In this document: one piece after another, positions 1-64,000 of the stretch | How positions within the stretch are numbered: the first letter of the stretch is position 1 | Layout of the letters: each line of letters begins with the position of its first letter | Origin: Candidatus Omnitrophota bacterium | GTDB taxonomy: Bacteria; Omnitrophota; Gorgyraeia; Duberdicusellales; 4484-171 | Assembly (NCBI GenBank): GCA_014729775.1 | Contig: WJJJ01000006.1 | Location: forward strand, 16,694 to 80,693 | Direction: 5' to 3' | DNA length: 64,000 nucleotides | Made by a program: the position numbers and the translations under genes | Notes under the pieces: generated by a model | The model's input: the letters and a program-made list of their open reading frames with translations, nothing else | What the model was told of the DNA's origin: nothing | Databases searched by the model: none

Positions 1-894
1 CATCCTTTTTTCATTGTCTCTCTTTCCCTGCCGCCTTCGGAGCTTGACGTCAACGTACACCCCACCAAACGAGAGGTGAAACTGAAACACGAAACCGAAA
101 TAATCCGGATACTGCGCCGGGTCTGTGAAAACGCGCTCGTTTCCGACAGCAAAGCGAAACAGGCGGCGCAGCCGTTTACCCTGCGCGAACCCTCCGTTGA
201 AGGGCTCCGTGGGGAAGAAGCCGAAACTGCAGGCGTATCCCCCGATCCGGCCGCGAACACACCGCCGCGCCAGTATACTCTGGATACCGCAACCCCGTCT
301 TCCACTCCTGCCGCGCCTGCGCCCGGCAGGCTGAAAGATCTGCTCACGGCCGCTCGGTACATCGGACCGTTCCGCAAGAAATACCTACTGTTCGAAGCCG
401 ACCGTTCCCTTCTGATCATCGACCAGCATGCCGCGCAGGAACGGATCACTTATGAACAACTGCTCACCCAGGCATCCCGCGGCCGGGTCGAATCGCAACG
501 GCTTTTGGAACCGGTATTAGTTCGCGTTTCAGCGCAGGAAATACTTCTGTGGGAAATCCTGGAATCAAAACTGGAAAAACTCGGCTTCTCCACTACGAAA
601 TGGTCCCCGGACACGCTGGCAGTTCATGCTCATCCCGCGCTGATTACCGAAGCGGAAATCGCACTGCGGAATCTGCTGACCAAAGAAGAACGTACCGGAT
701 TCAATCTCGAAAACCTCGCTCGGCGGGCCTGTAAAGATTCTCTCACCGCCGGCTACCGGATGGACCCGGCCCAGGCAAAATTCATCATGCGCCAGCTTTG
801 CTCGTGTGCCGATCCTTTCGTCTGCCCGCACGGCCGTCCGACGGTAGCTGAAATACGGGAACATACTTTTGAGCGTGAATTTTTACGAAGGTAG
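1..894 (+). CDS. mutL: DNA mismatch repair protein MutL, C-terminal portion (5' end upstream of window)
   Basis: Frame 1 is open from base 1 (..LDVNVHPTKREVKLK..). Contains LLIIDQHAAQERITYE and FVCPHGRP motifs of the MutL C-terminal dimerisation domain. Confidence 0.85.
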   Translation, partial: HPFFIVSLSLPPSELDVNVHPTKREVKLKHETEIIRILRRVCENALVSDSKAKQAAQPFTLREPSVEGLRGEEAETAGVSPDPAANTPPRQYTLDTATPSSTPAAPAPGRLKDLLTAARYIGPFRKKYLLFEADRSLLIIDQHAAQERITYEQLLTQASRGRVESQRLLEPVLVRVSAQEILLWEILESKLEKLGFSTTKWSPDTLAVHAHPALITEAEIALRNLLTKEERTGFNLENLARRACKDSLTAGYRMDPAQAKFIMRQLCSCADPFVCPHGRPTVAEIREHTFEREFLRR

Positions 895-1003
895 GGAAAT
901 GAGTAAGAGGGGATCCCTGCAGAATCCTCTCTCCTTCCGTGGCTGGCCAGAATAACTCTCTCTTCCCAAGATGAACATGCGATAAACAAGGGTTTCGTGA
1001 AAT

Positions 1004-1582
1004 TTACCGCCGGAACTCGCTCAAACTAAGCCACCAATCGTTACAGCCCATCGAGCCGGCGGTATCCCACAGACGGCGGGCACTTTCGGTGTGCAGGTAC
1101 CGCGGCGCCTTGCGCATGAATTTTTCCGCCTGCTGAAATCCCTGCTCATGATATTCCTTCGCCTGAATCAGGCATTCCAGAATATCGGCATCGCGTGCGA
1201 TATGGCTTTCCGGCGACAGCTGATCGCAGTACTCGGCGCGCATGCAGGAGAATTCATCCTTCATCGCCGGCGGTAATTTTTCGATCTGCTCCGCGAAACA
1301 CGAATCCTCGGCACGGGGAAGGTCAAAATATTTCTGAGCGAGTTTATGGAGATCCGTAATGCGCGCTTCGTGAATATCATTAAACAGCGTCATCAGCAGC
1401 ACCCGGTAAGGATGCACATTCTCCAGACGGGCCAGCACGTATCCGATCACCGCGCAGCGAAAGCTGTGGTCGGCGACGCTCTCCGCCGACGGAACGCCTA
1501 CTACCGACCATCCCGAACGGCGGACACGTTTCAGCATTCCCGCTTCCAGCACAAACTGAAAAATATTTTGGTAATTATCCAT
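1004..1582 (-). CDS. HD-domain hydrolase, YfbR-like 5'-deoxynucleotidase family
   Basis: The RVRRSGW..VADHSFRCAVIGYVLA...FNDIHEARITDL pattern (H..HD..D) is typical of COG1896 HD hydrolases. Confidence 0.7.
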   Translation of the reverse strand: MDNYQNIFQFVLEAGMLKRVRRSGWSVVGVPSAESVADHSFRCAVIGYVLARLENVHPYRVLLMTLFNDIHEARITDLHKLAQKYFDLPRAEDSCFAEQIEKLPPAMKDEFSCMRAEYCDQLSPESHIARDADILECLIQAKEYHEQGFQQAEKFMRKAPRYLHTESARRLWDTAGSMGCNDWWLSLSEFRR

Positions 1583-2318
1583 TCATCTCCCGCTGCTTTG
1601 CAACTTCATAACAGAATATCGCGCAGGCCATGGCCACGTTCAGTGAAAGCGCCGCTCCCTGCATGGGAATGCACGTTTCAATGTCCAGGTGCTTGCGCAC
1701 CCCGTAACGGACGCCCGCGCCTTCCGATCCGAGCACGATACCCGCCGGACAGGGAATACTTAATTCGGGGAGCTTTTTCGCTTCCCCGGAGAGCACCCCC
1801 CCCAGGAGCCAGTATCCGTGCTTTTTCGCCTCAAGCAGCGCGTTGGAAAGATTTGCAACCTTGCACACCGGCACATAGTTTTCTCCGCCGGAAGCCACAT
1901 GCAGTACCGCTTCAGTAACCTCACAGGCCTTATGAGCCGGGATGACCACGGCAAACTTCCCGAAACAGGCCGCCGTGCGGATGATCACTCCCAGATTCTG
2001 CGGATCATGGAGCCGGTCAAGGAAAATGAGCGTGTACCGTTGGCGGCGCTCATCACACAAGGTGAAATCCTCCAGCGCGGCGTATTCGAACCGCTGTACC
2101 CGGGCGACGATACCCTGAAGATCCCGGGCGGGTTTCATGCTTTCCAGCTTCTTCGCCGACACAGTCTCTACCGGAATCCGGTTGCGGCGGAGGGCCTTTT
2201 CGATATGCGGAACGTCGAAACTGTCACGCACGAATACTTTCCGCACGGTGTGGGGATTGGTTTTAAGCCGTTCATATACGGAATTCCTCCCGTACAACAG
2301 CATGTATTTTTTTACCAT
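1575..2318 (-). CDS. rlmB: 23S rRNA 2'-O-ribose methyltransferase, TrmH/SpoU family (RlmB-like)
   Basis: N-terminal SpoU substrate-binding region (LLYGRNSVYERL) and SpoU methylase motifs (LDRLHDPQNLGVIIRTA, GSEGAG..G, LSLNVA). Confidence 0.75.
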   Translation of the reverse strand: MVKKYMLLYGRNSVYERLKTNPHTVRKVFVRDSFDVPHIEKALRRNRIPVETVSAKKLESMKPARDLQGIVARVQRFEYAALEDFTLCDERRQRYTLIFLDRLHDPQNLGVIIRTAACFGKFAVVIPAHKACEVTEAVLHVASGGENYVPVCKVANLSNALLEAKKHGYWLLGGVLSGEAKKLPELSIPCPAGIVLGSEGAGVRYGVRKHLDIETCIPMQGAALSLNVAMACAIFCYEVAKQREMNG

Positions 2319-2336
2319 GTTGCTGCGGATATATCC

Positions 2337-2576
2337 CTAATCCATCTGCTGGATCGCTTCCTGCAATAACGGCAAAACGTGCTCGGCCTCTTCTTTGGTA
2401 AGACGGCCCAACTTCGCGAAACGATATTCTCCGCTCTGGTCCTTGTTTTCACGGCTGATCTGAATCTTCTTCGCGCCCTTGTTATACGAATAAATCTTCA
2501 CCGACAGCCGTTCATACTCATTCTCCCAGTCCTTGGAAAACACGCATTCGTCCAGATTCGGATCGTAGGGCATCAC
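2337..2576 (-). CDS. small protein, possible PC4/YdbC-like single-stranded nucleic-acid-binding fold
   Basis: 79 aa; the central region (KIQISRENKDQSGEYRFAKLGRLTKEEAEHVL) weakly resembles bacterial PC4-like proteins. Confidence 0.3.
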   Translation of the reverse strand: MMPYDPNLDECVFSKDWENEYERLSVKIYSYNKGAKKIQISRENKDQSGEYRFAKLGRLTKEEAEHVLPLLQEAIQQMD

Positions 2577-2788
2577 AACCTCCTTTTTTCATACCCGATC
2601 ACACACACAAACTCAAAATCCTCAAGAACCGCAAAACCTAAAATTCAACACCGAAAAATATTCCGAAAGTGACCATTTCTGCTACTTCTACGTTTTTGGC
2701 TCTGCCCTCTTACTTCTTATTTCTTACTACTTACTTCTTTCTTCCCCCTGAGGATCACGCATCCAGGATCCGGAACCTCCCCAAATGT

Positions 2789-3337
2789 TCATCCCACCCA
2801 AAAATTATTTTTCTTCGCCGTTTGCCGGTCAATCATCACATGCTTATCCGGCACCATGCGTAAACTTTCGTGAATCGCCTGATCGAAGGTATACAGCTCG
2901 ATATGCTTGGCATGATATTCCTTGATCTGTTTAATCACATCGACAAAATCCGAATCTCCGGTGATCAGCGCGGCCACATCGTAATGGTTCATCACGGCTT
3001 TGGAAAACATATCCACCGCAATCTTTACGTCCAGACCCTTCTGCATCCAGTCTTTATTCATGCGCACCAGGCGGCCGAGCTTTACCTCAAAATAAGGAAT
3101 ATGCACTTTCAGATTGTGCAGGTAATCCCTCTGTTCCTGAAACGTATGCGGGTTCTCCTCCTGACTGAATTCCGCCGAATAGTAATAACAGCGTATGAGG
3201 TGACGTCTTCGTGACACCCATTTGATGATATTTCCCCAGTGAATTTCCTTTCGGCGCACAAACCCGCGTTTGCCCTTAATTTCCTTCATTTTCTGCACGA
3301 CGTATTCCGCGTCGATAAAAATCATGATTCTTTTCAT
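2789..3337 (-). CDS. NYN-domain (LabA/DUF88-like, PIN-fold) protein
   Basis: IMIFIDAEYV ... ITGDSDFVDVIKQIKEYHAKHIELYTF is the NYN/LabA signature. Confidence 0.65.
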   Translation of the reverse strand: MKRIMIFIDAEYVVQKMKEIKGKRGFVRRKEIHWGNIIKWVSRRRHLIRCYYYSAEFSQEENPHTFQEQRDYLHNLKVHIPYFEVKLGRLVRMNKDWMQKGLDVKIAVDMFSKAVMNHYDVAALITGDSDFVDVIKQIKEYHAKHIELYTFDQAIHESLRMVPDKHVMIDRQTAKKNNFWVG

Positions 3338-3362
3338 TGTATTTCCTTTATGTTTTTCGTTT

Positions 3363-3899
3363 CTATTGTACTTTGCGTATATACTTGCGCAGCGCGCGCC
3401 ATGTGTTCTCGCCTATCTTCCCGTCGGCCGTCAGCCCCTTTTCTTTCTGAAAGCGGACCAGCGCTTTCCGGGTGCGCGGCCCTTTTTTCCCGTCAATCGG
3501 ACCGGGATCATAGCCCGCGTTCACCAGCGCCTGCTGCATTTCCCTCATATTGATCTTGGAAGGAGAAAAATCGGCCTCATAGATCCTGACCAGCGAATCC
3601 CATGTCTTGTGGTCGGCGTATCCGGTCACGTTGAGTCCGAAATCCTCCTGAAATTCCCGCAGCGCGTCCCGGGTATGAAATCCCAGTTCTCCGTCGGGCG
3701 TACCCGGATTGTATCCGGCCGATTTGAGTAATTCCTGCAGTTCCTCCACTTTCGGATTATATCCGGCCACATCCCCGAACAACTCGCGTTCCTGCGCCAT
3801 TTCTTTCTGCAAAACCCGGAGCAGGAAATCGCATCCGCTGCACATCGTCCCTCCCAGTAACAGTACCGCAATCGCGGCGCCAATTCTGATCCGCCCCAT
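3363..3899 (-). CDS. secreted/lipoprotein with three peptidoglycan-binding (PG_binding_1) repeats
   Basis: Signal peptide with Cys; three repeats of the ..GY.PG..DG..G..T..AL..FQ...GL...G pattern. Confidence 0.6.
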   Translation of the reverse strand: MGRIRIGAAIAVLLLGGTMCSGCDFLLRVLQKEMAQERELFGDVAGYNPKVEELQELLKSAGYNPGTPDGELGFHTRDALREFQEDFGLNVTGYADHKTWDSLVRIYEADFSPSKINMREMQQALVNAGYDPGPIDGKKGPRTRKALVRFQKEKGLTADGKIGENTWRALRKYIRKVQ

Positions 3900-3901
3900 A
3901 C

Positions 3902-4120
3902 TTAAGATTTACGGTAGGTAATTCTTCCTTTACTGAGATCATAGGGGGAGAGTTCCACCTTTACTTTGTCGCCGGGAAGAATCCGGATGAAGAATTTGCG
4001 CATCTTTCCGCTTGGATACGCAGTGATCTTGTGTCCGTTCTCCAGCTCAACCCGGAACAATGAATTACCCAATACTTCCGATACTTTACCTTCGACCTCT
4101 ATGGCCTCTTCTTTTCCCAT
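3902..4120 (-). CDS. infA: translation initiation factor IF-1
   Basis: The internal ATG gives a 72-aa protein [66 protein letters not shown], the canonical IF-1 S1 fold. The longer 120-aa ORF is an upstream extension. Confidence 0.85.
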
Positions 4121-4800
4121 ACACCCTCCTTTTTTTGAAAATTTTGTCCTCTGTTCTCCCCTCGCGACATCGTTTCCTCCAACAGCCCTACCCGAAGACC
4201 GCAGGCGCGTATGCTTCGCACCAGCGCCGGCAGGATAGAAATCGTCGAGTCGCGTTTCCCCCACAGTGATTTTTCCGCCCCGTCATGAAGAAGAAAAATA
4301 TCACCCGGGGAAACTTCTCCGCCGAGCAAACTCCGGCGCATCAAAAACGGAACTCCCATCCAGTCATAGCTGGACTTCGACCAGCGCACCGAAATATACC
4401 CCAGTTCGCGCACACTCCGTTCCATGGCCGCGTGAAACCAGTCCCATAACGCCCAGGTCGGCCGAAAATAACGGGGCTCGGTCCCGGTAATATCGGCAAT
4501 CGCTTTGTGCGCGTCAGCTACTTCCCCGCGCATCGCCCGGTAATTCAGGATCGGACTCACCGGATGAGAGTAGGTGTGGTTGCCGATCTCATGCCCCTGC
4601 TGGGCTATCCGCCGCACCAGAGCCGAATAACGCGCTGCCCTTCGGCCGACGAGAAAGAAACTCGCGCGGACCTCGTAACGGGCCAGCACGTCGAGAAGCC
4701 GGGGGGTATATTCCGGATGCGGCCCGTCGTCGAACGTCAGCGCCACGCATCCCGCGGCCGGACTTATGCTCTCTTGGACGACTAACCCGCTTTTATTCAT
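4099..4800 (-). CDS. polysaccharide deacetylase (NodB-homology domain)
   Basis: [26 protein letters not shown] motifs. The 3' end overlaps the infA start by ~20 nt. Confidence 0.75.
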
Positions 4801-5473
4801 ACCTTTTCCCGTATTCCATATAATACAGAGGCGCGCGATGAAGCCATGCCTCCCAGGTCTTCACCCGAGTCACGTCCAGCCGGCGGAACCCGAACCGTTC
4901 AAAAAACGCAAACCGCGGCACCTGCCGCAATGCCCTGAACCGGATACCCCAGCGCCGCCGCGCCGCTTCCTCCAGCAGGGGAATCAACAGTTTCCGGCCG
5001 ATGCCCCGGCCGCGGTATCCGTCCATGATATTCTGATGTATGTGCACCGGATATTCGCGCGCGGCGCACGGCCGCAGCCGGGCATCCCCCTGAAAGGCGG
5101 AGAGCACATTGTATTTAATCATTCGTCCGGTTTTGGCGCTGAAAATCTTTCCCCGCGCGAGCATTTTGGCCAGGCTCACCGGCAATATCCTCAAAAGCAT
5201 CGTTCTGGAGTAGGCGCGGTCATCAACGCAGGCGCACACATACCCGACAGGTGTGCCCTGTTCTTCAGCGACCCAGGTGTATCTCGAATCATAATCAGTA
5301 AAATATTTCATTACCAGATCCGCGAGCAGTTCCCTGTCGGGAAAGAACACCTCGCACGGCTCGCCGAAATGCGCGGTATCACAACAAATGCGCCGCAGGG
5401 CATCCCGGTCTTTCGGTAAAAATTTCCTCACCGTAATCCGGGCCGCCTCATTCCGCGGAGAAACGGTTGTCAT
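4793..5473 (-). CDS. GNAT-family N-acetyltransferase
   Basis: Acetyl-CoA binding motif Q/R-x-x-G-x-G/A (YRGRGIGRKLL). Start placed at MTTVSPRNEA.. inside the longer ORF. Confidence 0.7.
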   Translation of the reverse strand: MTTVSPRNEAARITVRKFLPKDRDALRRICCDTAHFGEPCEVFFPDRELLADLVMKYFTDYDSRYTWVAEEQGTPVGYVCACVDDRAYSRTMLLRILPVSLAKMLARGKIFSAKTGRMIKYNVLSAFQGDARLRPCAAREYPVHIHQNIMDGYRGRGIGRKLLIPLLEEAARRRWGIRFRALRQVPRFAFFERFGFRRLDVTRVKTWEAWLHRAPLYYMEYGKRYE

Positions 5474-6026
5474 CAGACTCCTCCGGCAAATATGTAAATC
5501 GATATTTTGCTTTGGCAAGCTTTTCGAACAGCGCCGCTTCCTGGCTGAACGACGGCGAAATATCGACAATTTTGGAAAATCCCTCCCAGATCCCAAACCA
5601 CCCTAAAGGCATTAATACGATCCCGACTATTTCCAGCGTGAATTCACTGAATATCCGGTAATAGGCCGCAAACGTGAGTGACGCGAGAAAAAAAATCCCG
5701 AAACACACGAACATCGCGCCGCGCAGCCGTACGCGGCGAATTTCTTTGAGCCGCCTCAGCGAACGCTGCCGGAAATGCCGCGAAAGGCGCTGCGTAACCA
5801 TCGTTTCAGACTGCGGATCCCGGAGATCTTTGGGGGCACAGATCGTCACCGCTAAATCTCCGGTTTTTGTCTCCCGGTAGCGCTTGCGTAATTCCTGCAT
5901 AAAATCTTCCGAGAGAGTCCGTTGATTGAGCGGAGACGGATCAAAATCGGAAAACACATCATCCCAATCGTCGATCGCGATGACAATGTTATTTAAGCGT
6001 TTGAACTGGCTTTGTTCACCTTTCAT
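5448..6026 (-). CDS. hypothetical membrane protein (2 C-terminal TM helices)
   Basis: ORF with hydrophobic segments (FVCFGIFFLASLTFAAYY, IVGIVLMPLGWFGIW). No recognisable motif. Confidence 0.4.
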   Translation of the reverse strand: MKGEQSQFKRLNNIVIAIDDWDDVFSDFDPSPLNQRTLSEDFMQELRKRYRETKTGDLAVTICAPKDLRDPQSETMVTQRLSRHFRQRSLRRLKEIRRVRLRGAMFVCFGIFFLASLTFAAYYRIFSEFTLEIVGIVLMPLGWFGIWEGFSKIVDISPSFSQEAALFEKLAKAKYRFTYLPEESDDNRFSAE

Positions 6027-6086
6027 ATGAAATTTTTTGATTATAGCAAAAATCAGGCACGATGTCGAGATGCAGCGTGCATGGAT

Positions 6087-7319
6087 TTATTCTCCCCGTT
6101 CCCGCCACAGGAAGACCTTGTCACCGGGACGGACCCGGAACGGGAGCTTCACTCCGGCACGCTGCCCCTGTTCGGCTGCGGCAACACGCTGATGTTCCTG
6201 TTCTATTTCGCGCACTATCGCCGAAAGACCCGGGGTATGCCTGCCCCGCACAAGGACCCGATCACCCTGCCGAAGCCGGTGATGGGAGATTTTTATTTCG
6301 GCAACGCTGATTTTACTGAAAAAACGCACTATTCTGCCGATATATATTTTTTCCCGGGTATGCTCCAGTCCCTGACTCCATTCTTCCCGCGGAACGCCGA
6401 AATAAAAGCCCGAAGAAAACCCGCGCGTATAGACCCGGCTCAATTCGCGTCGGTAGGCGTCTTTTTTACCGGCGTCCAGTGTACCGTCTTGCCAGTCATC
6501 AATCGCCCGGCGGTACACGCCCGTAACCGTTCCCACGTATTCCGGGGCACGTTTGCGACCTTCTATTTTACAGGCGTCCACCCCGGCATCCAGCAGGCGA
6601 TCCAGGAAATCTATAGTACAAAGGTCTTTGGGACTCAGGACGTAATTTTGGCCGAGGACGAAAGACGCATCGCCGTCGCTATCGATAATACGGTATTCCC
6701 GGCGACAAGGCTGGACACACTCGCCGCGATTGGCTGATTTCCCGTGGTGATAGAGAGAAAGAAAACAGCGTCCGGAAACGCTCACGCACATCGCGCCGTG
6801 GATAAACACCTCTATCTCCATTGCCTGCTCTGCTGCGCCCGGACGTAATTTTCGGATGTGTGCGAGCGAACACTCCCTGGCCAGAACCGCCCGGCGCACG
6901 CCCTGTTCCCGGTAACAAGCCAAAGCCGCCTGATTCGCCGCGCTGGCCTGTGTGGATAAATGCACCGGGAGATGATGCTTGGCGGCGGACGTGATTACTC
7001 CCATATCCCAGGCAATCACCGCGTCGACTCCTGCCGCGGACGCTTCGCTCAGGATCCTCTCCGCTTTCTTGAGCTCATCATCAAATACAAAAACGTTCAA
7101 GGCCAGATACGCTTTGCAGCCGTGATGATGCAGAAAACGAACAACCTTGGCTAATTCTAAAAGGTCAAAATTGCGGGCGAGATTCCTCATATTGAGTCCC
7201 CGCACGCCGAAATACACCGCATCCGCCCCGTTTTCCACCGCGGCCCGCAGCCCGGCCCAATCCCCGCCCGGCGCGACAAGTTCCGGTTTTCGCCTCTTTT
7301 TCCCTTTTCCCTCACTCAT
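6087..7319 (-). CDS. peptidase U32 family protein (collagenase-like)
   Basis: N-terminal TIM-barrel region (ELVAPGGDWAGLRAAVENGADAVYFG) and conserved E..C..SGRC..S core of U32 peptidases. Confidence 0.75.
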   Translation of the reverse strand: MSEGKGKKRRKPELVAPGGDWAGLRAAVENGADAVYFGVRGLNMRNLARNFDLLELAKVVRFLHHHGCKAYLALNVFVFDDELKKAERILSEASAAGVDAVIAWDMGVITSAAKHHLPVHLSTQASAANQAALACYREQGVRRAVLARECSLAHIRKLRPGAAEQAMEIEVFIHGAMCVSVSGRCFLSLYHHGKSANRGECVQPCRREYRIIDSDGDASFVLGQNYVLSPKDLCTIDFLDRLLDAGVDACKIEGRKRAPEYVGTVTGVYRRAIDDWQDGTLDAGKKDAYRRELSRVYTRGFSSGFYFGVPREEWSQGLEHTREKIYIGRIVRFFSKISVAEIKISHHRLRQGDRVLVRGRHTPGLSAIVREIEQEHQRVAAAEQGQRAGVKLPFRVRPGDKVFLWRERGE

Positions 7320-8500
7320 AATTCACTGTTTTCCCGCGAGAGCAGACGGGCCCGCTGGATCGCCCCTGATCCGTACCTGGCCCTGATCTGTTCCACCGCC
7401 CGGTGCATCTGTTCCTGCCGTTCTTCGCGGCAGCCGTGGAACAGGAAATCCTTCTCCTCCTCCGGAACGAACTCAGACAGCCTGACCCCAAGCAGACGAA
7501 TTTTCCTACCTCCGGCGTCGAATCCGCGATACAACCGCCTGACCGCGGCGTATACCGTATCAACGAAATTAGTCGAAGCATTCATGGTACAGGTCCGCGT
7601 ATAGGTACGGAACCCTTCAAGCCGGATCTTCAGGCTCACTGTTTTTCCCTTATAGTGCTGAGCGCGCAGACGCGCCACTACATCCTCGCACAACCGCAGG
7701 AGATCGGTCTCCCGGCATTCATCTTTGAGGACATCCCGGGAATAGGTCAACTCCCGGCTGATCGATTTCGGTTCAGTCCCTGTCTCGATACCCCGGGGAT
7801 CAATCCCCCACGCAAGCTGATAAAGATGTGTGCCTGCCCTTCCCAGTTCCCGGTTGAGCAGAGCGGGATCCGCCCGCGCGATCTGTCCAATGCTCTGTAT
7901 ACCCATCACATGAAGCACCTCTTCCGTTTTTTTCCCCACTCCCCACAGCTTTCCGATCGGAAGACGCCATAAGAACCGAAGCTGTCCGGCCTCCGCGATG
8001 CAGGTAAACCCGTCCGGTTTACGGTAGTCGGAGGCGATTTTAGCGAGAAGCTTCGACGAAGCCAACCCTATTGAGGCAGTCAATTCCGTTTCCTCAAAAA
8101 TTACGCGTTTCATCCGGCGGCAGGCATTCTGCGGTCCGCCGAATAAATGCGCGCTTCCTGAAATATCAAGGAAGGCTTCATCAATACTTACCTTTTCGAT
8201 CAAAGGAGTAAACTGTTCCAGGATACGCAGAATTCGTGCCGATTCTCGCGCGTAGCGCCCCATGCGCACCGGTTGGAATTCCGCGCCGGGACAAAGTTGA
8301 TACGCCCGCGAAATCGGCATGGCCGAATGAATCCCGTACTTGCGTGCCTCATAGGAACAAGTCGACACTACCCCCCGTCCCCGACCGCCCAGAGGATCGG
8401 CTCCCACCACCACCGGTTTCCCCCGTAGTTCGGACCGGTCGCGCTGTTCTATGGCCGCGAAAAACGCGTCCATGTCGATGTGGACAATGTGCCTGGACAT
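7316..8500 (-). CDS. dinB: DNA polymerase IV (Y-family)
   Basis: IVHIDMDAFFAAIEQRD, GKPVVVG, VSTCSYEARKYGI, little-finger domain. 4-nt ATGA overlap with the U32 gene. Confidence 0.85.
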   Translation of the reverse strand: MSRHIVHIDMDAFFAAIEQRDRSELRGKPVVVGADPLGGRGRGVVSTCSYEARKYGIHSAMPISRAYQLCPGAEFQPVRMGRYARESARILRILEQFTPLIEKVSIDEAFLDISGSAHLFGGPQNACRRMKRVIFEETELTASIGLASSKLLAKIASDYRKPDGFTCIAEAGQLRFLWRLPIGKLWGVGKKTEEVLHVMGIQSIGQIARADPALLNRELGRAGTHLYQLAWGIDPRGIETGTEPKSISRELTYSRDVLKDECRETDLLRLCEDVVARLRAQHYKGKTVSLKIRLEGFRTYTRTCTMNASTNFVDTVYAAVRRLYRGFDAGGRKIRLLGVRLSEFVPEEEKDFLFHGCREERQEQMHRAVEQIRARYGSGAIQRARLLSRENSEL

Positions 8501-8775
8501 ACCCTGCTTCAAACTCTAAACTCTCACTCCAAGACTCTGAATTCCCGCGATTATTTCTTACGCAGTGGCGGGATCCCGTTGAATACCCGAAGCGGCGCGG
8601 AATAACTCGAAAAGAGTCCCGATACATAATCGGGATTTCGGTAAAAAATCATGGCATTTTAAAAAACTTCAAAAAGAAAGAATTTTTTTGTTAAAAGGGC
8701 ATCTGCTTTGATCTTTGATTTTTTTTAGGATGCAGGATTTTGAGCTGAGAGTTTCGTCCTTCAAATTCAAGGCGA

Positions 8776-8967
8776 TCATTCGATATCTTCAAATTCCGCG
8801 TCGATAATTTTCTCTTCTTTTTCCGGCCGGCGAGTCTTCCGGGGATGAGACCGGGGCTTTCGGGAAAAAAACAATTTGTGCAGGAATGAAAACAGGATCG
8901 AGCTCAGCCAGAACGCGAACAAAAATAAGAGAATGAACTTCACTAAGGAAAGCAGCACCTGTCCCAT
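8776..8967 (-). CDS. small hypothetical membrane protein
   Basis: 63-aa ORF with one TM helix followed by a basic and then acidic tail; 4 nt from the MscS gene. Confidence 0.3.
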   Translation of the reverse strand: MGQVLLSLVKFILLFLFAFWLSSILFSFLHKLFFSRKPRSHPRKTRRPEKEEKIIDAEFEDIE

Positions 8968-8970
8968 TGT

Positions 8971-10038
8971 TTACTCCTTCGAAGAATTTCCGTATTTCTG
9001 GAGATAGAGCAGCTGGGTCGGATAGGCGAAATCGATACCGCTGGTTTCAAACCGTTCCTTCAACGCCAGATTGATCGTCTGCTGAATATCCATGTATTTG
9101 TTGTAGTCACTGCCCAGGATGTAATACACTACTTCGAAATCGAGGCTGAAGTTCCCGAAAGAGAAAAAATGCGCCCGGTCAAACGCGGTATCGGGGATCG
9201 ACTTGACGATCTCCTCTACCGCCGGAGGAATTTCTTTCAGCCGCTCGAGCGGAGTTTCATAGGTTACGCCGAATTTAAATACGACCCGCCGCCGTTCCAT
9301 CCTTTTGTAGTTGCGGATACGGGAATTCGTAAGATCGGTATTGGAAAAAATAAGCTGTTCTCCCCCCAGACTGCGTATCCTTGTCGTTTTGATCCCAATA
9401 TGCTCGATCACCCCGAGATAATCTCCGGTAATGATAAAATCTCCCAGTTCAAACGGCCGGTCGAACAAAATCGCGAAGTAACTGAACAGATCGCCGAGCA
9501 CGGTCTGTGCCGCCAGCGCCACCGCCACTCCGCCGATCCCCAGCCCCGCGACCACGGTGGACACGTTGTATCCGAGATTATCCAGGAGAAAAATGACCGC
9601 GAAAACCCATATCAATACCTTAATAAGCCGCATGATGCCCTGCAGACTTTTCTGCATGAGCGTCCCCTGCTCGGTCCGGTACGAACAATAAAGCTTAAAC
9701 CCGCATCCGGCAAGCATAACGAAAAACCGGGCGGTAAAAAACGTGAGCACCCCGGTCACGGCGAGACCCATGCCGTCGTCGAACGCGGCGGGCAGAGTAA
9801 GTGTACGCAGGGCGAGATACAATATTACGAAATATGCCAAGGGGAAACCCACGTTCCGGGTAATACAAATCAGAAAATCATCCACCCAGGTGCGGGTTTT
9901 TTCCGCCCAGACCTTCAGTTTGCGCAGGACAAAAAACTTCAGTATCCGCATCAGCAGGTACCCCAAGCAGAATATCCCCGCCGCGATCAAATATTCCATC
10001 ACCCGGTTGTTCGCGTATTCCATCTCCAGAAAGTTCAA
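8971..10038 (-). CDS. mechanosensitive ion channel, MscS family
   Basis: TM helices followed by the conserved MscS beta-domain (GDFIITGDYLGVIEHIGIKTTRIRSLGGEQLIFSN). Confidence 0.8.
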   Translation of the reverse strand: MNFLEMEYANNRVMEYLIAAGIFCLGYLLMRILKFFVLRKLKVWAEKTRTWVDDFLICITRNVGFPLAYFVILYLALRTLTLPAAFDDGMGLAVTGVLTFFTARFFVMLAGCGFKLYCSYRTEQGTLMQKSLQGIMRLIKVLIWVFAVIFLLDNLGYNVSTVVAGLGIGGVAVALAAQTVLGDLFSYFAILFDRPFELGDFIITGDYLGVIEHIGIKTTRIRSLGGEQLIFSNTDLTNSRIRNYKRMERRRVVFKFGVTYETPLERLKEIPPAVEEIVKSIPDTAFDRAHFFSFGNFSLDFEVVYYILGSDYNKYMDIQQTINLALKERFETSGIDFAYPTQLLYLQKYGNSSKE

Positions 10039-10054
10039 TCGGCCTCCTTCTCTT

Positions 10055-10684
10055 CTACCGGAAAAAGACCCGGTACACTTTTAATTTTTTTTCATGCGAC
10101 TGCTCCGGAAACCGGAACGGGAGGAACTCTTTTCGCAGCCGTACCGACGTGCGGTAAGGCATCAGCACGTATTCCCCGTTCGCCCGTAGTACCGGCTCCC
10201 GACGGAGCAGGACCCCGTCCGCGTAATATTCAAGCATAAGATCGACCCTCTCTATCGGCCGGTCCCCGGTATTGCGTAATACCGTAACCAAATCATACAT
10301 CGGCGGCAGCCCTTCGGGCGACGACGTCTCCATCAGTTCCCAGTGTACGATCTCCACCTGGCCGGCAGCCTGCTGGGCCCGCAGATCAACGACATAACGG
10401 TACCCTTCCCATCCGAAAAATCCGATACCGCCGGCGCATATCACTATCACAATAATTTTCAGCGCCGGATACATCTTCCGCCAGTCAAACCAGATCCGCC
10501 CTGGGGACGGTCCGGCAGAGGATTCCCCGCGGCCGGAAAAGAACATAAAGAGCGCGGCGCCGGCTAAGGCCGTCGCCCACACCGCGGCAAGCGCGGCGCC
10601 GGCAAGAAAAAAAAGCACGGCCAGCAGTGCCAGCAGACAGGCAAAAAGCGCGCATACCTTTTTCTGCGCGGAATTCATGTACAT
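10055..10684 (-). CDS. hypothetical membrane protein
   Basis: Three predicted TM helices and a soluble C-terminal domain. No recognisable motif. Confidence 0.4.
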   Translation of the reverse strand: MYMNSAQKKVCALFACLLALLAVLFFLAGAALAAVWATALAGAALFMFFSGRGESSAGPSPGRIWFDWRKMYPALKIIVIVICAGGIGFFGWEGYRYVVDLRAQQAAGQVEIVHWELMETSSPEGLPPMYDLVTVLRNTGDRPIERVDLMLEYYADGVLLRREPVLRANGEYVLMPYRTSVRLRKEFLPFRFPEQSHEKKLKVYRVFFR

Positions 10685-10693
10685 CTTCCTTCC

Positions 10694-11281
10694 TTACCGT
10701 TTCTTTTTTTTGGCCGAAACCGAAAATTCAGCCGCTTTCTTCACAATATGCGGCACGAGTTCATCGATATCATGCCCGGAATTCACTTTCACGGTCACGT
10801 CGGCGTATTTCCTGTAGAGAGGAACGCGTTCGCGGTAAAGCGCCTCGATACCCCCGTTCCCTGTGCCGACAATGCCCCGGGAACGGTCATCCCGGATCCA
10901 ATCTTTCACGTCCCGCGCCGAAGCGGAAAGATAGACGACAATGGTATGGGCGCGGAGAAATTTCATCGCGCGCGGTGAATATACCGCGCTGCCTCCCGGT
11001 GAGATCACGGCTCTGAGCGTGGTCAGAGGAAGACTTCGAATCACCTTGTCTTCCCACTGAAGGAACCGCTTCTCGCCCAATACCTCAACAATGCGCGCCA
11101 ACGGTTTATTGAGCGTCAATTCCATGATTTTATCGGTGTCAAAAAACGCCCATTTCATATACTCGGAAACCTCCCGGCCAAGTACGCTCTTCCCCACGCC
11201 GGGCATGCCGATGAATGAAACATTGGGGATATCTGCCTGAAAAGAATCCTCGTAATAGCTCATGGGATCACGAAACTCCAA
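10694..11281 (-). CDS. aroK: shikimate kinase
   Basis: Walker A FIGMPGVGKS, FFDTD, lid region. Its size matches aroK. Confidence 0.8.
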   Translation of the reverse strand: MEFRDPMSYYEDSFQADIPNVSFIGMPGVGKSVLGREVSEYMKWAFFDTDKIMELTLNKPLARIVEVLGEKRFLQWEDKVIRSLPLTTLRAVISPGGSAVYSPRAMKFLRAHTIVVYLSASARDVKDWIRDDRSRGIVGTGNGGIEALYRERVPLYRKYADVTVKVNSGHDIDELVPHIVKKAAEFSVSAKKKKR

Positions 11282-11879
11282 CGGCAGAACGAACCACCGC
11301 TTCTGCCAAAGAAATCACCGGATCAAGAATTCCGGTCGCAAGTAGAAAAATCAAAATAAAAAAACTAAACGGCTCAATACGCGCGAATACCCGTTGCGCT
11401 GACGCGGGCAAAAAGGTGAAAAGCACCCGGGATCCGTCCAGCGGCGGCAGAGGAAGAAGATTGAACAGCCCGAGGATGATATTGATGCGTATCACGATCT
11501 CCAACACCTTTATCATGACGGGATTGAGCGTCATGAACCTCAAAGCGGCAAAAGACAGGACCGCGATAAAAAAATTCACCGCGCATCCTGAAAGAGCCAC
11601 CGCGACCCGGGCAAAACGGGAATCCCTCAGGACGCCGTAATTGACCGGAACCGGTTTTGCCCAGCCGAATCCGACGAGCAATACCATCAGGGCCCCGATC
11701 GGATCAATATGAACTGCCGGATTCAGCGACAAACGTCCGTCTCGATAGGCGGTCTCATCCCCGAACAAAAGCGCAGCAGTGCCGTGGGCGACTTCATGAA
11801 AAATCACCGAATAGAGCAGCAACGTGGTGAGAATGACAAATACCAGCGGACTCTGGAAAAATAAGCTCAATAATCCCAT
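11268..11879 (-). CDS. site-2 protease family (M50) zinc metalloprotease
   Basis: HEVAHG zinc motif inside a TM helix; LPLPPLDGSR motif. Confidence 0.75.
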   Translation of the reverse strand: MGLLSLFFQSPLVFVILTTLLLYSVIFHEVAHGTAALLFGDETAYRDGRLSLNPAVHIDPIGALMVLLVGFGWAKPVPVNYGVLRDSRFARVAVALSGCAVNFFIAVLSFAALRFMTLNPVMIKVLEIVIRINIILGLFNLLPLPPLDGSRVLFTFLPASAQRVFARIEPFSFFILIFLLATGILDPVISLAEAVVRSAVGVS

Positions 11880-11894
11880 CTGCTTTCCCGCGCG

Positions 11895-12461
11895 TTATTT
11901 CTTTTCCCAGACATGCTTCCCCTTGGTCTTATCGTACCGCTCAAACCAATCTCCCGACGCGGCTCTTTTGTAGTGATCCCGGAAAAAGATCCGTTCGACC
12001 TGAGAGACCTCGAGGTTGTTTTTTGCCGCGGTGACACGGTAAATCTGCCGTCTGGCTTTATTTTCTTTCTCAATGACCTGTTGAATTTCCTCTTTTTTTT
12101 CGGGAGCAATGTTCATGTCGATCAGTTCGATGTACCCGTTACGGTTCTCGCCGACATAACCGGCTTCAAAAAACCGTTTGACTTTCGGCGCCAGTTCTTT
12201 CCTCACGGCGATCGCGTCCTCGATCTGAACGCCGGAATCCTGCGCGTAGACATTCTGAATACCGAACAGCCAATTGAGCTGAGTGGGGGAATCTCCGTAA
12301 ATCTGATCTTCGATACTGTCGGCTTCCTCAACCACGTGCTGGTAGACGTCGACCCGCATGTTGATATCTACCTTCAACGGGTCTTTTGTCTGCAGCTGAA
12401 CCCGGGGTGTGCATGCCGCCGCGCACAGCAAAGCCGTAATAAAAAAGAATATCGGTCTCAT
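11895..12461 (-). CDS. lipoprotein, fused YnbE-like (N-term) and YdbL-like DUF1318 (C-term) domains
   Basis: Lipobox LLCAAAC. CTPRVQLQTKDPLKVDINMRVDV resembles E. coli YnbE (CTPRIEVAAPKEPITINMNVKI). The C-terminal GYVGENRNGYIELID...ENKARRQIYRVTAAKNNL..SQVERIFF matches the YdbL family. Confidence 0.55.
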   Translation of the reverse strand: MRPIFFFITALLCAAACTPRVQLQTKDPLKVDINMRVDVYQHVVEEADSIEDQIYGDSPTQLNWLFGIQNVYAQDSGVQIEDAIAVRKELAPKVKRFFEAGYVGENRNGYIELIDMNIAPEKKEEIQQVIEKENKARRQIYRVTAAKNNLEVSQVERIFFRDHYKRAASGDWFERYDKTKGKHVWEKK

Positions 12462-13591
12462 TGTTCACCTCCGCGGATATCGTGAAAATACACCGTGAAA
12501 TTCCGTTCTCCCATTTCCTCCGAAAAAAAACGCAGTTCAAGCATGAGCCCGTCCGGGGCCCGGGACAACTCCCAGGAAGCTCCATTATACCGGTAATCTT
12601 GCAAGTTGGCAACGAGAGCCCGGTAGGCGCGCGGGGTCATCCGCTTCTGCAGAAACGGAAAGGGCTTCTCCTGTTTGATCTGCACCTTTCCGCCGTCGCT
12701 GTTCTCCAGCAGTCCGCTCACCCGGGGCAAACCGCCAGCGCCGTTCGCGCACAGCCGCAAATCGCCGCTGAACGCTCCCGTGATCGTCACTTTTTCCTTC
12801 CCGCCGGCCAGCTGCACCAGGGAAGCAGCGGAAATATTGCTCGCCGACAGCCGGACACACGCCGGAACGAATTCGGCGAGGTCTACCCTGCCGGCCAAAG
12901 TCCCGCGGGCTCCCAGCAGCGGATGCGAAAATTCTTTCAGAATATAGGACATGCCCCTTTTTTCGACAGGCACTCGAATCGGAACAATATCCTTTCCTTT
13001 GAGCGAAATACCGGAAAGTTCCAGCACCAACCCATCCTGCGGACATTCCCGCAGGATGATCTGATCGATTTTCAACGGGCCCGTCTCAATCCGTCCATCG
13101 CGGACGGTCAGATTCTTCACCGCGGAAATTCCTTTCCCGCGGATCATCAGATCAACATCACCCTGTACCGTCAGCGGAAACGGCTCCCGCATCTTGATCC
13201 TGCCCCGGTCCACGCGTACCGCGACGGGAGGAGCACGGGAACCTCCGGACGGCATTGGGACGCCTGTTCCCGAAACGAGATCTTTGAAACCGCGCGCCTC
13301 CACCGCGATTTGTTCGATCGTAACCGAGGTAAGCTCCGGCTGAGCGATTCCCTGCCATCGAAAACGCAGAGTAACGCGGGCACAGGTGAGACTGGCGTGC
13401 GGTTTATCGGCGCGGAAATCGTAAAGGGTGAGAGAATTAAATCCGCTCTCCACGCGTCCAACCGCGAGCGAACCGCCGAGATACCGCGGTGCTGTCCGTA
13501 AAAGACAGACTTTGATCAGAAGATTCCTTCCGCATACCAATGACAGCAGTACGAACAGCACTCCGGCCGCGATCTTTGTTCGGAGCCTCAC
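12458..13591 (-). CDS. YdbH-like (AsmA-family) membrane-anchored protein, short form
   Basis: GTG start at 13591 overlaps the rhomboid stop (GTGA). It has an N-terminal TM helix (IAAGVLFVLLSLVCG) and is translationally coupled (4-nt overlap) to the YnbE/YdbL lipoprotein, as in the ydbH-ynbE-ydbL operon. Confidence 0.45.
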   Translation of the reverse strand: MRLRTKIAAGVLFVLLSLVCGRNLLIKVCLLRTAPRYLGGSLAVGRVESGFNSLTLYDFRADKPHASLTCARVTLRFRWQGIAQPELTSVTIEQIAVEARGFKDLVSGTGVPMPSGGSRAPPVAVRVDRGRIKMREPFPLTVQGDVDLMIRGKGISAVKNLTVRDGRIETGPLKIDQIILRECPQDGLVLELSGISLKGKDIVPIRVPVEKRGMSYILKEFSHPLLGARGTLAGRVDLAEFVPACVRLSASNISAASLVQLAGGKEKVTITGAFSGDLRLCANGAGGLPRVSGLLENSDGGKVQIKQEKPFPFLQKRMTPRAYRALVANLQDYRYNGASWELSRAPDGLMLELRFFSEEMGERNFTVYFHDIRGGEQ

Positions 13592-14385
13592 TCGCGGCTT
13601 TCCTTTTCCAGAATTTTTCTTTCTCTCCTGGTAAGAGAATCCATGCCCTCCCGGGAAATCTTTTCCAGTATCCGGTCCATTTCCCTGCGCCTGTCCGCGT
13701 GTCCGTCTTTCCCAGAGCCGAGCCACTGACGAAGCCGGTTTTTCAAAGCGTTCCAGGAAAAAATCCGGGCGGCAAAGAACCGAAACCGTTCCTGTTTGAC
13801 GTACAGGTACCCGATCCCCAGTCCCGCCAAATGAGCACTGTGGGCAATGCCTCCTCTTGGAGAGCCGAGCAGTGCCATTAATGTCAGACCGATGAATAAG
13901 AAAACCGCGTATTTGATCTTCATCGGAAACAGAAACAATACCAAGACCACGGTTTCGGGAAACATCACGGCGTAAGCGGCAAGCAGACCGAATATCGCGC
14001 CCGACGCGCCCACGATCGGGACCCCGGATCCCGGAGCAAGCAAAAAGCTGCACAGTCCCGCCCCGACGCCGGTGAGAAAATAGAATTTCAAGAACTCCCT
14101 TTTTCCCCACGCGGCCTCGATCCCGGGACCGAAAAAATACAATACCATCATGTTCACCAACAGATGGAAGAGTCCTCCATGAAGGAAAAGGTAGGTCACG
14201 AACTGCCAGATCATCAGGCGGGAGAACACCAGTACCGGCACCAGCCCGAACACGCGGAACCACGGAAAGTGGGCGAATATCGTACTTAGTAAAAACACGA
14301 CGACGTTCGCGATCAGCAGATTTTTTACCCCGGGAGTGATTCCGTATCCCGGATCGAATTGCGTATAGGTGCGATAGGGCGACAT
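13588..14385 (-). CDS. rhomboid family intramembrane serine protease
   Basis: GASGAIFG catalytic Ser motif, HLAGL catalytic His, six TM helices. Confidence 0.8.
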   Translation of the reverse strand: MSPYRTYTQFDPGYGITPGVKNLLIANVVVFLLSTIFAHFPWFRVFGLVPVLVFSRLMIWQFVTYLFLHGGLFHLLVNMMVLYFFGPGIEAAWGKREFLKFYFLTGVGAGLCSFLLAPGSGVPIVGASGAIFGLLAAYAVMFPETVVLVLFLFPMKIKYAVFLFIGLTLMALLGSPRGGIAHSAHLAGLGIGYLYVKQERFRFFAARIFSWNALKNRLRQWLGSGKDGHADRRREMDRILEKISREGMDSLTRRERKILEKESRE

Positions 14386-14411
14386 TGATACTCCTTTACA
14401 GCGGCGGGTTA

Positions 14412-14972
14412 TTATGCCTTGTTTTTCGCGAGCATGTTACAGAACAGCTGACCCTGTTCAATGGCATCATCAAGCGCGACATGCGTTTTCCGATTCTGAT
14501 CAAACCATTCCTTAGGCATAGTGCTTTTGGTCACTTTCAAAAAGGGCATTTTCAAAACCGCGGCGGCATAGGACTTCACGTCTAAAGCCACATAGGAAAA
14601 AGGACTTTCTCCCGTGAATTTCATCAGATACCAGAGCACGAATAAGAAATCGAACGACGCCGGGTACGCCACGAATACCGGCTTCCCGGGCAGGGAATGA
14701 ATCCACTGCACATACTCATTCATGGCTTTTTCGGGATCCTGGGGATTCTTCCGGGCTTCCTCCCAGGCCTTCGTCCTGGATTTCCACCACTGCATCGTAT
14801 CCGGATCCTGTCCCGCGCCCGGAAGTTCGGCCAGATTCACGCTGAACGTAGAAACCAGTTCCTTCCCGGCGGTAAACGCGGCCGACCCCAAACTCAGCAT
14901 CGAATACTGGCCGGGAACCGGGCCGTCCGCTTCAATATCCGTACTCACATATATTTCCTTTGCGTCTTTCAC
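14412..14972 (-). CDS. DEDDh-type 3'-5' exonuclease domain protein
   Basis: Exo I DIEADGP, Exo [11 protein letters not shown], Exo III H-x4-D (HVALDDAIE). Confidence 0.55.
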
Positions 14973-15184
14973 GAGGTTCTCCAGATCATCCGGATCTCCA
15001 GTACTTCACCGCAGTCAGGGCAGCGGAACATCTGTCTTTTGGGATCCACCCATTCCACGTATTCATGTCCCTCTACAATCCTGCCGCAAAAATCACATTT
15101 ATAGAGTTCCTCTTCATCTTTGGGAAACAGCGGACCGCAAGAATGATCAGACCCGGGAAATGTGTACTCGTCGCCGTATGCCAT
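14969..15184 (-). CDS. small zinc-ribbon protein
   Basis: 71 aa with two CxxC pairs (CDFCGR .. CPDCG). 4-nt overlap with the exonuclease gene. Confidence 0.45.
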
Positions 15185-15189
15185 AAGTA

Positions 15190-15936
15190 TTACTGGATTT
15201 CTGCGGTGAAAGTTCCCTTGATCAGCGTCTTTCCGTCTTCGGTCGGCACGCAGAGAAACACTTCTCCGGGCAAAGAGACACCGTAGGGGGTACCGAACTT
15301 CAGATACAGCACGTATCCTTCGCTGACTTCCCGCTCCCGCGGAAACTTGTCACCTTCTGACCGCCAATACAGCTGTATGCGCGGATTCATAATCGAGGGA
15401 TTGCCCGGATCGACCCGTATCACCTTATTTTCCAAGGAATCATCATCTTCTTCGGTAAACAATATGAAATAGACCGCGTTGCGGGGAAGCAGGGGATTTC
15501 CTTCCACCAATTTCAGTAAATTCCCCTGGATGCTGGCTTGCTCCAGTTTGCATTCCTGCCCGTGTATTCGGCCGGCTACCTTTGCGTGAGGAATCGAAAT
15601 CGAATCAACTTTCGCCGGACAGCCCAGAAGAGCCATTCTCTCCGCCGCATCTTCCTGCGCTGCCGCCGCCGGAACCTCCTCATCAACGACGCCGGTTCCT
15701 CCAGCGTGCGGTTTCGGCTCCGGTTTCAACACCGTCCCGTCTTCCAGTACTATTTTTTCAATGTCGTCCAGCCAATAGGTAAGATCCATCCCCAGCCAGC
15801 GTATCTTGATATACTGATCAGTCTGTTCAAGCAAAGTACCGTCGAGCGTACGTCCCGATTTCAGATGCACCTTAGTCTCCGCCCAAGCACTTATCCCTAC
15901 GCAAAAAATGAGCACCGTGAGAATAAACCTTTTCAT
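15190..15936 (-). CDS. secreted hypothetical protein carrying a shared N-terminal ~40-aa module
   Basis: Signal peptide, then KVHLKSGRTLDGTLLEQTDQYIKIRWLGMDLTYWLDDIEKI, the module shared with three other proteins in the window. Confidence 0.5.
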   Translation of the reverse strand: MKRFILTVLIFCVGISAWAETKVHLKSGRTLDGTLLEQTDQYIKIRWLGMDLTYWLDDIEKIVLEDGTVLKPEPKPHAGGTGVVDEEVPAAAAQEDAAERMALLGCPAKVDSISIPHAKVAGRIHGQECKLEQASIQGNLLKLVEGNPLLPRNAVYFILFTEEDDDSLENKVIRVDPGNPSIMNPRIQLYWRSEGDKFPREREVSEGYVLYLKFGTPYGVSLPGEVFLCVPTEDGKTLIKGTFTAEIQ

Positions 15937-15938
15937 CT

Positions 15939-16853
15939 TTACTCCACCCGTACCTTGAGCCGTTTTCCGCCCCAGTTCGTAATTCCGAAATTATCCGTAA
16001 AAAAAACGACCACCCTGTCCCAGTCTTCCTTGAATATCTTCATCGGGATGTTGTCATGCCCGATACCCGGCTCCACCTTTTTCACGTAAGGTTTATTCAT
16101 TTCATTAAACCACTTCTCCAGCTTCAGCAGAGTTTCGTAGGCGCTATCCTGATCACCGCACACCATTAATGTCCGCGGCAGACGACGCGCGTCCTCTTTA
16201 CGGAACCCCGGCGGCAGGAATCCGGCCACCATCGCGAACAGTTTCACCCGGGGATCCGCGGAGGCAACCTCAAGCCCGATCGTCCCGCCCAGAGAATACC
16301 CAACGATGCCTATTTTTTCTTTATCGGCGTTCGGGATCATTTGAGCGTAATCAACGACGCGAACGAACGTGTTTCCCCAATTGCTCCGCGCGCTTTGGAA
16401 ATAATGCACGTTGATCGCGATCACCCCTTCGTTCATCAAATCGGTCGCGAATCTTTTATACCGCTGGGCCCGGTCTCCTTGAATTCCGGCCGAACCGTGG
16501 ATCAGGATCACCACCGGACAAAGTGAGGTGCCGGGATTGTATACGTCGATCCGGACTTCATCATCTCCTACTTCTATCGTTTCCCGACTGAGCCCTTTCA
16601 CTGCTTTTGCCGCAGGGAATTCGGAAGAACCTATTTCTTCGATGTCATCCTTCCAGTAGGTAAGGATCGTCCCGTACCTTTTAACTTTGATGTATTCGTC
16701 GGTCTGTTCGATAATCGGCGCGCGGATCACCTCTCCGCGTTTCAAACGGATCACTTCCGCGAAACCCGGACCGATCCCCCCCCAAATCCCTGCCGAGAAT
16801 ACCGCCGCCGACACCCAGCACAATAAATGTTTTTTCATCGTTCTCCTCATCAC
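15939..16853 (-). CDS. secreted alpha/beta hydrolase (esterase/dienelactone-hydrolase-like) with the shared N-terminal module
   Basis: GYSLGG nucleophile elbow, a later His, and N-terminal module EVIRLKRGEVIRAPIIEQTDEYIKVKRYGTILTYWKDDIEEI. Confidence 0.65.
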   Translation of the reverse strand: MMRRTMKKHLLCWVSAAVFSAGIWGGIGPGFAEVIRLKRGEVIRAPIIEQTDEYIKVKRYGTILTYWKDDIEEIGSSEFPAAKAVKGLSRETIEVGDDEVRIDVYNPGTSLCPVVILIHGSAGIQGDRAQRYKRFATDLMNEGVIAINVHYFQSARSNWGNTFVRVVDYAQMIPNADKEKIGIVGYSLGGTIGLEVASADPRVKLFAMVAGFLPPGFRKEDARRLPRTLMVCGDQDSAYETLLKLEKWFNEMNKPYVKKVEPGIGHDNIPMKIFKEDWDRVVVFFTDNFGITNWGGKRLKVRVE

Positions 16854-17933
16854 TTATATTTTAATCCGGTTTCCGTTTTCGTCAAAGAAAAACATCCTTT
16901 TTTCGTCGATCTCCACGCCGACTTGAGCACAGTCTCCCGGAATATCCCCACGGCGGGCGACGGTCACTTCCCGTTCCGAGCCGACGTCCACGCGCGCGTA
17001 TGTTTCCTCTCCCAGAGATTCGGTATAGACCACCCTCCCGTTCATCTGCCCTCCTTCCTTAATCGTACGGGCGGCAGCCGGCCGGAATCCAAAATATACC
17101 CGCCCGTCCTGATACGGTTCCAACCCGGAGCCGAATCGTTCCGGAAGCTCTATCCTTATCCCCTCTTCGGCCAGCACCGGCCCGCCGTCGAAACCGACCT
17201 CCATACTGAGCACGTTCATCGGCGGAGTACCGATGAAACCGGCGACAAACAGCGTGCCCGGATCATGATACAACTCGCGGGGGGGCGAAATCTGCTCAAC
17301 TCTGCCTTCGCGTAACACCACTACCGCCTCTCCCAGCGACATGGCCTCCACCTGATCGTGAGTCACGTACATGATCGTTTTGCCGAGCCGCTGGTGAAGT
17401 TTGATAAACTCCCCTCTCAGTTCAATCCGCAATTTAGCGTCAAGGTTTGACAGCGGCTCGTCGAACAGAAACAGATCCGGATCACGCACGATCGCCCGGC
17501 CGGTAGCAACCCGCTGCTGCTGCCCCCCTGAAAGTTCCCGCGGATAACTATTTAATTTATGTTCGATATCCAGAATGCGGCTTACCTCCCGTACCCGCGA
17601 TGAAATCTCTTCGCGGGCAGCTTTTCTGACCCGCAGTCCGAACGCGATATTTTCGTATACGGACAGGTGCGGATAAAGCGCATAGTTTTGAAATACCATG
17701 GCGATATTGCGCCGGTAGGGCGGGCGGTGCGTCACATCCCGGCAACCGAGGAGTACCCGCCCGGCGGAAACTTCTTCAAGCCCGGCGATGCAGTTCAGCA
17801 GCGTCGATTTCCCGCATCCCGACGGACCGAGGATCACGTAGAACTTTCCCTCGGGAACGAAAAGATCAAGCTGATCAAGAGCGGTCAGCTCCCCGAACTT
17901 TTTACTCACTTTTTCCAGCTTCACTTCGGCCAT
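16854..17933 (-). CDS. sugar ABC transporter ATP-binding protein (MalK/UgpC-like)
   Basis: Walker [10 protein letters not shown], signature LSGGQQQRV, Walker [13 protein letters not shown], and a C-terminal transport-associated OB domain. Confidence 0.85.
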
Positions 17934-17937
17934 GCAT

Positions 17938-18756
17938 TTATCCTTTCATCGCTCCGGAAAGATACCCGGGACGGATATACCTCTGCAGGGCAAACGTAAA
18001 AATAAGGACCGGTATCGTGATAATCACCGCATAGGTTGCCGAAGAAAAAATATTCCCCCGGGAGATATAATAATACATTTTCAGCGGCATCGTCGGTTTC
18101 GACAGTGTCAGGTAAGAGGCGTAAATGAACTCATCCCACGAAAACATGAACGAAAAAATCCCGGCCACGCTGATACCCCTTAAAGACAGCGGCAAAACTA
18201 TTTTAAAAAACGCGTAGAGACGGCCGGCCCCGTCGATCAGCGCCTGTTTCTCAAGTTCTTTCGGAAAACTGGAAAACACTCCCACCAGAATAAAACAACT
18301 GATCGGCAGAACCCGGACCAGATGCGCCAGCATTAAGCCGAAAACGGTATCGAACAGTCCCCCTTTGATGAACGTAATCGAAACCGGCAGAGCGATGCTG
18401 ATTTCCGGGATCATCCGGGTGAGAAAGATGACCAGAATCAGTCCGTACCGGGCCCGGTAGCGAAACCGGGAAATCGCGTAGGCCGCGGGCACGGTGAGCA
18501 AAAGGCTTAACACGCTCGTCCCCAGCGCGGTCACAACGCTTTTGCTCAACGGCGCGAAGAACACGCTGCCGGAAGCGAGCACGTCGCGGAAATGGCTGAG
18601 AGTAAAATGCCGTACCAAATAGGGCGGATTCTGCGTAAACACGTCCCGGGGCGCGCTGACCGATATTTTCAACATGATATACATCGGAAAAACCAGCAGG
18701 CAGACGAGGATGAGTACCGTCATCCAGAAAAAAGTCCGTTTGACTGGTCTATTCAT
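17938..18756 (-). CDS. carbohydrate ABC transporter permease (MalG/UgpE-like)
   Basis: Six TM helices with the EAA loop. Start chosen at MNRPVKRT, giving a 4-nt overlap with the upstream permease. Confidence 0.8.
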   Translation of the reverse strand: MNRPVKRTFFWMTVLILVCLLVFPMYIMLKISVSAPRDVFTQNPPYLVRHFTLSHFRDVLASGSVFFAPLSKSVVTALGTSVLSLLLTVPAAYAISRFRYRARYGLILVIFLTRMIPEISIALPVSITFIKGGLFDTVFGLMLAHLVRVLPISCFILVGVFSSFPKELEKQALIDGAGRLYAFFKIVLPLSLRGISVAGIFSFMFSWDEFIYASYLTLSKPTMPLKMYYYISRGNIFSSATYAVIITIPVLIFTFALQRYIRPGYLSGAMKG

Positions 18757-19640
18757 GCGCCCGCGATTCCTTTCCTGCCTGCCGTTTTCAGATAGATCAA
18801 TACCGCGCACAGGATCATCCCCAGCAGAATAACCGAACTTGCCGCGGAAGTGTAGGGATTATTGTATTCCTGGTACTCCAGATAGGCGAAGGTGCCGATC
18901 ACTTTCAGGTTCTGTCCCATCAGGATCAGCGGCACCGCGAAAATACGGAACGCATCGACCCCTCGGATAATCACCGCGGCGGTAATCGACGGTACCAGCA
19001 GCGGCAGGGTAATCCGCCGGAACGTATAGAACACGCCCGCTCCGTCGATCCGGGCCGCCTTGTAGAGCACCGGATCGATCGACTGCAGACCGGATAAAAG
19101 GATCAGCATCACGATCGGTGTGACCTTCCAGCTGTCGGCGAGACTGACCATGACAATCGACCGCCACCCTCCGGACATCCAGTACACCGGCTCATTCAAT
19201 ACGCCCAGGTCCATGAGAATGCGGTTAATCCATCCCTGACCGGAAAACAGATAACTCATCATCACGCCGACGACTGCCGTGGGAATCGCTAAGGGAAGAA
19301 TAAAGACCGGCCGCAGGAACCGGATAACCCGAGAGCTTTTTGAAAGGATCAGCGCAAACAAGAACCCCAGACCGATCTCGATCGAAAGACTCAAAAAAGC
19401 GATAGAAACCGTATGAAACATCGCCAGACGGAACCCCTCCTGGGCAAACAATTCGCGGTAGTGGCTCATTGTAAGGCCGTTTCCTTCCACCGGCTCAAGA
19501 CTGAGCAATACCGTACGTGCAATCGGAACGACGGTCAGCACGCAGAGAAAAATCAGCAGCGGAAGGATACAGATAAGTTCGAAATGTTTCTTTCGCGCGC
19601 GACGCGCCAGCAACGGAAAAAAGGATAACAAACGGTTCAT
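18753..19640 (-). CDS. carbohydrate ABC transporter permease (MalF/UgpA-like)
   Basis: TM helices with EAA-like motif (KAARIDGAGVFYTFRRITLPLL). Confidence 0.8.
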   Translation of the reverse strand: MNRLLSFFPLLARRARKKHFELICILPLLIFLCVLTVVPIARTVLLSLEPVEGNGLTMSHYRELFAQEGFRLAMFHTVSIAFLSLSIEIGLGFLFALILSKSSRVIRFLRPVFILPLAIPTAVVGVMMSYLFSGQGWINRILMDLGVLNEPVYWMSGGWRSIVMVSLADSWKVTPIVMLILLSGLQSIDPVLYKAARIDGAGVFYTFRRITLPLLVPSITAAVIIRGVDAFRIFAVPLILMGQNLKVIGTFAYLEYQEYNNPYTSAASSVILLGMILCAVLIYLKTAGRKGIAGA

Positions 19641-20857
19641 CGCTCCCGGTAAAGCTCCTTTGCTCCTTCCAGCTTCTTCTTATATTTCTTCAAGGTTTCT
19701 TCGACCGGCGCCTGCTCAATGACAATTTCCCGAAACGCTTCGGTCACGTATTTTACGTAAGCCGGCCACCAGGTCACATTTTCGCGGAATTCGCCGTGTT
19801 TCATGGCTTTCTGCACGGAAGCGTAATACTGCTTCTGCCACTCTTCCACCTGACCGTAGGCATCCGTCCGCATGGACGGCCATCCAAGTTCGCCTACCAG
19901 CAACTCCTGGACTTCTTTCGACTGGAGAAACCAGATGAATTTTCGTGCCAGCTCTTTTCTGGCGCTGATCGAGGGAATTCCCAGCACGTCGCCGCCGATC
20001 ACGTGCCGCTCTCCGTGGGGCCCTTTCCAGCCGCTGTAGGTCCCGATGAAATCAAGTCCGTACTCTTTTACCAGAATGGTCACGCCAAACGGCCAGTTCT
20101 GCGCCAGATAGACCTGCTGATTTGCGATCATCCTGTTGGTGGTATCCCACTTGGCCCGCTGGGATCCCTGCGCGGCATACGGCCACAGCTTCTGTAGAAA
20201 AGCGAACGCCCGGATACAGCCCTCGTCATCAAAGGCGTACGGTTCACCGCCGGCCTGCAGGATGAATTCATACACCTGGGTAGCGGTCGGATTGCCGCCG
20301 AAACCTTTGAGCAGGATCCTTCCCCGCTCTTCCTTTTCTTTGAGCATTTTCGCGGTTTCCCGCAACTGCTCCCAGGTGCGGGGAACTTCAAGACCATATT
20401 CATCAAACTTTTCCTTATGGTAATAGACAATCTGTACGTTCGGACGAAAAGGCATGAACAGCAGTCTCCCGTCGAACTTCAGTGACTGTACAAGCGAGGG
20501 AATCGTATTGGCCGGGATCTCGTCCTCATATTGGCTGAGGTCCTCGACCAGCCCCTTATTCACCAGCACGGCCAGATTCATGTTATCCTGCGCGACCACG
20601 TCGATTTCCGCTTTACCCGCTTTCTGGAGCGCGTCGAGTTTGGTAGCGAGGCTGCCCGATTCGATCTGGATTCCTTCCACCTTCACGCCGTACCGGCTTT
20701 CGAAGAGAGGAAAGACTTTCGAACGCATGACCTGCCACTCGGATTCTCCGAGACTCATTGTGACCGTCAGACGATCTTTCGAACCGGAACCGGGCCCGCA
20801 GGAAATCAAAGCGAAGAGGAAGACGGCGGAGGCGCAGAAGAGAAATGGTTTTTTCAT
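19637..20857 (-). CDS. ABC transporter substrate-binding lipoprotein (solute-binding family 1)
   Basis: Lipobox LISCG, typical SBP_bac_1 size and composition, first gene of the transporter operon. Confidence 0.8.
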   Translation of the reverse strand: MKKPFLFCASAVFLFALISCGPGSGSKDRLTVTMSLGESEWQVMRSKVFPLFESRYGVKVEGIQIESGSLATKLDALQKAGKAEIDVVAQDNMNLAVLVNKGLVEDLSQYEDEIPANTIPSLVQSLKFDGRLLFMPFRPNVQIVYYHKEKFDEYGLEVPRTWEQLRETAKMLKEKEERGRILLKGFGGNPTATQVYEFILQAGGEPYAFDDEGCIRAFAFLQKLWPYAAQGSQRAKWDTTNRMIANQQVYLAQNWPFGVTILVKEYGLDFIGTYSGWKGPHGERHVIGGDVLGIPSISARKELARKFIWFLQSKEVQELLVGELGWPSMRTDAYGQVEEWQKQYYASVQKAMKHGEFRENVTWWPAYVKYVTEAFREIVIEQAPVEETLKKYKKKLEGAKELYRER

Positions 20858-20964
20858 ACCGTCATTATAACAAAAATAGCACAAGCCGTAAGTTTTTTCG
20901 AATAAGCGCGAGAAAGGAACGCCCTCTTACAGCCGGTACCCCGCGAAGGAGGGAAGAGATACGC

Positions 20965-21813
20965 TCATTTCCACTTTCTTCTGCTCAACAAGTACTCACT
21001 GCTCACCGTACGGCTGGTATCGAGCAGCAGCACCAGTTTTATTTCACCGTTCTTTACCAGCGGATAAAACGAACGGATGTCATGCCGATTCACGACCGTA
21101 AACGGCTCTTGTGTCTCAATGAGTCCTTTGAATTTTTTTTCTTCGTTCTTCTCGGGGACAAACAGCCGGTCGGCCGCGGCGGATAGCGATCCTTCCTCAT
21201 CCTGGTTATAATCCCAGGGAGTAATCTGATAGAAGACCATTCCCCGCTGTCCTTTTTTGGGAATGAGCAGGGTGACACTGCGCGCCCCCTCTTCCAGCGA
21301 TAACAGCATCTCATCCCGGACCAGATACAATTCATTGATCGGCGCATCTTCTTCGATCAGCTCGACCATCCGATCGCCCAGAGTGGAACCGGCTACCGTT
21401 TCCAGCTGCTGCTCAATTTCGGTCACTCTATGCCGGGCTGCGTTGCGTTCCACAAATCCCTGGTAGGCTACGATCATCACGATCGCCGCGAGTGACGCGA
21501 TCACGACATTACGAAACCGGCGTGAACTCCTGATCACGTTTGCGGGATCAACGGGCTCCTTTTCTTTCGCGAGACGGCTTATCGACCGGGATATCAGGCT
21601 CAAGGTCAGCACCAAGTGCAAAATCGCCAGCGCGGCTAAAGCACCGAGGCTCAGACCGAAAGCCGCAAAAAACGTGGACGCGATCGCGCTATTGAAGAAT
21701 GACCACTGGAAGACGGTTCCTGCCAGGATTAAGGCAAAACACATCAAATCAAACCACACCAAAAACATGATCAATTTTAAGGCCAAATCCTGCAAGCGCT
21801 TTAAATAATTCAT
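20965..21813 (-). CDS. hypothetical membrane protein
   Basis: N-terminal TM bundle and a soluble C-terminal domain. No recognisable motif. Confidence 0.4.
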   Translation of the reverse strand: MNYLKRLQDLALKLIMFLVWFDLMCFALILAGTVFQWSFFNSAIASTFFAAFGLSLGALAALAILHLVLTLSLISRSISRLAKEKEPVDPANVIRSSRRFRNVVIASLAAIVMIVAYQGFVERNAARHRVTEIEQQLETVAGSTLGDRMVELIEEDAPINELYLVRDEMLLSLEEGARSVTLLIPKKGQRGMVFYQITPWDYNQDEEGSLSAAADRLFVPEKNEEKKFKGLIETQEPFTVVNRHDIRSFYPLVKNGEIKLVLLLDTSRTVSSEYLLSRRKWK

Positions 21814-21877
21814 CGCTCCCTCCTTGCCTGTTCTGTTCCGCGTATTATTTCACTTGGAATCATCGCACACCCTCTGT

Positions 21878-22444
21878 TTACTTGAACCCGGCAGCGTAAT
21901 CGAAATCCCTCTGCATCACTGCCGCCTCGGTAACCAGATAGTAAGGGTAACGCACTCTGACCCGCCGGTATGCACTTTCCCCTCGCCAGGTCTTTTTGAA
22001 CCCCTCGGTGATTTTCAACCGCCGCAGCTCTACTGACAGCAAAGGAATGGTGCGTATTCCCCGAAGTACCCGAAACGTGCCTTTTACGTGAGGGTCTGCC
22101 GCAAACCAGGCAAAACTGTGCAGAGAATTTCGTAAATCGCGGCCGCAAGCCGTACGGCATGTACACTTATCCATATCTCCGTAACGGCGTTTCAGACGTT
22201 CGGCATCCTGGTAGCGAAGCACCAGGACATCGGCCCGGCTTGGGCCTGAGGGAGCAAACCCGTACACCAGATACCTGACCCTGCGAGCATCTTCCGAGAT
22301 CACCGCCCTGTACCGGTACCTGCGGCTTTCAATTACAATCTCACTTCCCTCTCGGGTAACTTTCTCCGGGGGAACCCGGTCACATCCCGCGGCCAACAGA
22401 ACAAAAAGCAGTGCCGCTAAAACCGATCGCGACCCTTTCCTCAT
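21878..22444 (-). CDS. hypothetical lipoprotein
   Basis: Lipobox LLAAGC after an internal start (MRKGSRSVLAALLFVLLAAGC). Confidence 0.4.
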   Translation of the reverse strand: MRKGSRSVLAALLFVLLAAGCDRVPPEKVTREGSEIVIESRRYRYRAVISEDARRVRYLVYGFAPSGPSRADVLVLRYQDAERLKRRYGDMDKCTCRTACGRDLRNSLHSFAWFAADPHVKGTFRVLRGIRTIPLLSVELRRLKITEGFKKTWRGESAYRRVRVRYPYYLVTEAAVMQRDFDYAAGFK

Positions 22445-22448
22445 TGGC

Positions 22449-23171
22449 TCATCCTTCCACCTGCCGCTCCTTGCGGCACCCGGAGGAAAACTGCGTTTTA
22501 ATCTTCTCACGGGAAAAAAATATCGACGTCAATGCCAGAGCGACCAGATAGATGCACGCGGAAACATACACAATATTCAGGTAAATTTGGGGAATAAAAT
22601 CCCACATGCCGCGCGCGCCCGGTCCGGAAGGAATCAACGACGCGCTCTGCCCGTTCAGATACTTGGTAAACGCGTGAAAACGCGCGGCCAGCCGGGAAAC
22701 GGGAAAGGTCGTCAGGTAGGCGCTTACGAACAGCAAAACGAGCCACGCGAACACGGCGGCAAAGCTGAACGCGATCCATTTCCTGGCGTCGGGACGAAGC
22801 CTGATAAGCGAATACCCGGTAAAGACCAGTACCCCCGCGGAAAGCGCCGAACACACAATGAACAGCAACGCGGAAACCGGCACGCCGGGCCGCATGATAA
22901 ACCGTTGGTGGAAACGGCGGATATCCGCGCGAATATCCTTCAGCTCCCGTCTCGCGCGCGCCGCCCGCTCGGGATTCTCTGCCGCTTTCTCATCCGTCAA
23001 TCGTTCTAATTCCCCGGTACGGGTGACCATCCCGCGGTACATGTGCGGAACGACGTCACGGTAGGCAAAGTAGGTCAATACCCCGCGCGCGCAGAGCAAC
23101 CCGAACAAAATAAACAGAATTCCGAAAATAATCACCCCCGCCGAGGGTTTTTTCATCATACCTCCTTTCAC
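22449..23171 (-). CDS. hypothetical polytopic membrane protein
   Basis: 4-5 TM helices. No recognisable motif. Confidence 0.4.
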   Translation of the reverse strand: MKGGMMKKPSAGVIIFGILFILFGLLCARGVLTYFAYRDVVPHMYRGMVTRTGELERLTDEKAAENPERAARARRELKDIRADIRRFHQRFIMRPGVPVSALLFIVCSALSAGVLVFTGYSLIRLRPDARKWIAFSFAAVFAWLVLLFVSAYLTTFPVSRLAARFHAFTKYLNGQSASLIPSGPGARGMWDFIPQIYLNIVYVSACIYLVALALTSIFFSREKIKTQFSSGCRKERQVEG

Positions 23172-23299
23172 ACCGCCGCTGCGGTTTCAGTACCTGAAAT
23201 CTTCCACACGCGTCCGGCAATGCTGTTTCGAATTTGCCGAAACCGAATCACACAAAACAAAAAGGCGAAAAGAGAATATATCTCGCCGGCACACGGCCT

Positions 23300-24301
23300 T
23301 CATCTTTGAGATGATCGTTTGCGAAGAAAAGCCGCAGTTTTTCGCATCAGATACTTTCTCCATCCGCCTCTCAAAAAAACCGCTGATTCACGTTCCGACA
23401 ACACTCCGCGATCCCGCATCGCCTTTAACTGCATATAGGCCAGATTGAACTGACTCAGTGTACACATAAAGGTCTTGTTATACTGATCAGCGCAGTAATG
23501 CATCGGGCACTTGATAACCTTAGGAGCGGTACGCCATCCGGAAAAAAGATCACCGATTTTATTGGTATTCCGAATGAGCATGGACAGGCACGGAAAGACC
23601 TCATACCGGTCATTCAGACAAAAGGCCGTACATCCCGCCTGACAGTATTCTCCGTGCGGATTATGGAGTACGATCTTCGCCAGGGAGTTATACCGGAATA
23701 CCAGATCAAGCTCTTCTTTCGAATAGGAAACAGATCCCTGGTGAAACGGATAATTCCGCCCCTGATATTCTCCGCAGAACAACACCGGCATCACTTTAAT
23801 CCCGTGCGCCCGGAAAAGATCAATGTCTTTTTCCAACCTGGAGAATAACGGCGGATACGTGACATAATCGCCGGCCATTCTGAAACCTTTCGCCTGAAAC
23901 TCTTTAACTAGCACGATCAGATCCATGAGATCGAGACCGCGCTTTTCCCTTTCAAGCGCGTGAACGGAAAAGATAATCTCCGTGATCCGCTCAGGGCCCA
24001 CAGCATCGAGAAACGTCCGGCATCTGTCCGTGAGAGAAAGATTCGAATCGATCCGGACATAATGCTTTCTCTTCACTTCCTGAACAAACTCAATGAGATT
24101 AGGGATGAGAAAAGGCTCCCCTCCGCATATAGAAACCAGCAAAGTCCGGCCGAAACGGTCAAGTCCCTGCATGATACGGCCGATATCCAGCGTTTTGACG
24201 GAACGAGGGTCGCCGCAGTGCTGTCCACAGTATACACAGGAAAAGTTGCACACGTAGGACGGATGCATAAACACAAGAGTGTCGTAATCAACAAGTTCCA
24301 T
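23300..24301 (-). CDS. radical SAM enzyme with Cys-rich C-terminal (possible auxiliary Fe-S) region
   Basis: CNFSCVYCG (Cx3Cx2C) and GGEPFL motifs. The C-terminal cysteines are CQAGCTAFC..C and CPMHYC. Confidence 0.7.
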   Translation of the reverse strand: MELVDYDTLVFMHPSYVCNFSCVYCGQHCGDPRSVKTLDIGRIMQGLDRFGRTLLVSICGGEPFLIPNLIEFVQEVKRKHYVRIDSNLSLTDRCRTFLDAVGPERITEIIFSVHALEREKRGLDLMDLIVLVKEFQAKGFRMAGDYVTYPPLFSRLEKDIDLFRAHGIKVMPVLFCGEYQGRNYPFHQGSVSYSKEELDLVFRYNSLAKIVLHNPHGEYCQAGCTAFCLNDRYEVFPCLSMLIRNTNKIGDLFSGWRTAPKVIKCPMHYCADQYNKTFMCTLSQFNLAYMQLKAMRDRGVLSERESAVFLRGGWRKYLMRKTAAFLRKRSSQR

Positions 24302-25034
24302 TTCTTACTCCCTTCCGTGAGACGCTGCTGATCTTTCTTATCGCAGCCCTGACCGCCGACAGACCGGATTTTAACTGCCGCCGGCGCACCTGGCGTCGTA
24401 TGTGCTTGAGTTGTTCGATCTTCAGCTGGAGCGAACCGATCTTTCTGCCGTTCCTTTCGCAGGGCACCGTCCCGTTCGCGTGATGAAGCACAATATCCCG
24501 CGGGGGATTCCCCCCGTGAGTCATCGCCCAGAATTGCCGCGGCAAAACATCCCAGCGCAGTCCGATAGTGTTTTCCTGCAGAATAGCGTTTATCGCGGAC
24601 TGATCGAAATGTCTCATCTTTTCATAATCGATTTTCAGTACCGCCTCGAAAAAAGACAGTGTCTTTTCGTTGCAGCGGATCACCATAAACCCGCTGTTGA
24701 TCTCTTTCTGCGGCCAGTGTTCGGCCTGAAACAGGATATCCTTTCCCTTGATCTCCCGGCGGATAAGAGGGGTGCATTCCCGAAAAAACTGGATGTCGAG
24801 ATCTGACCAGATGATCACCTTCCCGTAATTCTCTTTTACCAAGCGAACCAGATATTGCAGTTTTATCCTGACCAGCTCAAGGAACCCCGGAGACGACCAA
24901 TCGCCGCCGCCTTCACCGGCGGCCCCCAGATAGTCGATTCGTACATCCCAATCATCCCGCAATGTCTTCAGAAAGATCTTTTTAAAATATTCCGCCTCAT
25001 CCGTGCACAGCGCGTACAAGCTGAATGATGACAT
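24288..25034 (-). CDS. putative nucleotide-diphospho-sugar transferase (Nucleotid_trans-like glycosyltransferase)
   Basis: DxD-like IIWSDLDIQF and the overall GT-A-like pattern. Overlaps the radical SAM gene start by 14 nt. Confidence 0.5.
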   Translation of the reverse strand: MSSFSLYALCTDEAEYFKKIFLKTLRDDWDVRIDYLGAAGEGGGDWSSPGFLELVRIKLQYLVRLVKENYGKVIIWSDLDIQFFRECTPLIRREIKGKDILFQAEHWPQKEINSGFMVIRCNEKTLSFFEAVLKIDYEKMRHFDQSAINAILQENTIGLRWDVLPRQFWAMTHGGNPPRDIVLHHANGTVPCERNGRKIGSLQLKIEQLKHIRRQVRRRQLKSGLSAVRAAIRKISSVSRKGVRNGTC

Positions 25035-25058
25035 GAGCAGCTCCTTTTTTTCAGCAGT

Positions 25059-26360
25059 TTATCCAAGGAAGTTTTTCCGAACGAAATCGCGGACGCGCAA
25101 TACGATGTTGTCCATGTTCAGATATTCCCAATTGCCGTTTCGTCCCAACAAAAAAACGTTCCGCGCTTCCAGCGTATCTTTGATTCCCTTTTTCACCTCC
25201 GCAAGACCCAAGGTAGGTATCATGTAGGTATATTCGACCCGCCTGATATCTGTCACTTGCACATCCTCAGCCGACCGCAGGACTCCGATCCGCATGAGAT
25301 CGTTTACGACCGCCCCGCTCATCTCTTCCGGTGACATACCGGAAGCGCGTCCTTTATCCGTAATCTCAGCCACGGCCGCGGCAGGAAAACGGTTACTGAA
25401 ATTATGCATGAGCGTAAGTCGGTAAAAAACCTCATCACCTTTGAAAAACACCCAGTGGCAATCATCTATCATACGGAATCGCGCGCCATCCTTAAGCCCT
25501 ACCATGATAAAGAACGTATGATTCCATCTGAGTTGGTCATAATGAGATCGGATCCCTTCCATTTCAATCGCGCGGAGCAGCTCCGGCAGGGGAATCGTGG
25601 AAATCACCGTATCTGCCTCAAATTTCTGCCCACGGGTCGTAAAGATACCCCACCGACCGTTTTGCTGCCGCAGATGGCTGACTTTCGCGTTCGTCACGAC
25701 CCTGTTCTGTATGTCCCGGCCGATATGATCTGTCAGGGCCTGAACGCCTTCCCGGGGATAGATGAATTTGGCCTGATACGCTCTGCCGACTTCTTTTTTC
25801 CAGAACACGTTTTTCATGAACTCTAATGGTGCGGCCGGTTCGATCTTGACGCTTACCAGGTCGGAAGATATCTCCGATAAAGGACAGTTCCATATTTTCC
25901 GGTTATAAGGCACCATGAAATGCCGAGCGGTACCGAATCCGGAATAACTTTCGATCCATTCCGCAAGCGTGTGGACATCTTTCTTCCGCCGGGCAAAGAC
26001 GTACCCTAACACACATTCAAGCTTTTCCCGGATCGGCAGATCCCGTATACCATTTTCAAAAGGATAATCGAGCAGGACTGTCCGGCCGTTTCCTTTGCGA
26101 TGGACAATCTTGACATTTCTGTCAGAATATTGATAGTCAAGCGGCAGGGAACAAAAAAAATCCATCGCTTCCTGGCTGCGGCTGTAGATCGCATGGACGG
26201 CAAAATCCCAACGGTAAGGCCCGGTGGTATTCGTACGGCATAACCCTCCGGTCCTCGGTTCTTTTTCCAGGACTACGAAATCCTTCCCCTGTTCGTTCAG
26301 ACGGCGTCCAAGTTCCAGACCCGCCAGACCGCCTCCCAACACTGCTATTTTAACGGACAT
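25059..26360 (-). CDS. FAD/NAD(P)-binding oxidoreductase, UDP-galactopyranose-mutase / amine-oxidase-like
   Basis: N-terminal Rossmann motif KIAVLGGGLAGLELG..VLEKEPRTGG. Length and motifs resemble UGM/protoporphyrinogen-oxidase-like flavoenzymes. Confidence 0.65.
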   Translation of the reverse strand: MSVKIAVLGGGLAGLELGRRLNEQGKDFVVLEKEPRTGGLCRTNTTGPYRWDFAVHAIYSRSQEAMDFFCSLPLDYQYSDRNVKIVHRKGNGRTVLLDYPFENGIRDLPIREKLECVLGYVFARRKKDVHTLAEWIESYSGFGTARHFMVPYNRKIWNCPLSEISSDLVSVKIEPAAPLEFMKNVFWKKEVGRAYQAKFIYPREGVQALTDHIGRDIQNRVVTNAKVSHLRQQNGRWGIFTTRGQKFEADTVISTIPLPELLRAIEMEGIRSHYDQLRWNHTFFIMVGLKDGARFRMIDDCHWVFFKGDEVFYRLTLMHNFSNRFPAAAVAEITDKGRASGMSPEEMSGAVVNDLMRIGVLRSAEDVQVTDIRRVEYTYMIPTLGLAEVKKGIKDTLEARNVFLLGRNGNWEYLNMDNIVLRVRDFVRKNFLG

Positions 26361-26551
26361 ATCTTTACAGGTGACACAAAAACGGTAAAGCCTGCTCTAA
26401 TTTTTCTCTGCCTCTATCAATTATACACTATCCCCGGGCAGATGGGTATCCCTGCCTCGCGCGGGGCGTCCGCCGACGCCGGTATCTCATTCGCGAACGC
26501 GTCCTCATCAAGAAAAATCATGCATACCCTGTCTTTCCGCACCGGCCCAGC

Positions 26552-27124
26552 TCATTCGAACTGTTCTCTCACCTCGGACCGGGTAAAGAAAAACACCACC
26601 GCGCCCACGACCGCGGATAATAATACTATTTCACGGATGATCATCATTTCATAAATCTGAAACACATTCCCTATGACCGTGCTTATACTTCCGGAAACAC
26701 CGCTGTTCTCAACCGCCACTCCCGCGACGATCACCGCGACCATGTTCCCCAGCATCGAAACCGAAGTAATCACCTTACAGATCCCGCCGGTGATCACCGC
26801 GCCCAGCGTAATTTTCCTCCAGTCTTCCTTCAAGCGCAGAATATTTATCCCTCCCCAGAATGTGAGGAACGCCATGAACGGCAGAAGCACGAATACCACG
26901 CTGAGCGACCACGGATTGGCAAACTCTTTCTCAAAAAAACCAACGATCAGAGAAAGCTGCCGCGGCGACAAATGAGCCGAAGCGCCCTGCAGCCAGTGGA
27001 GAAGCACCGGCTTGTTGACGATCCACAAATAGATCATAAATACCGCCTGAAAAAAAATCACCCCTCCGGCGACAGACAACAGCACGCCCATCACCGTAAC
27101 CCCGATTGATCTTCGCGTATTCAT
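26552..27124 (-). CDS. hypothetical polytopic membrane protein
   Basis: 5 predicted TM helices. Start chosen at MNTRRS. Confidence 0.4.
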   Translation of the reverse strand: MNTRRSIGVTVMGVLLSVAGGVIFFQAVFMIYLWIVNKPVLLHWLQGASAHLSPRQLSLIVGFFEKEFANPWSLSVVFVLLPFMAFLTFWGGINILRLKEDWRKITLGAVITGGICKVITSVSMLGNMVAVIVAGVAVENSGVSGSISTVIGNVFQIYEMMIIREIVLLSAVVGAVVFFFTRSEVREQFE

Positions 27125-27250
27125 ACTCCGCCTTTCTTTTCTTCGGGTCTCCTCGCCCATCCCGGGTCCACACTCTCCCTATCCGGACCGGGCCTCCCTG
27201 ACACATCTTCCCCGCGCATTCCCAAAACGCCCAGAGGAATAATCCTCTTA

Positions 27251-27281
27251 TTCCCCCATTTGTCCACCCCGGCGGTGGACA
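27251..27281. promoter_or_regulatory. perfect 13-5-13 palindrome CCATTTGTCCACC-CCGGC-GGTGGACAAATGG
   Basis: Read directly from the sequence; it sits in the promoter region of 26552..27124. A related half-site CCGGGGTGGATAAATGG lies at 28864..28880, upstream of the TPR gene. Confidence 0.4.
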
Positions 27282-27342
27282 AATGGCTGCACCAGCCGGC
27301 CCGAGACCCGTGCCCCCAATACATCAGCACCGGATCATTTCA

Positions 27343-27978
27343 TTATTCATGTATGTACGCCCACTTCCTCATTCTCTCTATCGAGCCGCCGAACGCGTAT
27401 TCCGGATAGTTCTGCTCCGGGTAATACAGAAATATATCCCAATTCAGAATCCCCAGGGGCGTCTCCACGTACAGAACCCAGGGATTGCCGTGCCACTGCC
27501 TTGAGCTATCGGCCCGTTCATAACGGTATTCCGGATACGCGCCCATATCGGTCCCGGGGATTTTTTCAATATACTGGGGCACCAGCGCCTCAAGATTATC
27601 CGGCGGTTCCCCTTTATCCGCAGTGTACTGCCTGATCGCCTCGACCAGCGGTTCGGACCGTTCTGCCAGTGCGCGAAACCGCCGCGCGCGGACGTCCACC
27701 GCGGCGCGAACTGCCAGCGTAATGCCGACAAACAGAATAGACGCCAAAAGCATTGATACCGCGAATCGCCGCGGTCGGGGAAACAGTGCCAGCACCGCCG
27801 CCGCCGGCACCAGCAGGACCGCCGCCACAAACGGCAGAACAAAAAAGACCGATGCCTGCTGGAGAGCCATAGACCCCCGCGGGGAAAGCGCATACCATTT
27901 TAAAAATAGCTCTATACCGTTGACCACCAACGCTATGCCGCCTGCGGCCAGCATAGTCACGATCATTTTTTTCTTCAT
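27343..27978 (-). CDS. hypothetical membrane protein with extracytoplasmic C-terminal domain
   Basis: Three N-terminal TM helices, then a soluble domain (EKIPGTDMGAYPEYRYERAD..). Confidence 0.4.
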   Translation of the reverse strand: MKKKMIVTMLAAGGIALVVNGIELFLKWYALSPRGSMALQQASVFFVLPFVAAVLLVPAAAVLALFPRPRRFAVSMLLASILFVGITLAVRAAVDVRARRFRALAERSEPLVEAIRQYTADKGEPPDNLEALVPQYIEKIPGTDMGAYPEYRYERADSSRQWHGNPWVLYVETPLGILNWDIFLYYPEQNYPEYAFGGSIERMRKWAYIHE

Positions 27979-28136
27979 CTTCCTCCTTGAGCCTTCTCTT
28001 CAGTAAACAAAAGAACAATTCTCAATACCCGCCCCCCACAAGGATTTCATCAATCACTAAGATGGCAGGCATCACTGTATTCAACTCTTTCGCTATTCTT
28101 TCTTTTCTTGCATTCCTCCGCCACCGCATCAAATCG

Positions 28137-28784
28137 TTACTCTTTCATTTTCGTGCGTTCACCTATTCTCTTTTTTATGGCTGTGAGAAAATAATCTATA
28201 AGCCCGATGATCTGTCTATTTTCTTTGAATCGCTCACTTTTCTGAAAAAGCTCTTTTGCCTTTAAGAATTCATTTTCGGCTCTTGAGTAATCTTTCAGGT
28301 AAAAATAACACTGCGCCCGCGCGTCATACAGACGCGGATCATCGGGAGCTATTTCAAGCGCTTTGTTAAAATACCTGAGCGCCTCTCTTTCGTCACGCAT
28401 GCTGAAATATGTCCACCCCAGCCCCTCATAGGCTTGCGCGCGCTCGGGGGCTAATTCCATGGCTATTTGAAACTTCGCAAGAGCGGACGGGTAGTTCCCC
28501 TTGTGAAGGAATTCGTTCCCCTGCGCGATATACAACTCGAATTTTCCCTGGCTGTCGCGGCCACCGGTATCTCGAACATCCCCGGTGATTTTTACGTTAT
28601 CAATACTCTCGATATCTTCCAGGTAATATGTGATGGGCACCCCGCTGATATCCACCTTTATTCTCTCTTCTGTTTTCTCGATAACCGGCGCTTCTATCGT
28701 CTTCCCGGACTTCAGCAGAATATTTTCCGCGGCCAGCGAAAAAGCACACCAAACGCAGAAGAGAAATACCGTGATCTTTCTCAT
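28137..28784 (-). CDS. secreted TPR-repeat protein with the shared N-terminal module
   Basis: Signal peptide, module ENILLKSGKTIEAPVIEKTEERIKVDISGVPITYYLEDIESI, then 3-4 TPR repeats (AQAYEGLGWTYF.., ALRYFNKALEIAPDD.., YDARAQCYFYLKDYSRA). Confidence 0.65.
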   Translation of the reverse strand: MRKITVFLFCVWCAFSLAAENILLKSGKTIEAPVIEKTEERIKVDISGVPITYYLEDIESIDNVKITGDVRDTGGRDSQGKFELYIAQGNEFLHKGNYPSALAKFQIAMELAPERAQAYEGLGWTYFSMRDEREALRYFNKALEIAPDDPRLYDARAQCYFYLKDYSRAENEFLKAKELFQKSERFKENRQIIGLIDYFLTAIKKRIGERTKMKE

Positions 28785-29469
28785 GTTTTTTCCTTCGTAG
28801 ATGTTCTAGACCCCGTGTTTCACAAGTGATACACCGGTCTTCCTATTCCAGATGCATCGGCCCCCGGGGTGGATAAATGGACTCTGCAATCCCTCAGTTT
28901 CGCGCCGTTTTTCTGCCTTTTCATAAATTAAAATTGCGAAACGTATTTCCAGACTTCCTGAGACAAAAATGTAAATCCCTCTACCCGCCTATTTTTCGTA
29001 AAAAAATCCCGAATACAACACACAACACTACACCGCGCCTACAGAGAGAATATCAACTAGGATACAGGCCCTCAAATAACCAAGCTCCCTTTTTAATGGG
29101 AGGGCTTTCCGGTGGACCGGGGCAAGATCGGTGAAATATTTTTGCCGATCGGTAACAAGCTTATATCTCCCGATTTTAAGCTTTTCCTTTACACTTACCT
29201 AAAAGCTCCTGATCCCGCGCTCGGCGTTTCGTTTATTCAATTGATTTTCCCTTAGGAAAAATCCGTAGAAGATTTTCGCAGGGTGAGCGGGGAAGGAAAA
29301 AGCGGTATCTGAGCGAATGGACGAGCGAGTTCGCTTTTTTCCAGTGAAAGCGGCGAAACACTACACCCAAAACATCATGCGATGCTGCACCCTCAGCTTT
29401 CCGGCACGCTCTTCTCGCCTTCCTCCCACTCCTCCCCCGCCGGGAGGGTCCATCGCGCAAGGTGGACTC

Positions 29470-31320
29470 TTACTTCCCTGTCGCTTCTTCCATAATCTCC
29501 GTCATCCGTTTAAAAAACTCCGGCGACGGAGGTCTGTTCTGTTCAAGCGCGAGCGCCCCCTCATACAGCTGAAGGATGTAGTTTTTCAGGCGGGGGTCGT
29601 TACTATCGGCCATGTACAATTTGGAAAGGTTTTTCGTCAGCGGGTGTTCAAGGTTAATCTCCATGATCTTCTTCGATGCGGTAAAATTCTTGTCCATCGC
29701 GGACATGAGCTTCTCCATCTGCGCGTCCATGCCCTTGCTGCCGGCCACCAGCGTCACCGGCGAATCCACCAGCCGTTTCGACGGCCGCACGTCCTCGACC
29801 GTATCGGCCAGCGCGGAACGGAATACTGACAGCAATCCCTTGGATAAACTGTCCTGCGGCGTCTCCACTTTGCTCTCGGCTTCGGCCACATCGGCCTTGT
29901 CCGCCGATTCAAGCTTCTTCTTCTCGTACTCCCCGATCGAGGGCACGATGAACACGTCCACCGGATCGGTCAGGAGAAGGACTTCAATCTCGTTCTTGCG
30001 GAAGTATTCCAGATTCGGGTTGCGTTCCAGCATCTGCCGGTTCTCCCCGGAAAGGTAATAGATCGCTTTCTGATCCGGCTTCATCGCCTCGACGTACTGC
30101 TTCAACGACACCAGCTCCCCGGCGCCGCGTTTTGACGATTCAAACCGCAGCAGTGACAGGATCGTATCGCGGTTCTCGAAATCCACCTGCACACCGGTCT
30201 TAAACAGCGGACCGAACTCGCGGTAGAACTTCTCATACTTCTCCCGGTCGGTCTTAGCCCAATCCTGCAGCATTCCCAGAACCTTGGAAGTGAGCACCTT
30301 GCGGATCCGCGCGGTGGTCGGGCTCGACTGTGTCACCTCGCGTGAAACGTTCAAGGGCAGATCCGGCGTATCCACCACGCCTTTGACGAAGCGCAGATAT
30401 TCGGGCACAAGCGCCTTGGCGTCATCCTGGATCATGATCTTGTTGGCGTAAAGGTGCACTGTCTTCTCGTGCTGATAGCCCCAGGTACTCAGCGGAGCCT
30501 TGCCCGGGATGAACAGCAGCGCTTTGAAATTCACCGTGCCCTCCAGCGACAGGTGCAGATGTCCCATGGGCTCGTCGGTATCGTTGGTCAGGAATTTATA
30601 AAACTCATTGCGTTCGCTTTCCGAGACCTCATCTTTCTTCCGCCGCCACAGCGCCTCCACCGTATTGACTTTTTCATTATTGAGCAGTATCGGGAAATCG
30701 GCGAAATTGGAATAGCGGGTGATGATGCCTTTGACCGCATAGGGCTGGCTGAATTGCTGTGAATTCTCTTTAAGCGTAAATGAAATCTTGGTGCCCTGCG
30801 CTTTGCGGTCGATCTCCTCGACCGTAAACTGCCCGCTGCCTGTCGACGTCCAGCGGAAAGCCCTGCCATCCGGCGCGGCGTGCCGCGTTTCGACCGTCAC
30901 CTCATCGGCGACCATGAATACCGAATAGAACCCGATGCCAAAACGCCCGATCAGGCTCTCCTTATCCGCGCCCTGCCCCTGCTTGACCTGCTCCAAGAAC
31001 TCCAGCGTCCCTGAACGGGCCACCGTGCCCAGGTTATTGATCAGCTCATCCCTGGTCATGCCCACGCCGAAATCCTCAATGGAAAAGGTGTGTTTTTTCT
31101 CATCCACGCTGATGCGAATCTCCGCGGGCAGAGATTCATCGAGTACGGGCTGGCCCGTTGCTTTGCGGAAGCGCAGTTTATTCAGCGCGTCGGAAGAGTT
31201 GGAAATGAGTTCGCGTAAGAATACTTCGGGATGGGTATAGAGTGAATGGGCGATGAGATGAAGCAACTGCTTCATCTCAGCTTTGTATTCGTACGTCTGC
31301 GGCGTCGTCTGGTTACTCAT
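29470..31320 (-). CDS. htpG: molecular chaperone HtpG (Hsp90)
   Basis: The N-terminal ATPase pattern EVFLRELISNSSDALNKLRF, including the conserved NASDA-like segment (NSSDA), GIGFYS, and a full-length 616 aa. Confidence 0.9.
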   Translation of the reverse strand: MSNQTTPQTYEYKAEMKQLLHLIAHSLYTHPEVFLRELISNSSDALNKLRFRKATGQPVLDESLPAEIRISVDEKKHTFSIEDFGVGMTRDELINNLGTVARSGTLEFLEQVKQGQGADKESLIGRFGIGFYSVFMVADEVTVETRHAAPDGRAFRWTSTGSGQFTVEEIDRKAQGTKISFTLKENSQQFSQPYAVKGIITRYSNFADFPILLNNEKVNTVEALWRRKKDEVSESERNEFYKFLTNDTDEPMGHLHLSLEGTVNFKALLFIPGKAPLSTWGYQHEKTVHLYANKIMIQDDAKALVPEYLRFVKGVVDTPDLPLNVSREVTQSSPTTARIRKVLTSKVLGMLQDWAKTDREKYEKFYREFGPLFKTGVQVDFENRDTILSLLRFESSKRGAGELVSLKQYVEAMKPDQKAIYYLSGENRQMLERNPNLEYFRKNEIEVLLLTDPVDVFIVPSIGEYEKKKLESADKADVAEAESKVETPQDSLSKGLLSVFRSALADTVEDVRPSKRLVDSPVTLVAGSKGMDAQMEKLMSAMDKNFTASKKIMEINLEHPLTKNLSKLYMADSNDPRLKNYILQLYEGALALEQNRPPSPEFFKRMTEIMEEATGK

Positions 31321-31371
31321 TGCACACTCCTTTGGTGGTACTTAGTTATCTTACCGAATTTTACCGTTTTT

Positions 31372-31695
31372 TCAACCCCTTTTTGCCTCATCGATCAGCC
31401 GGTTCAGGGTACGGTCATAGCGCGTCAAACACTCATCCATCACCACATCCGGCTCCCGCCCGGCCTCAAGGATCAGCTCAAGACACAGCACGGCCAGATC
31501 CCCGGCCTCGGTGATCCCGTGCGGATCGCCGGCCTCAAGCAGCGCACGGACTTCGTCCACGTGCTTCTCGGCCAGCCGAAGCAGTTTCTGCTCATGCTCC
31601 TTCCCTTTTCCGCCGTTGCAGTGCTGAGAAAGAGAGTGGATGTCCTTCAACCGCTCCTGGGCGTCACTGGTAAATATCGATGGTTGTCGCTCCAT
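31372..31695 (-). CDS. small MazG-like nucleotide pyrophosphohydrolase domain protein (tentative)
   Basis: EAGDLAVLCLELILEAG..DVVMDECLTRYDRTLNR resembles the MazG EELGDxLxxxxxxA...D....i..KL.RR helix pair. Confidence 0.35.
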   Translation of the reverse strand: MERQPSIFTSDAQERLKDIHSLSQHCNGGKGKEHEQKLLRLAEKHVDEVRALLEAGDPHGITEAGDLAVLCLELILEAGREPDVVMDECLTRYDRTLNRLIDEAKRG

Positions 31696-31767
31696 TTGTA
31701 TATCCGGCAGCCTCTCTCGACAGCGGCCACGATGCCTGTTTCGTCCTTCGGCTGCGTGTGCGTGTCC

Positions 31768-31860
31768 GCATATCAGGACATCAGTATATCAGCAGGCAAC
31801 AGATCAATGTATCAGGTGATCAAGAATTATGCGCATGCATCCCGGCCTGCTGCTTCTCCG
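31768..31860. repeat. intergenic repeat element copy A (ATATCAG family)
   Basis: GCATATCAGGACATCAGTATATCAGCAGGC ... GCCTGCTG inverted partner; 27/29 identical to copy C. Confidence 0.55.
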
Positions 31861-31945
31861 ACACCCTGACTACTACTCCCCTCGTCTGCCGGCCCGCTCT
31901 CTCCGACCCTTCCCTTCCAGGCTTCTTACCTCTTCTTCCCGTCTC

Positions 31946-32311
31946 TCACGCCGCATAAATAAACACCACGCCCACCGCGCAGGTAACCAACGCGAACACG
32001 CGGATCAACGGATCCGGGCTGCGCTCTATTTTTCCCATTATCGGCTGCAGCCCCCCGGAACGGAGCAGGAGGATCAGGGCGCCTTTGAGTACCGCGATCA
32101 CCCCGAACAGCGTGATCACAAACGACAAGCGGCACTGGGAGGCGGCAAAAAGAAGAAAAATTCCGACGATGAAGGCGATCGGCGCCGACCACAGGATCCG
32201 ATTACCCCGCTGCCAGAACACCAGCCACCGCCGCAAAATCTGAGGCCGGATGAGGTAGGCAACTCCCTCGGCCATGAATACAATACCCAGGAGTTTGACG
32301 ATTTCGGACAT
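31946..32311 (-). CDS. small hypothetical membrane protein (3-4 TM)
   Basis: 121-aa hydrophobic ORF flanked by repeat elements. No recognisable motif. Confidence 0.4.
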   Translation of the reverse strand: MSEIVKLLGIVFMAEGVAYLIRPQILRRWLVFWQRGNRILWSAPIAFIVGIFLLFAASQCRLSFVITLFGVIAVLKGALILLLRSGGLQPIMGKIERSPDPLIRVFALVTCAVGVVFIYAA

Positions 32312-32363
32312 ATCTCCCCCTTTTTTTTAACCCTAAACGCTAAATCCTCCACAAAGAAAAGTA

Positions 32364-32466
32364 AATCAGGATATCAGTTTATCGGAAACCATGAAAGTGT
32401 ATGCCGCAATGCGGTTTATCTGATAAACTCCCCACCCATATCCTGTGATACTGATATACTGTATCT
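32364..32466. repeat. intergenic repeat element copy B
   Basis: AAATCAGGATATCAG.. left end, CCTGTGATACTGATATACTGTATCTC right end, and an internal GTTTATC-T-GATAAAC palindrome. Confidence 0.5.
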
Positions 32467-32527
32467 CTCCTTTACTTCTTGCCTCTTACCTCTTCCCCTC
32501 CGGAATCAAGGATCCCGGATCGAAGAA

Positions 32528-33028
32528 CTACGTCGAGAATGTTCCTGTATGCATTACCTCTTCCACGCTCCTTTTTTCGTGCGGATGGAAACCTTCTTTG
32601 GGATAACCGAGAGAGATCAGGCTCACCAGCTTATACCCGGAAGGTACCTCCATCAATTCCAGGATATGGTCGGCGTATTCTTTTTTATCGCCGGCGATCC
32701 AGCAGGACCCGATGCCCAGCGCCCGCGCAGCCAGCAGAAGCTGGGTCGTCGCGGCACTGCCGTCTTCAAGGTAATACTTGGTGATCTTGCTCACCACGAT
32801 GACGCATGCCGCGGCGCCAGCCAGGAACTTGCCGTTGGGGCAGATCTTCCCCAGTTCTTTCAAACGGCCCGCATCCGTGATTACGATAAACTCCCACGGC
32901 TGTTCGCCCCGCGCGGTCGGCGCCAGACGCGCCGCGTCGATCATCCTGTGAAATGCGGGCGTCTCGATCGGCTTATCTTCATACTCTCTCACGCTGCAGC
33001 GATTTTTCACGGTTTCAAAAAACTCCAT
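32528..33028 (-). CDS. nitroreductase family protein
   Basis: RCSVREYEDKPIE..APTARGEQPWEF motif and GIGSCW near the C-terminus. Confidence 0.75.
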   Translation of the reverse strand: MEFFETVKNRCSVREYEDKPIETPAFHRMIDAARLAPTARGEQPWEFIVITDAGRLKELGKICPNGKFLAGAAACVIVVSKITKYYLEDGSAATTQLLLAARALGIGSCWIAGDKKEYADHILELMEVPSGYKLVSLISLGYPKEGFHPHEKRSVEEVMHTGTFST

Positions 33029-33033
33029 ACAAA

Positions 33034-33735
33034 TTATCCTCCTTTCTCACCCCAAAACAGATGCGCGACACCGGGAAACAAGACCCTGCGGCCGGCGCGC
33101 AGCGCCCGGGCCTGTAATAATCCTTCCATTACTTTATCCGGAGACAAAAACGTTTCGATTGAGGCACCTAAATAACGGTACGCCCGGCAGCGTCCGCCGA
33201 ACATCCTTACCGCGGCCGGGATCACGCCGAGATAGCGGCGGTACAATCCATGAATCATGCCCGTTTGCGGCGGGCACAGCTCCAGTATCCCCAGCCGACC
33301 GCCGGGCTGCAGTACCCGCACGCATTCGCGCAACGCGTCCACCGGCCGTGCGATATTACGCAGGCCGAAGGCCATGCTCACCGCGTCAAAAGAACAATCG
33401 GCAAACGGCAACGCGCAGGCATCGCCCCATATCCAGCATACGTGTATTTTCCCGCGGGAAGTTTTTTCCGCGGCTTTATCCAGCATTGCCTGGGTAAAGT
33501 CAAGGCCGGTTACCTCAGCACCCCGCCGCGCGCAGGCAATCGCTACATCACCACTGCCGCAGCAAACATCGAGCACCCGGCTTCCCCGACCGATCCGGAG
33601 TTCGTTAATCAGTGCCCGGCGCCAGAAACGGTCGAGATTGGCGCTCAGCAAATGATTGAAAAAATCATAACGGCCGCTTACCGAGGAAAACATCCGCCGG
33701 ATCTTTTCCGGACTTTTGCCTTCACTCACCGGCAT
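33034..33735 (-). CDS. ubiE: demethylmenaquinone/ubiquinone C-methyltransferase
   Basis: MFSSVSGRYDFFNHLLS.., SAM motif VLDVCCGSGD; typical UbiE/MenG. Confidence 0.8.
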   Translation of the reverse strand: MPVSEGKSPEKIRRMFSSVSGRYDFFNHLLSANLDRFWRRALINELRIGRGSRVLDVCCGSGDVAIACARRGAEVTGLDFTQAMLDKAAEKTSRGKIHVCWIWGDACALPFADCSFDAVSMAFGLRNIARPVDALRECVRVLQPGGRLGILELCPPQTGMIHGLYRRYLGVIPAAVRMFGGRCRAYRYLGASIETFLSPDKVMEGLLQARALRAGRRVLFPGVAHLFWGEKGG

Positions 33736-34117
33736 GCGCCCGGATCATATCCGCCACGGCTGACAGAGCTTCCTGATCCGCCTCTTTGGCGTGGGCAAAA
33801 TTCAAATCCGCGATGGCTTTTATCGGCACCAGATGCACATGCGCGTGAGGCACCTCCAGTCCCGCGACCATCACTCCGATCCGCTCGCACTCCACTGCCT
33901 GTTCGATCATCCGCGCAACCCGCTTAGCGAACACCGTCAGATCGCCCAGTAATTGATCATCGAGATCGAACAGGTAATCGATCTCCTGCTTAGGGATGAC
34001 CAGGGTGTGGCCGGGATTGATCGGCCGAATATCGAGAAACGCCAGAAAACGGTCATCCTCGAGGATTTTATGACAGGGGACCTCACCGTTGATTATTTTC
34101 GCAAACAAACTGGGCAT
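33722..34117 (-). CDS. HIT-family (histidine triad) protein
   Basis: HAHVHLVP histidine triad. Start chosen at MPSLFAKIING. 14-nt overlap with ubiE. Confidence 0.75.
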   Translation of the reverse strand: MPSLFAKIINGEVPCHKILEDDRFLAFLDIRPINPGHTLVIPKQEIDYLFDLDDQLLGDLTVFAKRVARMIEQAVECERIGVMVAGLEVPHAHVHLVPIKAIADLNFAHAKEADQEALSAVADMIRAHAGE

Positions 34118-34153
34118 GTTTCCTCCTTTTATCAATCCCTTTGTTACTTGTAT

Positions 34154-34594
34154 TCAAATATCCCGGGGGCATTTTCTCTTACATAGATTATCGACCGAAT
34201 AGGTATTGCACTCGACGTAAAAGAGCAGGAAGAAGAAATACAGCGCGTAGACCATCAGCAAACCTACCACGCCCCAGTCCTGCACCAGTCCCTTGCCGAA
34301 AACAAACGCAGCCATGAGCAGGATGCCGGCGGCCGACGCCGGAACAGTAGCCGCGCCCAGGATAAGCAAGAGACCGATCAGCGCTTCGAGCGGAGGCACG
34401 CTATAAGCGAATATCCTGACCAGGCCGGCCGGTAAAACCGTACCTTCGTAATCGCCGGCCATCTTTTCGGCGAACGGTTCGAGATTGGAGCCGAGCCGTA
34501 CCAGGCCGTGAATCAACATGTTCACGCCCATGGTGAAACGCAGAAGCAGGTAGGCGAAGGACTTGGTATTGTTCATAGACTTTATTTCAGTCAT
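34154..34594 (-). CDS. DoxX-family membrane protein
   Basis: 4 TM helices; LLLRFTMGVNMLIHGL is typical of DoxX. Confidence 0.6.
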   Translation of the reverse strand: MTEIKSMNNTKSFAYLLLRFTMGVNMLIHGLVRLGSNLEPFAEKMAGDYEGTVLPAGLVRIFAYSVPPLEALIGLLLILGAATVPASAAGILLMAAFVFGKGLVQDWGVVGLLMVYALYFFFLLFYVECNTYSVDNLCKRKCPRDI

Positions 34595-34706
34595 CGGATC
34601 GTTATTCCTGGACCACTGCTCCCGGCCCGACCTTTTTCCGTGAAACCGGACGCGCCGGCGTTGGTCCCCTCTCTTCCGTCAAGGATCAAGAACCCCGGAT
34701 CCGGAA

Positions 34707-35609
34707 TTAGAATGCTCTGTCCGATATCCGTTCACCCGGCCAGGTGCTCACGCCAAAATTATCTGCGAACCACATCACGATGCTGCGCCAGTTATCCCAG
34801 AACATCGTCATGGGAATAGTGTGGCCGTAACCCTTATCTACTTCGTAGGTAAACGACTTTCCGTATTCTTCATACCAGGATTTCAGCCTGCGCAGGGTTT
34901 TTATGGAGTTGTCCTTGCTGCCGCTGCGGAAATACATCTTGGGCAGACGCGACGCGTGAAACTTGGTAAAACCCGGGGGGAAGTATCCGGCACTAATCGC
35001 GAGCAGTTTGATCCGCGGATCGCGAGAGGCCACCTGCAGGGCGACGGTCCCGCCGAGCGAGTATCCCACCATCCCGATTTTGTCTTCGTCCGCATTGGGA
35101 ATCGACTGGGCAAAATCGATCGCTTTGACGAATGTCCGCACCCACATCGGTTGGGAACTTTCAAAATAATGGACGTTGACCGCGATAATCCCCTGGTTCA
35201 TTAAGTCGTAACCGAAGCGGCGATAACGCGAGGCACGCTTGCCCGTGATTCCGGCCGACCCGTGGATCACCAGCACCACGGGAGAACCAGGACGGCCGGG
35301 GTTGTAGACATCTACCTTTACCCGCTTGTTGCCCAGAGTGAGATATTCGGTGGATTCTCCCATGGAAACCGCTTCGCCCTGATCGATCGCTTCCCCGTGC
35401 TCTCCGCTCCCGGCGCCTTCAATCGATTCAATATCCGATTTCCAGTAGGTCAGCGGCACCCCGGATATTTCAATCTTCACGTACTCCCCGGTCTGCTCGA
35501 CAATCTTCCCCCGCACTTCGTTCCCGTTCTTGAGCACGAGGGTTTCAGCACAGAGCGCGAACGGAAGAAAAAAAAGAAAAGATAAGCTGAGCGTGAATAC
35601 CTTCTTCAT
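34707..35609 (-). CDS. secreted alpha/beta hydrolase, paralog of 15939..16853, with the shared N-terminal module
   Basis: GYSLGG nucleophile elbow, collinear with 15939..16853 over its whole length; module ETLVLKNGNEVRGKIVEQTGEYVKIEISGVPLTYWKSDIESI. Confidence 0.65.
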   Translation of the reverse strand: MKKVFTLSLSFLFFLPFALCAETLVLKNGNEVRGKIVEQTGEYVKIEISGVPLTYWKSDIESIEGAGSGEHGEAIDQGEAVSMGESTEYLTLGNKRVKVDVYNPGRPGSPVVLVIHGSAGITGKRASRYRRFGYDLMNQGIIAVNVHYFESSQPMWVRTFVKAIDFAQSIPNADEDKIGMVGYSLGGTVALQVASRDPRIKLLAISAGYFPPGFTKFHASRLPKMYFRSGSKDNSIKTLRRLKSWYEEYGKSFTYEVDKGYGHTIPMTMFWDNWRSIVMWFADNFGVSTWPGERISDRAF

Positions 35610-35681
35610 CTTACAATTTCACCGCACATCCCGCACCCGGAATCAAGAATCCAGAATCGAAACGATCCTGCCGCCTCCCCC

Positions 35682-36542
35682 TCATCTCAAACCCTCCAGA
35701 ACTCTCCCTATCACATCCGGTTTGTTCAGCGTAAAAAAATGCAGGCGTTCAAATCCATGCTGTTGCAAATCCCGGCACTGGGCGATAGTAAATTCAATTC
35801 CCCGCTGTTTCATTTCATCCGGTTTATCACGCAGACCTCCTAATTGTTCTTCGGTCCGCGCCGGAATCGTCGCTTTGCATACCGAAGCGAATTTCTTCAC
35901 TTTAGAAATATCGGTCAGAGGAAGGATCCCGGGCAGAATGGGAATATTCACTCCCCGCGCGCGCAGGGTATCATGAAAGCGGTAGAAGTAGGAATTGTCA
36001 AAAAACATCTGGGTCACCGCAAATTTTGCCCCAGCGTTGATCTTGGCAATCGTATGCTCGATGTCACGGTCGAATGATGCCGACTCGATATGACCTTCCG
36101 GATACACCGCCACGCCCATGCAAAAATCTCCCCGCTCGCGGATGAACCGCACCAGGTCCACCGCGTAGGAAAACTCCTGGCCCAGGAAATTGAACCCCTC
36201 CACTCCTTCCGGCGGATCGCCGCGCAGAGCCATGATGTTCTCGATACCGCGAGTGCGGTATCCATCCAGCACGCGAGTGATATCACTGCCCGCAGCCTGC
36301 AGCGAGGTAAGATGCGGCATTACCGTGAAATCACTCTCGCGCAGGAGAATGTCCACAGCGTCCAGTGTTTTGTCCTGGCTGCTGCCACCGGCGCCGCAGG
36401 TCATGGATACGTAGAGCGGATCATAGTTCTCCAGCAGCCGTAGATTATTCCGTAACGTCCGGGCGCCCTTTTCGGTCCGCGGAGGAAAGAATTCGAACGA
36501 ATAACCAGATGACCGCTGAGAAAGGATCTGGGAAATTTTCAT
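35682..36542 (-). CDS. metF: 5,10-methylenetetrahydrofolate reductase
   Basis: FEFFPPRTEKG, SMTCGAGGS, TIM-barrel MTHFR motifs. Start chosen at MKISQILS. Confidence 0.8.
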   Translation of the reverse strand: MKISQILSQRSSGYSFEFFPPRTEKGARTLRNNLRLLENYDPLYVSMTCGAGGSSQDKTLDAVDILLRESDFTVMPHLTSLQAAGSDITRVLDGYRTRGIENIMALRGDPPEGVEGFNFLGQEFSYAVDLVRFIRERGDFCMGVAVYPEGHIESASFDRDIEHTIAKINAGAKFAVTQMFFDNSYFYRFHDTLRARGVNIPILPGILPLTDISKVKKFASVCKATIPARTEEQLGGLRDKPDEMKQRGIEFTIAQCRDLQQHGFERLHFFTLNKPDVIGRVLEGLR

Positions 36543-36600
36543 ATGGGACATTATATCAAACAATCCCTGTTTTCTAAGTGGTTTTTAGGGATAACCGCGA

Positions 36601-37005
36601 TCAAAACTCCCGGAATCCGGTAAAGCGGGCATCCTGCCTCTTCTCCAGCATCCCCCGAAACCTGTACTTCAGCCAGCGCTTCAGCACCTGACGGGTCACG
36701 GGAATCAGTCCCAGGAATCCGAGGATATCGGTAAGGATCCCGGGTGTAAGCAGAACGACTCCGCTGGCGAGCACGATCACCCCCTCCAGCATCCGTTCAG
36801 CCGGCATGATACCCTGGTCCAGCTCCCGGCGGATATCGCGGATCAAAATGAATCCCTGCGCCCGCGCCAGGTAGGCGCCGCATACGCCGGTCACGATCAC
36901 CAGCAAGACCGTATTCAGCGTACCGATATACTGACCGATCTGGATCAGCAGAGCCAGTTCGATCAGGGGCACTAGAGTAAACAGCAGTAAAAGGTATCCA
37001 AACAT
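36601..37005 (-). CDS. fxsA: FxsA family cytoplasmic membrane protein
   Basis: LLLLFTLVPLIELALLIQIGQYIG..VIVTGVCGAYLARAQGF matches the FxsA N-terminus. Confidence 0.65.
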   Translation of the reverse strand: MFGYLLLLFTLVPLIELALLIQIGQYIGTLNTVLLVIVTGVCGAYLARAQGFILIRDIRRELDQGIMPAERMLEGVIVLASGVVLLTPGILTDILGFLGLIPVTRQVLKRWLKYRFRGMLEKRQDARFTGFREF

Positions 37006-37195
37006 AAAGACTCCTTTCCGCGTAATGGGGGGCCGCGTCCTTCAATCACGGTTACGGAACCCGTTTCAGTTATGCACAGTGGCAACCACGCGCATACACA
37101 TAAAGAACAAACTACTTCTCTCATTATTGTACACGGATTCCGGTCTCGTTCAACCGCGGATAGAGAAAAAGGAAAGGATGCGTGACGGGAATGGT

Positions 37196-37810
37196 TCAAC
37201 TCACGGGTTTCTTGCGGGCAGAACCCGGACGGCGGCGAAGCTCGTTGACTTCCCGCCGGAGCGTTTGCACCGTCCGTTCGAGATGCGCACCGTACAATTC
37301 GGCTTCGGCGCGGGACTGACTCACGGAGGAAAGCGCAGATTCAGCTTTGTTACGCCGGAGCCGTTCATTCCGGGCGCGCGCATGATCGGATATGTTCCGG
37401 ATCACCCCCACGATAAACTTTCGGCCCTGCTCATCGATATACAACGTTTTTTTAGTCACGATCGTGTGGGTAATTCCCTGCCGGTCGGTAAACTCTTCCT
37501 CGTTGATATTGGACCGGCCGCTTTCAAACACTGCCTCATCCTGCTCATAAAAAACTCCCGCTTCTTCGGCCGGAAAATAATCATAATCGGTCCTTCCCAG
37601 CAGTTCCTTGAGGTCAAATCCCATAAACCGGCAATAGGCCCTGTTTAAAAACACCCAGCGGTGCGCCCGGTCTTTGACAAATACCGGATCGGCAATACTG
37701 TTGACTACATTTCGGAAAAAAGAGGAATTTTCTTCGGGAGAAACAACGGCGGCAACCGGAGAAGTCTTTCCTCGAAAAACCTTCTTCGGTTCTATTTTTT
37801 GTTTTTTCAT
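37196..37810 (-). CDS. PAS-domain protein
   Basis: FRNVVNSIADPVFVKDRAHRWVFLNRAYCRFMG..G..DYDYF is a PAS fold signature; a coiled-coil tail follows. Confidence 0.5.
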   Translation of the reverse strand: MKKQKIEPKKVFRGKTSPVAAVVSPEENSSFFRNVVNSIADPVFVKDRAHRWVFLNRAYCRFMGFDLKELLGRTDYDYFPAEEAGVFYEQDEAVFESGRSNINEEEFTDRQGITHTIVTKKTLYIDEQGRKFIVGVIRNISDHARARNERLRRNKAESALSSVSQSRAEAELYGAHLERTVQTLRREVNELRRRPGSARKKPVS

Positions 37811-37925
37811 CGTGAATGGACTGTCTGTGAACAGACAGCCGTTTTTTTCCGCGGCGGGAATTTGTCCCCGCGTCTACACGGATTTATCTTACTCCCTGAG
37901 GGAATATTGTCAAGACATATATTGA

Positions 37926-39068
37926 CTAGGAGAATTCCTGAAAAAGGTGGGCGAACGACACCCCGCACACCTCCCCGGCCCAGTACTGAGAGGTCACGTT
38001 CTGCATCGCTTCGAATAAATCCTCGTTCTGGATCCCGTTCTTCACCGAAAGATACGCCTCCACGAACGCGCAGAGATTATCCACCGCCTTGACCAGACTG
38101 CCGCTTTTGTACATTTCTCCTTTTTCGTCTTTAAGATCGGTAAATTCGCTCTCGGTATACATCCGCAGCTGCGCCTGCCACCGCTCGGGAATAAGCGTGT
38201 AAATCTTATTTTCCATCTCCTCCCGTTCGTACTCCTTGATAATGTCGCTTAACCCCTCCACCGACCGCTTTACCGGATTGATCACGTCGCGGGTAAGCAC
38301 CTCGGGAAGGTCGTGGAATAGTCCGGTGAAATAATTATTGGCACACTGCTCCCGGTTGGCGTTCACTTGCAGGGAAAACAAATAGGTCAGCATCGCGACC
38401 AGCAGCATGTGTCCCAGCACGGCGGTGCGCGGCACCCGGTGCAGATGGCTCCAGCGCACCTGAAACCGGAGCTGGCCACAGATGTTGACGAAATGCCGCA
38501 GCTTCTGGGAAAAAAGAAACTGCTGCATGCTTTTCAAATCGCCGTATTTTTCCTGCTTGGATCGGATATCCCTGCGGATCTCGCCGATACCGTATCCGGC
38601 CGGATTGGCGCGTTCGATAATATCAAATTCCCATTTGGTCGCGTAGAAATGGGCCGCGCTGATTATCCGCCGGTTGACGTTGCGTTCCCGGTCAAGCAGA
38701 TAATCCCGGAACCGCGTGCAGAAATCAGGTCCCAGCGGCGCGATGACCTCGTGAATCCGCTCATAGGCCCACTGGTTCAGCTGAACATATTTATCCCAGT
38801 CCTCTTTAATCCGGTGAAAAAGCGGAGGCTTGAGATCGGTCAGGACGGTACGCTGGAGATATTCGAAAATCCCCGCTTCGATGATCTGAATCCAGTCAAA
38901 CTCATCTGAAGTGCCTAGATCCTCCTCGAATTTCCCCAGCACAAACGCAATGATCATTTTATGCGCCTGCTTGTCCAGCTCGGTGAGTTCAACGGTCCGG
39001 ATCTGATCATTCCAGCGCTGCATGCTCGCCGCTTCGAATAATTTTAATAACAGAGGTTTATGAACCAT
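37926..39068 (-). CDS. HD-domain hydrolase (YfbR-like core with ~180-aa insertion)
   Basis: N-terminal LLKLFEAASMQRWNDQIRTVELTELDKQAHKM and FHDLPEVLTRDVINPVK correspond to the YfbR N-terminal helix and HD motif, but are separated by a long insert. Confidence 0.6.
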   Translation of the reverse strand: MVHKPLLLKLFEAASMQRWNDQIRTVELTELDKQAHKMIIAFVLGKFEEDLGTSDEFDWIQIIEAGIFEYLQRTVLTDLKPPLFHRIKEDWDKYVQLNQWAYERIHEVIAPLGPDFCTRFRDYLLDRERNVNRRIISAAHFYATKWEFDIIERANPAGYGIGEIRRDIRSKQEKYGDLKSMQQFLFSQKLRHFVNICGQLRFQVRWSHLHRVPRTAVLGHMLLVAMLTYLFSLQVNANREQCANNYFTGLFHDLPEVLTRDVINPVKRSVEGLSDIIKEYEREEMENKIYTLIPERWQAQLRMYTESEFTDLKDEKGEMYKSGSLVKAVDNLCAFVEAYLSVKNGIQNEDLFEAMQNVTSQYWAGEVCGVSFAHLFQEFS

Positions 39069-40395
39069 GATGAGACGGGAGGTCTTTCAGTAAAATATTC
39101 GACTCGGCACCGGCGATCCGACGATTGAAATCAGCAAGCACCGATTTCAGTTTTTTCAAGGAAGAGGTTTCAGGCACGGGAATACTCGTCGACCCGTGGG
39201 ATTCCAGCGTCCGGAGCACCGACGCGACGGTCAATGAATGCGCGTCCCTGGCCGGCTGATACGCGGTATCCTGGTAGCCGGAAAGTTGTACTTCGTTAGC
39301 CAGCCCGTCCTGTTGAAGCTCAAAGAGTATATCCCGTACCAGCCGGATGGGAATATCCAGACGGTGGGAAATATCCTCTGCGGGAAGAGGCGCTTCTCCC
39401 CGGTCGAATCGGGATACCATCAGATGAAAAATATAGAGTGTCAGAAGACGGCGGTAGTCCAGGCTGATATTGGTGCAGTCGGGCTCGTATTCATAGGTAT
39501 CCACGTTTTGATGAGCGAAAGATATCTCGGCGCCGAACAGCACGATCAGCCAGCTCAACTGCATCCATATCAAAAAAAGCGGCAGCGCGGCGAAACTCCC
39601 GTAAATCGCGTTCATACGGGATGCCCCGATCTGCAGACCGATATAAGCCCACTGCACCACCTGATACACCGTTCCGGCCGCGATCCCGGCCACGATCCCG
39701 GATCTGATATGCACCTTGGTATTCGGCATAAACACATAGATAAAGGAAAACAGGATCCACAGCACGACAAACGGCAGGAGCCTGAGCAAAAAGAAGATCA
39801 CCGGACTGAAGGCCCCCAGAAGCGCGGTTTTTTCGACAAGCAGGGTCACCTGACTTTGAATAAAAACAGTGACACTGCTAGAAACGATAAACAGCACCGG
39901 ACAAACCATCATCACCGACAGATAATCGCTGAACTTTCGTCCGATCGACCGAGGTTTCTTCACCCCCCAGATATCGTTGAAGGAACGTTCGATATTCCCG
40001 AGCACCCGAATCACCGTCCAGAACAGAAAAACGACGCCGATCCCTGCGACCACGCCGCCGCGCGTATTCTCCAGCAAAGTACGGGAAAAGGTAATGATCC
40101 TGGTCACCACTTCTTCCTGGCCCGAAAACTTGGTGAGCAGCTGCCTCTCCAGCATTTTGTCCAGGCCGAAGCCTTTGGCGATGCCAAACAGCAGAGCGAA
40201 TACCGGCACGATTGAGAGAAGAGAGAAAAAGGTAAGAGCCGAAGCCCACAACCGGCACTTATCTTCCTGAAATCCGCGTAAGCTGAGCACCACCACCCGC
40301 AGGGGTTTGATCACATATGATCTTTTTCCGGCAAGGTCCCGGCCGCGCACGCGCCAAATGTCCCGGGTGAGGAATTGAATGATTTTTTTTACCAT
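39058..40395 (-). CDS. YihY/BrkB-family inner membrane protein
   Basis: Six TM helices, LTFFSLLSIVP and GAEISF motifs, 445 aa. Confidence 0.7.
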   Translation of the reverse strand: MVKKIIQFLTRDIWRVRGRDLAGKRSYVIKPLRVVVLSLRGFQEDKCRLWASALTFFSLLSIVPVFALLFGIAKGFGLDKMLERQLLTKFSGQEEVVTRIITFSRTLLENTRGGVVAGIGVVFLFWTVIRVLGNIERSFNDIWGVKKPRSIGRKFSDYLSVMMVCPVLFIVSSSVTVFIQSQVTLLVEKTALLGAFSPVIFFLLRLLPFVVLWILFSFIYVFMPNTKVHIRSGIVAGIAAGTVYQVVQWAYIGLQIGASRMNAIYGSFAALPLFLIWMQLSWLIVLFGAEISFAHQNVDTYEYEPDCTNISLDYRRLLTLYIFHLMVSRFDRGEAPLPAEDISHRLDIPIRLVRDILFELQQDGLANEVQLSGYQDTAYQPARDAHSLTVASVLRTLESHGSTSIPVPETSSLKKLKSVLADFNRRIAGAESNILLKDLPSHHGS

Positions 40396-40486
40396 AACTG
40401 CCTGTCTGTGACGATCCCGGCCCCCTGATGCTTCATCCCTATTTTTGCGATCGGATATCCGGGATCCAGAATCTACACAAAAGTAA

Positions 40487-40744
40487 TTACCCGTATTTGA
40501 CCTTCATCGCCAGGATCACCAGTGCCAAAGCCAGGATGAACCCGTTGGCGGCGATCATCGGCGGTTCACGCAGTAAGATGCCGTACACCAGCCAGAAAAA
40601 CACCCCCAGAGCGAACATCGAAAAAGTCACGAATGAAAGATCTCTGGTATTTCGGGTCCGAAGAATGCGGATGACCTGCGGCAGGAATGATACCGCGCAG
40701 AGCGTTCCGGCAATGACTCCGACAAGAGTATGAATACTTTCCAT
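40487..40744 (-). CDS. SemiSWEET / PQ-loop sugar transporter
   Basis: 85 aa, three TM helices, PQ motif SFLPQVIRIL. Confidence 0.6.
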   Translation of the reverse strand: MESIHTLVGVIAGTLCAVSFLPQVIRILRTRNTRDLSFVTFSMFALGVFFWLVYGILLREPPMIAANGFILALALVILAMKVKYG

Positions 40745-40773
40745 TGTTTTCCACGCGGCGGGAAACGGTATGA

Positions 40774-41430
40774 TCAGCTTTCAATCCCATATTTTTGCGA
40801 TACTTCCCGCAAAAACCGCTGCGTTTTTTCCAGCACCTGTCTGGCCGCCTGCATGACTCTCAGCACTTCGGCTTCCGAAATGTCGTCGCGGGCGGCACCC
40901 AGCGTTTCCAGCTGGGTGTCCACTAATTCGGATATGATTTTGAGTTTATGCGCGTAGGTGGAATCCATCACGATTTTTAACGACCTCGGATTTAAATAAT
41001 ACTCCTTCTGTTGAAGAAGGTACTCGTCAAACCACATGTAGTTCATCAATACCGAAATCATCTGCAAACGGTCCCGCAGAGAAAGCAGGTAATACTTCTC
41101 TTTTTCGCTGATCCCCTCGTCGTTCCAGCGGCCCTTTAAAAAATTGTCGAGCCGGGTATAGACCGAATCGAGTTCCCGGAAATGCTGTTCAAACGGTCCC
41201 GCGAACTGCCCGTAATCGATCCTGGGCTTCATCTCCTCCGGCAGAAGCACTTCGCCCGCAGACGACCCTGCCCTCTGACCAGGACAAAGATGTTCTTCGG
41301 GAACGAATTGAAACACCATCGCCGCGCCGGCGGCACCTGCGGCAAGAAGCGAGAGAATCCACAAAATAAGATACCGGCTTCGCGCGTTCTTCATAAGAAG
41401 TATCATAACTCTTTTTGCGCAAGAAATCAA
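40774..41430 (-). CDS. hypothetical membrane-anchored protein (operon gene 4)
   Basis: N-terminal TM helix and a soluble domain. No recognisable motif. Confidence 0.4.
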   Translation of the reverse strand: MISCAKRVMILLMKNARSRYLILWILSLLAAGAAGAAMVFQFVPEEHLCPGQRAGSSAGEVLLPEEMKPRIDYGQFAGPFEQHFRELDSVYTRLDNFLKGRWNDEGISEKEKYYLLSLRDRLQMISVLMNYMWFDEYLLQQKEYYLNPRSLKIVMDSTYAHKLKIISELVDTQLETLGAARDDISEAEVLRVMQAARQVLEKTQRFLREVSQKYGIES

Positions 41431-41439
41431 TCGCGGAAA

Positions 41440-42363
41440 TTATTTTGCGGGAGCGGAAGAAGTAGTCACCGGCGGTCCCGCGGGCGCAGAAGAGCCCGAA
41501 TCTCCCGCGGACGGAGTAAGCGAAGGAAGGACCGGCTTTTCCAGGAAATGGTGATCAAGCGAGGCGGCCTGCGGCGGCATTTCTTTGGGCGGCGCGTTCT
41601 CGGCGACCGGGATGCTTTCGTCGCCGTAGGAAACCTTGAAGGGAAAGACGAACTGCACGGCTTTTACCGCCCGGTTATCGTAATCGAACTTAGTCTGCAC
41701 GTTGGGAAATATGAGCTTGATCTCTTCAATCCTGAAATCGGATTCCGGAAAAAACACGTGTCCTTCGTATTTGACGTTCGGATATATGTAGCCGCTGCGC
41801 AGCATCACTTTTTCCAGCATCGCGTCAATCCGATTGGTTTTTCGCTGAAAAAAATAATTTGCGATCTTAAAAGGCGCGTCGTAGTACCCCGGCGCGTAAT
41901 CCTCCCCAGCCTGAGTAAATCCCGATACCGGTTTCGACCAGCCCTTGGGCTGGGGCCGATAATAAGCCGCCAGATTCTGGTGCTGACCGTGCAGGTCATC
42001 GACGATAATGCACTGCTCCGGATAAATCCGGATCGGCTCATCGCTGAAATTGGCGATTTTCACGTCAAATACGATGGAATCATCCGGATAGGGATTATGC
42101 GCCCTGGTGCCGAAGAATTCACTGTCCAGAAAGAATTTATCGAGTTCCGCATGGGTCATGTGGGTAACGGTGATCTTGATATCTTCCTTGAGCACCGTCC
42201 GCGTTTTGGGCCGCAAAGAAAACTCCCCTGGCACCCGGTTTCGCTGACGGGAATAGAATTCCCGTTTTGAAAACTGCTCAAACGCCGGATTGTGCGAACT
42301 CCCGCAGCCGCTCACCGCACATAATCCGGCACACACGCAGCCGACAATGAAAATATTCTTCAT
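41440..42363 (-). CDS. hypothetical lipoprotein with Pro/Ser-rich C-terminal tail (operon gene 3)
   Basis: Lipobox AVSGCG at the chosen start MKNIFIVGCVCAG; low-complexity tail (PSAGDSGSSAPAGPPVTTSSAPA). Confidence 0.45.
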   Translation of the reverse strand: MKNIFIVGCVCAGLCAVSGCGSSHNPAFEQFSKREFYSRQRNRVPGEFSLRPKTRTVLKEDIKITVTHMTHAELDKFFLDSEFFGTRAHNPYPDDSIVFDVKIANFSDEPIRIYPEQCIIVDDLHGQHQNLAAYYRPQPKGWSKPVSGFTQAGEDYAPGYYDAPFKIANYFFQRKTNRIDAMLEKVMLRSGYIYPNVKYEGHVFFPESDFRIEEIKLIFPNVQTKFDYDNRAVKAVQFVFPFKVSYGDESIPVAENAPPKEMPPQAASLDHHFLEKPVLPSLTPSAGDSGSSAPAGPPVTTSSAPAK

Positions 42364-42441
42364 GTACCTCCCCCTGATCAAATCCACTTCAAATATATAT
42401 TTTTTTTTGTGAGTTTGCAAGCGGAAAACGCAAATAACGTT

Positions 42442-43116
42442 TTATCTGGGGACCGTTTCCCCGCGTAAAATTCCGGGCAGAGGCTCGGCGTCGATTCTCA
42501 GACCTCCGTCATGCTCGATACGGATAGTATACAGCAGACCGGGACGGAACCGCGTCCCCGGAGCCTCGATCTGAGCGCTTTTCACCCCCGCGGCATCGGC
42601 CTGTTCCGGATCCAACGCGTATTCCCAGAATCGCCGCCACAGCCGGCGTTCGAACCGGCTTTGCACGCCGGGAATTTTGTACCCCGCGGGAATTTCATTC
42701 ACCGGAGTAATCACGAACTCCTGGGTCTCGGGCCCGTCGAGCATAAACACCTTCCAGAACAGGTACGCGCTTTTGCCCCGTAACGCGTCCTGCTGACGCA
42801 GATGAATATCACGGAACCTGATCACTAACGACTGGAACTGGATCATATCGCCGGAAAACGTATAATATTGAGGCTGGAGCGGACGGCCTTCGCTATCATA
42901 TTCCAGGAATTTAATCGTGGTGCGGTGGGCATTGGTCGCGGGAATATCCTCCACCGCAGTCACCAGCACTTCAGCCGCGCGCGAATCCGCTTCCAGACGC
43001 GATACCATCCGGCGCAGGATCTCCTGCTGCCGCAATGAACGGTAATAAAGGAACCCCGCGGTCGCGGCGGCAGCGATCATCAGCAAGATAAGAAAAGAAT
43101 AAATCTTCGCGGACAT
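42442..43116 (-). CDS. hypothetical membrane-anchored protein (operon gene 2)
   Basis: N-terminal TM helix (IYSFLILLMIAAAATAGFLYY). No recognisable motif. Confidence 0.4.
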   Translation of the reverse strand: MSAKIYSFLILLMIAAAATAGFLYYRSLRQQEILRRMVSRLEADSRAAEVLVTAVEDIPATNAHRTTIKFLEYDSEGRPLQPQYYTFSGDMIQFQSLVIRFRDIHLRQQDALRGKSAYLFWKVFMLDGPETQEFVITPVNEIPAGYKIPGVQSRFERRLWRRFWEYALDPEQADAAGVKSAQIEAPGTRFRPGLLYTIRIEHDGGLRIDAEPLPGILRGETVPR

Positions 43117-43177
43117 CTCCCCCTCCTGGTTCACCTTCAATCATATCCAAAAGGGATTACGGTGTAAAGCGCTTCTT

Positions 43178-43765
43178 TTACATCTCTATCGGAAGGGACT
43201 GCTCTAAGGGAGAACGCGAGCGAAGAATAAGCGGCACTTCATTGGTAATCCGCCTGCCGCCCAGTACGCGCGGCACCCGATGCAGACACCATTCACCCGA
43301 AACCGAAAAAAACTCTAATTTCTGCATCTCAAAATGTCCGTACTCAAAAAAGTCAAAAATTACTTTACCGGTTTTTTTGTCCCGGGAGATGTACCCGCGC
43401 ACAACGTAGGTAAACGGCTGCTGGGGGTCGATTTCCTGAAACTGAACCCTCTTCTTTTCCTGCGAGAAGGACGGCCCGCGGGCGCTGACCAGTTTATCCG
43501 CGGGATGCAGATAAAGATGGATTTCGGGTCTTCCCTTTTTATCCAGCGCGATACGCTGAGGACAGGGAGCGTAGAATTCAAAGATGAGATCAATCCTGTC
43601 TCCCGGGGCGTACTCCTCTTGGGGAGTACGCAGCCGCACCACTACCTCCCGCTGGGAAGAATACAGCGATTCAACCAGTTTTACCGCGCCGAGCACCATC
43701 AACACAAAAACAGTTACCCGCAGGACCCAGCGCCTGACATGAGCGGAAGCAAAAATTGTTCTCAT
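43178..43765 (-). CDS. hypothetical membrane-anchored protein (operon gene 1)
   Basis: N-terminal TM helix (VLRVTVFVLMVLGAVKLV). No recognisable motif. Confidence 0.4.
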   Translation of the reverse strand: MRTIFASAHVRRWVLRVTVFVLMVLGAVKLVESLYSSQREVVVRLRTPQEEYAPGDRIDLIFEFYAPCPQRIALDKKGRPEIHLYLHPADKLVSARGPSFSQEKKRVQFQEIDPQQPFTYVVRGYISRDKKTGKVIFDFFEYGHFEMQKLEFFSVSGEWCLHRVPRVLGGRRITNEVPLILRSRSPLEQSLPIEM

Positions 43766-43868
43766 TGTACACCTCAGTTACACACTCAATTACTATGGTA
43801 AAGACACCGACCTGTTACGTCAAGAGAAAAGGCAAAGGCCGGAAGGAGGGATAAGGGATAAGAAGTAA

Positions 43869-43918
43869 GGGGGTAAGAGAGAAGAGAAGAGAAGAGAAGA
43901 GAAGAGAAGAGAAGAGAA
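43869..43918. repeat. (GAGAA)10 pentanucleotide microsatellite, preceded by degenerate purine-rich copies from ~43830
   Basis: Ten perfect tandem GAGAA units read directly from the sequence, 104-153 bp upstream of the 43765 start codon. Confidence 0.9.
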
Positions 43919-44083
43919 AAAACAGTGTGGAGACGGAAAGCAGAGGATCAACGACAGGCAAAAGAGAGCAACAGGACCTCTTTCCTCTGCGCAACAACGC
44001 AGCTATGCAAAATCGAGGATCAATTCGGACGGCACGACTTCCTTTATGCGCACCGGACGCCGCGATACGGGCAGGGAAATTCG

Positions 44084-44608
44084 CTATTCAGTCCCGAGGT
44101 AATCGTCGCGGTTCAAAAGGTCGTAATAATGGTCATTTATGACGGAATCTTCTTTCACGATGCCGTAAGAATGGGTTCCGGTGACCGAATCGTGATCCAC
44201 GGTACGGCCGTAAGGCGAAACCACCGCGTTACTTACCATCACTTCATCGAGCACGCCGGATAATCCGGTAAAAGTCCCTGAGAACACGACATAATCGCCT
44301 TTATTCACGTGTACCGGGAGCGCGAAGGAATCTTTCAGCATCAGCGTGACTTTTACCGCGAACGGCGAATACGGACTCGCTTCAGTGGAAAGCGTCACCC
44401 GGACGTCTTCAAACCGGTTTTTTTCAATACGGGTTACGTACCCTTTTCCGTTGATAAACTTATGAGCGTAATGCGCTTCCAATTCACGAAGCTCAGTTCC
44501 GGAAACGCCGTTGCGCAGCGCACCGTAAATATCCTGAAAAATATAATTCGCGTGTGCGGAACACGGGATCACCGCCAGCGCGATCACACAGATAATCAGC
44601 TTTTTCAT
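44084..44608 (-). CDS. secreted hypothetical protein
   Basis: Signal peptide (LIICVIALAVIPCSAHA). No recognisable motif. Confidence 0.45.
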   Translation of the reverse strand: MKKLIICVIALAVIPCSAHANYIFQDIYGALRNGVSGTELRELEAHYAHKFINGKGYVTRIEKNRFEDVRVTLSTEASPYSPFAVKVTLMLKDSFALPVHVNKGDYVVFSGTFTGLSGVLDEVMVSNAVVSPYGRTVDHDSVTGTHSYGIVKEDSVINDHYYDLLNRDDYLGTE

Positions 44609-44697
44609 GCTCCCTCCTTGTATACTCGGATCCTTCTAAGAAAAACATTTTTCTGTTGGTCCTCCAGAATCGGAGACCGAGGATCCTGCGTCCTGGA

Positions 44698-45078
44698 TTA
44701 CGCTCTTCCCTCCAGAATCTTTCCGACCGTCATCAATAACTCCTGGCTCGTCACCGGTTTCGCGAGAGAACGCACCTCACCGGTGAGATTCTTTAAAAAC
44801 TCTTCGTCTTCTTTGGTCAAAATCCCGGTAAGAAACAACGTCGGAATCATATTGGTTTGTTCATCTTCGGAAAGCAGCCGCTTGATATCTTCTCCGCGCA
44901 TACCGGGCATAATCACGTCCAGGATGATCAAATCCGGCTGGTGCTTTTTCGCGAGCGTAAACGCTTCTTTCCCTTCTGTCGTGGAAACGACCTCATAATC
45001 CGCCCGCTGAAGCATTTGCGTGATTACACGAACCACCTCTTCCTCATCATCCACAAGCAAAATCTTCTTATTCTCCAC
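44698..45078 (-). CDS. single-domain response regulator (CheY-like receiver)
   Basis: KILLVDDEEEV..DLIILDVIMPGM..K motifs. GTG start at 45078 is preceded by AAGGAGG; the longer ORF reaches 45147. Confidence 0.7.
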   Translation of the reverse strand: MENKKILLVDDEEEVVRVITQMLQRADYEVVSTTEGKEAFTLAKKHQPDLIILDVIMPGMRGEDIKRLLSEDEQTNMIPTLFLTGILTKEDEEFLKNLTGEVRSLAKPVTSQELLMTVGKILEGRA

Positions 45079-45240
45079 TCCCCCTCCTTGATTACGTACT
45101 TCTTCCCTTGTTATTGTACTCCATTTTCTCAAGAAAGACAATAGCATCCTGCGGAGGATCTGAATCGCGCGTATCAGGTGACCGGGACGAAGAGAGCGAG
45201 TTCCTTTATGAAGAGCTGATCTCGCGGCTACACCGAAATC

Positions 45241-45375
45241 GCATATCAGGACATCAGAATATCAGCGGGAAGTAGACTAAGGCATCAGACTATCGAGAAT
45301 AATAAGCGTGTATTCTGCTCTGTTTCTTTTCTGCCCCCCCCCGCTCACTGATATCTTATACTGATATACTCTATC
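45241..45375. repeat. intergenic repeat element copy C (most complete)
   Basis: Left arm GCATATCAGGACATCAGAATATCAGCGGG. Right arm CCCGCTCACTGATATCTTATACTGATATACTCTATC. The arm termini are reverse complements of each other. Confidence 0.6.
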
Positions 45376-45395
45376 GGCCTCTCACCTCTTCTCCC

Positions 45396-47054
45396 TCATG
45401 CTCCCATTTCCGCTTTCACGTCTTCTTCGGCAGTAGCGGCCGGACGGATATTGAATTTTTCCCGGAGGACTTTGAGCACGTTGGACGAAACAAATGCCGG
45501 AAGTGAAGGCCCCAGAACAATATTCCGCACATCCAGTGAAAACAAGGTCAGCAGAATACATACCGCTTTCTGTTCGTACCAGGAAATGATGAACGAAAGC
45601 GGCAAATCATTCACGCCGCACCCCAGTGCTTCCGCGAGACCCGAAGCGATCTTGATCGCTGAATAGGAGTCGTTACACTGACCGCAGTCAAGCAAACGGG
45701 GTATCCCGCCGATCGTTCCTAAGTCCAAACGGTTAATCCTGAACTTCCCGCAGGCCAACGTCAATATCACGCAGTCTTCGGGAACCTTCTCGGCAAATTC
45801 GGTATAATAGTTGCGGCCCGGTTTGGCGCCGTCACAACCGCCGATCAAAAAAAATCTTTTGATTTTTTTCTGCTTCACCAGATCGAGTACTTTATCGGCG
45901 ACGCCAAGCACCGCATGATGACCGAAGCCTACGGTAATCGTCTTCTCGATCCGGTCATCCTTAAATCCGCCGAGAGAAAACGCTTTTTCGATGACCGGTG
46001 AAAAGTCTTTTTTTTCGTTTCCTCCGGGAATATGCGCAATTCCGGGCCAGGCGACCAAGCCGGTGGTAAAAATTCGGTCAATGTAAGAGGATTTCGGCTC
46101 CTGGATACAATTGGTCGTCATCAGGATAACCGCGGGGATTCCGTCGAACTCCTTCTGCTGATTCTGCCAGGCCGACCCAAAATGGCCGGCAAAATGAGGA
46201 TATTTTTTCAACTCAGGGTACCCGTGCGCAGGAAGCATCTCTCCGTGGGTATAGATATTGATTCCCTTCCCTTCGGTCTGCTCCAGAAGCTGTGCAAGAT
46301 CCAGCAGATCATGCCCGGAAACAATAATTGCCGGCCCTTTTTTCACTCCGAGAGCTACTTCCGTGGGTTCGGGATGGCCGAAGCGCCCGGTATGCGCAGC
46401 ATCAAGAAGTTCAAGGCATTTTAAGTTCACGCTGCCGAACTCAAAAATCAGCTTCACCAAATCATCGGCATTCAGCGAATCGTCAACTAATGCCGCCAAA
46501 CCGCGGGAAAAGAACCGATTAACCTCGATGTCTTCCTTCCCCAGCAGTAATGCGTGATGCGCGTAGGCCGCCATTCCTTTGAGACCGTAGAGCAAAATCT
46601 CCCGCAGACTGCGAATATCCTCGTCCAATTCCGGATCACTCATAATCCCTACTTCATCAGCCCGCGAAAGCATCTGCTCACGGGTCTGCCCAGGCTCCCA
46701 TAACACTGCGCTGGGAATCCCGGCAATCCATTTCTCATCCCCCCTTTCTTCCACCCTGGCTTTGAGCATATCCCTCAAAGTTCTGGCCCGTATGATATCC
46801 GCCTCCAGCCGGGCCTCGTCAAAATTCACGTTGGTTACGGTAGTAAACAGCCCTTCCGCCAGAAATCTCGCGACCTCGGCTTCTTCCATGCCAATCTTCC
46901 GCGCTTCCGATTCGTACCAGGCGATCTGCTTCAGCAGATGAACCAATACGTCCTGCAGATCTGCGACCGGAGCTGTCTTTCCGCATACTCCTTTTTGTAA
47001 ATGACACCCTTGACCCTTCATCGTCTGCTCACATTGGCGGCAAAACATTTCCAT
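45396..47054 (-). CDS. hcp: hydroxylamine reductase / hybrid-cluster protein
   Basis: MFCRQCEQT N-terminal cubane-cluster motif, 552 aa, hybrid-cluster Cys/His/Glu ligand pattern. Confidence 0.9.
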   Translation of the reverse strand: MEMFCRQCEQTMKGQGCHLQKGVCGKTAPVADLQDVLVHLLKQIAWYESEARKIGMEEAEVARFLAEGLFTTVTNVNFDEARLEADIIRARTLRDMLKARVEERGDEKWIAGIPSAVLWEPGQTREQMLSRADEVGIMSDPELDEDIRSLREILLYGLKGMAAYAHHALLLGKEDIEVNRFFSRGLAALVDDSLNADDLVKLIFEFGSVNLKCLELLDAAHTGRFGHPEPTEVALGVKKGPAIIVSGHDLLDLAQLLEQTEGKGINIYTHGEMLPAHGYPELKKYPHFAGHFGSAWQNQQKEFDGIPAVILMTTNCIQEPKSSYIDRIFTTGLVAWPGIAHIPGGNEKKDFSPVIEKAFSLGGFKDDRIEKTITVGFGHHAVLGVADKVLDLVKQKKIKRFFLIGGCDGAKPGRNYYTEFAEKVPEDCVILTLACGKFRINRLDLGTIGGIPRLLDCGQCNDSYSAIKIASGLAEALGCGVNDLPLSFIISWYEQKAVCILLTLFSLDVRNIVLGPSLPAFVSSNVLKVLREKFNIRPAATAEEDVKAEMGA

Positions 47055-47120
47055 ATAACCTCCTCTGTTTTAATTACTCCCTCCTGGATCTTTGATCGCT
47101 CTATTGTAATCAATTTTATT

Positions 47121-47534
47121 TCAGGCGGCACCCTTCCCGGATAAAGAAGCAACGGTGATTCCGTCCAGTTTTTTCCTTAGGTCCTGCTGGATCTCCTTCA
47201 TCTTCCGGTGAAGAGGACATGTCGAAGAATTCACGCAGGTCTTTGGGTTTTTTAAACACTCCATCAGGGTAAGCGGTCCCTGAAAGATACGGATCACTTC
47301 TTGCAGCTGAATCGTATCCGGCAGGCGAGCAAGTCTAAACCCACCCTGTTTACCTTTTTGAGAACGCAATACTCCGGCAGCACTGAGCCTCTGGAGAATG
47401 CGACGCAGGAACGGTTGAGGGATATCAAGCTCCCTGCTCAGCTGAGCCACAGTGACAATCCTTTCCGGATAAAGACTGAGATATGAAAGCGCCCGTATCG
47501 CGTAATCAGTATCTTTGGTAATCAGCTTCATCAT
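47121..47534 (-). CDS. Rrf2-family transcriptional regulator (NsrR/IscR-like)
   Basis: N-terminal wHTH (DYAIRALSYLS...VTVAQLSRELDIPQPFLRRILQRL). Three C-terminal Cys for a cluster. Immediately upstream of hcp. Confidence 0.8.
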   Translation of the reverse strand: MMKLITKDTDYAIRALSYLSLYPERIVTVAQLSRELDIPQPFLRRILQRLSAAGVLRSQKGKQGGFRLARLPDTIQLQEVIRIFQGPLTLMECLKNPKTCVNSSTCPLHRKMKEIQQDLRKKLDGITVASLSGKGAA

Positions 47535-47548
47535 TCACCTCCACATAT

Positions 47549-47569
47549 ATGATACTATTTTAGTATCAT
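47549..47569. promoter_or_regulatory. perfect 9-3-9 palindrome ATGATACTA-TTT-TAGTATCAT, candidate Rrf2 operator
   Basis: Read directly from the sequence; it lies 15-35 bp upstream of the rrf2 start codon, adjacent to the RBS GGAGGTG. Confidence 0.4.
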
Positions 47570-47640
47570 TTGTCAAGAAGGATCTCCTTTCCCGCGCTCC
47601 CGGACACGCCCCCCGTAAACGCCCCCTGTGAACTTCACCC

Positions 47641-47664
47641 CTGTTAACTTCAGAAGTTAACCAG
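47641..47664. promoter_or_regulatory. palindrome GTTAACTTC-A-GAAGTTAAC plus flanking CCTGTkAACTTCA and AAyGGGAGG direct repeats (47625..47751)
   Basis: Read directly from the sequence. Confidence 0.35.
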
Positions 47665-47983
47665 AGGTAATAAAATCAACGGTTTTTCACCGGTCGTGTC
47701 AACCTACGAAGTTAACGGGAGGAAGTTAATGGGAGGTACGCGAACGGGAGGTGAACAGGAAGAGACCAGATTGGTCGTTTCTTGACATCTTGGGTTACAG
47801 AACGGGAACAGGAAATGAGTGATCTGGCAGAGGATTGAAAAAGAGGGGAATATTCCGGATGTGTATGTTGAGCTAATGATTCGGATAGAGCTTGGGACCT
47901 TTCTTTTCTTCCGGCTTCTCTGCTTCTTTGCCGCTTGCCTCCTTACTCCTCTTCTCTTTTACCCTTCCCCAACCTACGCGGAT

Positions 47984-48072
47984 GAATCAGATTCGCATAT
48001 CAAAATATCAGTAGGAAGCGTGTCAAGCTCTCCGGCTATCAGAAACTGTTTCCACAGAGTTCTGATACCTCC
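47984..48072. repeat. intergenic repeat element copy E
   Basis: GCATATCAAAATATCAGTAGG left end and TATCAGAAACTG..CAGAGTTCTGATACCTCC right end. Confidence 0.45.
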
Positions 48073-48148
48073 TTCTCTTTTGCTTCTTACTTCTTCAGTC
48101 TCTCCTTCCCTCCAGGCTCAAGGATCGTGGATCCAGCGCATCCCGCCT

Positions 48149-48874
48149 CTACGCCACCCCTTCGCATCCAAACCGCCGCCGGATACTTTCCAGCCGCCCG
48201 AAACAAATCACCTTATCCTGCTCGCGGAGGAGGGTTAAAGCGGACAGGTCGGTCATGGTTCTTCCGCCCCGCTCGATCGCCAGCACATTGATCCCGTCAC
48301 GGCGCAGATCGGCCTCCGCCAGGGACTTGCCGGCGATTCCACTCTCCGCGCAGACCTCGATCTGTGATACGCCGTAGCCACCTGTGGCGACAAGCAGTTC
48401 TTCGAAGGTGACGGGAGAAATGATCTTTTTCTTCACGATCTTCGTTCTTAAATACTCGGTCACGCGGGAGGTAAATTTCGCGTGGGTGAACAGCCGGTAA
48501 AAAAGCAACCCCGCGCATATGATAACTACTAAATTCATCACCGGCAGCAGCCATGCCGGAAAAACCAGGTGCAGGAACGGGATCTGTATCTTTTCCGCAA
48601 GGCTCACCGGACGCAGGGAATTGGCGAACGTCGCCACCAGCGTAACCAGTCCCGCGTGTCCCAGCACGATCAGGACACTGGCGATGCGGCGCCGCTGAGG
48701 ATTGCCGGTGATCAGTTCAGCTTCCTTGGTAGTAAAACCGGTACCGGTGAAACAGGACAATGCCTGGAACTTCGCCAGCGACCATTCCAGACCCGTCAAC
48801 TCAAACGCGACCGCGCCGATGCGCACGATTACGAAGGCCACGGTAATGGCCAGAAGGAATAGGAACAGATTCAT
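48149..48874 (-). CDS. membrane protein with C-terminal TrkA-C (RCK_C)-like domain, putative ion channel/transporter
   Basis: N-terminal TM helices plus a pore-like segment (CFTGTGFTT); the C-terminal soluble domain (VCAESGIAGKSLAEADL..GINVLAIERGG) resembles TrkA-C. Confidence 0.45.
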   Translation of the reverse strand: MNLFLFLLAITVAFVIVRIGAVAFELTGLEWSLAKFQALSCFTGTGFTTKEAELITGNPQRRRIASVLIVLGHAGLVTLVATFANSLRPVSLAEKIQIPFLHLVFPAWLLPVMNLVVIICAGLLFYRLFTHAKFTSRVTEYLRTKIVKKKIISPVTFEELLVATGGYGVSQIEVCAESGIAGKSLAEADLRRDGINVLAIERGGRTMTDLSALTLLREQDKVICFGRLESIRRRFGCEGVA

Positions 48875-48924
48875 CTTTCCTCCTTTGCTGTATCCGCCGG
48901 GGGCCTTACCCGAAAGCGGACGGT

Positions 48925-50169
48925 TCAGAATTCTTTTTTATACCGAAAATAAATCTTTCCCTCGCCTTCTTCCCGGGCTTCTTCCGCTGGCGTCTCCGCG
49001 GGCTGTCGGATTTCCTTTTCGGCGCCCACGGAAACGCCGTCAGAGATCTCGACCTCGCCGCCGATGGTATGTTTTGTTTCCGGGGTTTCCTCCTCGAAAT
49101 TCTCCTGCTCCACCCGGTATTTTACCGCCGCCCCGGGAGTAACCTCTTTTTTAATCTCCAGCGCTCTGGTCTCTCCCTGCAGTTCTACGGAGAACTCCTT
49201 AATGCCCAGCCGGTTACCCAACTTTTCGGCTTCACCCCCGAGCATGAAATAATCCACGAACTCTCCTACCATTTCCGGAGTCACCTCGCCTTCTTGAAAA
49301 CCCTGTTCGGTCGCCTTCCACCGTTTGCCGGTCACCAGCATGACCAGAAGATGCTGGGGCGGAAGATGCGGAACAGAAGAAAGCTCCATCTGGGGCGCAC
49401 GAACGGTGCCGGTCAGGGATAAATGTATCTTGATCCCCTCGATGTCGGTCACCGCTTTTATGTATAGAGCCGGATCCGCCGGATCTCCGGTAAACGTACA
49501 ACGGCTGGGCTTCAGTCCAAAGGAAACATTGTTCGGTCCGGTAATCCGCCCTCCTTTGATATCGACTTTGCCCTCAACCCTGTTCTTTTCCGTATCGGTT
49601 TCTAGCGTATACGCCAGCGGAATGTCCTGAGCCGTGAAATTCTCGTATTCCGCCCGGAGGACGGACCCGTTTCCGGATAAGATCACGCGGGGAAGTTGGC
49701 CCGCGGCGTGGATATTGAATTCTTCCAGAGTACCGCTGAGCGCAAGCCCTCCGTCTTTCCCGGGAAACAAGTCAACAAGCCCCACCCGGGGCGCGTAGAC
49801 GGTAAGATCAAGCACCGATTCCTCATAAGAGCCGTAAAACAGTATTCGGCGGGAATGAGGAAGCTTGAGCGTACCGTTGAACACGTTCAGCCATATTCCG
49901 GAAATCTTCAGGCGTATGTCCGCCCGCTGGATTTCCCACTGGTCGCTCACGGCAAGAAAACGAGTATCGTCAATCCGGACGTCATGCAGAGAAAACGTGC
50001 CCGACAAACGGCCCGACGCATCATTATACTCTATGGAATCGGGTCCGAGATAATAAGCCGACACCGTCCGAACGGCCAGCTCCCCGCCGGAAGGAGTACC
50101 CAAGATCCAAACGGCGGCACCGCACGCGACCACGACGGGCAGAAATAAGAAAAGAATTCTTTTTTTCAT
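48925..50169 (-). CDS. TamB-like / DUF490 translocation-assembly-module domain protein, short form
   Basis: Signal anchor; C-terminal GTVRAPQMELSSVPHLPPQHLLVMLVTG is typical of the TamB DUF490 segment. Confidence 0.5.
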   Translation of the reverse strand: MKKRILFLFLPVVVACGAAVWILGTPSGGELAVRTVSAYYLGPDSIEYNDASGRLSGTFSLHDVRIDDTRFLAVSDQWEIQRADIRLKISGIWLNVFNGTLKLPHSRRILFYGSYEESVLDLTVYAPRVGLVDLFPGKDGGLALSGTLEEFNIHAAGQLPRVILSGNGSVLRAEYENFTAQDIPLAYTLETDTEKNRVEGKVDIKGGRITGPNNVSFGLKPSRCTFTGDPADPALYIKAVTDIEGIKIHLSLTGTVRAPQMELSSVPHLPPQHLLVMLVTGKRWKATEQGFQEGEVTPEMVGEFVDYFMLGGEAEKLGNRLGIKEFSVELQGETRALEIKKEVTPGAAVKYRVEQENFEEETPETKHTIGGEVEISDGVSVGAEKEIRQPAETPAEEAREEGEGKIYFRYKKEF

Positions 50170-50213
50170 GAAGATGCAAGATTACCGGATATTCACGAGG
50201 CCGACGGCGAACG

Positions 50214-51068
50214 TCAGGAAGAACCTTCCTGATGTCGGCCGGGCAGGTGCGGTTCTTGAATTCGGATCACCGGAAACGGAAAACCGGCATCCCGGAATTT
50301 CTCAATAAGTTTCTCTCTGATCTCACAGCGCAGACTCCAGGTCTCCGGCGCGTCTTTTCCCTTGCTTAAAATACGCAGGACCATCGTGCGTTCGGTAAAA
50401 TCCACGACCTGCACCACCGCGACTTTTTCCTTGGTCGCGAACTGGCTCTGGCCCACAATCTCCCGGACCCACGATTTGATCTGCTCAACGTCACAAAGAT
50501 AATCAACATAAAGCATAACGCTGCCCAACAGCGATGGATCCTTAATGGTCCAGTTCTGCATGACCGTACTGGCTAAAATGTTATTGGGAACGATGATCCT
50601 GCGGTTGTCCCAGGTACGGATCATCGTCTGCATAAGAGAAATTTCTTCGATCCATCCGAAATCGTTCTGGAAAATTACCGCGTCCCCCAGCCGCACCGGC
50701 TGGGCAAAAGAGATGGAAATGCCCGCGATAACGTTGGATAACGTGCTCTGTGCGGCCATTCCTAATACGACTCCGGCCACTCCGGCCGACGCGAGCAAAC
50801 CGGTTCCTATATTCTTCACCGCTTCAAACTGCAGGAGAAAAATGACGAATGCGAAGAAATAAATTCCCGCGATGAGTACGCGGCGAAGGATCGTCACTTT
50901 GGTATCGAGGGCGGAAATGCCTGCCATCTTTCTCCGTTCCAGGCGGGATGCCAGCACTTTGCGCCAGCGGTTCACGAGAATCCCGGCGACTTTCGCCGCG
51001 ATCACGGCCACAAGAAAAATCACGGCGCTGACCGCGATCTTAGGAATAATTTCGGTGTTCCACTCCAT
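50214..51068 (-). CDS. mechanosensitive ion channel, MscS family (small)
   Basis: Three TM helices plus the MscS beta-domain (GDAVIFQNDFGWIEEISLMQTMIRTWDNRRIIVPN). Confidence 0.75.
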   Translation of the reverse strand: MEWNTEIIPKIAVSAVIFLVAVIAAKVAGILVNRWRKVLASRLERRKMAGISALDTKVTILRRVLIAGIYFFAFVIFLLQFEAVKNIGTGLLASAGVAGVVLGMAAQSTLSNVIAGISISFAQPVRLGDAVIFQNDFGWIEEISLMQTMIRTWDNRRIIVPNNILASTVMQNWTIKDPSLLGSVMLYVDYLCDVEQIKSWVREIVGQSQFATKEKVAVVQVVDFTERTMVLRILSKGKDAPETWSLRCEIREKLIEKFRDAGFPFPVIRIQEPHLPGRHQEGSS

Positions 51069-52489
51069 TATTCTTCCCGTTTCGCGACCGGCACGTATTT
51101 CTTGCCGAATGAACCCGCGTATACCGCCCTCGGCCGGAAAATCCGGTTATTTTCCAAATACTCCATCACCCGGGACGTCCATCCGGCTACGCGGCTCACC
51201 GCGAAAAGTGCCGTAAACATCTCCACCGGTATCCCCAGACAGGAATACACGATGCCGGAATAGAAATCTACATTCGGAAATATACCTTTGGTTTCCCCCA
51301 GCCGGGCAATCGCCAACTTTTCCAGCTCCTTGGCCGTGGCGTAAAGCCTTTTTATTTCGTCACTGCCGCGGTTCTCCACCAGGTATTCGGCCAGCGGCCC
51401 CAACACCCGCGCCCGGGGATCATACGCCTTGTATACCCGGTGTCCGAATCCCATGATCTTTTTCTTCTTTTCACAAGTCTGTTCAAACCATCCTTTTGCT
51501 TTTTTGGGATCGTCGATCTCACGAAGCATTTTTAACACCTCGGCGTTCGCACCGCCGTGCAGAGGTCCGTTGAGCGCCGCGATCCCCGACCCTACCGCCA
51601 GGTACATATCGGAAAGCGTGGAGGCGACGACCATCGTCGCGAACGTACTCGCGTTCATCCCGTGATCCGCGTGCAGGATCAGCGTAACGTCCATAATCCG
51701 CTCCTCGATCGGCGTCGGCCTTCTTCCCGTGATCATATACACGAGATTCCCGGCATGGCTTAAATCAGGATCGGGCTCTAAGGGGAGCGCTCCCCGCCGG
51801 ATTCGCTCCACCGCCCCGGCGATCGTCGCCACCCCGGAAATCAGCCGGTACGTCGGGGTAAACCCCACCGGCGGGCCGTACTTTTTATCCACTTCTTTCG
51901 GTTTGGACCCGCCTTTTTTCTCTTTAAACTCATATATCGCGTGCTTTTCGCCGCGGGGCCGCGTCTCCATGGGAATGGAATCCTCGTCCGCGCTGATCGA
52001 AGGGAACCTGTCCGGACGGTACGCTTCCTGGTCCACGTAAGTACTTTCCTGCCGCATCAGGTTGGTCCCCAGACGCAGCGCGGCCATCGCGTTCATCTTC
52101 TCCACCGGAAACCCCATCAGTGTTCTGATGGTCTGGGGTACCCGCCGGCAATGAAGCAACTGGGAGGAAAAACGCTCATGCTGTTTCCCCGTGGGCAGTT
52201 CCCCGTGCAGAAGCAAGTAGGACACTTCCTCGAAACTTGAATGCGCGCAGAGATCAAAAATGTCATACCCCCGGTATATCAGTTCTCCTTTGGAACCGTT
52301 GACGTACCCGATCTTACTTTCACAGGCAATCGCCCCCTCCAAACCGGGACCGACGATACAGTTCACCGGCCACTTTACCGGCCCCGTGTATGGGGCTTCT
52401 TCCTGAGGCGTTTTCTTCACCTCCGCCCGCGCTTCCTTTTTTGCGTTCTTGATCAGTGTGGTTATTTCTTTGGTCTTGCTCACCATCAT
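51068..52489 (-). CDS. gltA: citrate synthase
   Basis: GFGHRVYK, LILHADHG and VSRVAGW motifs. A ~45-aa insertion is present relative to typical enzymes. Confidence 0.9.
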   Translation of the reverse strand: MMVSKTKEITTLIKNAKKEARAEVKKTPQEEAPYTGPVKWPVNCIVGPGLEGAIACESKIGYVNGSKGELIYRGYDIFDLCAHSSFEEVSYLLLHGELPTGKQHERFSSQLLHCRRVPQTIRTLMGFPVEKMNAMAALRLGTNLMRQESTYVDQEAYRPDRFPSISADEDSIPMETRPRGEKHAIYEFKEKKGGSKPKEVDKKYGPPVGFTPTYRLISGVATIAGAVERIRRGALPLEPDPDLSHAGNLVYMITGRRPTPIEERIMDVTLILHADHGMNASTFATMVVASTLSDMYLAVGSGIAALNGPLHGGANAEVLKMLREIDDPKKAKGWFEQTCEKKKKIMGFGHRVYKAYDPRARVLGPLAEYLVENRGSDEIKRLYATAKELEKLAIARLGETKGIFPNVDFYSGIVYSCLGIPVEMFTALFAVSRVAGWTSRVMEYLENNRIFRPRAVYAGSFGKKYVPVAKREE

Positions 52490-52717
52490 GCCTCCTTTGA
52501 TAATCCTTACTTAATGAGATTTATTGCTCATGGATCTGCGATCCTGGTCATTCAATAGAAAATAACATGAAGCGAAGATCCCGTATCCAAGTTCTCTTCT
52601 CTATCCAGCATTCAGGCTCCAAGATAAAGGATCCGGAATCATATTCCTCATTATAAGCACACCCAGACCCGGATGCAACAGAAGAATACCGCCTCCGCAC
52701 ACTTACAATTATCCGTG

Positions 52718-54322
52718 CTACAGCGTACGCAGGTACTTCTTAAGCGGCGGGATGGCCTGCGGATTGACGCTCAGCGACCGGAGCCCGGCACGCACGAATT
52801 TACCGGACCAACGAGGATCCGCGGCCAGTTCCCCGCACACACTGCATTCAATCCCGGCCGTTCGCGCCGCCTCGATCACCCGGCGGACCAAAGGAAAAAT
52901 CAACGCGGCGCCCTTCCGGTAATAGTTCGCCACCGCGGCGTTCTCTCTGCCCGCGGCCATTGAATACTGAATAAGATCATTAGTCCCCACCGAGAGAAAA
53001 TCCGAGAGCCGGCATAATTGCTCAACCTGAAAAACCGCCGCCGGGGTTTCAATCATGGTGCCTATCCGCAGAGACGGACAGTGCACCCCTTCCGCGGACA
53101 GCTTCTCCTGACAAAACTCCACAATGCTTCGAACCCGGCGCACCTCCTGAGGGAGGGTCACCATCGGGATGCACAGACGCACCGGAAAATCCCGTGCCAG
53201 ACGAAGCATCACCCGAATTTGTGTCTCCAGCAGACCGCGGTGGGCAAGCAGAAAGCGCACACCCCGCAAGCCCAGCGACGGATTCAGTTCGTGCGCCGGC
53301 TCCTGATAAGGCAATAATTTATCCCCTCCTATGTCCAAAAGACGAAAGACACAATCCCGGCCGCCGGCCTGGACTAATATGGCGCGAAAATGGTCCAGCA
53401 AAAAATTTTCTTTCGGGAAAGAACGGCTGGACAGATATACCTGTTCAATCCGGAACAGCCCGATACCCTCCGCGCCGGAGGCCAGCGCCGCCTTCACGTC
53501 TTCGATACAGGCCGCGTTGGCGCAGACCCGGATCCGTGTCCCTTGCCGCGTCACCGCCGGCGCGGACGCTTCCCCGGCCGTCGCAAGCCGGTCACGTTCA
53601 AGCTGTTTCTTCCGGTCGATGTACCGGGAAAACACCTTCTTCTCCGGCGAGACGAACAACACCCCCTTCTCGCCGTCGAGGAGCACAGGAACGCCGGAAG
53701 ACACAAGAGAACAGAGCGATTTCACTCCGTATACTCCCGGAACCCCCAATCCACGCGCGAGTATTGCGCTGTGGGAATTAGCACTCCCCTCTTCTACAAC
53801 TATCCCGCGCAGATGAGCGCGGTTGAGCTGAACGGTATCCGAAGGAAGCAGGCGCCGGGCAATCACAATACTGCCCGGGGGAAGTTCTTTAAGCTCGTTT
53901 TTCTCATACCCAAGCAACACCCTGAGCAGCCGGCAGCTCACGTCATGAAAATCATCGGCGCGGCTTCGAAAATTCTCGTCGGACATCGAGAGCAGAGAAT
54001 TCATCCAACGCCGAAACACGTTACGCACCGCCTGCTCGGCGCTCACCAGCTCGTTTTCCAGCTCTTCCAGAATCGCGCTCTTGAGCTGTTCATCCTTGAG
54101 TATCTGTTTATGCGCTTCAAAAATCGCCGCGTGTTCTTTCCCTATCTGCCGTTCAACCGCGTAACGAGTCTGTTCCAGGTCTTTTACTACCTCGACCAGC
54201 GCGTTATACACCCGCACCATTTCACGGTGAACTTCTTCTTTTTTTACTTCTCCGGGCAGTACATTTCGGCTGAGGATATCCCGGTACGGAAACGCCAGGC
54301 CGTAGGCAATCCCCGGCGACAT
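52718..54322 (-). CDS. ptsI: phosphoenolpyruvate-protein phosphotransferase (PTS enzyme I)
   Basis: Start chosen at MSPGIAYG. The GSANSHSAILARGLGVP phosphohistidine region and PEP-utilising C-terminal TIM barrel are present. Confidence 0.85.
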   Translation of the reverse strand: MSPGIAYGLAFPYRDILSRNVLPGEVKKEEVHREMVRVYNALVEVVKDLEQTRYAVERQIGKEHAAIFEAHKQILKDEQLKSAILEELENELVSAEQAVRNVFRRWMNSLLSMSDENFRSRADDFHDVSCRLLRVLLGYEKNELKELPPGSIVIARRLLPSDTVQLNRAHLRGIVVEEGSANSHSAILARGLGVPGVYGVKSLCSLVSSGVPVLLDGEKGVLFVSPEKKVFSRYIDRKKQLERDRLATAGEASAPAVTRQGTRIRVCANAACIEDVKAALASGAEGIGLFRIEQVYLSSRSFPKENFLLDHFRAILVQAGGRDCVFRLLDIGGDKLLPYQEPAHELNPSLGLRGVRFLLAHRGLLETQIRVMLRLARDFPVRLCIPMVTLPQEVRRVRSIVEFCQEKLSAEGVHCPSLRIGTMIETPAAVFQVEQLCRLSDFLSVGTNDLIQYSMAAGRENAAVANYYRKGAALIFPLVRRVIEAARTAGIECSVCGELAADPRWSGKFVRAGLRSLSVNPQAIPPLKKYLRTL

Positions 54323-54399
54323 CACTTTTCCCCGCAGTCTCGTATTGAGCTTGAGTTCGGCCGTCATTGCGTTATTAATTCCGGGGGTTCTCTGATGCT

Positions 54400-54663
54400 T
54401 CAGCACGGAAACATCGTCGTTGTCTTCACCCGGGCAGTCTTTCTCGGCGCGTTGCGGTGGATCAGAGCAGCCCGTCTCCGGTCCTTTTCCCGTAAACGGC
54501 TCAAGCCGTCAACAAACATCCGGCGGTAAAGATCCACCGCTTTTTCTTCTTCCTCAAATGAAGAATACATCCATTGAGCGGTTTGACCGGAGAAGTGACG
54601 GATTTCGGACATCACCGATTGGAAAACCCGGTGCGCGCGTTCAGGACGATAAACTTTCCCCAT
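54400..54663 (-). CDS. small hypothetical protein
   Basis: 87-aa ORF between the HAD hydrolase and ptsI. No recognisable motif. Confidence 0.3.
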   Translation of the reverse strand: MGKVYRPERAHRVFQSVMSEIRHFSGQTAQWMYSSFEEEEKAVDLYRRMFVDGLSRLREKDRRRAALIHRNAPRKTARVKTTTMFPC

Positions 54664-54676
54664 CTCCGCCTCCTTG

Positions 54677-55315
54677 TTATCGAATAATTTTCTTCAACTC
54701 GACAATACGGTCAATCAGAAAATCCGGTCCGGCTTTGCGCAGTGACTGGAGATCACCGACACCGTAGGTCACCCCGCAGGTGATAAGACCGGCCCTTTTT
54801 CCCGCGAGGATATCCACATCCATATCTCCAATGAATACCGCTCTCGACGGAGGCACGCGAAACAATTCTCTGGCCCGGTCAACCGGACACGCGTCCGGTT
54901 TTAGGCACCGGTCGTCGTCTCCGCCGACGATATGAAGAAAATATGTGTCCAGGTGCACCGCTTTTAATACCGCCTCAGCCATTTCTTTGCGGGCATTCGT
55001 CGTCACCAGAAGTACTTTTTCCCGGAAATGCTCCAGCACATCCTCCACTCCCGAAAAAACCTTCATTTCTTCCAGGTTCCGGCGGTAATGATTCGTAAAG
55101 AGTTCTACTCCCCGGTCAACGACTTCCTTTCTTTGTCCCGCACACTGATAGACCAGATCCCGCACGCCCGTCCCTATCACGGCCACCACTTCGTCAAAAG
55201 AGCGTTGGGGAAGATCAAGATCGCGTAACATCTCGTTGACCGCATGGGTAATGTGTTCCCGGGAATCCACCAGGGTACCGTCCAAATCAAAGATCAGCAT
55301 GTCCGCTTCAGACAT
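54677..55315 (-). CDS. HAD-superfamily hydrolase (phosphoglycolate-phosphatase-like)
   Basis: Motif I LIFDLDGTLVDS at the chosen start MSEADM. Motif II/III pattern (TNARK.., GDMDVDILAG). Confidence 0.7.
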   Translation of the reverse strand: MSEADMLIFDLDGTLVDSREHITHAVNEMLRDLDLPQRSFDEVVAVIGTGVRDLVYQCAGQRKEVVDRGVELFTNHYRRNLEEMKVFSGVEDVLEHFREKVLLVTTNARKEMAEAVLKAVHLDTYFLHIVGGDDDRCLKPDACPVDRARELFRVPPSRAVFIGDMDVDILAGKRAGLITCGVTYGVGDLQSLRKAGPDFLIDRIVELKKIIR

Positions 55316-56006
55316 CGATCCCCTTTCGCCCCTGCCGTCGTTTTTGCCGAATCGCTTCTTCAAACACCACACCGCCGGAAATAATATACTTGAGAGCCGT
55401 ATCGACCGCGACATCCAACACCTGCACTTTTTCCCGGGGAAAGAGCATTAACAGCCCTGAAAACGGCGCGGGCGCAAGCGCGATAAACACGTTGACCAAA
55501 TCCTTGCCGGTTTTTTGGCTCAGTACGTCAAGCTGTTCATTGGTAAGAAAACCCAATGAGTACGTCCCGGGATAAGGATACTCTACCAGCACCACTTTTT
55601 GGAATTCAGTTTTTTTCTCTCCGAACAGGAAATCCGAAAGCTGCTTGGCGGCGGGATAAATATTGGCGACAAACGGAATCTTCAACAAGAGCCTTTCCAG
55701 CCAGGGAAACAATTTCTGCCCAACTAAATGAGTAGACAACACCCCCACCCCGACCACACACAGAATCAGCACAATGAAGCCGAGACCGGGAATACGAGAT
55801 CCGGTGAGTTCAAACAGAACCGAATTGATATACCGTTCGGCAAACCCGTTTATCGCCTGGAATAAAAATACCAGAATGTAAATCGTGACCGCCAGCGGGA
55901 ACAGCGCCGCGATCCCGGCGAAAAAATACTTTCTGACACGGATAAGCCATCCCTTCTGTCTGTCAGAAGCCGACCGCCCCTTCTCGACGCCGGCATTCGT
56001 TGTCAT
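55308..56006 (-). CDS. DUF502-family membrane protein
   Basis: IRVRKYFFAGIAALFPLAVTIYILVFLF is the DUF502 N-terminus. Confidence 0.6.
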   Translation of the reverse strand: MTTNAGVEKGRSASDRQKGWLIRVRKYFFAGIAALFPLAVTIYILVFLFQAINGFAERYINSVLFELTGSRIPGLGFIVLILCVVGVGVLSTHLVGQKLFPWLERLLLKIPFVANIYPAAKQLSDFLFGEKKTEFQKVVLVEYPYPGTYSLGFLTNEQLDVLSQKTGKDLVNVFIALAPAPFSGLLMLFPREKVQVLDVAVDTALKYIISGGVVFEEAIRQKRRQGRKGIDV

Positions 56007-56027
56007 ACGCGCTCCCTCCGCAGTTCA

Positions 56028-56471
56028 TTATTGGGCAACAAATTTATCTTTTCCTACTCCGCATACCGGACACCGCCAGTCATCAGGAATTTTGTCAAAG
56101 GGAGTGCCCGGCTCGATACCTCCGTCGGGATCTCCCTTGGCCGGATCGTACACGTATCCGCACACCGTGCAGCGGAAAGTTCCTTCATTTTGCTTTGATC
56201 CTTTCTGCGGCTGTTTCTCGGCACCGCGCGCTTCGGTAATTTTTTCCCGGGTTTCCCCGCCGGGACTTTCCACATGGAAGCCTATTTTTACCGTGACCTG
56301 CCAGTAATCCACCCGTTTATTCACGATGTGCCCGCGGGTTTCCACCACTTCAAACCACCGCATATTCCGGATCGACTCCCCGGCCTGAGAAATGGCGTTC
56401 TGCACCGCGGATTCGATACCGGTCTTAGAAGACCCCACTATTTCGACCTTTTTATACACTGCTTCGCTCAC
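56028..56471 (-). CDS. dodecin-rubredoxin fusion protein
   Basis: Residues 1-68 ([48 protein letters not shown]) are a dodecin. A linker follows, then a canonical rubredoxin ([38 protein letters not shown]). Confidence 0.65.
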
Positions 56472-56687
56472 CGCAACCCCCCCTCCTTGTACCCCAGTTC
56501 GACCTGCAAATATTCTCTATTCACCGATAGTATACACTTGCTTCCCACCGGTGCAACATGATTTTCTCCGGCGCGCCTCTTGCGGATTCTGCCCAACGGC
56601 CACGAAACAACGACCATGAGCGGTTTCTTCACATTTTTAGTTTTTTCGCTATGCTTCTCTGAAATCAAGGATCGAAGATCAACCGTC

Positions 56688-56930
56688 TCAAGAACCGATC
56701 CCGACCGCCTGATCGATCGCCGGCTTGTCAAAACCGACAATAATATTCCCCTCCACATCGAGTACAGGAACTCCCATTTGTCCCGACTTCTCCTGCATCT
56801 CTTTGATCTTCTCGGCGTCGCCTGCGACGTTGACCTCTTCGTACTCGACCTGGTGTTCTTCCAGATACTGTTTTGTTTTTTGACAATAAGGACACGTCGG
56901 CGTGCTGTAAATGGTTACTTTCACCATCAA
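56688..56930 (-). CDS. glutaredoxin-like protein (NrdH/Grx fold)
   Basis: 80 aa with CPYC active site and GVPVL motif. Confidence 0.7.
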   Translation of the reverse strand: MMVKVTIYSTPTCPYCQKTKQYLEEHQVEYEEVNVAGDAEKIKEMQEKSGQMGVPVLDVEGNIIVGFDKPAIDQAVGIGS

Positions 56931-56978
56931 ATTCCCTCCTTTCTTACCACGGTAACTTTTCTTTTTCCCGACTTCTCT

Positions 56979-57491
56979 TTACTGGAGCTTTTTCCGGGCC
57001 GCTTCGATAAAGGCCGGGAGGTCGGACGGCTGGCGGCTAGTCACCAGATTCCCGTCAACCACGACTTCCTGATCACAGTACTCGGCGCCGGCATAGATGA
57101 GATCCTGCCGGATTGATTTCCATCCGGTCGCTTTCCTTCCTTCCAGTGCTTTAGCGGTAACGAGCAGCTGCGCCCCATGGCAGATGCTGAACACCGGCTT
57201 GCCGTCATCCATGAATTTTCTTGCGAACGCGACCGCATCAGGGCTGACGCGAAGACGATCCGGAGAATACCCTCCCGGAATCAATAACGCGTCAAACCGA
57301 TCGGGCTGCGCCTCCGTGACTGCCTGGTCGATCTTTACCGTGGTTCCTTCTTTTTTCCCTTTCACTTCCGCGCCGGCTTTTACCCCCAGATGAACCAACT
57401 CATGCCCCGCGTCGCGAAAGGCGTCCGCGGGTTTCTGGTATTCGGAATCTTCAAACATGTCGTCGATGATCACCGCTATCTTTTTCCCCAT
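56979..57491 (-). CDS. DJ-1/PfpI-family protein (YhbO-like)
   Basis: Start chosen at MGKKIAVIIDD. Catalytic elbow ICHGAQLL. Motif ALLIPGG. Confidence 0.8.
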   Translation of the reverse strand: MGKKIAVIIDDMFEDSEYQKPADAFRDAGHELVHLGVKAGAEVKGKKEGTTVKIDQAVTEAQPDRFDALLIPGGYSPDRLRVSPDAVAFARKFMDDGKPVFSICHGAQLLVTAKALEGRKATGWKSIRQDLIYAGAEYCDQEVVVDGNLVTSRQPSDLPAFIEAARKKLQ

Positions 57492-57692
57492 TTTTTCCTC
57501 CCCTCTCTTTTTCTGTCCGGCAATTTTCCGCCTTCCCTCTTTTTCCACTTATATTTTAACGCAGAAAGGAAAGAGAGCCATGGGGATATTCTCCTTTTTC
57601 TTGACCTGTTTCTCCCGATGCAGGACTTAATGGGCGGGATCGAAAAAGAACGATAATGGGCGTATGCACCGGACATCTATAGGTGTATGCAG

Positions 57693-58484
57693 TTACGCAG
57701 ATTGAGCGAATCGTTTCAAACCCCGTTTCATACGGCGGATCAAACGAATCCTGTGGCCGGGCGCTTCGTACCGCAGACGCTTCAAGTATCTGCGCATCGG
57801 ATTACGGTCCGGAGTAAAATGGCGGCACTCATCCAGCTGACACCATACATCCGCGGTCATTCGTGCGATTTTGCGGCACACGTCTTCCGGCAGGTACGTA
57901 TACCCGGCGTTGCTGTCAGGCCGAAAATTGTAACGAAACGCGATCCCCAGATGACGGCACAATGCCGCAACTACACCGGGATCCTCGACGAGATCTTCGT
58001 ATTTGACCACAAAAATATTCTGCGCAGACAGAGACAGGGCGTCGATCACCTGGCGGTTCCTTTCTCGCCACTGCTCGATAAACCCGTCAATCGCAGCCAA
58101 CGGATCCGGATACCTCGCGATGGAATCGTAAAATGCCTGTTTGGCGTCAGTCCTGTGGCGGTAATGCTCAAGGGTCGAATAACACACGTTCACCGGATCT
58201 CGATAAATCCATACAAGATACACCGTATACGCATGGAACTCTTCCAGGATCTGATTGATACGGTGATCCGCGGTTGCGTTCGGCATCTTTATTAATACCG
58301 GTTTTTCGCTGTTTTGCAGACACTCCCGGATTTGCGATTCAGGCTTCAGATTCCAGTCCTTGAACAGTTCGGAATCAATGGCCTCTTCATATCCGCAACA
58401 GGTTTTCCCGTTCAGCAGAGTATAATATAAAACGCTCGTGCCCGAACGCTGAATGCCGGAAACCATCACAAGTTTGTTATTCAT
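57693..58484 (-). CDS. sulfotransferase-family protein
   Basis: 5'-PSB-like P-loop MVSGIQRSGTS and a downstream 3'-PB-like region. Confidence 0.5.
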   Translation of the reverse strand: MNNKLVMVSGIQRSGTSVLYYTLLNGKTCCGYEEAIDSELFKDWNLKPESQIRECLQNSEKPVLIKMPNATADHRINQILEEFHAYTVYLVWIYRDPVNVCYSTLEHYRHRTDAKQAFYDSIARYPDPLAAIDGFIEQWRERNRQVIDALSLSAQNIFVVKYEDLVEDPGVVAALCRHLGIAFRYNFRPDSNAGYTYLPEDVCRKIARMTADVWCQLDECRHFTPDRNPMRRYLKRLRYEAPGHRIRLIRRMKRGLKRFAQSA

Positions 58485-58611
58485 ACACTTCCCATCGCGC
58501 CGTCTTTGACCTCATCAAGTCTGTTATATCGTGATATATGAGGCCGGTCAACATAAAAACATACCAGATCCTCCCCGCCGGCCGGGATTTCCCTTTCGTT
58601 ACCGCGTTTAT

Positions 58612-59373
58612 TTATTCCGCATAGATCATTTTCCGGGTCATTCCCCCGTCAACGATCAAATTCACCCCCGTGACGAAAGAGTTTTCCGGTTCTCCCAGGA
58701 ATTTTACCGCACGCGCGACATCATCCGGGATCCCGACCCGGCCCGCCGGATGCTGAGCGTGATCTACCTTGGTGAGGGTCTCTTTCTTTCTGCGGGAAGA
58801 TTTGGCCCACCCGGAAACATCGATCCATCCCGGGCTCACCGCGTTTACCCGGATTTCAGGCCCGAGACTCACCGCCAGTGAATGGGTCAACGCGAGTACG
58901 CCGCCCTTTGAAGCCGAATATGCGAAGGTATCAGCCTCTGACATCAGCGCCCGGGTCGAGGCAATATTCACGACTGCGCCGCGGGATTTGCGCAGATAGG
59001 GCGCGCAGTGCTTCACAGATAAAAAATATCCGGTCAGATTGACCGCCAGCTGGCGATTCCATTCCGCGTGGGAGAATTCCTCCAAAGACGCATTCTTTAC
59101 CACTGCCGCGTTATTCACCAGAACATCTATTCTTCCGAAGACCTGAACCGCCTGCTCCACCATGGCCTCGACCGAATCCGGAACCGCGGTGTCGCATTCT
59201 ATGAACTTTATTATTCCCTGATCCTTCCCTTCTTGTTCAGTTTCTTCACCCGCTTCCCGGTCAAGCTCGGCAATGACCACCCGGAAACCTTCTTCCAGAA
59301 ACCGCAGAGCGACACATTTCCCTATACCCTGACCTCCGCCGGTAACGACCGCTACTCTGTGCTTCCTTCCCAT
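58612..59373 (-). CDS. short-chain dehydrogenase/reductase (SDR)
   Basis: Start chosen at MGRKHRVAVVTGGGQGIG (TGxxxGxG). NNAA. YSASK catalytic triad. Confidence 0.8.
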   Translation of the reverse strand: MGRKHRVAVVTGGGQGIGKCVALRFLEEGFRVVIAELDREAGEETEQEGKDQGIIKFIECDTAVPDSVEAMVEQAVQVFGRIDVLVNNAAVVKNASLEEFSHAEWNRQLAVNLTGYFLSVKHCAPYLRKSRGAVVNIASTRALMSEADTFAYSASKGGVLALTHSLAVSLGPEIRVNAVSPGWIDVSGWAKSSRRKKETLTKVDHAQHPAGRVGIPDDVARAVKFLGEPENSFVTGVNLIVDGGMTRKMIYAE

Positions 59374-59503
59374 TGAAATTCTCCTCTTTTGAATATTTAC
59401 TCCATGATCTTCGGCTCGACCCGAACCATCCGCAGAAAAGGGGACGGTTCTATTTTCACCTCCAAAACATTCGTTCACCTCTGCGAGTAACAGAAAGGGA
59501 GTG

Positions 59504-60286
59504 TCACTGCTGGCACTCGGCACACCAGTACCCGCTCCTGCCGCCGATTTTTCCTTTTTGGATCCGGCCGCCACACCTCGGACACCTCCCGCCCTTCCCT
59601 CTGGCGGGAATAAGCCAGGTCCGCGGCATCTGCGCGGGGTCGGCCTTATACTGCACGGATTTTTCCAAGACATATTTCATTTTCTGAAAAACATTTTTTT
59701 TCTCTTCTTCGGTAAGCCGGCTGACCTTTTTTTTGGGCAGCACACCCGCCTGAAAAAGGATCTCATCGGAATAAATGTTCCCGATTCCGGCGAGGTACTT
59801 CTGGCTCATTAAGGCCTGTTTCGCGGTACTGCGGCCGCGCCCCAGCGCGTCGCTGAAAGTCTCAAAATCCACCTCCAGCGCGTCCGGTCCCAGCTTCTGT
59901 TTCCGGATGTACTCATCCATCGACCCCGCATACTGGATCCGGCCCAGCAACCGCCGGTTATCAAAGGCAAGCGTATACCCGTTGGCAAACCTGAACCGCG
60001 CCCGGGGATGCCCCGGTTCCGCACCAGGATCTTTGTAGTACCGGAAAAAACCGGTCATGCCGAAGTGGACCACCAGCCAGTCTCCCTTTTTCAACTTGAC
60101 GAAAAGATACTTCCCCCGGCGGTCGGCAGTTTTGAATTCGTCGTTCTTCAGTTTTTTGCGAAACTTCGGTTCCGTGATCCCTTTTAATATCCTTTTCCTG
60201 TCCACTTCTACGTCTTTGATTTTTTTATGCAGACTCGTCCGCTTCAGATAGCGGCGAAACACTTCTACGTCAGGCAACTCGGGCAT
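59504..60286 (-). CDS. mutM: formamidopyrimidine-DNA glycosylase (Fpg/Nei family)
   Basis: N-terminal MPELPDVE catalytic Pro2/Glu3, H2TH region, and C-terminal zinc finger CPRCGG...C..C. Confidence 0.85.
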   Translation of the reverse strand: MPELPDVEVFRRYLKRTSLHKKIKDVEVDRKRILKGITEPKFRKKLKNDEFKTADRRGKYLFVKLKKGDWLVVHFGMTGFFRYYKDPGAEPGHPRARFRFANGYTLAFDNRRLLGRIQYAGSMDEYIRKQKLGPDALEVDFETFSDALGRGRSTAKQALMSQKYLAGIGNIYSDEILFQAGVLPKKKVSRLTEEEKKNVFQKMKYVLEKSVQYKADPAQMPRTWLIPARGKGGRCPRCGGRIQKGKIGGRSGYWCAECQQ

Positions 60287-60410
60287 TTTGACTCCTTTCT
60301 TTTCTCACAATCAATCCCCCCTCTGCCGGCCGACCTGACAGGGGTTGACAGGAAAGCGTCTCCCGACAACGGCACCGGCACGTTTTGCTGGCCGGTTACG
60401 TGTATCTTTT

Positions 60411-60536
60411 CTTATATCAGCACATAGGGATATCGGTCAAAAGCGGATAAGAGCATCAGATATTATGAGAATGCATTCTGATATGCTGCTCCTCTGAGAA
60501 CCTGCCCGCTGATCTCCTGGTCTGCTGATATACCCT
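60411..60536. repeat. intergenic repeat element copy D
   Basis: CTTATATCAGCACATAGGGATATCGG / GAGCATCAGATAT.. left end and CCCGCTGATCTCCTGGTCTGCTGATATACCCTC right end, similar to copy C. Confidence 0.5.
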
Positions 60537-60579
60537 CTTTTTCTATTTCTCTCTTCCCGTCCAGCATCCAGGATCTCCC

Positions 60580-63288
60580 CTACATTACCTTCAGCTTCTT
60601 CAATACCTGCGCCGCGGCAAGGGGAACCAGACTCGTTCCGAAGGCCAGCGCCCATTCCCCCCCCGTTAAAGGTACAGTCTTCAGCACCCGGGCCAAAAAG
60701 GGCACGTAGAGCGACAGGGATAAGAGTATGATCCCCAGCAGGAGCGCGGCCCAGACAAACCTGTTTCGGGTCACTTCATTCCTGAAAATTCGCGAATGTC
60801 GGTCCCGGACGTTAAACACGTGCCACAGAGAAGCCAGTCCCAGAGAAAAATAGGCGACGGTAACAGCCCGCGCGGGATCGGCCTTCATCACGAAAAGGAC
60901 ATAGGTAAAACAGCCGAATACCGCCAGTCCCATCAGCACCCCGTACACGAATACCGCGGCCCAGTGCGCGCGAGTCAGCACCTGCTCATCCGGACTGCGG
61001 GGGGGATGTTCCATCACGCGGGGATCTCCTTCCCCCATTCCCAAGGCGAGCGCGGGAAACACGTCGGTCACCAGGTTAAGAAAAAGGATCTGCAAAGGAA
61101 GCAGAGGCAGGGGAAGCCGCAAAACCGAAGCAATTCCTACGGCGGCAATCTCGCTCACATGACAGGGAAGCAGATACACGATAAACTTCCGTATATTCCC
61201 GAAAATAACCCTTCCCTGGGCGACCGCGCGCACGATCGTGGGGAATGAATCATCCTGCAACACGATATCGGCGGCTTCACGAGCTACCTGAGTTCCTCTT
61301 TGTCCCATTGCAATACCAATATCAGCCTTCTTTAACGCCGGCGCATCATTCACTCCATCGCCGGTCATTGCGACTACGTGGCGTTTTTTTTGATACATCT
61401 CAATAAGATCCAGTTTCTGTCCCGGCGTTACCCGCGCGAATATAGGAACATCCAGAATTTCGTTGAGTTCCGACTCGCTCATGTCATCGGGAGATTTCAG
61501 ATCTTTCCCTTCCACCGCGCGTAACGTCCGGTCCTGATCCAACCCTAAATCAGCCGCCACGGCTTCAGCGGTATCCGCCTGATCACCGGTTACCATTACC
61601 GTACGGATTCCCGCACGCGCGCATTCGGCCAGCGATGAGCGGATTTCCCCGCGGGGCGGGTCAAAAAATCCCACCAATCCCAAAAATACAAGATCCGCAT
61701 AGGGCTCTTCGGCCAACTGATGAACTCGTTTTTCGGCGCAGGCGAGCATTCGCAATCCTTTCTTGGCGTAGTCGCGGGAAATACGGCCCCACCGTTCTTT
61801 TGCCTCGGCGGAAAACGAACTCTCTTTTGATTCGGTACGGTACCTGCCGCAGGCTGCAATAACCTCCTCCGGCGCGCCTTTCACCAAGACCAAAAAAGGC
61901 GCGTCTTGTCCGTTATAGGTAGCCATCATTTTACGCTCGGAATCAAACGCCTCTTCGCGCTGTTCCGGGAAGCGGCGCTTCAACGCGTCCTTCCCTATGC
62001 CGGCAAGCTCACCGGCCTGGAGCAACGCGACCTCCAGGGGATCACCGACCGTCTTCTCGGGATCAGTACGGGAAAAAGACGCGTTGTTACATAACACCCC
62101 GCAGCGTATAAGATCGTTTACCCGGGGACGGTCTTTGACTTCAATCCGCGAAGACTGCTCGAAGAATCCTTCTCCCTCTTCCCCTGTAAAACGCGTTCGC
62201 ACCGGCTCGGCTCCGGACGGATGCAGGACACTTACTTCCATTCTGTTTTCGGTAAGCGTCCCCGTTTTATCCGTACAAATAATATCGGTTGAACCGAGTG
62301 TTTCGACTGCCGCGAGTTTTTCCACGATCGCGTTCTCCCGGGCCATACGCCACATGCCGCGCGCCAGCGCGATCGTCGCAACGACCGGAAGACCTTCGGG
62401 GATTGCCGCAATGGCGAGCACGATCGCCGTTTCGATCATAAGATAGGCCTCTTTTCCGGCCAGGATCCCGCTTACCGCCAACAGGGCCGCGACCGCTCCG
62501 GTCACCCATAACAGAACGTGTCCCAGCCGGTTGAGTTTCTTCTCGAGCGGCGTCTTTTCTTCCCCCGCCTCTTCGGCCAGCGATGAGATATTCCCCAGTT
62601 CTGTTTCCATCCCGGTCGCGGTCACCACGGCCTCGCCGGATCCGCGTAGAAGAGTGGTCCCTTTCCAAAGCATACTTCTGCGGTCGTGCAGAGGAGCATC
62701 CTCGGCGCACGGTTTTTCCTGTTTGGACACGGGCATGGATTCGCCGGTCAACGCTGATTCATTGGCCTGGAGCTTGGATGCCTCCAGGATACGCAGATCG
62801 GCCGATACGATATCCCCTTCATTCAAGAGCACGATATCTCCGGGAACGAGATCCTCGGCATCAATCTGCCTTGCTTCCCCGTTCCGCCGGACCACGGTTT
62901 TTACCCGGCTCAGTTTCTGGAGAGCTTCCATCGACCGGGAGGCTTTCAGCTCGGTAAAAAATCCGACAGCCGCATTGAGAAAGAGGGCGACCGCGATCGC
63001 CGCGGCCTGCACCCAGCCTTCAAAGAAAAACGAGATCACCGCGGCGGCAAGAAGCAGAATGATGATCACACTCTTGAATTGATTGATCAGAATAGCCCAA
63101 GCGCTCTTTTTCTTTTCGGTCCGGATACGGTTGGGACCCCACTGGCCGCGGCGGCGGGGGACTTCCTGCTCACTTACCCCTTTCCGGGCATCGATTCCCA
63201 GTTCATCCAGGACATCTCCGGATGGAGATGCCCAGGGAGCGGACAGTTTATCCTGCGGAGGGAATGTGGTATGTTGTTTTTTTTCCAT
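60580..63288 (-). CDS. P-type cation-transporting ATPase (type IIA/IIB, Ca2+-like)
   Basis: DKTGTLT phosphorylation site, TGES, TGDGVNDAPALKKADIGIAMG, ten TM helices, 902 aa. Confidence 0.9.
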   Translation of the reverse strand: MEKKQHTTFPPQDKLSAPWASPSGDVLDELGIDARKGVSEQEVPRRRGQWGPNRIRTEKKKSAWAILINQFKSVIIILLLAAAVISFFFEGWVQAAAIAVALFLNAAVGFFTELKASRSMEALQKLSRVKTVVRRNGEARQIDAEDLVPGDIVLLNEGDIVSADLRILEASKLQANESALTGESMPVSKQEKPCAEDAPLHDRRSMLWKGTTLLRGSGEAVVTATGMETELGNISSLAEEAGEEKTPLEKKLNRLGHVLLWVTGAVAALLAVSGILAGKEAYLMIETAIVLAIAAIPEGLPVVATIALARGMWRMARENAIVEKLAAVETLGSTDIICTDKTGTLTENRMEVSVLHPSGAEPVRTRFTGEEGEGFFEQSSRIEVKDRPRVNDLIRCGVLCNNASFSRTDPEKTVGDPLEVALLQAGELAGIGKDALKRRFPEQREEAFDSERKMMATYNGQDAPFLVLVKGAPEEVIAACGRYRTESKESSFSAEAKERWGRISRDYAKKGLRMLACAEKRVHQLAEEPYADLVFLGLVGFFDPPRGEIRSSLAECARAGIRTVMVTGDQADTAEAVAADLGLDQDRTLRAVEGKDLKSPDDMSESELNEILDVPIFARVTPGQKLDLIEMYQKKRHVVAMTGDGVNDAPALKKADIGIAMGQRGTQVAREAADIVLQDDSFPTIVRAVAQGRVIFGNIRKFIVYLLPCHVSEIAAVGIASVLRLPLPLLPLQILFLNLVTDVFPALALGMGEGDPRVMEHPPRSPDEQVLTRAHWAAVFVYGVLMGLAVFGCFTYVLFVMKADPARAVTVAYFSLGLASLWHVFNVRDRHSRIFRNEVTRNRFVWAALLLGIILLSLSLYVPFLARVLKTVPLTGGEWALAFGTSLVPLAAAQVLKKLKVM

Positions 63289-63291
63289 CGG

Positions 63292-64000
63292 TCATCTATC
63301 CGGCCGGAACAGGCTATCGATAAATTCTTTCGGCGACGCGGCCCCGTCGATCACCGCATGTATTCCCGTTGCGATCGGAAGCACTTGGCCCCGGTCTCGG
63401 GCCAGCGCGCACACCGGAGCCAGGACCCGGCATCCTTCCGGCAAACCCTGCATTTTTTCCTTTATCTCGGACTGTGACCGTCCCCGGGCCAGCAGTTCTC
63501 CGAACGTTCGGTGATGACTCTGCGCGCTCAAAGCGGTGGCGATCAGATCACCCAGGCCGGCGACGGAATACACCGTCTCTTTTCTCCCGCCGAGTAACCG
63601 GATCAATTCACTCATCTCATCCAGCGCGCTGGTGAGAAATGCGGCCCGGAAATTGACGCTGCGTATCCCTGAACCGCTGATCAGTCCCAATCCGATCGCG
63701 TAGATATTCTTGAGAATCCCGCCCCACTCCACCCCGGCGGCATCATCGCTGATCTGTACGCGGAATGCGGATGTCTGCGTGACCACGCGTACCTTTTCCC
63801 GCGCGTCATCACTGCCGCCGCTCACCAATACTTTACACGGCACTCCTCTGGCGAACTCGTCCGCGATGGACGGTCCTGACATCACGGTCACCTCATGACC
63901 GCAGAAAAGTTCCCGGAGCACGTCCGTGGCGGTACGTAGGGTATTGGGTTCGATGCCCTTAGAAAGGTTAATCACGACCTGCTCCGGGGGAGAATCCGCG
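63292..64000 (-). CDS. gpsA: NAD(P)H-dependent glycerol-3-phosphate dehydrogenase, C-terminal part (5' end beyond window)
   Basis: The frame stays open to base 64000. ISKG/NIYAIGLGL/GLGDL.T motifs of the GpsA C-terminal domain are present; the N-terminal Rossmann fold is missing from the window. Confidence 0.75.
   Translation of the reverse strand, partial: ADSPPEQVVINLSKGIEPNTLRTATDVLRELFCGHEVTVMSGPSIADEFARGVPCKVLVSGGSDDAREKVRVVTQTSAFRVQISDDAAGVEWGGILKNIYAIGLGLISGSGIRSVNFRAAFLTSALDEMSELIRLLGGRKETVYSVAGLGDLIATALSAQSHHRTFGELLARGRSQSEIKEKMQGLPEGCRVLAPVCALARDRGQVLPIATGIHAVIDGAASPKEFIDSLFRPDR

Follow-up and report, generated by a model that had tools for sequence, protein, structure and literature searches.

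A small exported beta-barrel module related to NF047433 at the N-terminus of Omnitrophota proteins with diverse downstream domains

The analysis of a 64,000-nucleotide stretch of Omnitrophota DNA, referred to here as the window, revealed a module of 43-44 residues at the N-terminus of four proteins, all encoded on the minus strand, in which it is located directly after a predicted signal-peptidase-I site. This module very probably represents a genuine small-barrel domain that is exported, mobile and related to the NCBIfam family NF047433. It is the Omnitrophota branch of the domain family modelled by NF047433 and, given this relationship, is not fully new.

All coordinates of the four carriers refer to the minus strand of the window, and the module copies were delimited by HMM and phmmer matches together with the translation. 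Protein A (15190-15936; 248 residues) begins with the signal peptide MKRFILTVLIFCVGISAWA (15880..15936), whose translation shows an N-terminal K/R, a hydrophobic core and a site of the A-x-A type; this is followed by the module copy ETKVHLKSGRTLDGTLLEQTDQYIKIRWLGMDLTYWLDDIEKIV (15748..15879), and then by a P/E/A-rich linker and a C-terminal domain of approximately residues 113-248 that was predicted to be all-beta (15190..15747). In protein B (15939-16853; 304 residues), the signal peptide (16758..16853) starts with a GTG at 16853 or with an ATG 3 nt downstream, and the module copy EVIRLKRGEVIRAPIIEQTDEYIKVKRYGTILTYWKDDIEEIG (16629..16757) precedes a linker and an alpha/beta hydrolase of the DLH type, whose nucleophile elbow, GYSLG, lies at residue 185 (15939..16628). 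Protein C (28137-28784; 215 residues) contains a signal peptide recognised from the translation (28728..28784), the module copy ENILLKSGKTIEAPVIEKTEERIKVDISGVPITYYLEDIESID (28599..28727), and a linker with subsequent TPR repeats detected with Pfam TPR models (28137..28598). Protein D (34707-35609; 300 residues) likewise shows a signal peptide in translation (35547..35609), the module copy ETLVLKNGNEVRGKIVEQTGEYVKIEISGVPLTYWKSDIESIE (35418..35546), and a G/S/E-rich linker leading to a second DLH-type alpha/beta hydrolase with GYSLG at residue 182 (34707..35417). The junctions between signal sequence and module in the four carriers were AWA/ET, GFA/EV, LAA/EN and LCA/ET, where the slash marks the predicted cut; the hydrophobic stretch ends in A in each case, and the module starts exactly where the predicted mature protein does.

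The four copies share 40-50% pairwise identity. When the module alone was compared with all 910 ORFs of the window by phmmer, the other three copies were found with E-values of 1e-8 to 1e-11, and the next match had an E-value above 0.1. HMMs built with one copy left out detected that copy with E-values from 7e-15 to 7e-18 (in round figures, 1e-15 to 1e-18). A family-wide HMM run over 1,226 ORFs returned exactly these four, with the next match at E = 9.3, and the window contains no fifth copy. The similarity therefore persists under proper alignment, and translation, phmmer and HMM all uphold the proposal of the earlier note that the same module of about 40 residues follows the signal peptide in four proteins; the span assigned to it there (15190-16853) takes in just two of these carriers. 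At the DNA level, the copies were 46-58% identical, and the codons differed at 40-73% of the identical residues. Because of this low DNA identity and the differing codons, we consider the likeness to be old and held by protein-level selection rather than the result of a recent DNA duplication. It could be argued that the likeness reflects chance, low complexity or a conserved signal-peptide tail with no domain behind it, as the module is short and the NF047433 model takes in signal-peptide positions 1-14. This argument has next to no probability, since the module without its signal peptide still matched the other copies and positions 15-58 of NF047433, the isolated module was predicted with confidence to form an autonomous fold (AlphaFold2 pLDDT of 94.8), and a search of 1.84 billion proteins gave 663 clusters at E<=1e-10. 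We ruled it out on the basis of these module-only matches, the predicted fold and the database-wide cluster count.

The four window proteins matched NF047433 (Lepto_7_Nterm), the "LA_0442/LA_0875 N-terminal domain" of Leptospira, with scores of 29.5, 29.0, 33.6 and 38.5 bits and E-values of 5e-7 to 7e-10. All four copies missed the curated cut-off of 43 bits, and an Omnitrophota consensus reached 42.9 bits. With the module alone, the protein A copy scored 23.7 bits (E 2.9e-5) and the protein B copy scored 31.1 bits; the NF047433 model has 63 positions. As evident from the relatives, 68 of 70 matched NF047433 at E<=1e-5, the best at 2.5e-16 and some above the cut-off. Judged from these profile matches, the window copies are homologous to NF047433 though below its threshold. 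Both families share the position directly after the signal peptide and the occurrence within one genome of multiple paralogues that differ in their C-terminal parts; in contrast, the family described here belongs to a different host phylum, Omnitrophota, is far larger and has far more varied passengers. The module had previously been called novel and not assignable to a named domain family. The matches to NF047433, although below its cut-off, remove part of this claim. Pfam has no model for the module. As NF047433 carries no functional information, the module is not simply part of a described domain of known function, and literature searches on NF047433, its namesake Leptospira proteins and the secreted or TPR proteins of Omnitrophota yielded no account of it.

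AlphaFold2 was used to predict the structure of the module alone, with the protein D copy as the first sequence of the alignment. The resulting model is a confident, autonomous, five-stranded small beta-barrel without any helix, in which strand 1 starts at residue 2 of the modelled segment, equivalent to mature residue 1. We assign the predicted fold to the Sm/SH3-type small beta-barrels. Foldseek revealed that the top 32 matches in the PDB were all Hfq, with TM-scores of 0.84-0.90, rmsd values of 0.7-1.4 Å over 42-46 residues, and 18-26% identity to the module. The module and Hfq/Sm proteins have in common a strongly bent, five-stranded beta-barrel and a similar pattern of glycines and alternating hydrophobic residues. 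In contrast, the module lacks the N-terminal helix, is exported rather than cytoplasmic, and is acidic (mean net charge of -3.2), whereas Hfq is basic. Homology to Hfq was sought with hhalign, which gave a probability of 2.6%, and with Pfam, in which neither LSM nor Hfq matched at E<=10. The PDB profile matches were weak (Edc3 LSm domain, E 0.16; Like-Sm protein, E 1.1), and RNA binding by the module is unlikely. The conserved positions include the aromatic and acidic residues Y23, Y36, an aromatic residue at 37, D/E at 39-40, and E42, and many conserved residues are charged (K7, E18, K25 and E42); these charged residues could simply keep a very small barrel stable and need not make up a surface for binding.

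Small barrels of related shape are present in other exported proteins. DUF903 proteins (YgdI/YgdR; PDB 2jn0, 3fif, 5cai, 2ra2) are envelope lipoproteins in which a small barrel classed as Sm-like forms the N-terminal end after processing, so that barrels of this kind do occur in the bacterial envelope. DUF903 proteins are lipidated at the lipobox cysteine and consist of the barrel only, whereas the module follows a signal-peptidase-I site and has passengers attached to it. We found no relation of the module to DUF903 either with hhalign against three DUF903 PDB sequences (probability of 0.3%) or in Pfam. The dihaem cytochrome Kustd1711 of Kuenenia (PDB 7zs0), an exported protein from the PVC group, contains an Hfq-like "nose" that is an acidic five-stranded barrel (PMC11791136). 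The structure 7zs0 matched the module at a TMq of 0.75; the nose is an insertion within the cytochrome domain, while the module is N-terminal and followed by a linker. The Pfam models for bacterial SH3 (SH3b), LysM and SLH domains did not match the module, and the only Pfam matches, both weak, were to RimP C-terminal SH3 (E 0.053) and TagH_C (E 0.071).

The downstream regions of the window carriers are consistent with the assignments in the earlier note, namely two DLH-type hydrolases, one TPR protein and one unknown domain. Pfam DLH was found in B and D with 32.0 and 35.8 bits against a gathering cut-off of 21, and both proteins contained the GxSxG elbow; the passenger of protein C matched TPR_2 with 62 bits (cut-off 27) and TPR_1 with 52.8 bits (cut-off 27.8). 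Downstream of the module, B and D were the only related pair. They are whole-gene paralogues with 51% identity over 279 residues along their full length, so that the window holds three independent module architectures rather than four. The C-terminal domain of protein A had no Pfam match, and its sole relative was the Verrucomicrobiae hypothetical protein P0159 (33% identity over 143 residues). Prediction of full-length protein A from a two-sequence alignment gave a low-confidence model (AF2 pLDDT of 32.6).

Genes B and A lie directly behind a CUT1-type sugar ABC importer (16854..20884, minus strand), which was recognised by Pfam SBP_bac_1/8, two BPD_transp_1 domains, and ABC_tran with OB_MalK. 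Its genes, all on the minus strand, encode a solute-binding lipoprotein (19637-20884), a first permease (18753-19640), a second permease (17938-18810) and an ATPase of the MalK type (16854-17933). The gene junctions from the importer through B to A measure 0-2 nt, and no terminator-like site was seen between the ATPase gene and A. The start codon of protein B lies directly 3' of the stop codon of the ATPase gene. The adjacency of two carriers to a sugar ABC transporter noted earlier was thus borne out, and from the spacing we infer that B, A and the importer are co-transcribed.

An exhaustive profile search of 1.84 billion proteins, represented by cluster representatives, identified 2,015 protein clusters at E<=1e-3. 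Details were taken from the best 150 of these 2,015, in which the module started at a median residue of 23; the search profile included cleavage-site residues, which biases the best-scoring 150 towards N-terminal copies. A single module copy was present in 143 of 151 proteins, and second copies occurred only behind the N-terminal copy and were more divergent. Among the best 150, the module preceded 51 unlinked downstream groups. TPR repeats were found downstream in 51 of the 150, and the other passengers included MORN, ankyrin, LolA-like, DUF3108-like, DLH, peptidase S9, TraB/GumN and GspG pseudopilin domains; most downstream regions among these 150 had no Pfam match. Going by family names, the recognisable passengers appear to be scaffolds, chaperone-like folds and hydrolases of periplasmic type. 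The 30 residues after the module were depleted of hydrophobic residues (fraction of 0.257 versus 0.344, p=5e-17). Together, the fold predicted for the lone module, this hydrophobic-poor linker and the 51 downstream kinds support the view, put forward in the earlier note, that the module is an independent unit. One carrier, P0093, has the module in place of the prepilin leader and of the hydrophobic anchoring and assembly helix of a GspG pseudopilin; its match to TIGR01710 (97.6 bits) covers profile positions 32-134 of 134. The close relatives came almost entirely from Omnitrophota MAGs, and the distant ones from Leptospira. Several carriers are present per genome, with four in the window and at least five loci in the MAG DBS2-5.bin57; the search for related loci needed exact 8-mers of the 49-residue consensus, so that the number found in a genome is a minimum and distant taxa are under-represented. 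In Leptospira, weak matches placed this barrel at the periplasmic C-terminus of proteins of the LIC_13076 family and of anti-sigma proteins, the C-terminal end of the anti-sigma factor family being matched at E 0.023. A comparison of 61 loci revealed no conserved gene neighbour of the carriers.

The cleavage site was more conserved than signal peptidase requires. The -3/-1 rule was satisfied in 131 of 141 family members, with A at -1 in 115 and E at +1 in 129, and a lipobox was present in only 2 of 151 carriers. The F-A/E-T motif was found in 43 of 56 carriers versus 6 of 60 non-carrier exported proteins of the same loci, and it is the Phe at -2 and the Glu at +1 that are conserved beyond signal peptidase requirements. 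In the flanks of 61 loci, the module was carried by 4 of approximately 64 signal-peptide-like ORFs (approximately 6%), and we rejected on this count the idea that it marks all soluble exported proteins. We also rejected a substitute role for missing lipoprotein machinery, as ordinary lipoproteins are present in the organism, such as the solute-binding protein of the importer with its ALISC lipobox.

The most likely role of the module, which we propose tentatively and by analogy, would be that of an N-terminal tether to a shared envelope partner. Signal peptidase I would cut at F-A/E-T and leave the barrel as the extreme N-terminus of the mature protein, followed by a flexible, hydrophobic-poor linker and a passenger of almost any kind. 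The barrel could then act as a common handle that holds otherwise soluble periplasmic proteins to one envelope partner, be it a protein, peptidoglycan or some other polymer, and it would take no part in the activity of the passenger itself. Through the B-A operon, an esterase and a beta-domain protein would be kept in the envelope beside the sugar ABC importer. The tethers of SLH, LysM, SH3b and lipoprotein type have a signal peptide, a small anchor, a flexible linker and any passenger, and the proteins described here have the same layout; this likeness serves as a working analogy only. The layout, together with the periplasm-type passengers, points to a tether, as does P0093, in which the module appears to stand in for the anchoring helix of the pseudopilin. 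The C-terminal barrels suggested by the weak matches in Leptospira proteins would speak for binding and against a signal confined to the N-terminus. Against a tether stands the lack of any gene recurring beside the carriers in the 61 loci. Since the organism makes ordinary lipoproteins, the module is not forced by a lack of lipid anchoring. The N-terminal position and the conserved -2 Phe and +1 Glu would equally fit a sorting signal, and the closeness to Hfq would equally fit a ring-forming assembly module.

Such an assembly module would pair its barrels edge to edge (beta4-beta5) into rings or dimers and present the passengers as multimers in the periplasm. The Hfq structures that make up the top 32 PDB matches are listed as hexamers, the sequence pattern resembles the Sm1/Sm2 motifs with weak profile matches to the Edc3 LSm and Like-Sm proteins, natural tandem copies exist, and the pseudopilin helix replaced in P0093 serves both in polymerisation and in anchoring. 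However, the N-terminal alpha-helix of every Hfq/Sm subunit is absent here, as strand 1 begins at mature residue 1; hhalign found no Hfq homology; and SH3-type barrels, which share the topology of the module, are usually monomeric. We regard self-assembly as unlikely. A sorting or export signal, in which the barrel would be read by a dedicated machine in the manner of the T9SS CTD, the TPS domain or PEP-CTERM though from the N-terminus, is slightly more doubtful still. It would agree with the near-invariant position after the signal peptide, the very high conservation across unrelated passengers, the enrichment of F-A/E-T in carriers over non-carriers, and the presence of several carriers per genome. 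No candidate machine gene was linked to the carriers, however, and their recognisable passengers are of periplasmic type; the lists of the 25 commonest Pfam families for each set contained neither CBMs nor glycoside hydrolases, which are typical of surface enzymes. The place of B and A in an ABC importer operon also points to periplasmic action, some Leptospira proteins may, judging by the weak matches, have the module at the C-terminus, and the module occurs on only about 6% of the exported proteins in the locus flanks. The barrel could instead bind a ligand or glycan for sensing or substrate capture, for example a saccharide through T-Y-[YWF] and D-[DE]-I-E. The conserved aromatic and acidic positions, the two carriers beside a sugar importer and the weak match to the anti-sigma factor C-terminal end would be consistent with this role, which we consider improbable. 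Carbohydrate genes are not associated with most of the carriers, and it is difficult to see why TPR, ankyrin, LolA-like and hydrolase passengers would share a single ligand.

Beyond the tether, a broader and rather unlikely reading is that Omnitrophota and Leptospira would share an undescribed system for sorting or anchoring proteins in the envelope, with the barrel as its recognition element and as the N-terminal equivalent of T9SS-CTD, PEP-CTERM/exosortase or SLH. A partner that reads the F-A/E-T junction and the barrel would then set the destination of a defined subset of exported proteins in little-known and possibly host-dependent nanobacteria. As a mark of a sorting pathway, the module would be a significant finding; as a tether or multimeriser only, it would be a useful but ordinary new domain family. 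To our knowledge, no member of the Omnitrophota has been cultivated and their cell envelope has hardly been characterised, and the N-terminal position and breadth of the domain, which heads at least approximately 2,000 distinct protein clusters and is conserved more than its passengers, make it a concrete handle on the organisation of export in this phylum. Pfam offers no model, and most Omnitrophota members fall below the NCBIfam cut-off; the "hypothetical proteins" of the window can be annotated as carriers of an exported, NF047433-like barrel of predicted Sm/SH3 type. The Leptospira carriers belong to culturable, genetically manipulable bacteria, among them the tractable Leptospira biflexa with its NF047433 paralogues, and offer a route to testing the function. 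We also considered a link to the surface-exposed Leptospira adhesin LIC20035 and rejected it, as the three carriers that match this protein do so through MORN repeats (profile positions 110-260) and not through the module.

Four proteins encoded on the minus strand of the window, designated A (15190-15936, 248 aa), B (15939-16853, 304 aa), C (28137-28784, 215 aa) and D (34707-35609, 300 aa), were each found to open with a signal sequence (basic and hydrophobic, with Ala at its end) directly followed by a common module of 43-44 residues, which the translations placed at 15748-15879, 16629-16757, 28599-28727 and 35418-35546 of the same strand, respectively. In GenBank, A (MBD3245583), C (MBD3245597) and D (MBD3245605) are annotated as hypothetical or TPR proteins. 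Pairwise identity of the four module segments was 40-50%. When each module alone was searched against the 910 ORFs of the window, the other three copies were recovered at E values of 1e-8 to 1e-11, and no further ORF matched below E 0.1. Leave-one-out HMMs regained the omitted copy at E values of 7e-15 to 7e-18, and the family-wide HMM picked out these four copies and no others from 1,226 ORFs. The common N-terminal segment described in the earlier note was thus borne out; chance similarity of the four modules was excluded. The copies were only 46-58% identical at the DNA level, and identical residues were encoded by different codons in 40-73% of cases, which indicated that the similarity is ancient and has been kept by selection at the protein level. 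Downstream of the module, B and D were the sole related pair (E 2e-88); they are whole-gene paralogues, 51% identical across 279 aa.

A profile built from the four copies, a check that the earlier note had proposed, was used to search 1.84 billion representative proteins and recovered a large family of 2,015 clusters at E<=1e-3, with 663 at E<=1e-10. In the best 150 of the 2,015, the module started at a median of residue 23, the carriers were 78-800 aa long, and the downstream regions fell into 51 groups without BLAST links between groups. TPR proteins formed the largest passenger group (51/150 by Pfam), and MORN, ankyrin, LolA-like, DUF3108-like, DLH, peptidase S9, TraB/GumN, DUF4440, DUF2059, DUF6263 and PHB-depolymerase-type esterase passengers also occurred; most downstream regions of these 150 had no Pfam match. 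The 30 residues past the module were depleted in hydrophobic residues (fraction 0.257 vs 0.344, p=5e-17), as expected of a flexible linker. A single copy was present in 143 of 151 proteins, and in the other eight the first copy was followed by a second that had diverged further (15-45 bits vs 43-71 bits for the N-terminal copy). These two-copy carriers were P0002, P0004, P0007-P0010, P0012 and P0029, joined by loci L027 (2932-3756) and L041 (2941-3786), where the second copy likewise scored lower; the copies stood in tandem 14-35 residues apart, except in P0029, which had one at each terminus. The metagenomic representative P0093 (178 aa) is a GspG major pseudopilin that matched TIGR01710 with 97.6 bits (cut-off 88.85) over profile positions 32-134 only, with a Sec signal peptide and the module in place of the prepilin leader and the hydrophobic helix alpha1-N.

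The module had been presented as novel and without a named family. No Pfam model matched it, but all four proteins matched NCBIfam NF047433 ('Lepto_7_Nterm', LA_0442/LA_0875 N-terminal domain-containing protein), with E values of 5e-7 to 7e-10 and 29-38.5 bits for the full-length proteins, below the 43-bit cut-off. Without the signal peptide, the modules matched profile positions 15-58 of 63 (E 3e-8 to 3e-5), an Omnitrophota consensus scored 42.9 bits, and 68 of 70 non-TPR representatives matched at E<=1e-5 (best 2.5e-16). The module also matched the Leptospira families LB_137 and PTPDL at their N-termini, and weaker matches fell at the C-termini of proteins of the LIC_13076 family and of one anti-sigma family. 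Judged by these profile matches, the module is the Omnitrophota branch of the domain already modelled as NF047433, which weakened the claim of complete novelty. We found no paper on NF047433 or the module domain. The Omnitrophota branch of this known domain kind is new, very large and promiscuous in its architectures, and it merits a Pfam-type family definition.

With an alignment of 60 module sequences and the copy from protein D as target, AlphaFold2 returned a confident barrel for the isolated module (pLDDT 94.8), the fold check proposed earlier, with five strands (residues 2-6, 11-19, 23-28, 31-36 and 40-44) and a 3-10 turn ahead of the last strand. A Foldseek search of the PDB revealed that the top 32 matches were all Hfq (TMq 0.84-0.90, rmsd 0.7-1.4 Å, 18-26% identity), with E values of about 2e-3 to 1e-2 and none <=1e-3. 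From the model and these matches, the module is predicted to form a small beta-barrel of Sm/SH3 type; PDB profile matches, to a designed SH3 barrel and to the LSm domain of Edc3, were marginal. An identity as an Hfq was ruled out: the N-terminal helix of Hfq is missing from the model, the module is exported and acidic (mean net charge -3.2), and hhalign gave a probability of 2.6%. Exported Sm-like barrels have precedents in the DUF903 (YgdI/YgdR) lipoproteins, which are classed as Sm-like, and in Kustd1711. DUF903 structures were located in the PDB (2jn0, 3fif, 5cai and 2ra2), and hhalign detected no sequence relation between them and the module. Kustd1711, an exported anammox cytochrome, contains an inserted acidic Hfq-like five-stranded 'nose' domain (PMC11791136), and this domain (PDB 7zs0) was a structural neighbour of the module with a TMq of 0.75. 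The autonomous predicted fold and the 51 unlinked downstream groups upheld the view of the module as an independent unit.

The junction between signal peptide and module (F-A|E-T across representatives P0002-P0151; located in the window at 15877-15885, 16755-16763, 28725-28733 and 35544-35552, minus strand) was strongly conserved. Among 141 carriers, position -1 was Ala in 115, -2 was Phe in 95 and Tyr in 16, +1 was Glu in 129, and the -3/-1 rule was satisfied in 131; a lipobox occurred in just 2 of 151 carriers. On these sequences, the junction is kept far beyond the needs of signal peptidase I. The motif [FY]A[ED] was present in 43 of 56 carriers vs 6 of 60 other exported-looking ORFs at the same loci, so that it is a property of the module and not a habit of the organism. 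At least two of these six are module-less TPR proteins with ...VYA|ET (L001, 3784-4992; L004, 2346-2786).

A consensus query over one genome per species, which required exact 8-mers, returned 61 loci. Nearly all came from MAGs with the label Candidatus Omnitrophota, Ca. Aceula among them; about 14 MAGs were labelled 'uncultured Planctomycetales' or 'Planctomycetia', and three distant matches were in Leptospira or Leptospiraceae. The sole label besides Omnitrophota, Planctomycetes, Leptospira or unclassified 'bacterium' was that of L055 (DYOU01000058.1, 3001-3132), a carrier in a MAG labelled Candidatus Elulimicrobium (Patescibacteria group), which may result from mis-binning or lateral transfer. 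Several single genomes contributed 3-5 loci despite the 8-mer requirement, and a second carrier was nearby in 4 of the 61; no gene other than carriers recurred beside them. The module was found on approximately 6% of signal-peptide-like ORFs in the locus flanks, so that it marks only some of the exported proteins; lipoproteins were also present in carrier genomes. At the Leptospira/Leptospiraceae loci (L059-L061, 2941-3969), the 342-aa proteins resembled the LB_137 family (150-159 bits, cut-off 200) and scored only 28-37 bits on NF047433. By sequence, the genes beside them seem to encode membrane sensor-like proteins and an AAA ATPase of MoxR-like type with a GEPGTGKT motif.

The mature carriers thus begin with an exported barrel that folds on its own, followed by a linker and then any passenger, and the module is strongly conserved, with many paralogues and no linked partner gene. 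Lipoproteins and SLH-, LysM- or SH3b-anchored proteins have the same layout, the recognisable passengers appear to be periplasm-type scaffolds, chaperone-like folds and hydrolases, and in P0093 the module takes the place of the pseudopilin anchoring/assembly helix. These observations favour, by analogy and tentatively, a module that tethers its passengers: the barrel would stay at the mature N-terminus, a flexible linker would separate it from the passenger, and varied passengers would share one envelope partner.

On the fold model, Hfq-like self-assembly may be considered, although we regard it as unlikely. The fixed position of the module and the over-conserved F-A|E-T junction would suit a sorting signal recognised by an unlinked apparatus, which seems quite unlikely, and a ligand- or glycan-binding sensor would be more improbable still.

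Within the window, B and D belong to the alpha/beta hydrolases of DLH type (32 and 35.8 bits on Pfam DLH, cut-off 21), and both have a GYSLG nucleophile elbow; C is a TPR protein by Pfam. Protein A had no Pfam match; its C-terminal domain (15190-15600, minus strand; ~135 residues) is predicted to be all-beta, and the sole detectable relative was the Verrucomicrobiae hypothetical protein P0159 (33% identity), which shares the C-terminal motif G-T-F-T-A-E-I. AlphaFold2 on protein A, with an alignment of only two sequences, gave a model too poor to interpret (pLDDT 32.6). B begins immediately past the stop codon of the gene for an ABC ATPase of MalK type, and 2 nt separate the end of B from the start of A. 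Genes for two permeases and for a solute-binding lipoprotein, of the sugar (CUT1) type, are located upstream. No terminator-like site was found between the ABC genes and B/A, and these genes are likely co-transcribed. A zinc-ribbon-like CxxC...CxxC motif is present in a 71-aa ORF (14969-15184, minus strand), which begins 5 nt past the A stop and overlaps an Rv2179c-like 3'-5' exoribonuclease gene (14412-14972) by 4 nt; given this close spacing, the string may run into unrelated cytoplasmic genes. A rhomboid protease gene (13588-14385, minus strand) was well supported (Pfam Rhomboid 112 bits, and DUF6576). A 601-aa GTG ORF (12458-14263, minus strand) overlaps both this gene and a 346-aa ORF (12461-13501, plus strand), and at least one of the overlapping long ORFs at 12458-14385 is probably not a gene.

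Follow-up and report, generated by a model that had tools for sequence, protein, structure and literature searches.

Modules that pair glf with a galactofuranosyltransferase gene occur in O-antigen, galactan and EPS loci, named examples being glf/wbbI in E. coli K-12, glf/glfT1/glfT2 in mycobacteria and the pam locus in Kingella. In such modules, which lie inside surface-glycan loci, a gene of the UDP-galactopyranose mutase (UGM) type is found beside that of the transferase for which the mutase makes the donor. Mammals lack furanose sugars, which are targets in pathogens and whose transferases are poorly catalogued. In eukaryotes, the PF03407 domain and its DxD motif are found in family GT77, which includes the plant RRA/XEG113/ExAD arabinofuranosyltransferases, the RGXT xylosyltransferases and Dictyostelium AgtA; several plant members use the furanose donor UDP-Araf, and the substrates of characterised eukaryotic members are glycoproteins such as extensins and Skp1. 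Radical SAM enzymes may also act on attached sugars: in the hopanoid pair HpnI/HpnJ, where HpnJ is a B12-type enzyme, and in archaeal calditol synthase, the logic is that a glycosyltransferase acts first and a radical SAM enzyme then changes the sugar put on, so lipid precedents for this order exist. To our knowledge, very few radical SAM enzymes are involved in surface-polysaccharide assembly, and we found nothing in the literature that ties such enzymes to galactofuranose, UGM or GT77.

The stretch of DNA analysed here (64,000 nucleotides from a Candidatus Omnitrophota bacterium, referred to as the window) contains a trio of minus-strand genes that resembles the glf modules in having a UGM-type gene beside a glycosyltransferase gene. 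It differs from them in three respects: the transferase, of retaining-type GT-A fold, is of the PF03407/GT77-like kind and not a GT2 member; the mutase is of the eukaryote-like 430-aa type; and the transferase gene has a radical SAM gene as its translationally coupled neighbor. We consider it fairly probable that the trio forms a self-contained cytoplasmic cassette that adds a radical SAM-tailored furanose to a membrane-anchored glycan, or possibly to a glycolipid or glycoprotein. The features of the cassette are as follows:

25059..26360, minus strand: UGM-like FAD enzyme, 433 aa; cassette gene 1, a putative nucleotide-sugar pyranose/furanose mutase
24288..25034, minus strand: GT77-like (PF03407) DxD glycosyltransferase with GT-A fold, 248 aa; a putative furanosyltransferase
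23300..24301, minus strand: 333-aa radical SAM enzyme whose auxiliary-cluster domain is twitch-like and has four Cys (orthologue search, AF2, Foldseek)
26361..26551, minus strand: 191-nt intergenic stretch, presumed promoter region of the trio operon from gene spacing

The ORF list of the window places the three genes at the coordinates given in the original prediction, with a 14-nt overlap (24288-24301) between the transferase and radical SAM genes and a spacing of 24 nt between the flavoenzyme and transferase genes. The motifs noted earlier are likewise present, namely CNFSCVYC (residues 18-25) and GGEPFL (60-65) in the radical SAM protein and DLD (78-80) in the transferase.

The three proteins

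The flavoenzyme matches two Pfam models above the gathering score, Amino_oxidase (60.5 bits) and NAD_binding_8 (43.9 bits). Its best PDB sequence matches, however, are to eukaryote-type UGMs, and these are full-length (residues 3-414), with E-values of 3.3e-27 for the Aspergillus fumigatus enzyme (3ute) and 5.7e-22 for that of T. cruzi (4dsg). Residues H63, W315, R327, Y419 and Y453 of A. fumigatus UGM (AfUGM) correspond to H56, W303, R314, Y379 and Y413, and these five positions, together with the PYNxKIW motif, are invariant or at least 90% conserved among 34 family members; departures from AfUGM include Val in place of G62 and Lys (K172) in place of R182. The PDB matches and conserved catalytic residues uphold the UGM half of the original description, which had left the choice between a UGM and an amine oxidase, and speak against the other half; assignment of the predicted protein to the UGM type is therefore supported. 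A bacterial-type Glf was also considered and rejected, since the score against TIGR00031 (28.5 bits) is far under the cut-off of 303.75 and PF03275 gives no match. In the sources, relatives of this flavoenzyme go under 'protoporphyrinogen oxidase' or 'NAD(P)-binding protein', labels that are probably misannotations and are corrected here.

The glycosyltransferase matches PF03407 (Nucleotid_trans) with 44.1 bits against a cut-off of 22 (E 3e-11), although its identity to the PF03407 consensus is low. Across 25 homologues there is no variation at the D-x-D aspartates D78 and D80 or at D99, H184 and H185. Since a sequence search against the PDB returned nothing, a fold search was carried out with the AF2 model (pLDDT 93.8); the best Foldseek matches are retaining GT-A enzymes (GlyE, glycogenin, LgtC, GT6 and LARGE1), and the model also resembles GT-A enzymes of the GT8 and UGGT types. 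The Pfam match, the invariant DxD and the GT-A model bear out the original call of a DxD-type nucleotide-diphospho-sugar transferase. Compared with the eukaryotic GT77 enzymes, the transferase is bacterial, small and without an N-terminal membrane anchor. Among its homologues is one that carries the NCBI name 'glycosyltransferase family 77 protein'. We know of no bacterial PF03407 enzyme with a demonstrated donor. The protein is a putative furanosyltransferase, its furanose specificity being suggested by gene linkage to a mutase (see below); a bacterial GT77-like family of this kind would be a new entry among furanose transferases.

The radical SAM protein scores 41.6 bits against Pfam Radical_SAM (PF04055; gathering cut-off 29.5). 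Among 32 homologues, the cysteines of the CX3CX2C motif (C18, C22 and C25) are invariant, and the GGEPF motif is kept, with G60, G61, E62 and P63 invariant. In the Cys-rich carboxy-terminal region, C220, C238 and C265 are invariant and C270 is at least 90% conserved in the same set, which extends down to 24% identity, with the spacing C-x17-C-x26-C-x4-C; because of this conservation, the cysteines reflect more than mere composition. The AF2 model (pLDDT 92) has a beta-hairpin and helix between the auxiliary cysteines (strands 226-229 and 234-236, followed by a helix at 239-243), and its best Foldseek matches, with TM ~0.5, are the SPASM/twitch enzymes SuiB, SkfB, BlsE, CteB, anSME, PqqE, EpeE and AbmM. 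Cysteine conservation and predicted fold thus agree with the auxiliary Fe-S cluster proposed originally, and the structural matches place the carboxy terminus with SPASM/twitch enzymes and not with viperin. As PF13186 and the seven-Cys motif (CX9-15GX4C...CX2CX5CX3C...C) are both absent and four cysteines are conserved, the domain is twitch-like, with one auxiliary cluster, and not a full SPASM domain. Top matches that modify peptides or proteins (SuiB, SkfB, CteB and anSME, at TM ~0.5) run counter to a sugar-tailoring role.

The structural neighbors also include the sugar- or nucleoside-sugar-active enzymes BlsE, AbmM and DesII. BtrN, BlsE, AbmM and DesII are significant Foldseek matches of ~270-330 aa that share with the window protein a partial TIM-barrel core and a single carboxy-terminal auxiliary cluster domain with a beta-hairpin-helix; BtrN and AbmM are, in addition, weak sequence matches. 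The window protein differs from BtrN, BlsE and AbmM in that sequence similarity covers the first ~100 residues only, at a TM of ~0.45-0.52 and with a different Cys spacing, and in that its setting is a surface-glycan locus and not an antibiotic pathway. All NCBIfam matches are far under the cut-offs and confined to the N-terminal core, and similarity to characterised families ends within the first ~100 residues. Since no NCBIfam family reaches its cut-off, housekeeping and cofactor-maturase readings, which would have refuted the original prediction, are rejected; judged by sequence, the protein is a member of an uncharacterised (orphan) family. The compact three-gene cassette offers a setting in which a substrate and reaction could be assigned to this orphan twitch-type family.

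Both the transferase and the radical SAM models carry a long basic carboxy-terminal helix, and the tail of the transferase (residues 201-248) contains 14 K/R. These predicted helices are consistent with peripheral membrane association.

Gene neighbourhoods in the window and in related loci

The tightly packed trio has a single sizeable gap on its 5' side, at 26361..26551. A consensus scan of the minus strand of this gap found no sigma-70-like site, so it is gene spacing that makes this gap the presumed location of the operon promoter. The wider annotation of the window was based on ORF lists and Pfam. The ORF at 21878-22510 encodes a lipobox (LAAGC) behind an internal Met, those at 22449-23171 and 26552-27160 encode hydrophobic, polytopic products, and that at 27343-27978 has hydrophobic segments at the N-terminus. 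The original prediction had described these genes as bracketing the trio, with a 13-5-13 palindrome in the promoter of one of them. The genes exist, and the palindrome is perfect (27256-27268 / 27274-27286, arms CCATTTGTCCACC / GGTGGACAAATGG), but neither is supported as part of the system. When the membrane, lipoprotein and TPR proteins that flank the trio were compared by phmmer with all related loci, generic TPR matches were the only ones, and these proteins were therefore rejected as members. Several observations run counter to a furanose cassette, among them that the flavoenzyme falls far under the NCBIfam UGM cut-off, has no PF03275 match and departs from AfUGM at G62 and R182, and that the trio lies outside any polysaccharide locus recognisable from ORFs and Pfam in this window.

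Related loci were collected with an alignment of the close radical SAM subfamily. Ten distinct loci, found in Omnitrophota and Planctomycetota-labelled MAGs, have an orthologue with at least 49% identity. The transferase gene adjoins the radical SAM gene in all ten, with overlapping reading frames, and a mutase-type flavoenzyme gene lies within ~3.5 kb in each of the nine loci that have enough flank; the synteny expected of a conserved three-gene block is thus found in relatives. In several of these loci the mutase partner is a genuine Glf; in L003, for instance, the protein in the place of the flavoenzyme scores 380 bits against TIGR00031 (NCBIfam cut-off 303.75). The arrangements include flavoenzyme-transferase-radical SAM with overlapping genes (L091), the same order with a SPASM gene after the flavoenzyme (L006), Glf/transferase-radical SAM (L001 and L003), Glf-radical SAM-transferase (L111), and a mutase-like gene and an epimerase with transferase-radical SAM (L005 and L012). 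The majority of the ten are polysaccharide loci with Wzz, Wzy, Wzm/Wzt, GT2 and GT4 genes, and further neighbors include Poly_export, Wzy_C, GT11, MBOAT, sulfotransferases and NDP-sugar epimerases; L020 carries the array Wzm/Wzt-mutase-GT2-radical SAM-radical SAM-transferase-GT2. Such contexts fit the glycan-tailoring alternative of the original prediction.

The linkage of transferase and mutase extends beyond the radical SAM loci. A UGM-type gene lies within 5 kb of the transferase gene in 13 of the 15 close transferase orthologues with usable flanks, and these include loci without a radical SAM gene, such as L092 of Mucilaginibacter gossypiicola. The core functional link is therefore that between transferase and mutase, and the radical SAM protein is a facultative third partner, an optional add-on, since close transferase orthologues pair with Glf in its absence. 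An NJ tree of the transferases does not cleanly separate radical SAM-linked orthologues from those linked to Glf only, and because the two are mixed a specialised transferase clade is without support.

Proposed pathway and alternative readings

From its homology and the catalytic residues that it retains, we suggest that the FAD enzyme is a mutase that turns the pyranose form of a nucleotide sugar into the furanose form, with UDP-galactopyranose as the most likely substrate and UDP-galactofuranose as the product. The GT77-like GT-A transferase would then take the furanose donor and glycosylate an acceptor at the inner membrane face, as its fold, its DxD...HH metal site and the recurrent linkage of its gene with mutases of two types suggest. 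Gene coupling, domain fusions and fold further suggest that the radical SAM protein, translationally coupled to the transferase, would cleave SAM at the CX3CX2C cluster and remove one hydrogen atom of the sugar, be it the donor or, more likely, the residue just attached. A fully Cys-ligated auxiliary [4Fe-4S] cluster may serve as the electron conduit, leading to oxidation, epimerisation or rearrangement; the closest precedent for such a reaction would be sugar C-H activation in the style of BtrN, BlsE or AbmM. This step is presumably optional in evolution, as close transferase orthologues work with the mutase alone. A bolder version, tentative and on balance unlikely, is that the family is the first radical SAM class to work, with its partner transferase, on a furanosyl unit within a glycan that is linked to a lipid or polymer, for example by C-H oxidation, by epimerisation to a rare furanose, by carbon-skeleton rearrangement, or by carbocycle formation analogous to calditol/cyclitol-ether synthesis. 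If so, such a reaction would be new to surface polysaccharides.

The acceptor could instead be a membrane lipid, with the transferase adding a sugar to the head group and the radical SAM protein remodelling it to give an unusual glycolipid in place of a polysaccharide. The basic amphipathic helices suggest membrane association, the trio has membrane-protein genes on both sides in the window and is not near Wzx, Wzy or Wzm genes, and the radical SAM protein has a weak N-terminal NCBIfam match to HpnH. We nevertheless think it doubtful, as most related loci contain polysaccharide export or polymerisation genes, lipid-synthesis genes are not conserved nearby, and the HpnH match (34 bits against a cut-off of 225) covers the radical core only; nor was any sequence relationship to HpnI/HpnJ or calditol synthase detected. 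Another reading, which we judge improbable, is that the transferase glycosylates a protein or ribosomal peptide, possibly the neighboring lipoprotein or membrane proteins, and that the radical SAM protein is a maturase of the same substrate in the manner of SuiB, SkfB or anSME. Peptide and protein maturases do lead the Foldseek list, and eukaryotic GT77 enzymes act on glycoproteins. In L092, moreover, the GT77-like and glf genes lie amid C39-peptidase ABC exporters, VKOR/thioredoxin fusions and ORFs of 66-87 aa, and ORFs of 30-44 aa follow the radical SAM gene in L001 and L005. But L092 is a locus without the radical SAM protein, and the radical SAM loci contain no conserved precursor-like ORF, protease or exporter. 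The protein itself has no RRE or other N-terminal peptide-recognition domain, its radical core starting at residue ~14; the proteins flanking the trio have no homologues in related loci; and the fusion partners in the family (GT2, methyltransferase and sulfotransferase) are typical of glycan tailoring.

The antiviral alternative in the original prediction, in which the radical SAM protein is a viperin-like maker of chain-terminating nucleotides, now appears highly improbable. The protein shares the N-terminal CX3CX2C and GGEP core with viperin and pVip, matches PADLOC pVip (E 4e-7), NCBIfam viperin_w_prok (E 5e-5) and viperin structures (profile E-values down to 1.5e-10), and has phage radical SAM proteins as its best viral structural matches. 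This similarity, however, does not extend beyond residues ~9-96, which form the generic core around the SAM cluster (NF038283: 22.6 bits against a cut-off of 180, residues 13-80; PADLOC pVip: residues 11-80), and viperins lack the conserved four-Cys auxiliary domain. As PADLOC returned weak N-terminal pVip matches only for the trio and none for its neighbors, a role in defence is rejected; the suggested check for defence islands found none, and the related loci are glycan contexts without flanking defence genes. There is equally little chance that the genes are adjacent by accident, without a shared pathway, and that the radical SAM protein performs an unrelated task such as cofactor maturation. 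The absence of other glycan genes nearby in the window and weak N-terminal NCBIfam matches to MoaA, NrdG and tungsten-cofactor maturase models could be read in this way, but those matches are all far under the cut-offs, radical SAM-GT2 fusions occur, and the recurrence of the adjacency in ten distinct loci with overlapping reading frames largely refutes it.

The wider radical SAM family

At 50% identity the radical SAM family falls into ~800 clusters, and its members come largely from uncultured Omnitrophota, Ignavibacteriota, Bacteroidota and archaea. If it does act on furanosyl glycans, the family would point to a widespread tailoring of glycans by radical chemistry that has gone unrecognised in uncultured anaerobes. 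Clustering of the neighbors of ~50 radical SAM relatives identified other radical SAM/SPASM genes in 16 loci and mutase-like flavoenzymes in 6, and no further conserved partner. Distant relatives occur as fusions (radical SAM-GT2-methyltransferase, radical SAM-GT2, radical SAM-methyltransferase and sulfotransferase-radical SAM). The carboxy-terminal extension of one fusion protein, P0193, was considered as a GT77 domain and rejected, as it is not GT77-like. In Asgard and DPANN archaea, members of the family are found in tandem arrays.

Organization of the cassette in the window and in related genomes

The three genes encode a flavoenzyme resembling UDP-galactopyranose mutase (UGM), a GT77-like DxD glycosyltransferase and a radical SAM protein:

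26360..25059, minus strand: flavoenzyme gene, open reading frame of 433 amino acids
25034..24288, minus strand: transferase gene, open reading frame of 248 amino acids
24301..23300, minus strand: radical SAM gene, open reading frame of 333 amino acids

These open reading frames are all real where the original prediction had put them, including the 14 nucleotide overlap between the transferase and radical SAM genes, and the motifs that it cited are found in their expected positions. The flavoenzyme and transferase genes are 24 nucleotides apart, and the trio is bounded by gaps of 191 nucleotides upstream and 128 nucleotides downstream. Each protein scores above the Pfam gathering score (Amino_oxidase/NAD_binding_8, Nucleotid_trans (PF03407) and Radical_SAM, respectively), and identical proteins are recorded in an NCBI MAG labelled Candidatus Omnitrophica.

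Close relatives of the radical SAM protein are scarce (35 matches in 5.8 billion clustered proteins by word-indexed search, mostly from Omnitrophota). The contigs of these relatives were combined with GTDB-wide loci, and six-frame open reading frames of all loci were searched, the queries being the window's three proteins together with three sequences of Glf, the bacterial type of mutase. Ten distinct loci encode a radical SAM protein of at least 49% identity: the window and, in other genomes, L001, L003, L005/L098, L006, L012/L097, L091, L093, L102 and L111. The three-gene block is syntenic in these relatives: the GT77-like gene adjoins the radical SAM gene on the same strand in all ten, and a mutase-type flavoenzyme lies at most about 3.5 kb away in all nine with enough flank. 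Chance adjacency of the trio is disfavoured. The overlap between the radical SAM and transferase genes is usually 4 nucleotides across orthologous loci, and gene order is inverted in L111. In L006 (E 2e-183) and L091 the flavoenzyme is an orthologue of that in the window. L005, L012 and L102 instead have a more distant amine-oxidase/UGM-like protein, and L001, L003 and L111 have Glf, with the L003 protein above the TIGR00031 cut-off (380 versus 303.75 bits). L091 has exactly the gene arrangement of the window, with overlapping genes.

A metagenome scan with a transferase profile found a UGM-type gene within 5 kb of 13 of the 15 close transferase orthologues with usable flanks, and many loci combine the two genes without a radical SAM gene (L092 from Mucilaginibacter gossypiicola, L094, L095/L106, L096, L099, L100, L105 and L109). 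Because UGM-type neighbours recur in this way and many loci lack the radical SAM gene, the core link of the cassette is that between transferase and mutase; the radical SAM protein is a facultative third partner. In a neighbor-joining tree of the transferases, members with and without a linked radical SAM gene are interspersed. Linkage to a mutase classically marks a furanosyltransferase that uses the product of that mutase, a specificity that we assign putatively here. In three orthologous cassettes, a second, unrelated radical SAM/SPASM gene (300-325 amino acids) lies directly upstream of the transferase gene (L001 5849-6772; L005 1315-2229 and 4299-5201; L006 6255-7232); these have weak spiro-SPASM or tungsten-cofactor-maturase-like matches, and none is present in the window.

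The lipoprotein-like and membrane open reading frames thought to bracket the trio do exist, but they are not parts of the cassette: the flanking membrane, lipoprotein and TPR proteins of the window have no homologue in any related locus, generic TPR matches aside. Likewise, the predicted palindrome is real and perfect, but is separate from the cassette and not conserved with it. The surrounding features are as follows:

16854-20884: downstream neighbor, an ABC sugar-uptake operon (solute-binding protein, two permeases, ATPase)
27256-27268 / 27274-27286: 13-5-13 palindrome, CCATTTGTCCACC n5 GGTGGACAAATGG
29470-31320: upstream neighbor, HtpG (Hsp90)

The uptake operon and HtpG are unrelated to the cassette in other genomes. 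The palindrome lies between genes 27343-27978 and 26552-27160, overlaps a -35-like hexamer (TGGACA) on the minus strand upstream of the membrane-protein gene 27160..26552, and is probably an operator for that gene. The 62 nucleotide overlap of open reading frames 21878-22510 and 22449-23171 vanishes if the lipoprotein-like frame begins at an internal Met (MRKGSRSV..., about 22444), which is followed by a lipobox, LAAGC.

Sequence and structural features of the three proteins

The closest solved structures to the flavoenzyme by sequence are eukaryote-type UGMs, from Aspergillus fumigatus (AfUGM; E 3.3e-27) and Trypanosoma cruzi (E 5.7e-22, residues 3-414). The proposed UGM-type assignment is thus borne out by sequence and residues, but the amine-oxidase part is not: similarity to amine oxidases and protoporphyrinogen oxidase is confined to the N-terminal Rossmann segment. 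AfUGM residues H63, W315, R327, Y419 and Y453 align with H56, W303, R314, Y379 and Y413. Across 34 family members, with identity as low as 30%, these residues and a PYNxKIW motif are invariant or at least 90% conserved; departures from AfUGM are R182 to Lys and G62 to Val. Since it falls below the NCBIfam cut-off for Glf (28.5 versus 303.75 bits) and has no PF03275 match in Pfam, the protein is classified, by sequence, as UGM-like and not as a Glf orthologue. More than 450 matches at E<=1e-10 make this a large family. Many members (P0077, P0079, P0085 and others) are named 'protoporphyrinogen oxidase' by their sources, probably a misannotation, as the UGM residues are conserved in the family.

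The transferase belongs to PF03407, the GT77-type family of CAZy, and NCBI gives the name GT77 to one homologue. Among 25 homologues, D78-x-D80, D99 and H184-H185 do not vary. The confidently predicted structure (pLDDT 93.8) resembles retaining GT-A enzymes (GlyE, glycogenin, LgtC, GT6 enzymes, LARGE1 and UGGT; E about 1e-6, TM about 0.5) and ends in a long predicted helix (residues 201-248) carrying 14 Lys/Arg.

In the radical SAM protein, the SAM-cluster cysteines C18, C22 and C25 and the GGEPF motif are conserved, as are four more cysteines across 32 homologues with identity as low as 24% (C220, C238 and C265 invariant, C270 at least 90%). In the close subfamily these seven are the only invariant cysteines. 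The model (pLDDT 92) places a beta-hairpin and helix between the auxiliary cysteines, and SPASM/twitch enzymes head the Foldseek ranking (SuiB, SkfB, BlsE, CteB, anSME, PqqE, EpeE and AbmM; E 2e-10 to 7e-6, TM about 0.45-0.54), in keeping with the auxiliary Fe-S cluster originally suggested. Because PF13186 is not matched and the auxiliary cysteines number only four, the C-terminal domain is twitch-like, with one predicted, fully Cys-ligated auxiliary cluster. Residues 286-333 are helical in the model, with 13 Lys/Arg. The protein falls in no characterized family, housekeeping ones included: all NCBIfam matches are far under their cut-offs, and in sequence and profile comparison viperins, MoaA, HpnH, BtrN and AbmM each resemble it only up to about residue 100. 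In BFVD, the best viral structural matches to the model are uncharacterized radical SAM proteins of Campylobacter phages CP21, CP220 and IBB35 (TM 0.60/0.64), which are closer than any solved structure.

Glycan context of the wider radical SAM family

The genes around the radical SAM loci are of the surface-glycan type.

Neighbors of the cassette in related loci
L001: Wzz, Poly_export, GT11, MBOAT, FkbM methyltransferase
L003: GT43, epimerase, FemAB-like genes
L005: GT2, NDP-sugar epimerase
L006: Wzy_C, Polysacc_synt_2
L091: GT4, sulfotransferase

An exhaustive profile search found 786 representative clusters of the wider family at E<=1e-30. Natural fusions include rSAM-GT2-SAM methyltransferase (P0284), rSAM-GT2 (P0324, L171 88-1854, a called gene adjoining an FkbM methyltransferase), rSAM-methyltransferase (P0308) and sulfotransferase-rSAM (P0313), and serve as Rosetta-stone evidence for a glycan-tailoring role. 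L020, from Omnitrophota, contains Wzm/Wzt, a UGM-like flavoenzyme, GT2, two tandem radical SAM paralogues and two further glycosyltransferases. Bacteroidales relatives (about 30% identity) lie between ABC-2/ABC_tran exporter genes and B12-radical SAM methyltransferases; others adjoin sulfotransferase, nucleotidyltransferase and epimerase genes. The fusions and gene contexts therefore tie the family to glycan assembly and tailoring and not to defence, cofactors or RiPPs. In MAGs of Asgard (Hermod-/Promethearchaeota) and Pacearchaeota, four to six paralogues are arrayed in tandem (L026 912-5254; L029 9827-14226; L037 5224-10909), and up to five repeats occur in single polypeptides (P0209, 1482 amino acids).

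Proposed pathway and alternatives

The best-supported mechanism is a three-step chain from mutase to transferase to radical SAM protein. The flavoenzyme would convert an NDP-pyranose (probably UDP-Galp) into the furanose by ring contraction; the transferase would move the furanose onto a membrane-bound acceptor; and the radical SAM protein would remove a sugar hydrogen, its fully ligated auxiliary cluster transferring electrons. The first two steps are suggested by homology, residue conservation and the recurring linkage of the genes. Gene coupling, fusions and fold point to the third, which is patterned on BtrN and anSME, with oxidation or epimerisation as the favoured reaction. Because the three proteins lack signal peptides and require cytoplasmic cofactors, we infer that this chemistry occurs at the cytoplasmic face. 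Modules of mutase and furanosyltransferase are well known. What is new is a GT77-like family in a putative furanosyltransferase role, a predicted eukaryote-like mutase type in bacteria, and an orphan twitch radical SAM protein tightly coupled to the cassette; in the literature library that we searched, no paper links a radical SAM protein to UGM, galactofuranose or GT77. A radical SAM protein within a glycan locus is by itself unlikely to astonish a specialist. The cassette, though, is compact and conserved, lends itself to direct tests and could reveal new radical carbohydrate chemistry.

A pathway for glycosylated peptides or glycoproteins has some support, in that peptide and protein maturases are the top Foldseek matches of the radical SAM protein, eukaryotic GT77 enzymes use glycoprotein acceptors and the Mucilaginibacter transferase lies within a bacteriocin-like locus; however, no recognition domain, precursor or protease is conserved alongside the radical SAM gene. 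The basic helices, and the lack of polysaccharide genes in the window, are compatible with a glycolipid head-group pathway. The antiviral, viperin-like alternative left open by the original prediction is disfavoured, as similarity to viperins is limited to the N-terminal part, the fusions and contexts of the family point to glycan assembly and PADLOC found no match in the flanking proteins.

In the Mucilaginibacter gossypiicola locus (L092, FOCL01000001.1, 1778-19242), glf and a GT77-like gene, whose product of 413 amino acids has an additional C-terminal domain, are accompanied by GT2 genes, open reading frames of 66-87 amino acids and two or three C39-peptidase ABC exporter and VKOR-thioredoxin genes. 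This locus may produce a secreted peptide that carries galactofuranose.

Follow-up and report, generated by a model that had tools for sequence, protein, structure and literature searches.

Stop-proximal arrays of degenerate GATYC heptamers form a dispersed intergenic repeat in an Omnitrophota bacterium

Results

Heptamer arrays past stop codons

The window, by which we mean the whole 64,000-nt stretch of DNA that was analysed, has mutL as its only plus-strand gene. The array originally reported lies 5 nt past the stop codon of an alpha/beta-hydrolase-like gene (34707-35609) whose Pfam matches fall mostly under the gathering score. It is one of ten intergenic regions in which the sense (minus) strand holds 2–5 phased, degenerate heptamers of consensus GATYCYK. 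The composite motif, on the low-coordinate side of minus-strand stop codons, spans 2750-2777, 32501-32526, 34680-34710, 35638-35669, 40449-40474, 44661-44690, 48113-48138, 52606-52644, 56656-56700 and 60553-60580. The arrays were as follows.

2750..2777, minus strand, array F: GTTCCGG GATCCTG GATGCGT GATCCTC; first PWM-scored unit 18 nt past the TGA of the NYN-domain gene (2789-3337)
32501..32527, minus strand, array B: GATCCGG GATCCTT GATTCCG; 6 nt past the TAG of the nitroreductase gene (32528-33028)
34681..34706, minus strand, array n3 (originally reported instance): AATTCCG GATCCGG GGTTCTT GATCCTT; 5 nt past the TAA of the alpha/beta-hydrolase-like gene
35638..35669, minus strand, array n4: GATCGTTTC GATTCTG GATTCTT GATTCCG; 23 nt past the MTHFR gene's TGA; the intergenic region is 72 nt long and the next start codon lies 28 nt beyond the array
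40446..40473, minus strand, array n5: GATTCTG GATCCCG GATATCC GATCGCA; 13 nt past the TAA of the PQ-loop/SemiSWEET gene (40487-40744)
44665..44685, minus strand, array n6: GATCCTC GGTCTCC GATTCTG, then GAGGACC; 12 nt past the TAA of the response-regulator gene (44698-45147)
48113..48133, minus strand, array D: GATCCAC GATCCTT GAGCCTG; 15 nt past the TAG of the TrkA_C gene (48149-48874)
52606..52640, minus strand, array n8: GATTCCG GATCCTT TATCTTG GAGCCTG AATGCTG; 77 nt past the ptsI stop
56660..56687, minus strand, array n9: GATCTTC GATCCTT GATTTCA; 7 nt past the stop of the glutaredoxin gene (56688-56930)
60561..60575, minus strand, array E (short): GATCCTG GATGCTG; 4 nt past the TAG of the P-type ATPase gene (60580-63288)

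An extra GATTCTGGAGGGAAGAG occurs near array n6, within the end of the response-regulator ORF (44703-44719). The sequence-only reading had placed a recurrent motif at the minus-strand stops of at least 11 genes, and ten instances stood. The proposed instance at 910-928 has two irregularly spaced units under the PWM threshold and is no array, and the one at 52620-52640 lies 77 nt past the ptsI stop. The short array at 60561-60575 has just two good units. Just upstream of array n8 (~52677-52649) we read by eye a promoter-like TTGCAT-17-TATAAT, absent from the promoter scan because its −35 fits just three of six positions; this site would probably put n8 inside the 5'UTR of citrate synthase.

All arrays but n8 (nine of ten) start 4–23 nt past a stop codon. 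Placement inside intergenic regions was non-uniform (Fisher p = 4e-4), and the anchoring to stop codons was independent of intergenic length (72–614 nt). Seven of the genes upstream of these nine arrays have a gathering-level Pfam match, and two have sub-threshold matches only. Arrays occupy 10 of the ~19 co-directional intergenic regions of at least 70 nt. Matches to GATYCNNGATYCNNGATYC with at most one mismatch numbered five in the window against 0.23 expected, all five on the minus strand and all five intergenic. A 3-unit PWM, trained on the same array instances that it then scored, found 11 matches on the minus strand and none on the plus strand (0.45 in shuffles), a bias in which gene orientation and replication direction are confounded, as all array-bearing genes share one orientation. 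Coding sequence held only two weak PWM matches, all ten arrays being intergenic, and an nhmmer profile of the arrays returned exactly these ten instances and no other match in the window.

A strict 7-nt register was held over the 2–5 units in all ten arrays, with unit number clustering at 3–4. Individual units are degenerate; with a score threshold of 30, TRF reported one of the ten arrays (35640-35658 only). Over nine copies of three units, positions G1, A2, T3 and C5 matched the column consensus in 91% of cells versus 62% at positions 4, 6 and 7 (Fisher p = 2e-6), which is the pattern expected of phased recognition cores with free spacers, in a comparison that carries ascertainment bias, register and instances having been picked by GAT. 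Array copies share 9–12-mers (for example GATCCTTGA and GATCCTGGATGC) and can be aligned with no gaps; thus they are homologous and not independent products of slippage. The intergenic DNA of the window overall has a 7–8 nt periodicity, and is generally made of period 5, 7 and 8 repeats.

The conserved part is G-A-T-n-C, not GATC

The sequence-only reading had offered a Dam-type methylation cluster as one account of the motif, and a GATC methylation cluster, or a restriction-modification feature acting on GATC/GGATCC in DNA, might indeed be suspected because GATC is common in the window (508 in 64 kb, 2.1x what base composition predicts) and GGATCC occurs in several arrays. GATC is nevertheless found inside only 15 of 34 heptamer units; GATTC replaces it in eight, and GATGC, GAGCC and GGTTC occur too; substitution is free. 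Against a maximal-order Markov expectation, the window counts of GATC (508, 1.08x) and GGATCC (42, 1.07x) were neither enriched nor avoided and thus gave no sign of selection for or against either site. The 42 GGATCC, of which ~10–11 are intergenic and seven lie within 25 nt past a stop, replace the earlier count of ~14 with ~9 intergenic. Strict strand asymmetry would also be unexpected for a palindromic DNA site, and no methylase was evident among ~60 window ORFs in a Pfam scan. We regard the methylation account as largely refuted and extremely unlikely. The conserved part of the array is G-A-T-n-C at strict 7-nt spacing.

Purine blocks and a larger modular repeat

The array is usually followed by a purine block of consensus GGAGGGGAAGAG, sometimes lengthened by GAAGTAA heptamers. 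That array and block together form a lineage-specific, dispersed intergenic repeat of ~40 nt in this Omnitrophota MAG is well supported. In the larger repeat the modules come in the order array (5'), purine heptamers, then ATATCAG/CTGATAT octamer arms. The purine and octamer features were as follows.

895..912, plus strand, purine block GGAAATGAGTAAGAGGGG, directly past the TAG of mutL
2693..2749, minus strand, purine tract after array F: GGGGGAAGAAAG then (GAAGTAA)n; TRF period 7, 5.3 copies
31767..31866, minus strand, 100-nt dispersed repeat, 72% identical to 45240-45339, ending in the period-8 array CTGATATNCTGATGTCCTGATATGCG
31889..31945, minus strand, element A: purine block (GAGACGGGAAGAAGAGGTAAGAAG...) directly past the stop of a small gene (31946-32311), without a GATYC array
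32350..32456, minus strand, element B imperfect hairpin ATATCAG / CTGATAT; z −2.2, entire intergenic region
32457..32500, minus strand, purine block after array B: GGAGGGGAAGAGGTAAGAGGCAAGAAGTAAAGGAGAG
34663-34680, minus strand, following array n3: GACGGAAGAGAGGGGA
43819..43947, plus strand, purine tract in opposite orientation, 129 nt between two minus-strand genes, with a perfect (AGAGA)8.2 microsatellite
45240..45339, minus strand, 100-nt repeat, second copy; contains CTGATRTN octamers
45367..45395, minus strand, element C: purine block (GGGAGAAGAGGTGAGAGG) directly past the hcp stop, without a GATYC array
48059-48119, minus strand, purine tract after array D, 61 nt
60525-60560, minus strand, purine tract after array E

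The small gene before element A has a sub-threshold DUF2065 match. The purine block of element A is followed by a repeat common to element C. The repeat at 31767..31866 makes up the 3' side of a long, imperfect hairpin in which ATATCAG lies in the 5' arm. Stop-adjacent purine blocks lay on the sense strand in seven of seven cases, six after minus-strand genes and one after mutL, and the plus-strand block after mutL shows that the block follows gene orientation. The tract at 43819..43947 is the sole exception to the sense-strand rule for purine tracts. A CT-only tract of 30–60 nt (plus strand) had been described beside the motif: four of ten arrays do have a tract of 45–61 nt that is at least 83% purine on the sense strand, with interspersed T, and the other six have a purine-rich block of 10–20 nt. 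A check for small ORFs found no start codons after the GGAGG blocks.

Folding and termination signals

Canonical terminators had been described as largely absent, and scans of the window agreed, intrinsic terminators being rare after stop codons. It had been suggested that a small GGAUCC stem plus the purine run ends transcription in lieu of a hairpin and U-run. Most arrays can form a 4–9 bp stem, small GGAUC/GAUCC stems are possible, and the terminator scan flagged a single array, n4. However, only array B (one of ten, −12.6 kcal/mol) folded significantly better than its shuffles; z averaged −0.7 (lowest −3.0, in array B alone; highest +0.8) and was about −2.2 when pooled. The stem register was not conserved, no 3' partner was found in the window, and the small-hairpin model was rejected. 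Array n4 itself sits close before the next start codon and n8 downstream of a promoter-like site, placements that also weigh against the idea. The arrays are followed by a purine-rich, G-rich 3' flank in place of a U-tract; with a G/A-rich RNA flank the RNA:DNA hybrid is strong, whereas a U-tract has the contrary effect. Over the 80 nt past the ten stops, C/G was 0.50 on the sense strand, unlike the C-rich, G-poor RNA of a Rho utilisation site, and a sense-direction rut site was rejected. A terminator surrogate in the canonical sense is very unlikely.

The opposite strand of the same 80 nt has a C/G of 2.0, being C-rich and G-poor (CUCUUCCCCUCC...) and then (nnGRAUC)n. Such a strand, at the 3' boundary of genes, might load Rho and stop antisense or convergent transcripts ahead of gene entry. 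We consider this antisense insulator highly improbable: the argument is one of composition only, every gene in the window has a purine- and G-rich sense strand anyway, no plus-strand promoters or genes lie nearby, and the phased GAT.C cores are left unexplained.

Several other candidates were tried and rejected. The G-quadruplex regular expression matched three window sites, none of them in arrays or purine blocks. A sigma-70 promoter reading of the recurrent CTTGA found no −10 at 16–18 nt by eye in arrays B, n3, D and n9, and promoter scans of the window listed no array. The element has GAUCC and GGAGG in the reverse order to an extended Shine-Dalgarno match with the 16S rRNA tail GGAUCACCUCCUUA, by inspection. 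A heptamer with a stop triplet closes every frame across three units, and this holds for the GGTAATT, ATTGATT and TAACTGA heptamers; in GATYCYK arrays TGA arises only if position 7 is T (24%). An Rfam covariance-model search returned nothing at the gathering score, nor at E up to 1.

Comparison sequences

The array pattern was absent from ~1.9 Mb of other genomes. It was found at none of 80 genome loci and, one marginal match aside, at none of at least 120 metagenome loci. The latter came from a metagenome scan with CTGATRTNCTGATRTNCTGATRT, in which most loci were unrelated (GCTGATGT)n arrays and blastn to the window gave nothing at 1e-5. A citrate-synthase scan of genome contigs yielded relatives of at most 69% identity only, which we used as a negative control and for spotting heptamer arrays. 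The nearest homologue of the window ATPase is 56% identical, so there was no close relative for synteny comparison. The suggested link between a lineage-specific architecture and gene 3' ends was borne out, the arrays being stop-proximal, sense-strand specific and next to absent from the comparison loci.

Other PVC genomes carry heptamer units of their own at the equivalent stop-abutting site. On a Planctomycetota contig the units (GGTAATT, ATTGATT) start 0–5 nt past stop codons, and Omnitrophota MAGs have intergenic arrays of period 7 too, again built of their own units, and several of these arrays are near gene ends. In an 89%-identical relative of the Planctomycetota genome, the syntenic spacer is without the heptamer element, which shows rapid gain and loss, as expected of dispensable repeats.

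On the Planctomycetota contig L089/L201, a perfect hairpin of 200 nt built from arrays of heptamers and TATCAGG octamers starts right past a stop (−101 kcal/mol, z −10.8; L089). The window arrays might then be decayed 5' arms that once paired with downstream inverse arrays, in a foldback starting at the stop as on that contig, the hairpins serving as REP-like mRNA stabilisers or terminators. Module order in the window is equal (heptamers, ATATCAG arms, CTGATAT arms), and the octamer parts folded more stably on the sense than on the antisense strand on average. Against this, no downstream complement of the GATYC arrays was found in the window (pooled z −1.9), and the foldback-partner model was rejected. 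Whole-element folds were no better than shuffles: of six, four lay at z +0.6 to −1.2, and only element B (−2.2) came near significance. Four arrays, moreover, lie in spacers of 72–112 nt with no space for a partner. We judge such an origin distinctly improbable.

Discussion

Relation to known repeats

Intergenic heptamer repeats have a 35-year history of being noted in cyanobacteria, xanthomonads, Beggiatoaceae and other groups, and to our knowledge no function has been assigned to them. The Nostoc/Anabaena heptamer GGGGA[C/T]T we take to be equivalent to STRR1. Tandem heptamers of Xanthomonas (GGGAATC) and Nostoc/Anabaena have a strong intergenic bias and typically ~4 units, lie mostly 0–50 nt past a stop codon (coding strand), some of them overlapping it, and are transcribed, with no link to gene function or mobile elements; their units contain runs of G and form G-quadruplexes (Rehm et al. 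2015, PMC4692102). Our arrays likewise consist of intergenic 7-nt tandem units, nine of ten falling in that 0–50 nt range, and the Xanthomonas unit on its other strand (GATTCCC) resembles our GATTCCG. They differ in having no G4 motif (at least four G-runs of at least three G), in being far more degenerate (one of ten seen by TRF at score ≥30), in having the C-containing strand as the sense strand, and in being coupled in fixed order to a purine block and octamer arms.

Direct repeats of TAACTGA occur in marine Beggiatoaceae, cyanobacteria and Bacteroidetes, repeated 2–6 times at many intergenic loci whose flanking genes have no theme, and were proposed as the binding site of a post-transcriptional regulator such as S1, Csp or CsrA (MacGregor 2015, PMC4679880). 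They resemble our arrays as genome-specific heptamers at many intergenic loci whose flanking genes have no common theme, and differ in lying a few nt upstream of start codons, in perfect units that replace the Shine-Dalgarno region. Cyanobacterial STRR and long simple sequence repeats (Mrazek et al. 2007), as relayed by PMC4679880 and PMC4692102, have heptamers as their dominant class and a lineage-scattered distribution, with polymerase slippage as the proposed origin. In those relayed accounts they are near-perfect runs longer than expected; the window arrays are short, imperfect and homologous between loci. We conclude that the arrays are very probably a new, lineage-specific example of the intergenic heptameric repeats that include STRR, Xanthomonas GGGAATC, Nostoc GGGGAYT and Beggiatoa TAACTGA.

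The REP/BIME elements of enterobacteria are short extragenic repeats of 3'UTRs and intercistronic spacers near stop codons, dense at roughly one per several kb, and proposed to modulate mRNA stability and translation of the upstream gene. REPs are imperfect palindromes with stable stem-loops and are tied to RAYT transposases. The window arrays are also short, extragenic, dense and close to stops; they differ in folding, array B alone beating its shuffles, and no RAYT (IS200-like) transposase was found among the ~60 window ORFs scanned with Pfam.

A multi-site RNA platform or a neutral repeat

RNA sites of HutP and TRAP consist of three or more short cores that are conserved and set at a fixed distance, the spacers between them being free; the HutP site is UAG-N4, with a period of 7. 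The window arrays show such phased cores, subject to the ascertainment caveat given above, and we offer this as a works-like analogy only: the core here is GAUnC, there is no overlapping terminator or antiterminator, and we claim no family membership. An RNA-binding-protein site was among the options of the sequence-only reading, and it is a viable one, fitting the phased-core pattern best.

We propose that the array would be transcribed together with the upstream gene, as its 3'UTR or as an intercistronic spacer, where invariant GAUnC cores in strict 7-nt phase with free spacers could present a single-stranded, multi-site platform. The ligand would be a putative oligomeric RNA-binding factor following the logic of the HutP (UAG-N4 x3) or TRAP sites, and its binding would affect 3'-end processing, stability or polarity between adjacent cistrons. 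Neither a stable hairpin nor a U-tract would be involved, nor would Rho loading or GATC methylation, and the array would have arisen and spread by slippage and dispersal of a common ancestor sequence. A dispersed heptamer repeat acting as such a platform is the best explanation as a whole, at a little short of an even chance; the mechanism taken by itself is tentative and somewhat doubtful. We counted in its favor the enrichment, strand specificity, stop anchoring, homology between copies and position-specific core conservation of the arrays, the sense-strand purine blocks, the clustering of unit number, the intergenic periodicity, the heptamers of Planctomycetota and other Omnitrophota, and the published Xanthomonas and Nostoc heptamers (PMC4692102). 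Pfam scans of the 64-kb window showed no candidate for a cognate oligomeric RNA-binding protein. Stop-proximity could also be trivial, if the array is simply the 5' end of a composite element inserted in a formerly short spacer, or if the promoter-free zone past a stop is the only one that tolerates insertions. Also counted against the platform were the ascertainment bias in the core contrast, the single orientation of all array-bearing genes, array n8, in a probable 5'UTR, and the Planctomycetota spacer that is without the element in the 89%-identical relative.

The main rival of the platform is a neutral or selfish simple-sequence repeat, produced by slippage (which favors heptamers) and spread from a founder by dispersal or gene conversion, without function and persisting solely where harmless, past a stop and before the next promoter or ribosome-binding site. 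We hold this to be a serious minority possibility. It is consistent with the period 5, 7 and 8 repeats that generally make up the intergenic DNA, the perfect (AGAGA)8 among them, with the degeneracy and variable unit number of the arrays, with modules that are optional (elements A and C have no array), with the related class that is present at one Planctomycetota spacer and missing there in the close relative, and with the fact that no function was found for the published heptamer families (PMC4692102, PMC4679880). However, uniform neutral decay does not predict position-specific conservation (biased by ascertainment as that contrast is), the GATYC family fills 10 of ~19 co-directional spacers, and stop-abutting placement recurs in the Planctomycetota genome and in the published Xanthomonas and Nostoc families.

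A broader version of the platform proposal is improbable on present grounds: stop-abutting heptamer arrays may form a functional class across PVC bacteria and beyond, with genome-specific units serving as phased single-stranded RNA operators, at which a ring-shaped or oligomeric RNA-binding protein would set 3'-end formation, processing or cistron polarity where intrinsic terminators are largely lacking. If this were true, the GATYC array with its purine block would be the Omnitrophota version of an unrecognised factor-dependent 3'-end signal.

The window adds an uncultured PVC lineage to the known heptamer repeats, with about half of the sizeable co-directional spacers occupied. For annotation, the array element marks true stop codons and operon spacers in this Omnitrophota lineage, and it should not be confused with GATC methylation clusters or terminators. 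Its interest lies in recurrence across phyla, since other units occupy the very same position in a Planctomycetota genome; this points either to a common mutational or tolerance process past stop codons, or to a general and so far unrecognised marking of gene 3' ends.

Tandem heptamers after stop codons

The window is a piece of a bacterial chromosome. Pfam scans and a codon-usage model placed every gene of the window on the minus strand except the 3' end of mutL (76-894, plus strand); arrays and flanks are described in the minus (sense) strand throughout. Read in that strand, the 'GATC-rich motif' that a sequence-only reading had placed beside stop codons resolved into tandem degenerate heptamers (GATYCYK). 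The window held ten such GATYC arrays of 2-5 units each, for example:

32528 downward, minus strand: TAG-ttcttc-GATCCGG-GATCCTT-GATTCCG-GAGGGGAAGAGG
34707 downward, minus strand: TAA-ttccg-GATCCGG-GGTTCTT-GATCCTT-GACGGAAGAGAGG
35658 downward, minus strand: GATTCTG-GATTCTT-GATTCCG
48133 downward, minus strand: GATCCAC-GATCCTT-GAGCCTG-GAGGGAAGGAGAG

The pattern GATYCNNGATYCNNGATYC, allowing at most one mismatch, matched five times in the window against 0.23 expected, and all five matches were intergenic and on the minus strand. A 3-unit PWM gave 11 minus-strand and 0 plus-strand matches (shuffles 0.45); it was trained on the array instances themselves, so that only the asymmetry of strand and location counts as independent evidence. 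The ten copies aligned essentially without gaps, and an nhmmer profile built from them recovered those ten only in the window, nothing in 80 loci (1.25 Mb) of other genomes and, across metagenome loci totalling 0.65 Mb, a single marginal match (E = 0.019). Copies had 9-12-mers in common (GATCCTTGA in four, GATCCTGGATGC in two, GATTCTGGA in several), and are therefore homologous, with subfamilies, rather than independent slippage products. Among 5.8 billion proteins the window's P-type ATPase had one identical entry and a next-best homologue of 56% identity, and the closest relative in a citrate-synthase scan (one genome per species) was 69% identical; with close relatives thus absent, the within-window statistics carry most weight.

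Within units, G1, A2, T3 and C5 agreed with the column consensus in 91% of cells, versus 62% for positions 4, 6 and 7 (9 copies x 3 units; Fisher p = 2e-6), with the caveat that instances and register were both chosen on GAT. Uniform neutral decay of a founder would not give this contrast, which is the mark of short recognition cores kept in fixed phase while the spacers vary freely.

The motif had been framed around GATC, mistakenly: GATC occurred in only 15 of 34 units and GATTC in 8, the remainder including GATGC, GAGCC and GGTTC. On this ground we rejected a GATC methylation cluster, and the Dam-type idea is a minor alternative. The 508 GATC sites in the window were 2.1x what base composition predicts, but just 1.08x the prediction of a maximal-order Markov model (GGATCC, 1.07x); neither word was enriched or avoided, and a restriction-related bias was likewise rejected. 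We counted 42 GGATCC hexamers where about 14 had been claimed, with ~10-11 intergenic and 7 within 25 nt after a stop; the proposed instance at 910-928 is not an array.

Position relative to genes

Nine of the ten arrays began 4-23 nt 3' of a stop codon. The genes they follow encode an NYN-domain protein, a nitroreductase, a probable alpha/beta hydrolase (its Pfam matches mostly under gathering score), MTHFR, SemiSWEET, a response regulator, a TrkA_C-domain protein, a glutaredoxin and a P-type ATPase; these nine share no functional theme. Arrays occupied ~10 of ~19 co-directional spacers of at least 70 nt. Array-bearing spacers spanned 72-614 nt, and placement inside them was non-uniform (Fisher combined p = 4e-4). 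This stop-proximity could be trivial under the main rival explanation, in which a neutral or selfish repeat is tolerated nowhere but in the first nucleotides past a stop codon: a composite element would have inserted into a short spacer, with the array simply as its 5' end. We regard that explanation as possible, though somewhat doubtful, and about as likely as the mechanism proposed below.

The exception, at 52620-52640, lay 77 nt after ptsI and just 3' of a promoter-like TTGCAT-17-TATAAT, which was read from the sequence and went unlisted by the promoter scan because its -35 matches 3/6; this array is probably in the citrate-synthase 5'UTR. A sigma-70 promoter reading of the arrays themselves was rejected. 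In its final codons (44703-44719) the response-regulator gene reads GATTCTGGAGGGAAGAGCG-TAA, one heptamer unit plus purine block, and the repeat thus seems either to run on into this ORF or to be the source of its 3' end. Xanthomonas repeats overlapping stop codons are on record (Rehm et al. 2015, PMC4692102).

Over 64 kb all genes but one share a strand, the sense strand is purine-rich, and plus-strand GC skew is uniformly negative (cumulative -3.95). Because genes lie on one strand and skew is uniform, gene orientation and replication direction are inseparable for the arrays. The window also carries a paralogous pair of alpha/beta-hydrolase (dienelactone-hydrolase-like) genes ~19 kb apart (15939-16853 and 34707-35609), with a 155-nt repeat of 70% identity (16393-16547 vs 35158-35312). 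Region 47535-47800, which precedes the genes for an Rrf2-family regulator (47121-47534) and hcp (45396-47054), contains direct repeats of CCTCCCGTTAACTTC and inverted copies GAAGTTAACAGGGG and GAAGTTCACAGGGGG, and a near-consensus promoter, TTGACA-16-TATCAT (47576-47549), overlaps the palindrome GATACTAAAATAGTATC upstream of the Rrf2-family gene; the region looks like an NsrR/Rrf2-type operator.

Folding and composition

Post-stop segments can fold small GGAUC/GAUCC stems of 4-9 bp. The 32501 array was the only one to fold more stably than shuffled sequence (z -2.9 to -3.0; mean z over arrays -0.7, pooled z -2.2), and the stems shared no conserved register. A stable hairpin was rejected on these grounds, and with it the earlier picture of a GGAUCC-containing hairpin. 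Hairpin-plus-U terminators were rare after stop codons in the window, as the sequence-only reading had said. Its suggestion that the motif substitutes for a terminator is a minor alternative: in the 80 nt 3' of the ten stops C/G was 0.50 and the RNA was G/A-rich, the reverse of what a U-tract or a Rho-loading site would show. Intrinsic terminators and sense-strand rut sites were accordingly rejected, with an antisense Rho insulator a minor alternative for segments of this composition. G-quadruplexes were also rejected, the motif being absent from arrays and post-stop segments, and Rfam yielded no match, either at gathering score or with E relaxed to 1.

A modular intergenic repeat

The arrays form the opening module of a larger intergenic repeat, ordered as stop codon, GATYC heptamers (optional), purine block and, in five spacers, an imperfect long hairpin. 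The purine block approximates GGAGGGGAAGAG, at times lengthened by (GAAGTAA)n (TRF period 7). Four instances bear out the adjoining 30-60 nt CT-only tract of the sequence-only reading: theirs run for 45-61 nt and are at least 83% purine on the sense strand, GTAAG units contributing the interspersed T. In the remaining six the purine-rich block is only 10-20 nt long. In elements A (31945 downward) and C (45395 downward), larger repeats lacking an array, the purine block directly abuts the stop codon.

The hairpin's 5' arm carries ATATCAG and its 3' arm period-8 CTGATRTN repeats (7 matches vs 0.02 expected). Two copies of the hairpin module were 72% identical over 100 nt, and the larger elements aligned with one another. 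The long hairpins were weak (z -2.2 to +0.6); their sense-strand folds were on average ~5 kcal/mol more stable than antisense folds. Intergenic DNA showed autocorrelation peaks at lags 7-8 and 14-15, and those at 7-8 remained with arrays masked.

The purine block follows gene orientation: six minus-strand genes are followed by it in their sense strand, and mutL, alone on the plus strand, has it on that strand right behind its TAG. The single exception was a 129-nt purine tract of opposite orientation (43819-43947). Inside it lies a perfect (AGAGA)8.2 microsatellite (TRF 100% matches; 43878-43918, plus strand, antisense of the flanking genes), just upstream of a promoter-like TTGACG-17-TACCAT (43823-43795).

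Arrays in other genomes

Analogous arrays exist in other PVC genomes. TRF on 80 citrate-synthase loci showed that Omnitrophota, Victivallales and unclassified PVC MAGs have their own degenerate period-7 spacer arrays, often an array plus inverse array that together form a hairpin. Among these, one set borders a 5S rRNA gene and a second comes after a tRNA-like sequence. Screening with an octamer probe brought up a contig from Planctomycetota (Sedimentisphaerales-like); it carries a perfect 200-nt hairpin that has heptamer arrays (GTAATTG/CAATTAC) as outer arms and octamer arrays (TATCAGG/CCTGATA) as inner arms.

Period-7 arrays and hairpin in retrieved loci (L-numbers)
PVC MAGs, period-7 arrays: L003 265-395; L017 633-709 and 4179-4215; L028 7818-7919; L033 7291-7451; L046 11879-11971; L058 2063-2100
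Planctomycetota, 200-nt hairpin: L089 2655-2872 = L201 8816-9029; begins 3 nt after a stop; -101 kcal/mol, z -10.8
Planctomycetota, further arrays: L201 5847-5869, 11264-11296 and 14947-14978; L202 (relative) 12340-12365

In the 19 kb around this hairpin, period-7 arrays (GGTAATT, ATTGATT) began 0-5 nt after stops at four spacers, some with an inverse arm and some solo; the heptamer of the hairpin was among the units that recurred there. That the GATYC arrays are decayed arms of foldback hairpins is a minor alternative; no downstream complementary partner was found for them. In an 89%-identical relative the syntenic spacer was 20 nt and lacked the hairpin; this relative had its own (ATTGATT)3.7 array, directly behind a stop codon elsewhere. 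Abutment on stop codons thus seems to characterise the class, units are genome-specific, and individual insertions turn over quickly. Such rapid gain and loss fits the neutral or selfish repeat.

The same contig carries a second array-hairpin family, (GTGCCTAAA)n paired with (ACTTTAGGCAC)n, as 129-nt copies with one mismatch in two spacers (L201 16369-16497 and 17848-17976); it recurs at a different locus of the related genome (L202 1641-1750). In unrelated metagenome contigs (L082-L125) tandem runs of the octamer (GCTGATGT)n are very common, with at least 120 matches; the inverse array (AGCACATC)n often comes next, which gives hairpins (e.g. L088, L107, L110).

Interpretation

The array feature is real and statistically robust. 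The arrays are a lineage-specific, sense-strand, stop-proximal family of homologous heptamers with phased conserved cores, as the sequence-only reading rightly sensed in describing a lineage-specific 3'-end architecture, and they belong to a known, functionally unexplained kind of repeat; we hold this identity and class with high confidence. Comparable heptamers, GGGAATC in Xanthomonas and GGGGA(C/T)T in Nostoc, are 89-93% intergenic, usually of four units, mostly located 0-50 nt past a stop codon, and transcribed, with no link to gene function or mobile elements and no assigned function (Rehm et al. 2015, PMC4692102). MacGregor (2015, PMC4679880) described TAACTGA repeats that closely precede start codons and proposed an RNA-binding regulator; as summarised there, Mrazek found that heptamers dominate long simple-sequence repeats, with polymerase slippage a possible cause. 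Our literature search for such repeats in Omnitrophota or Planctomycetes found nothing.

By analogy with HutP or TRAP operators, we tentatively propose a mechanism that, taken whole, may well prove wrong. The arrays would be transcribed as 3'UTR or intercistronic spacer, their GAUnC cores at 7-nt phase offering a single-stranded, multi-site platform to an oligomeric RNA-binding factor, which, once bound, might alter 3'-end processing, stability or polarity. Stop-abutting heptamer arrays would matter greatly only if proved to be a functional 3'-end signal.
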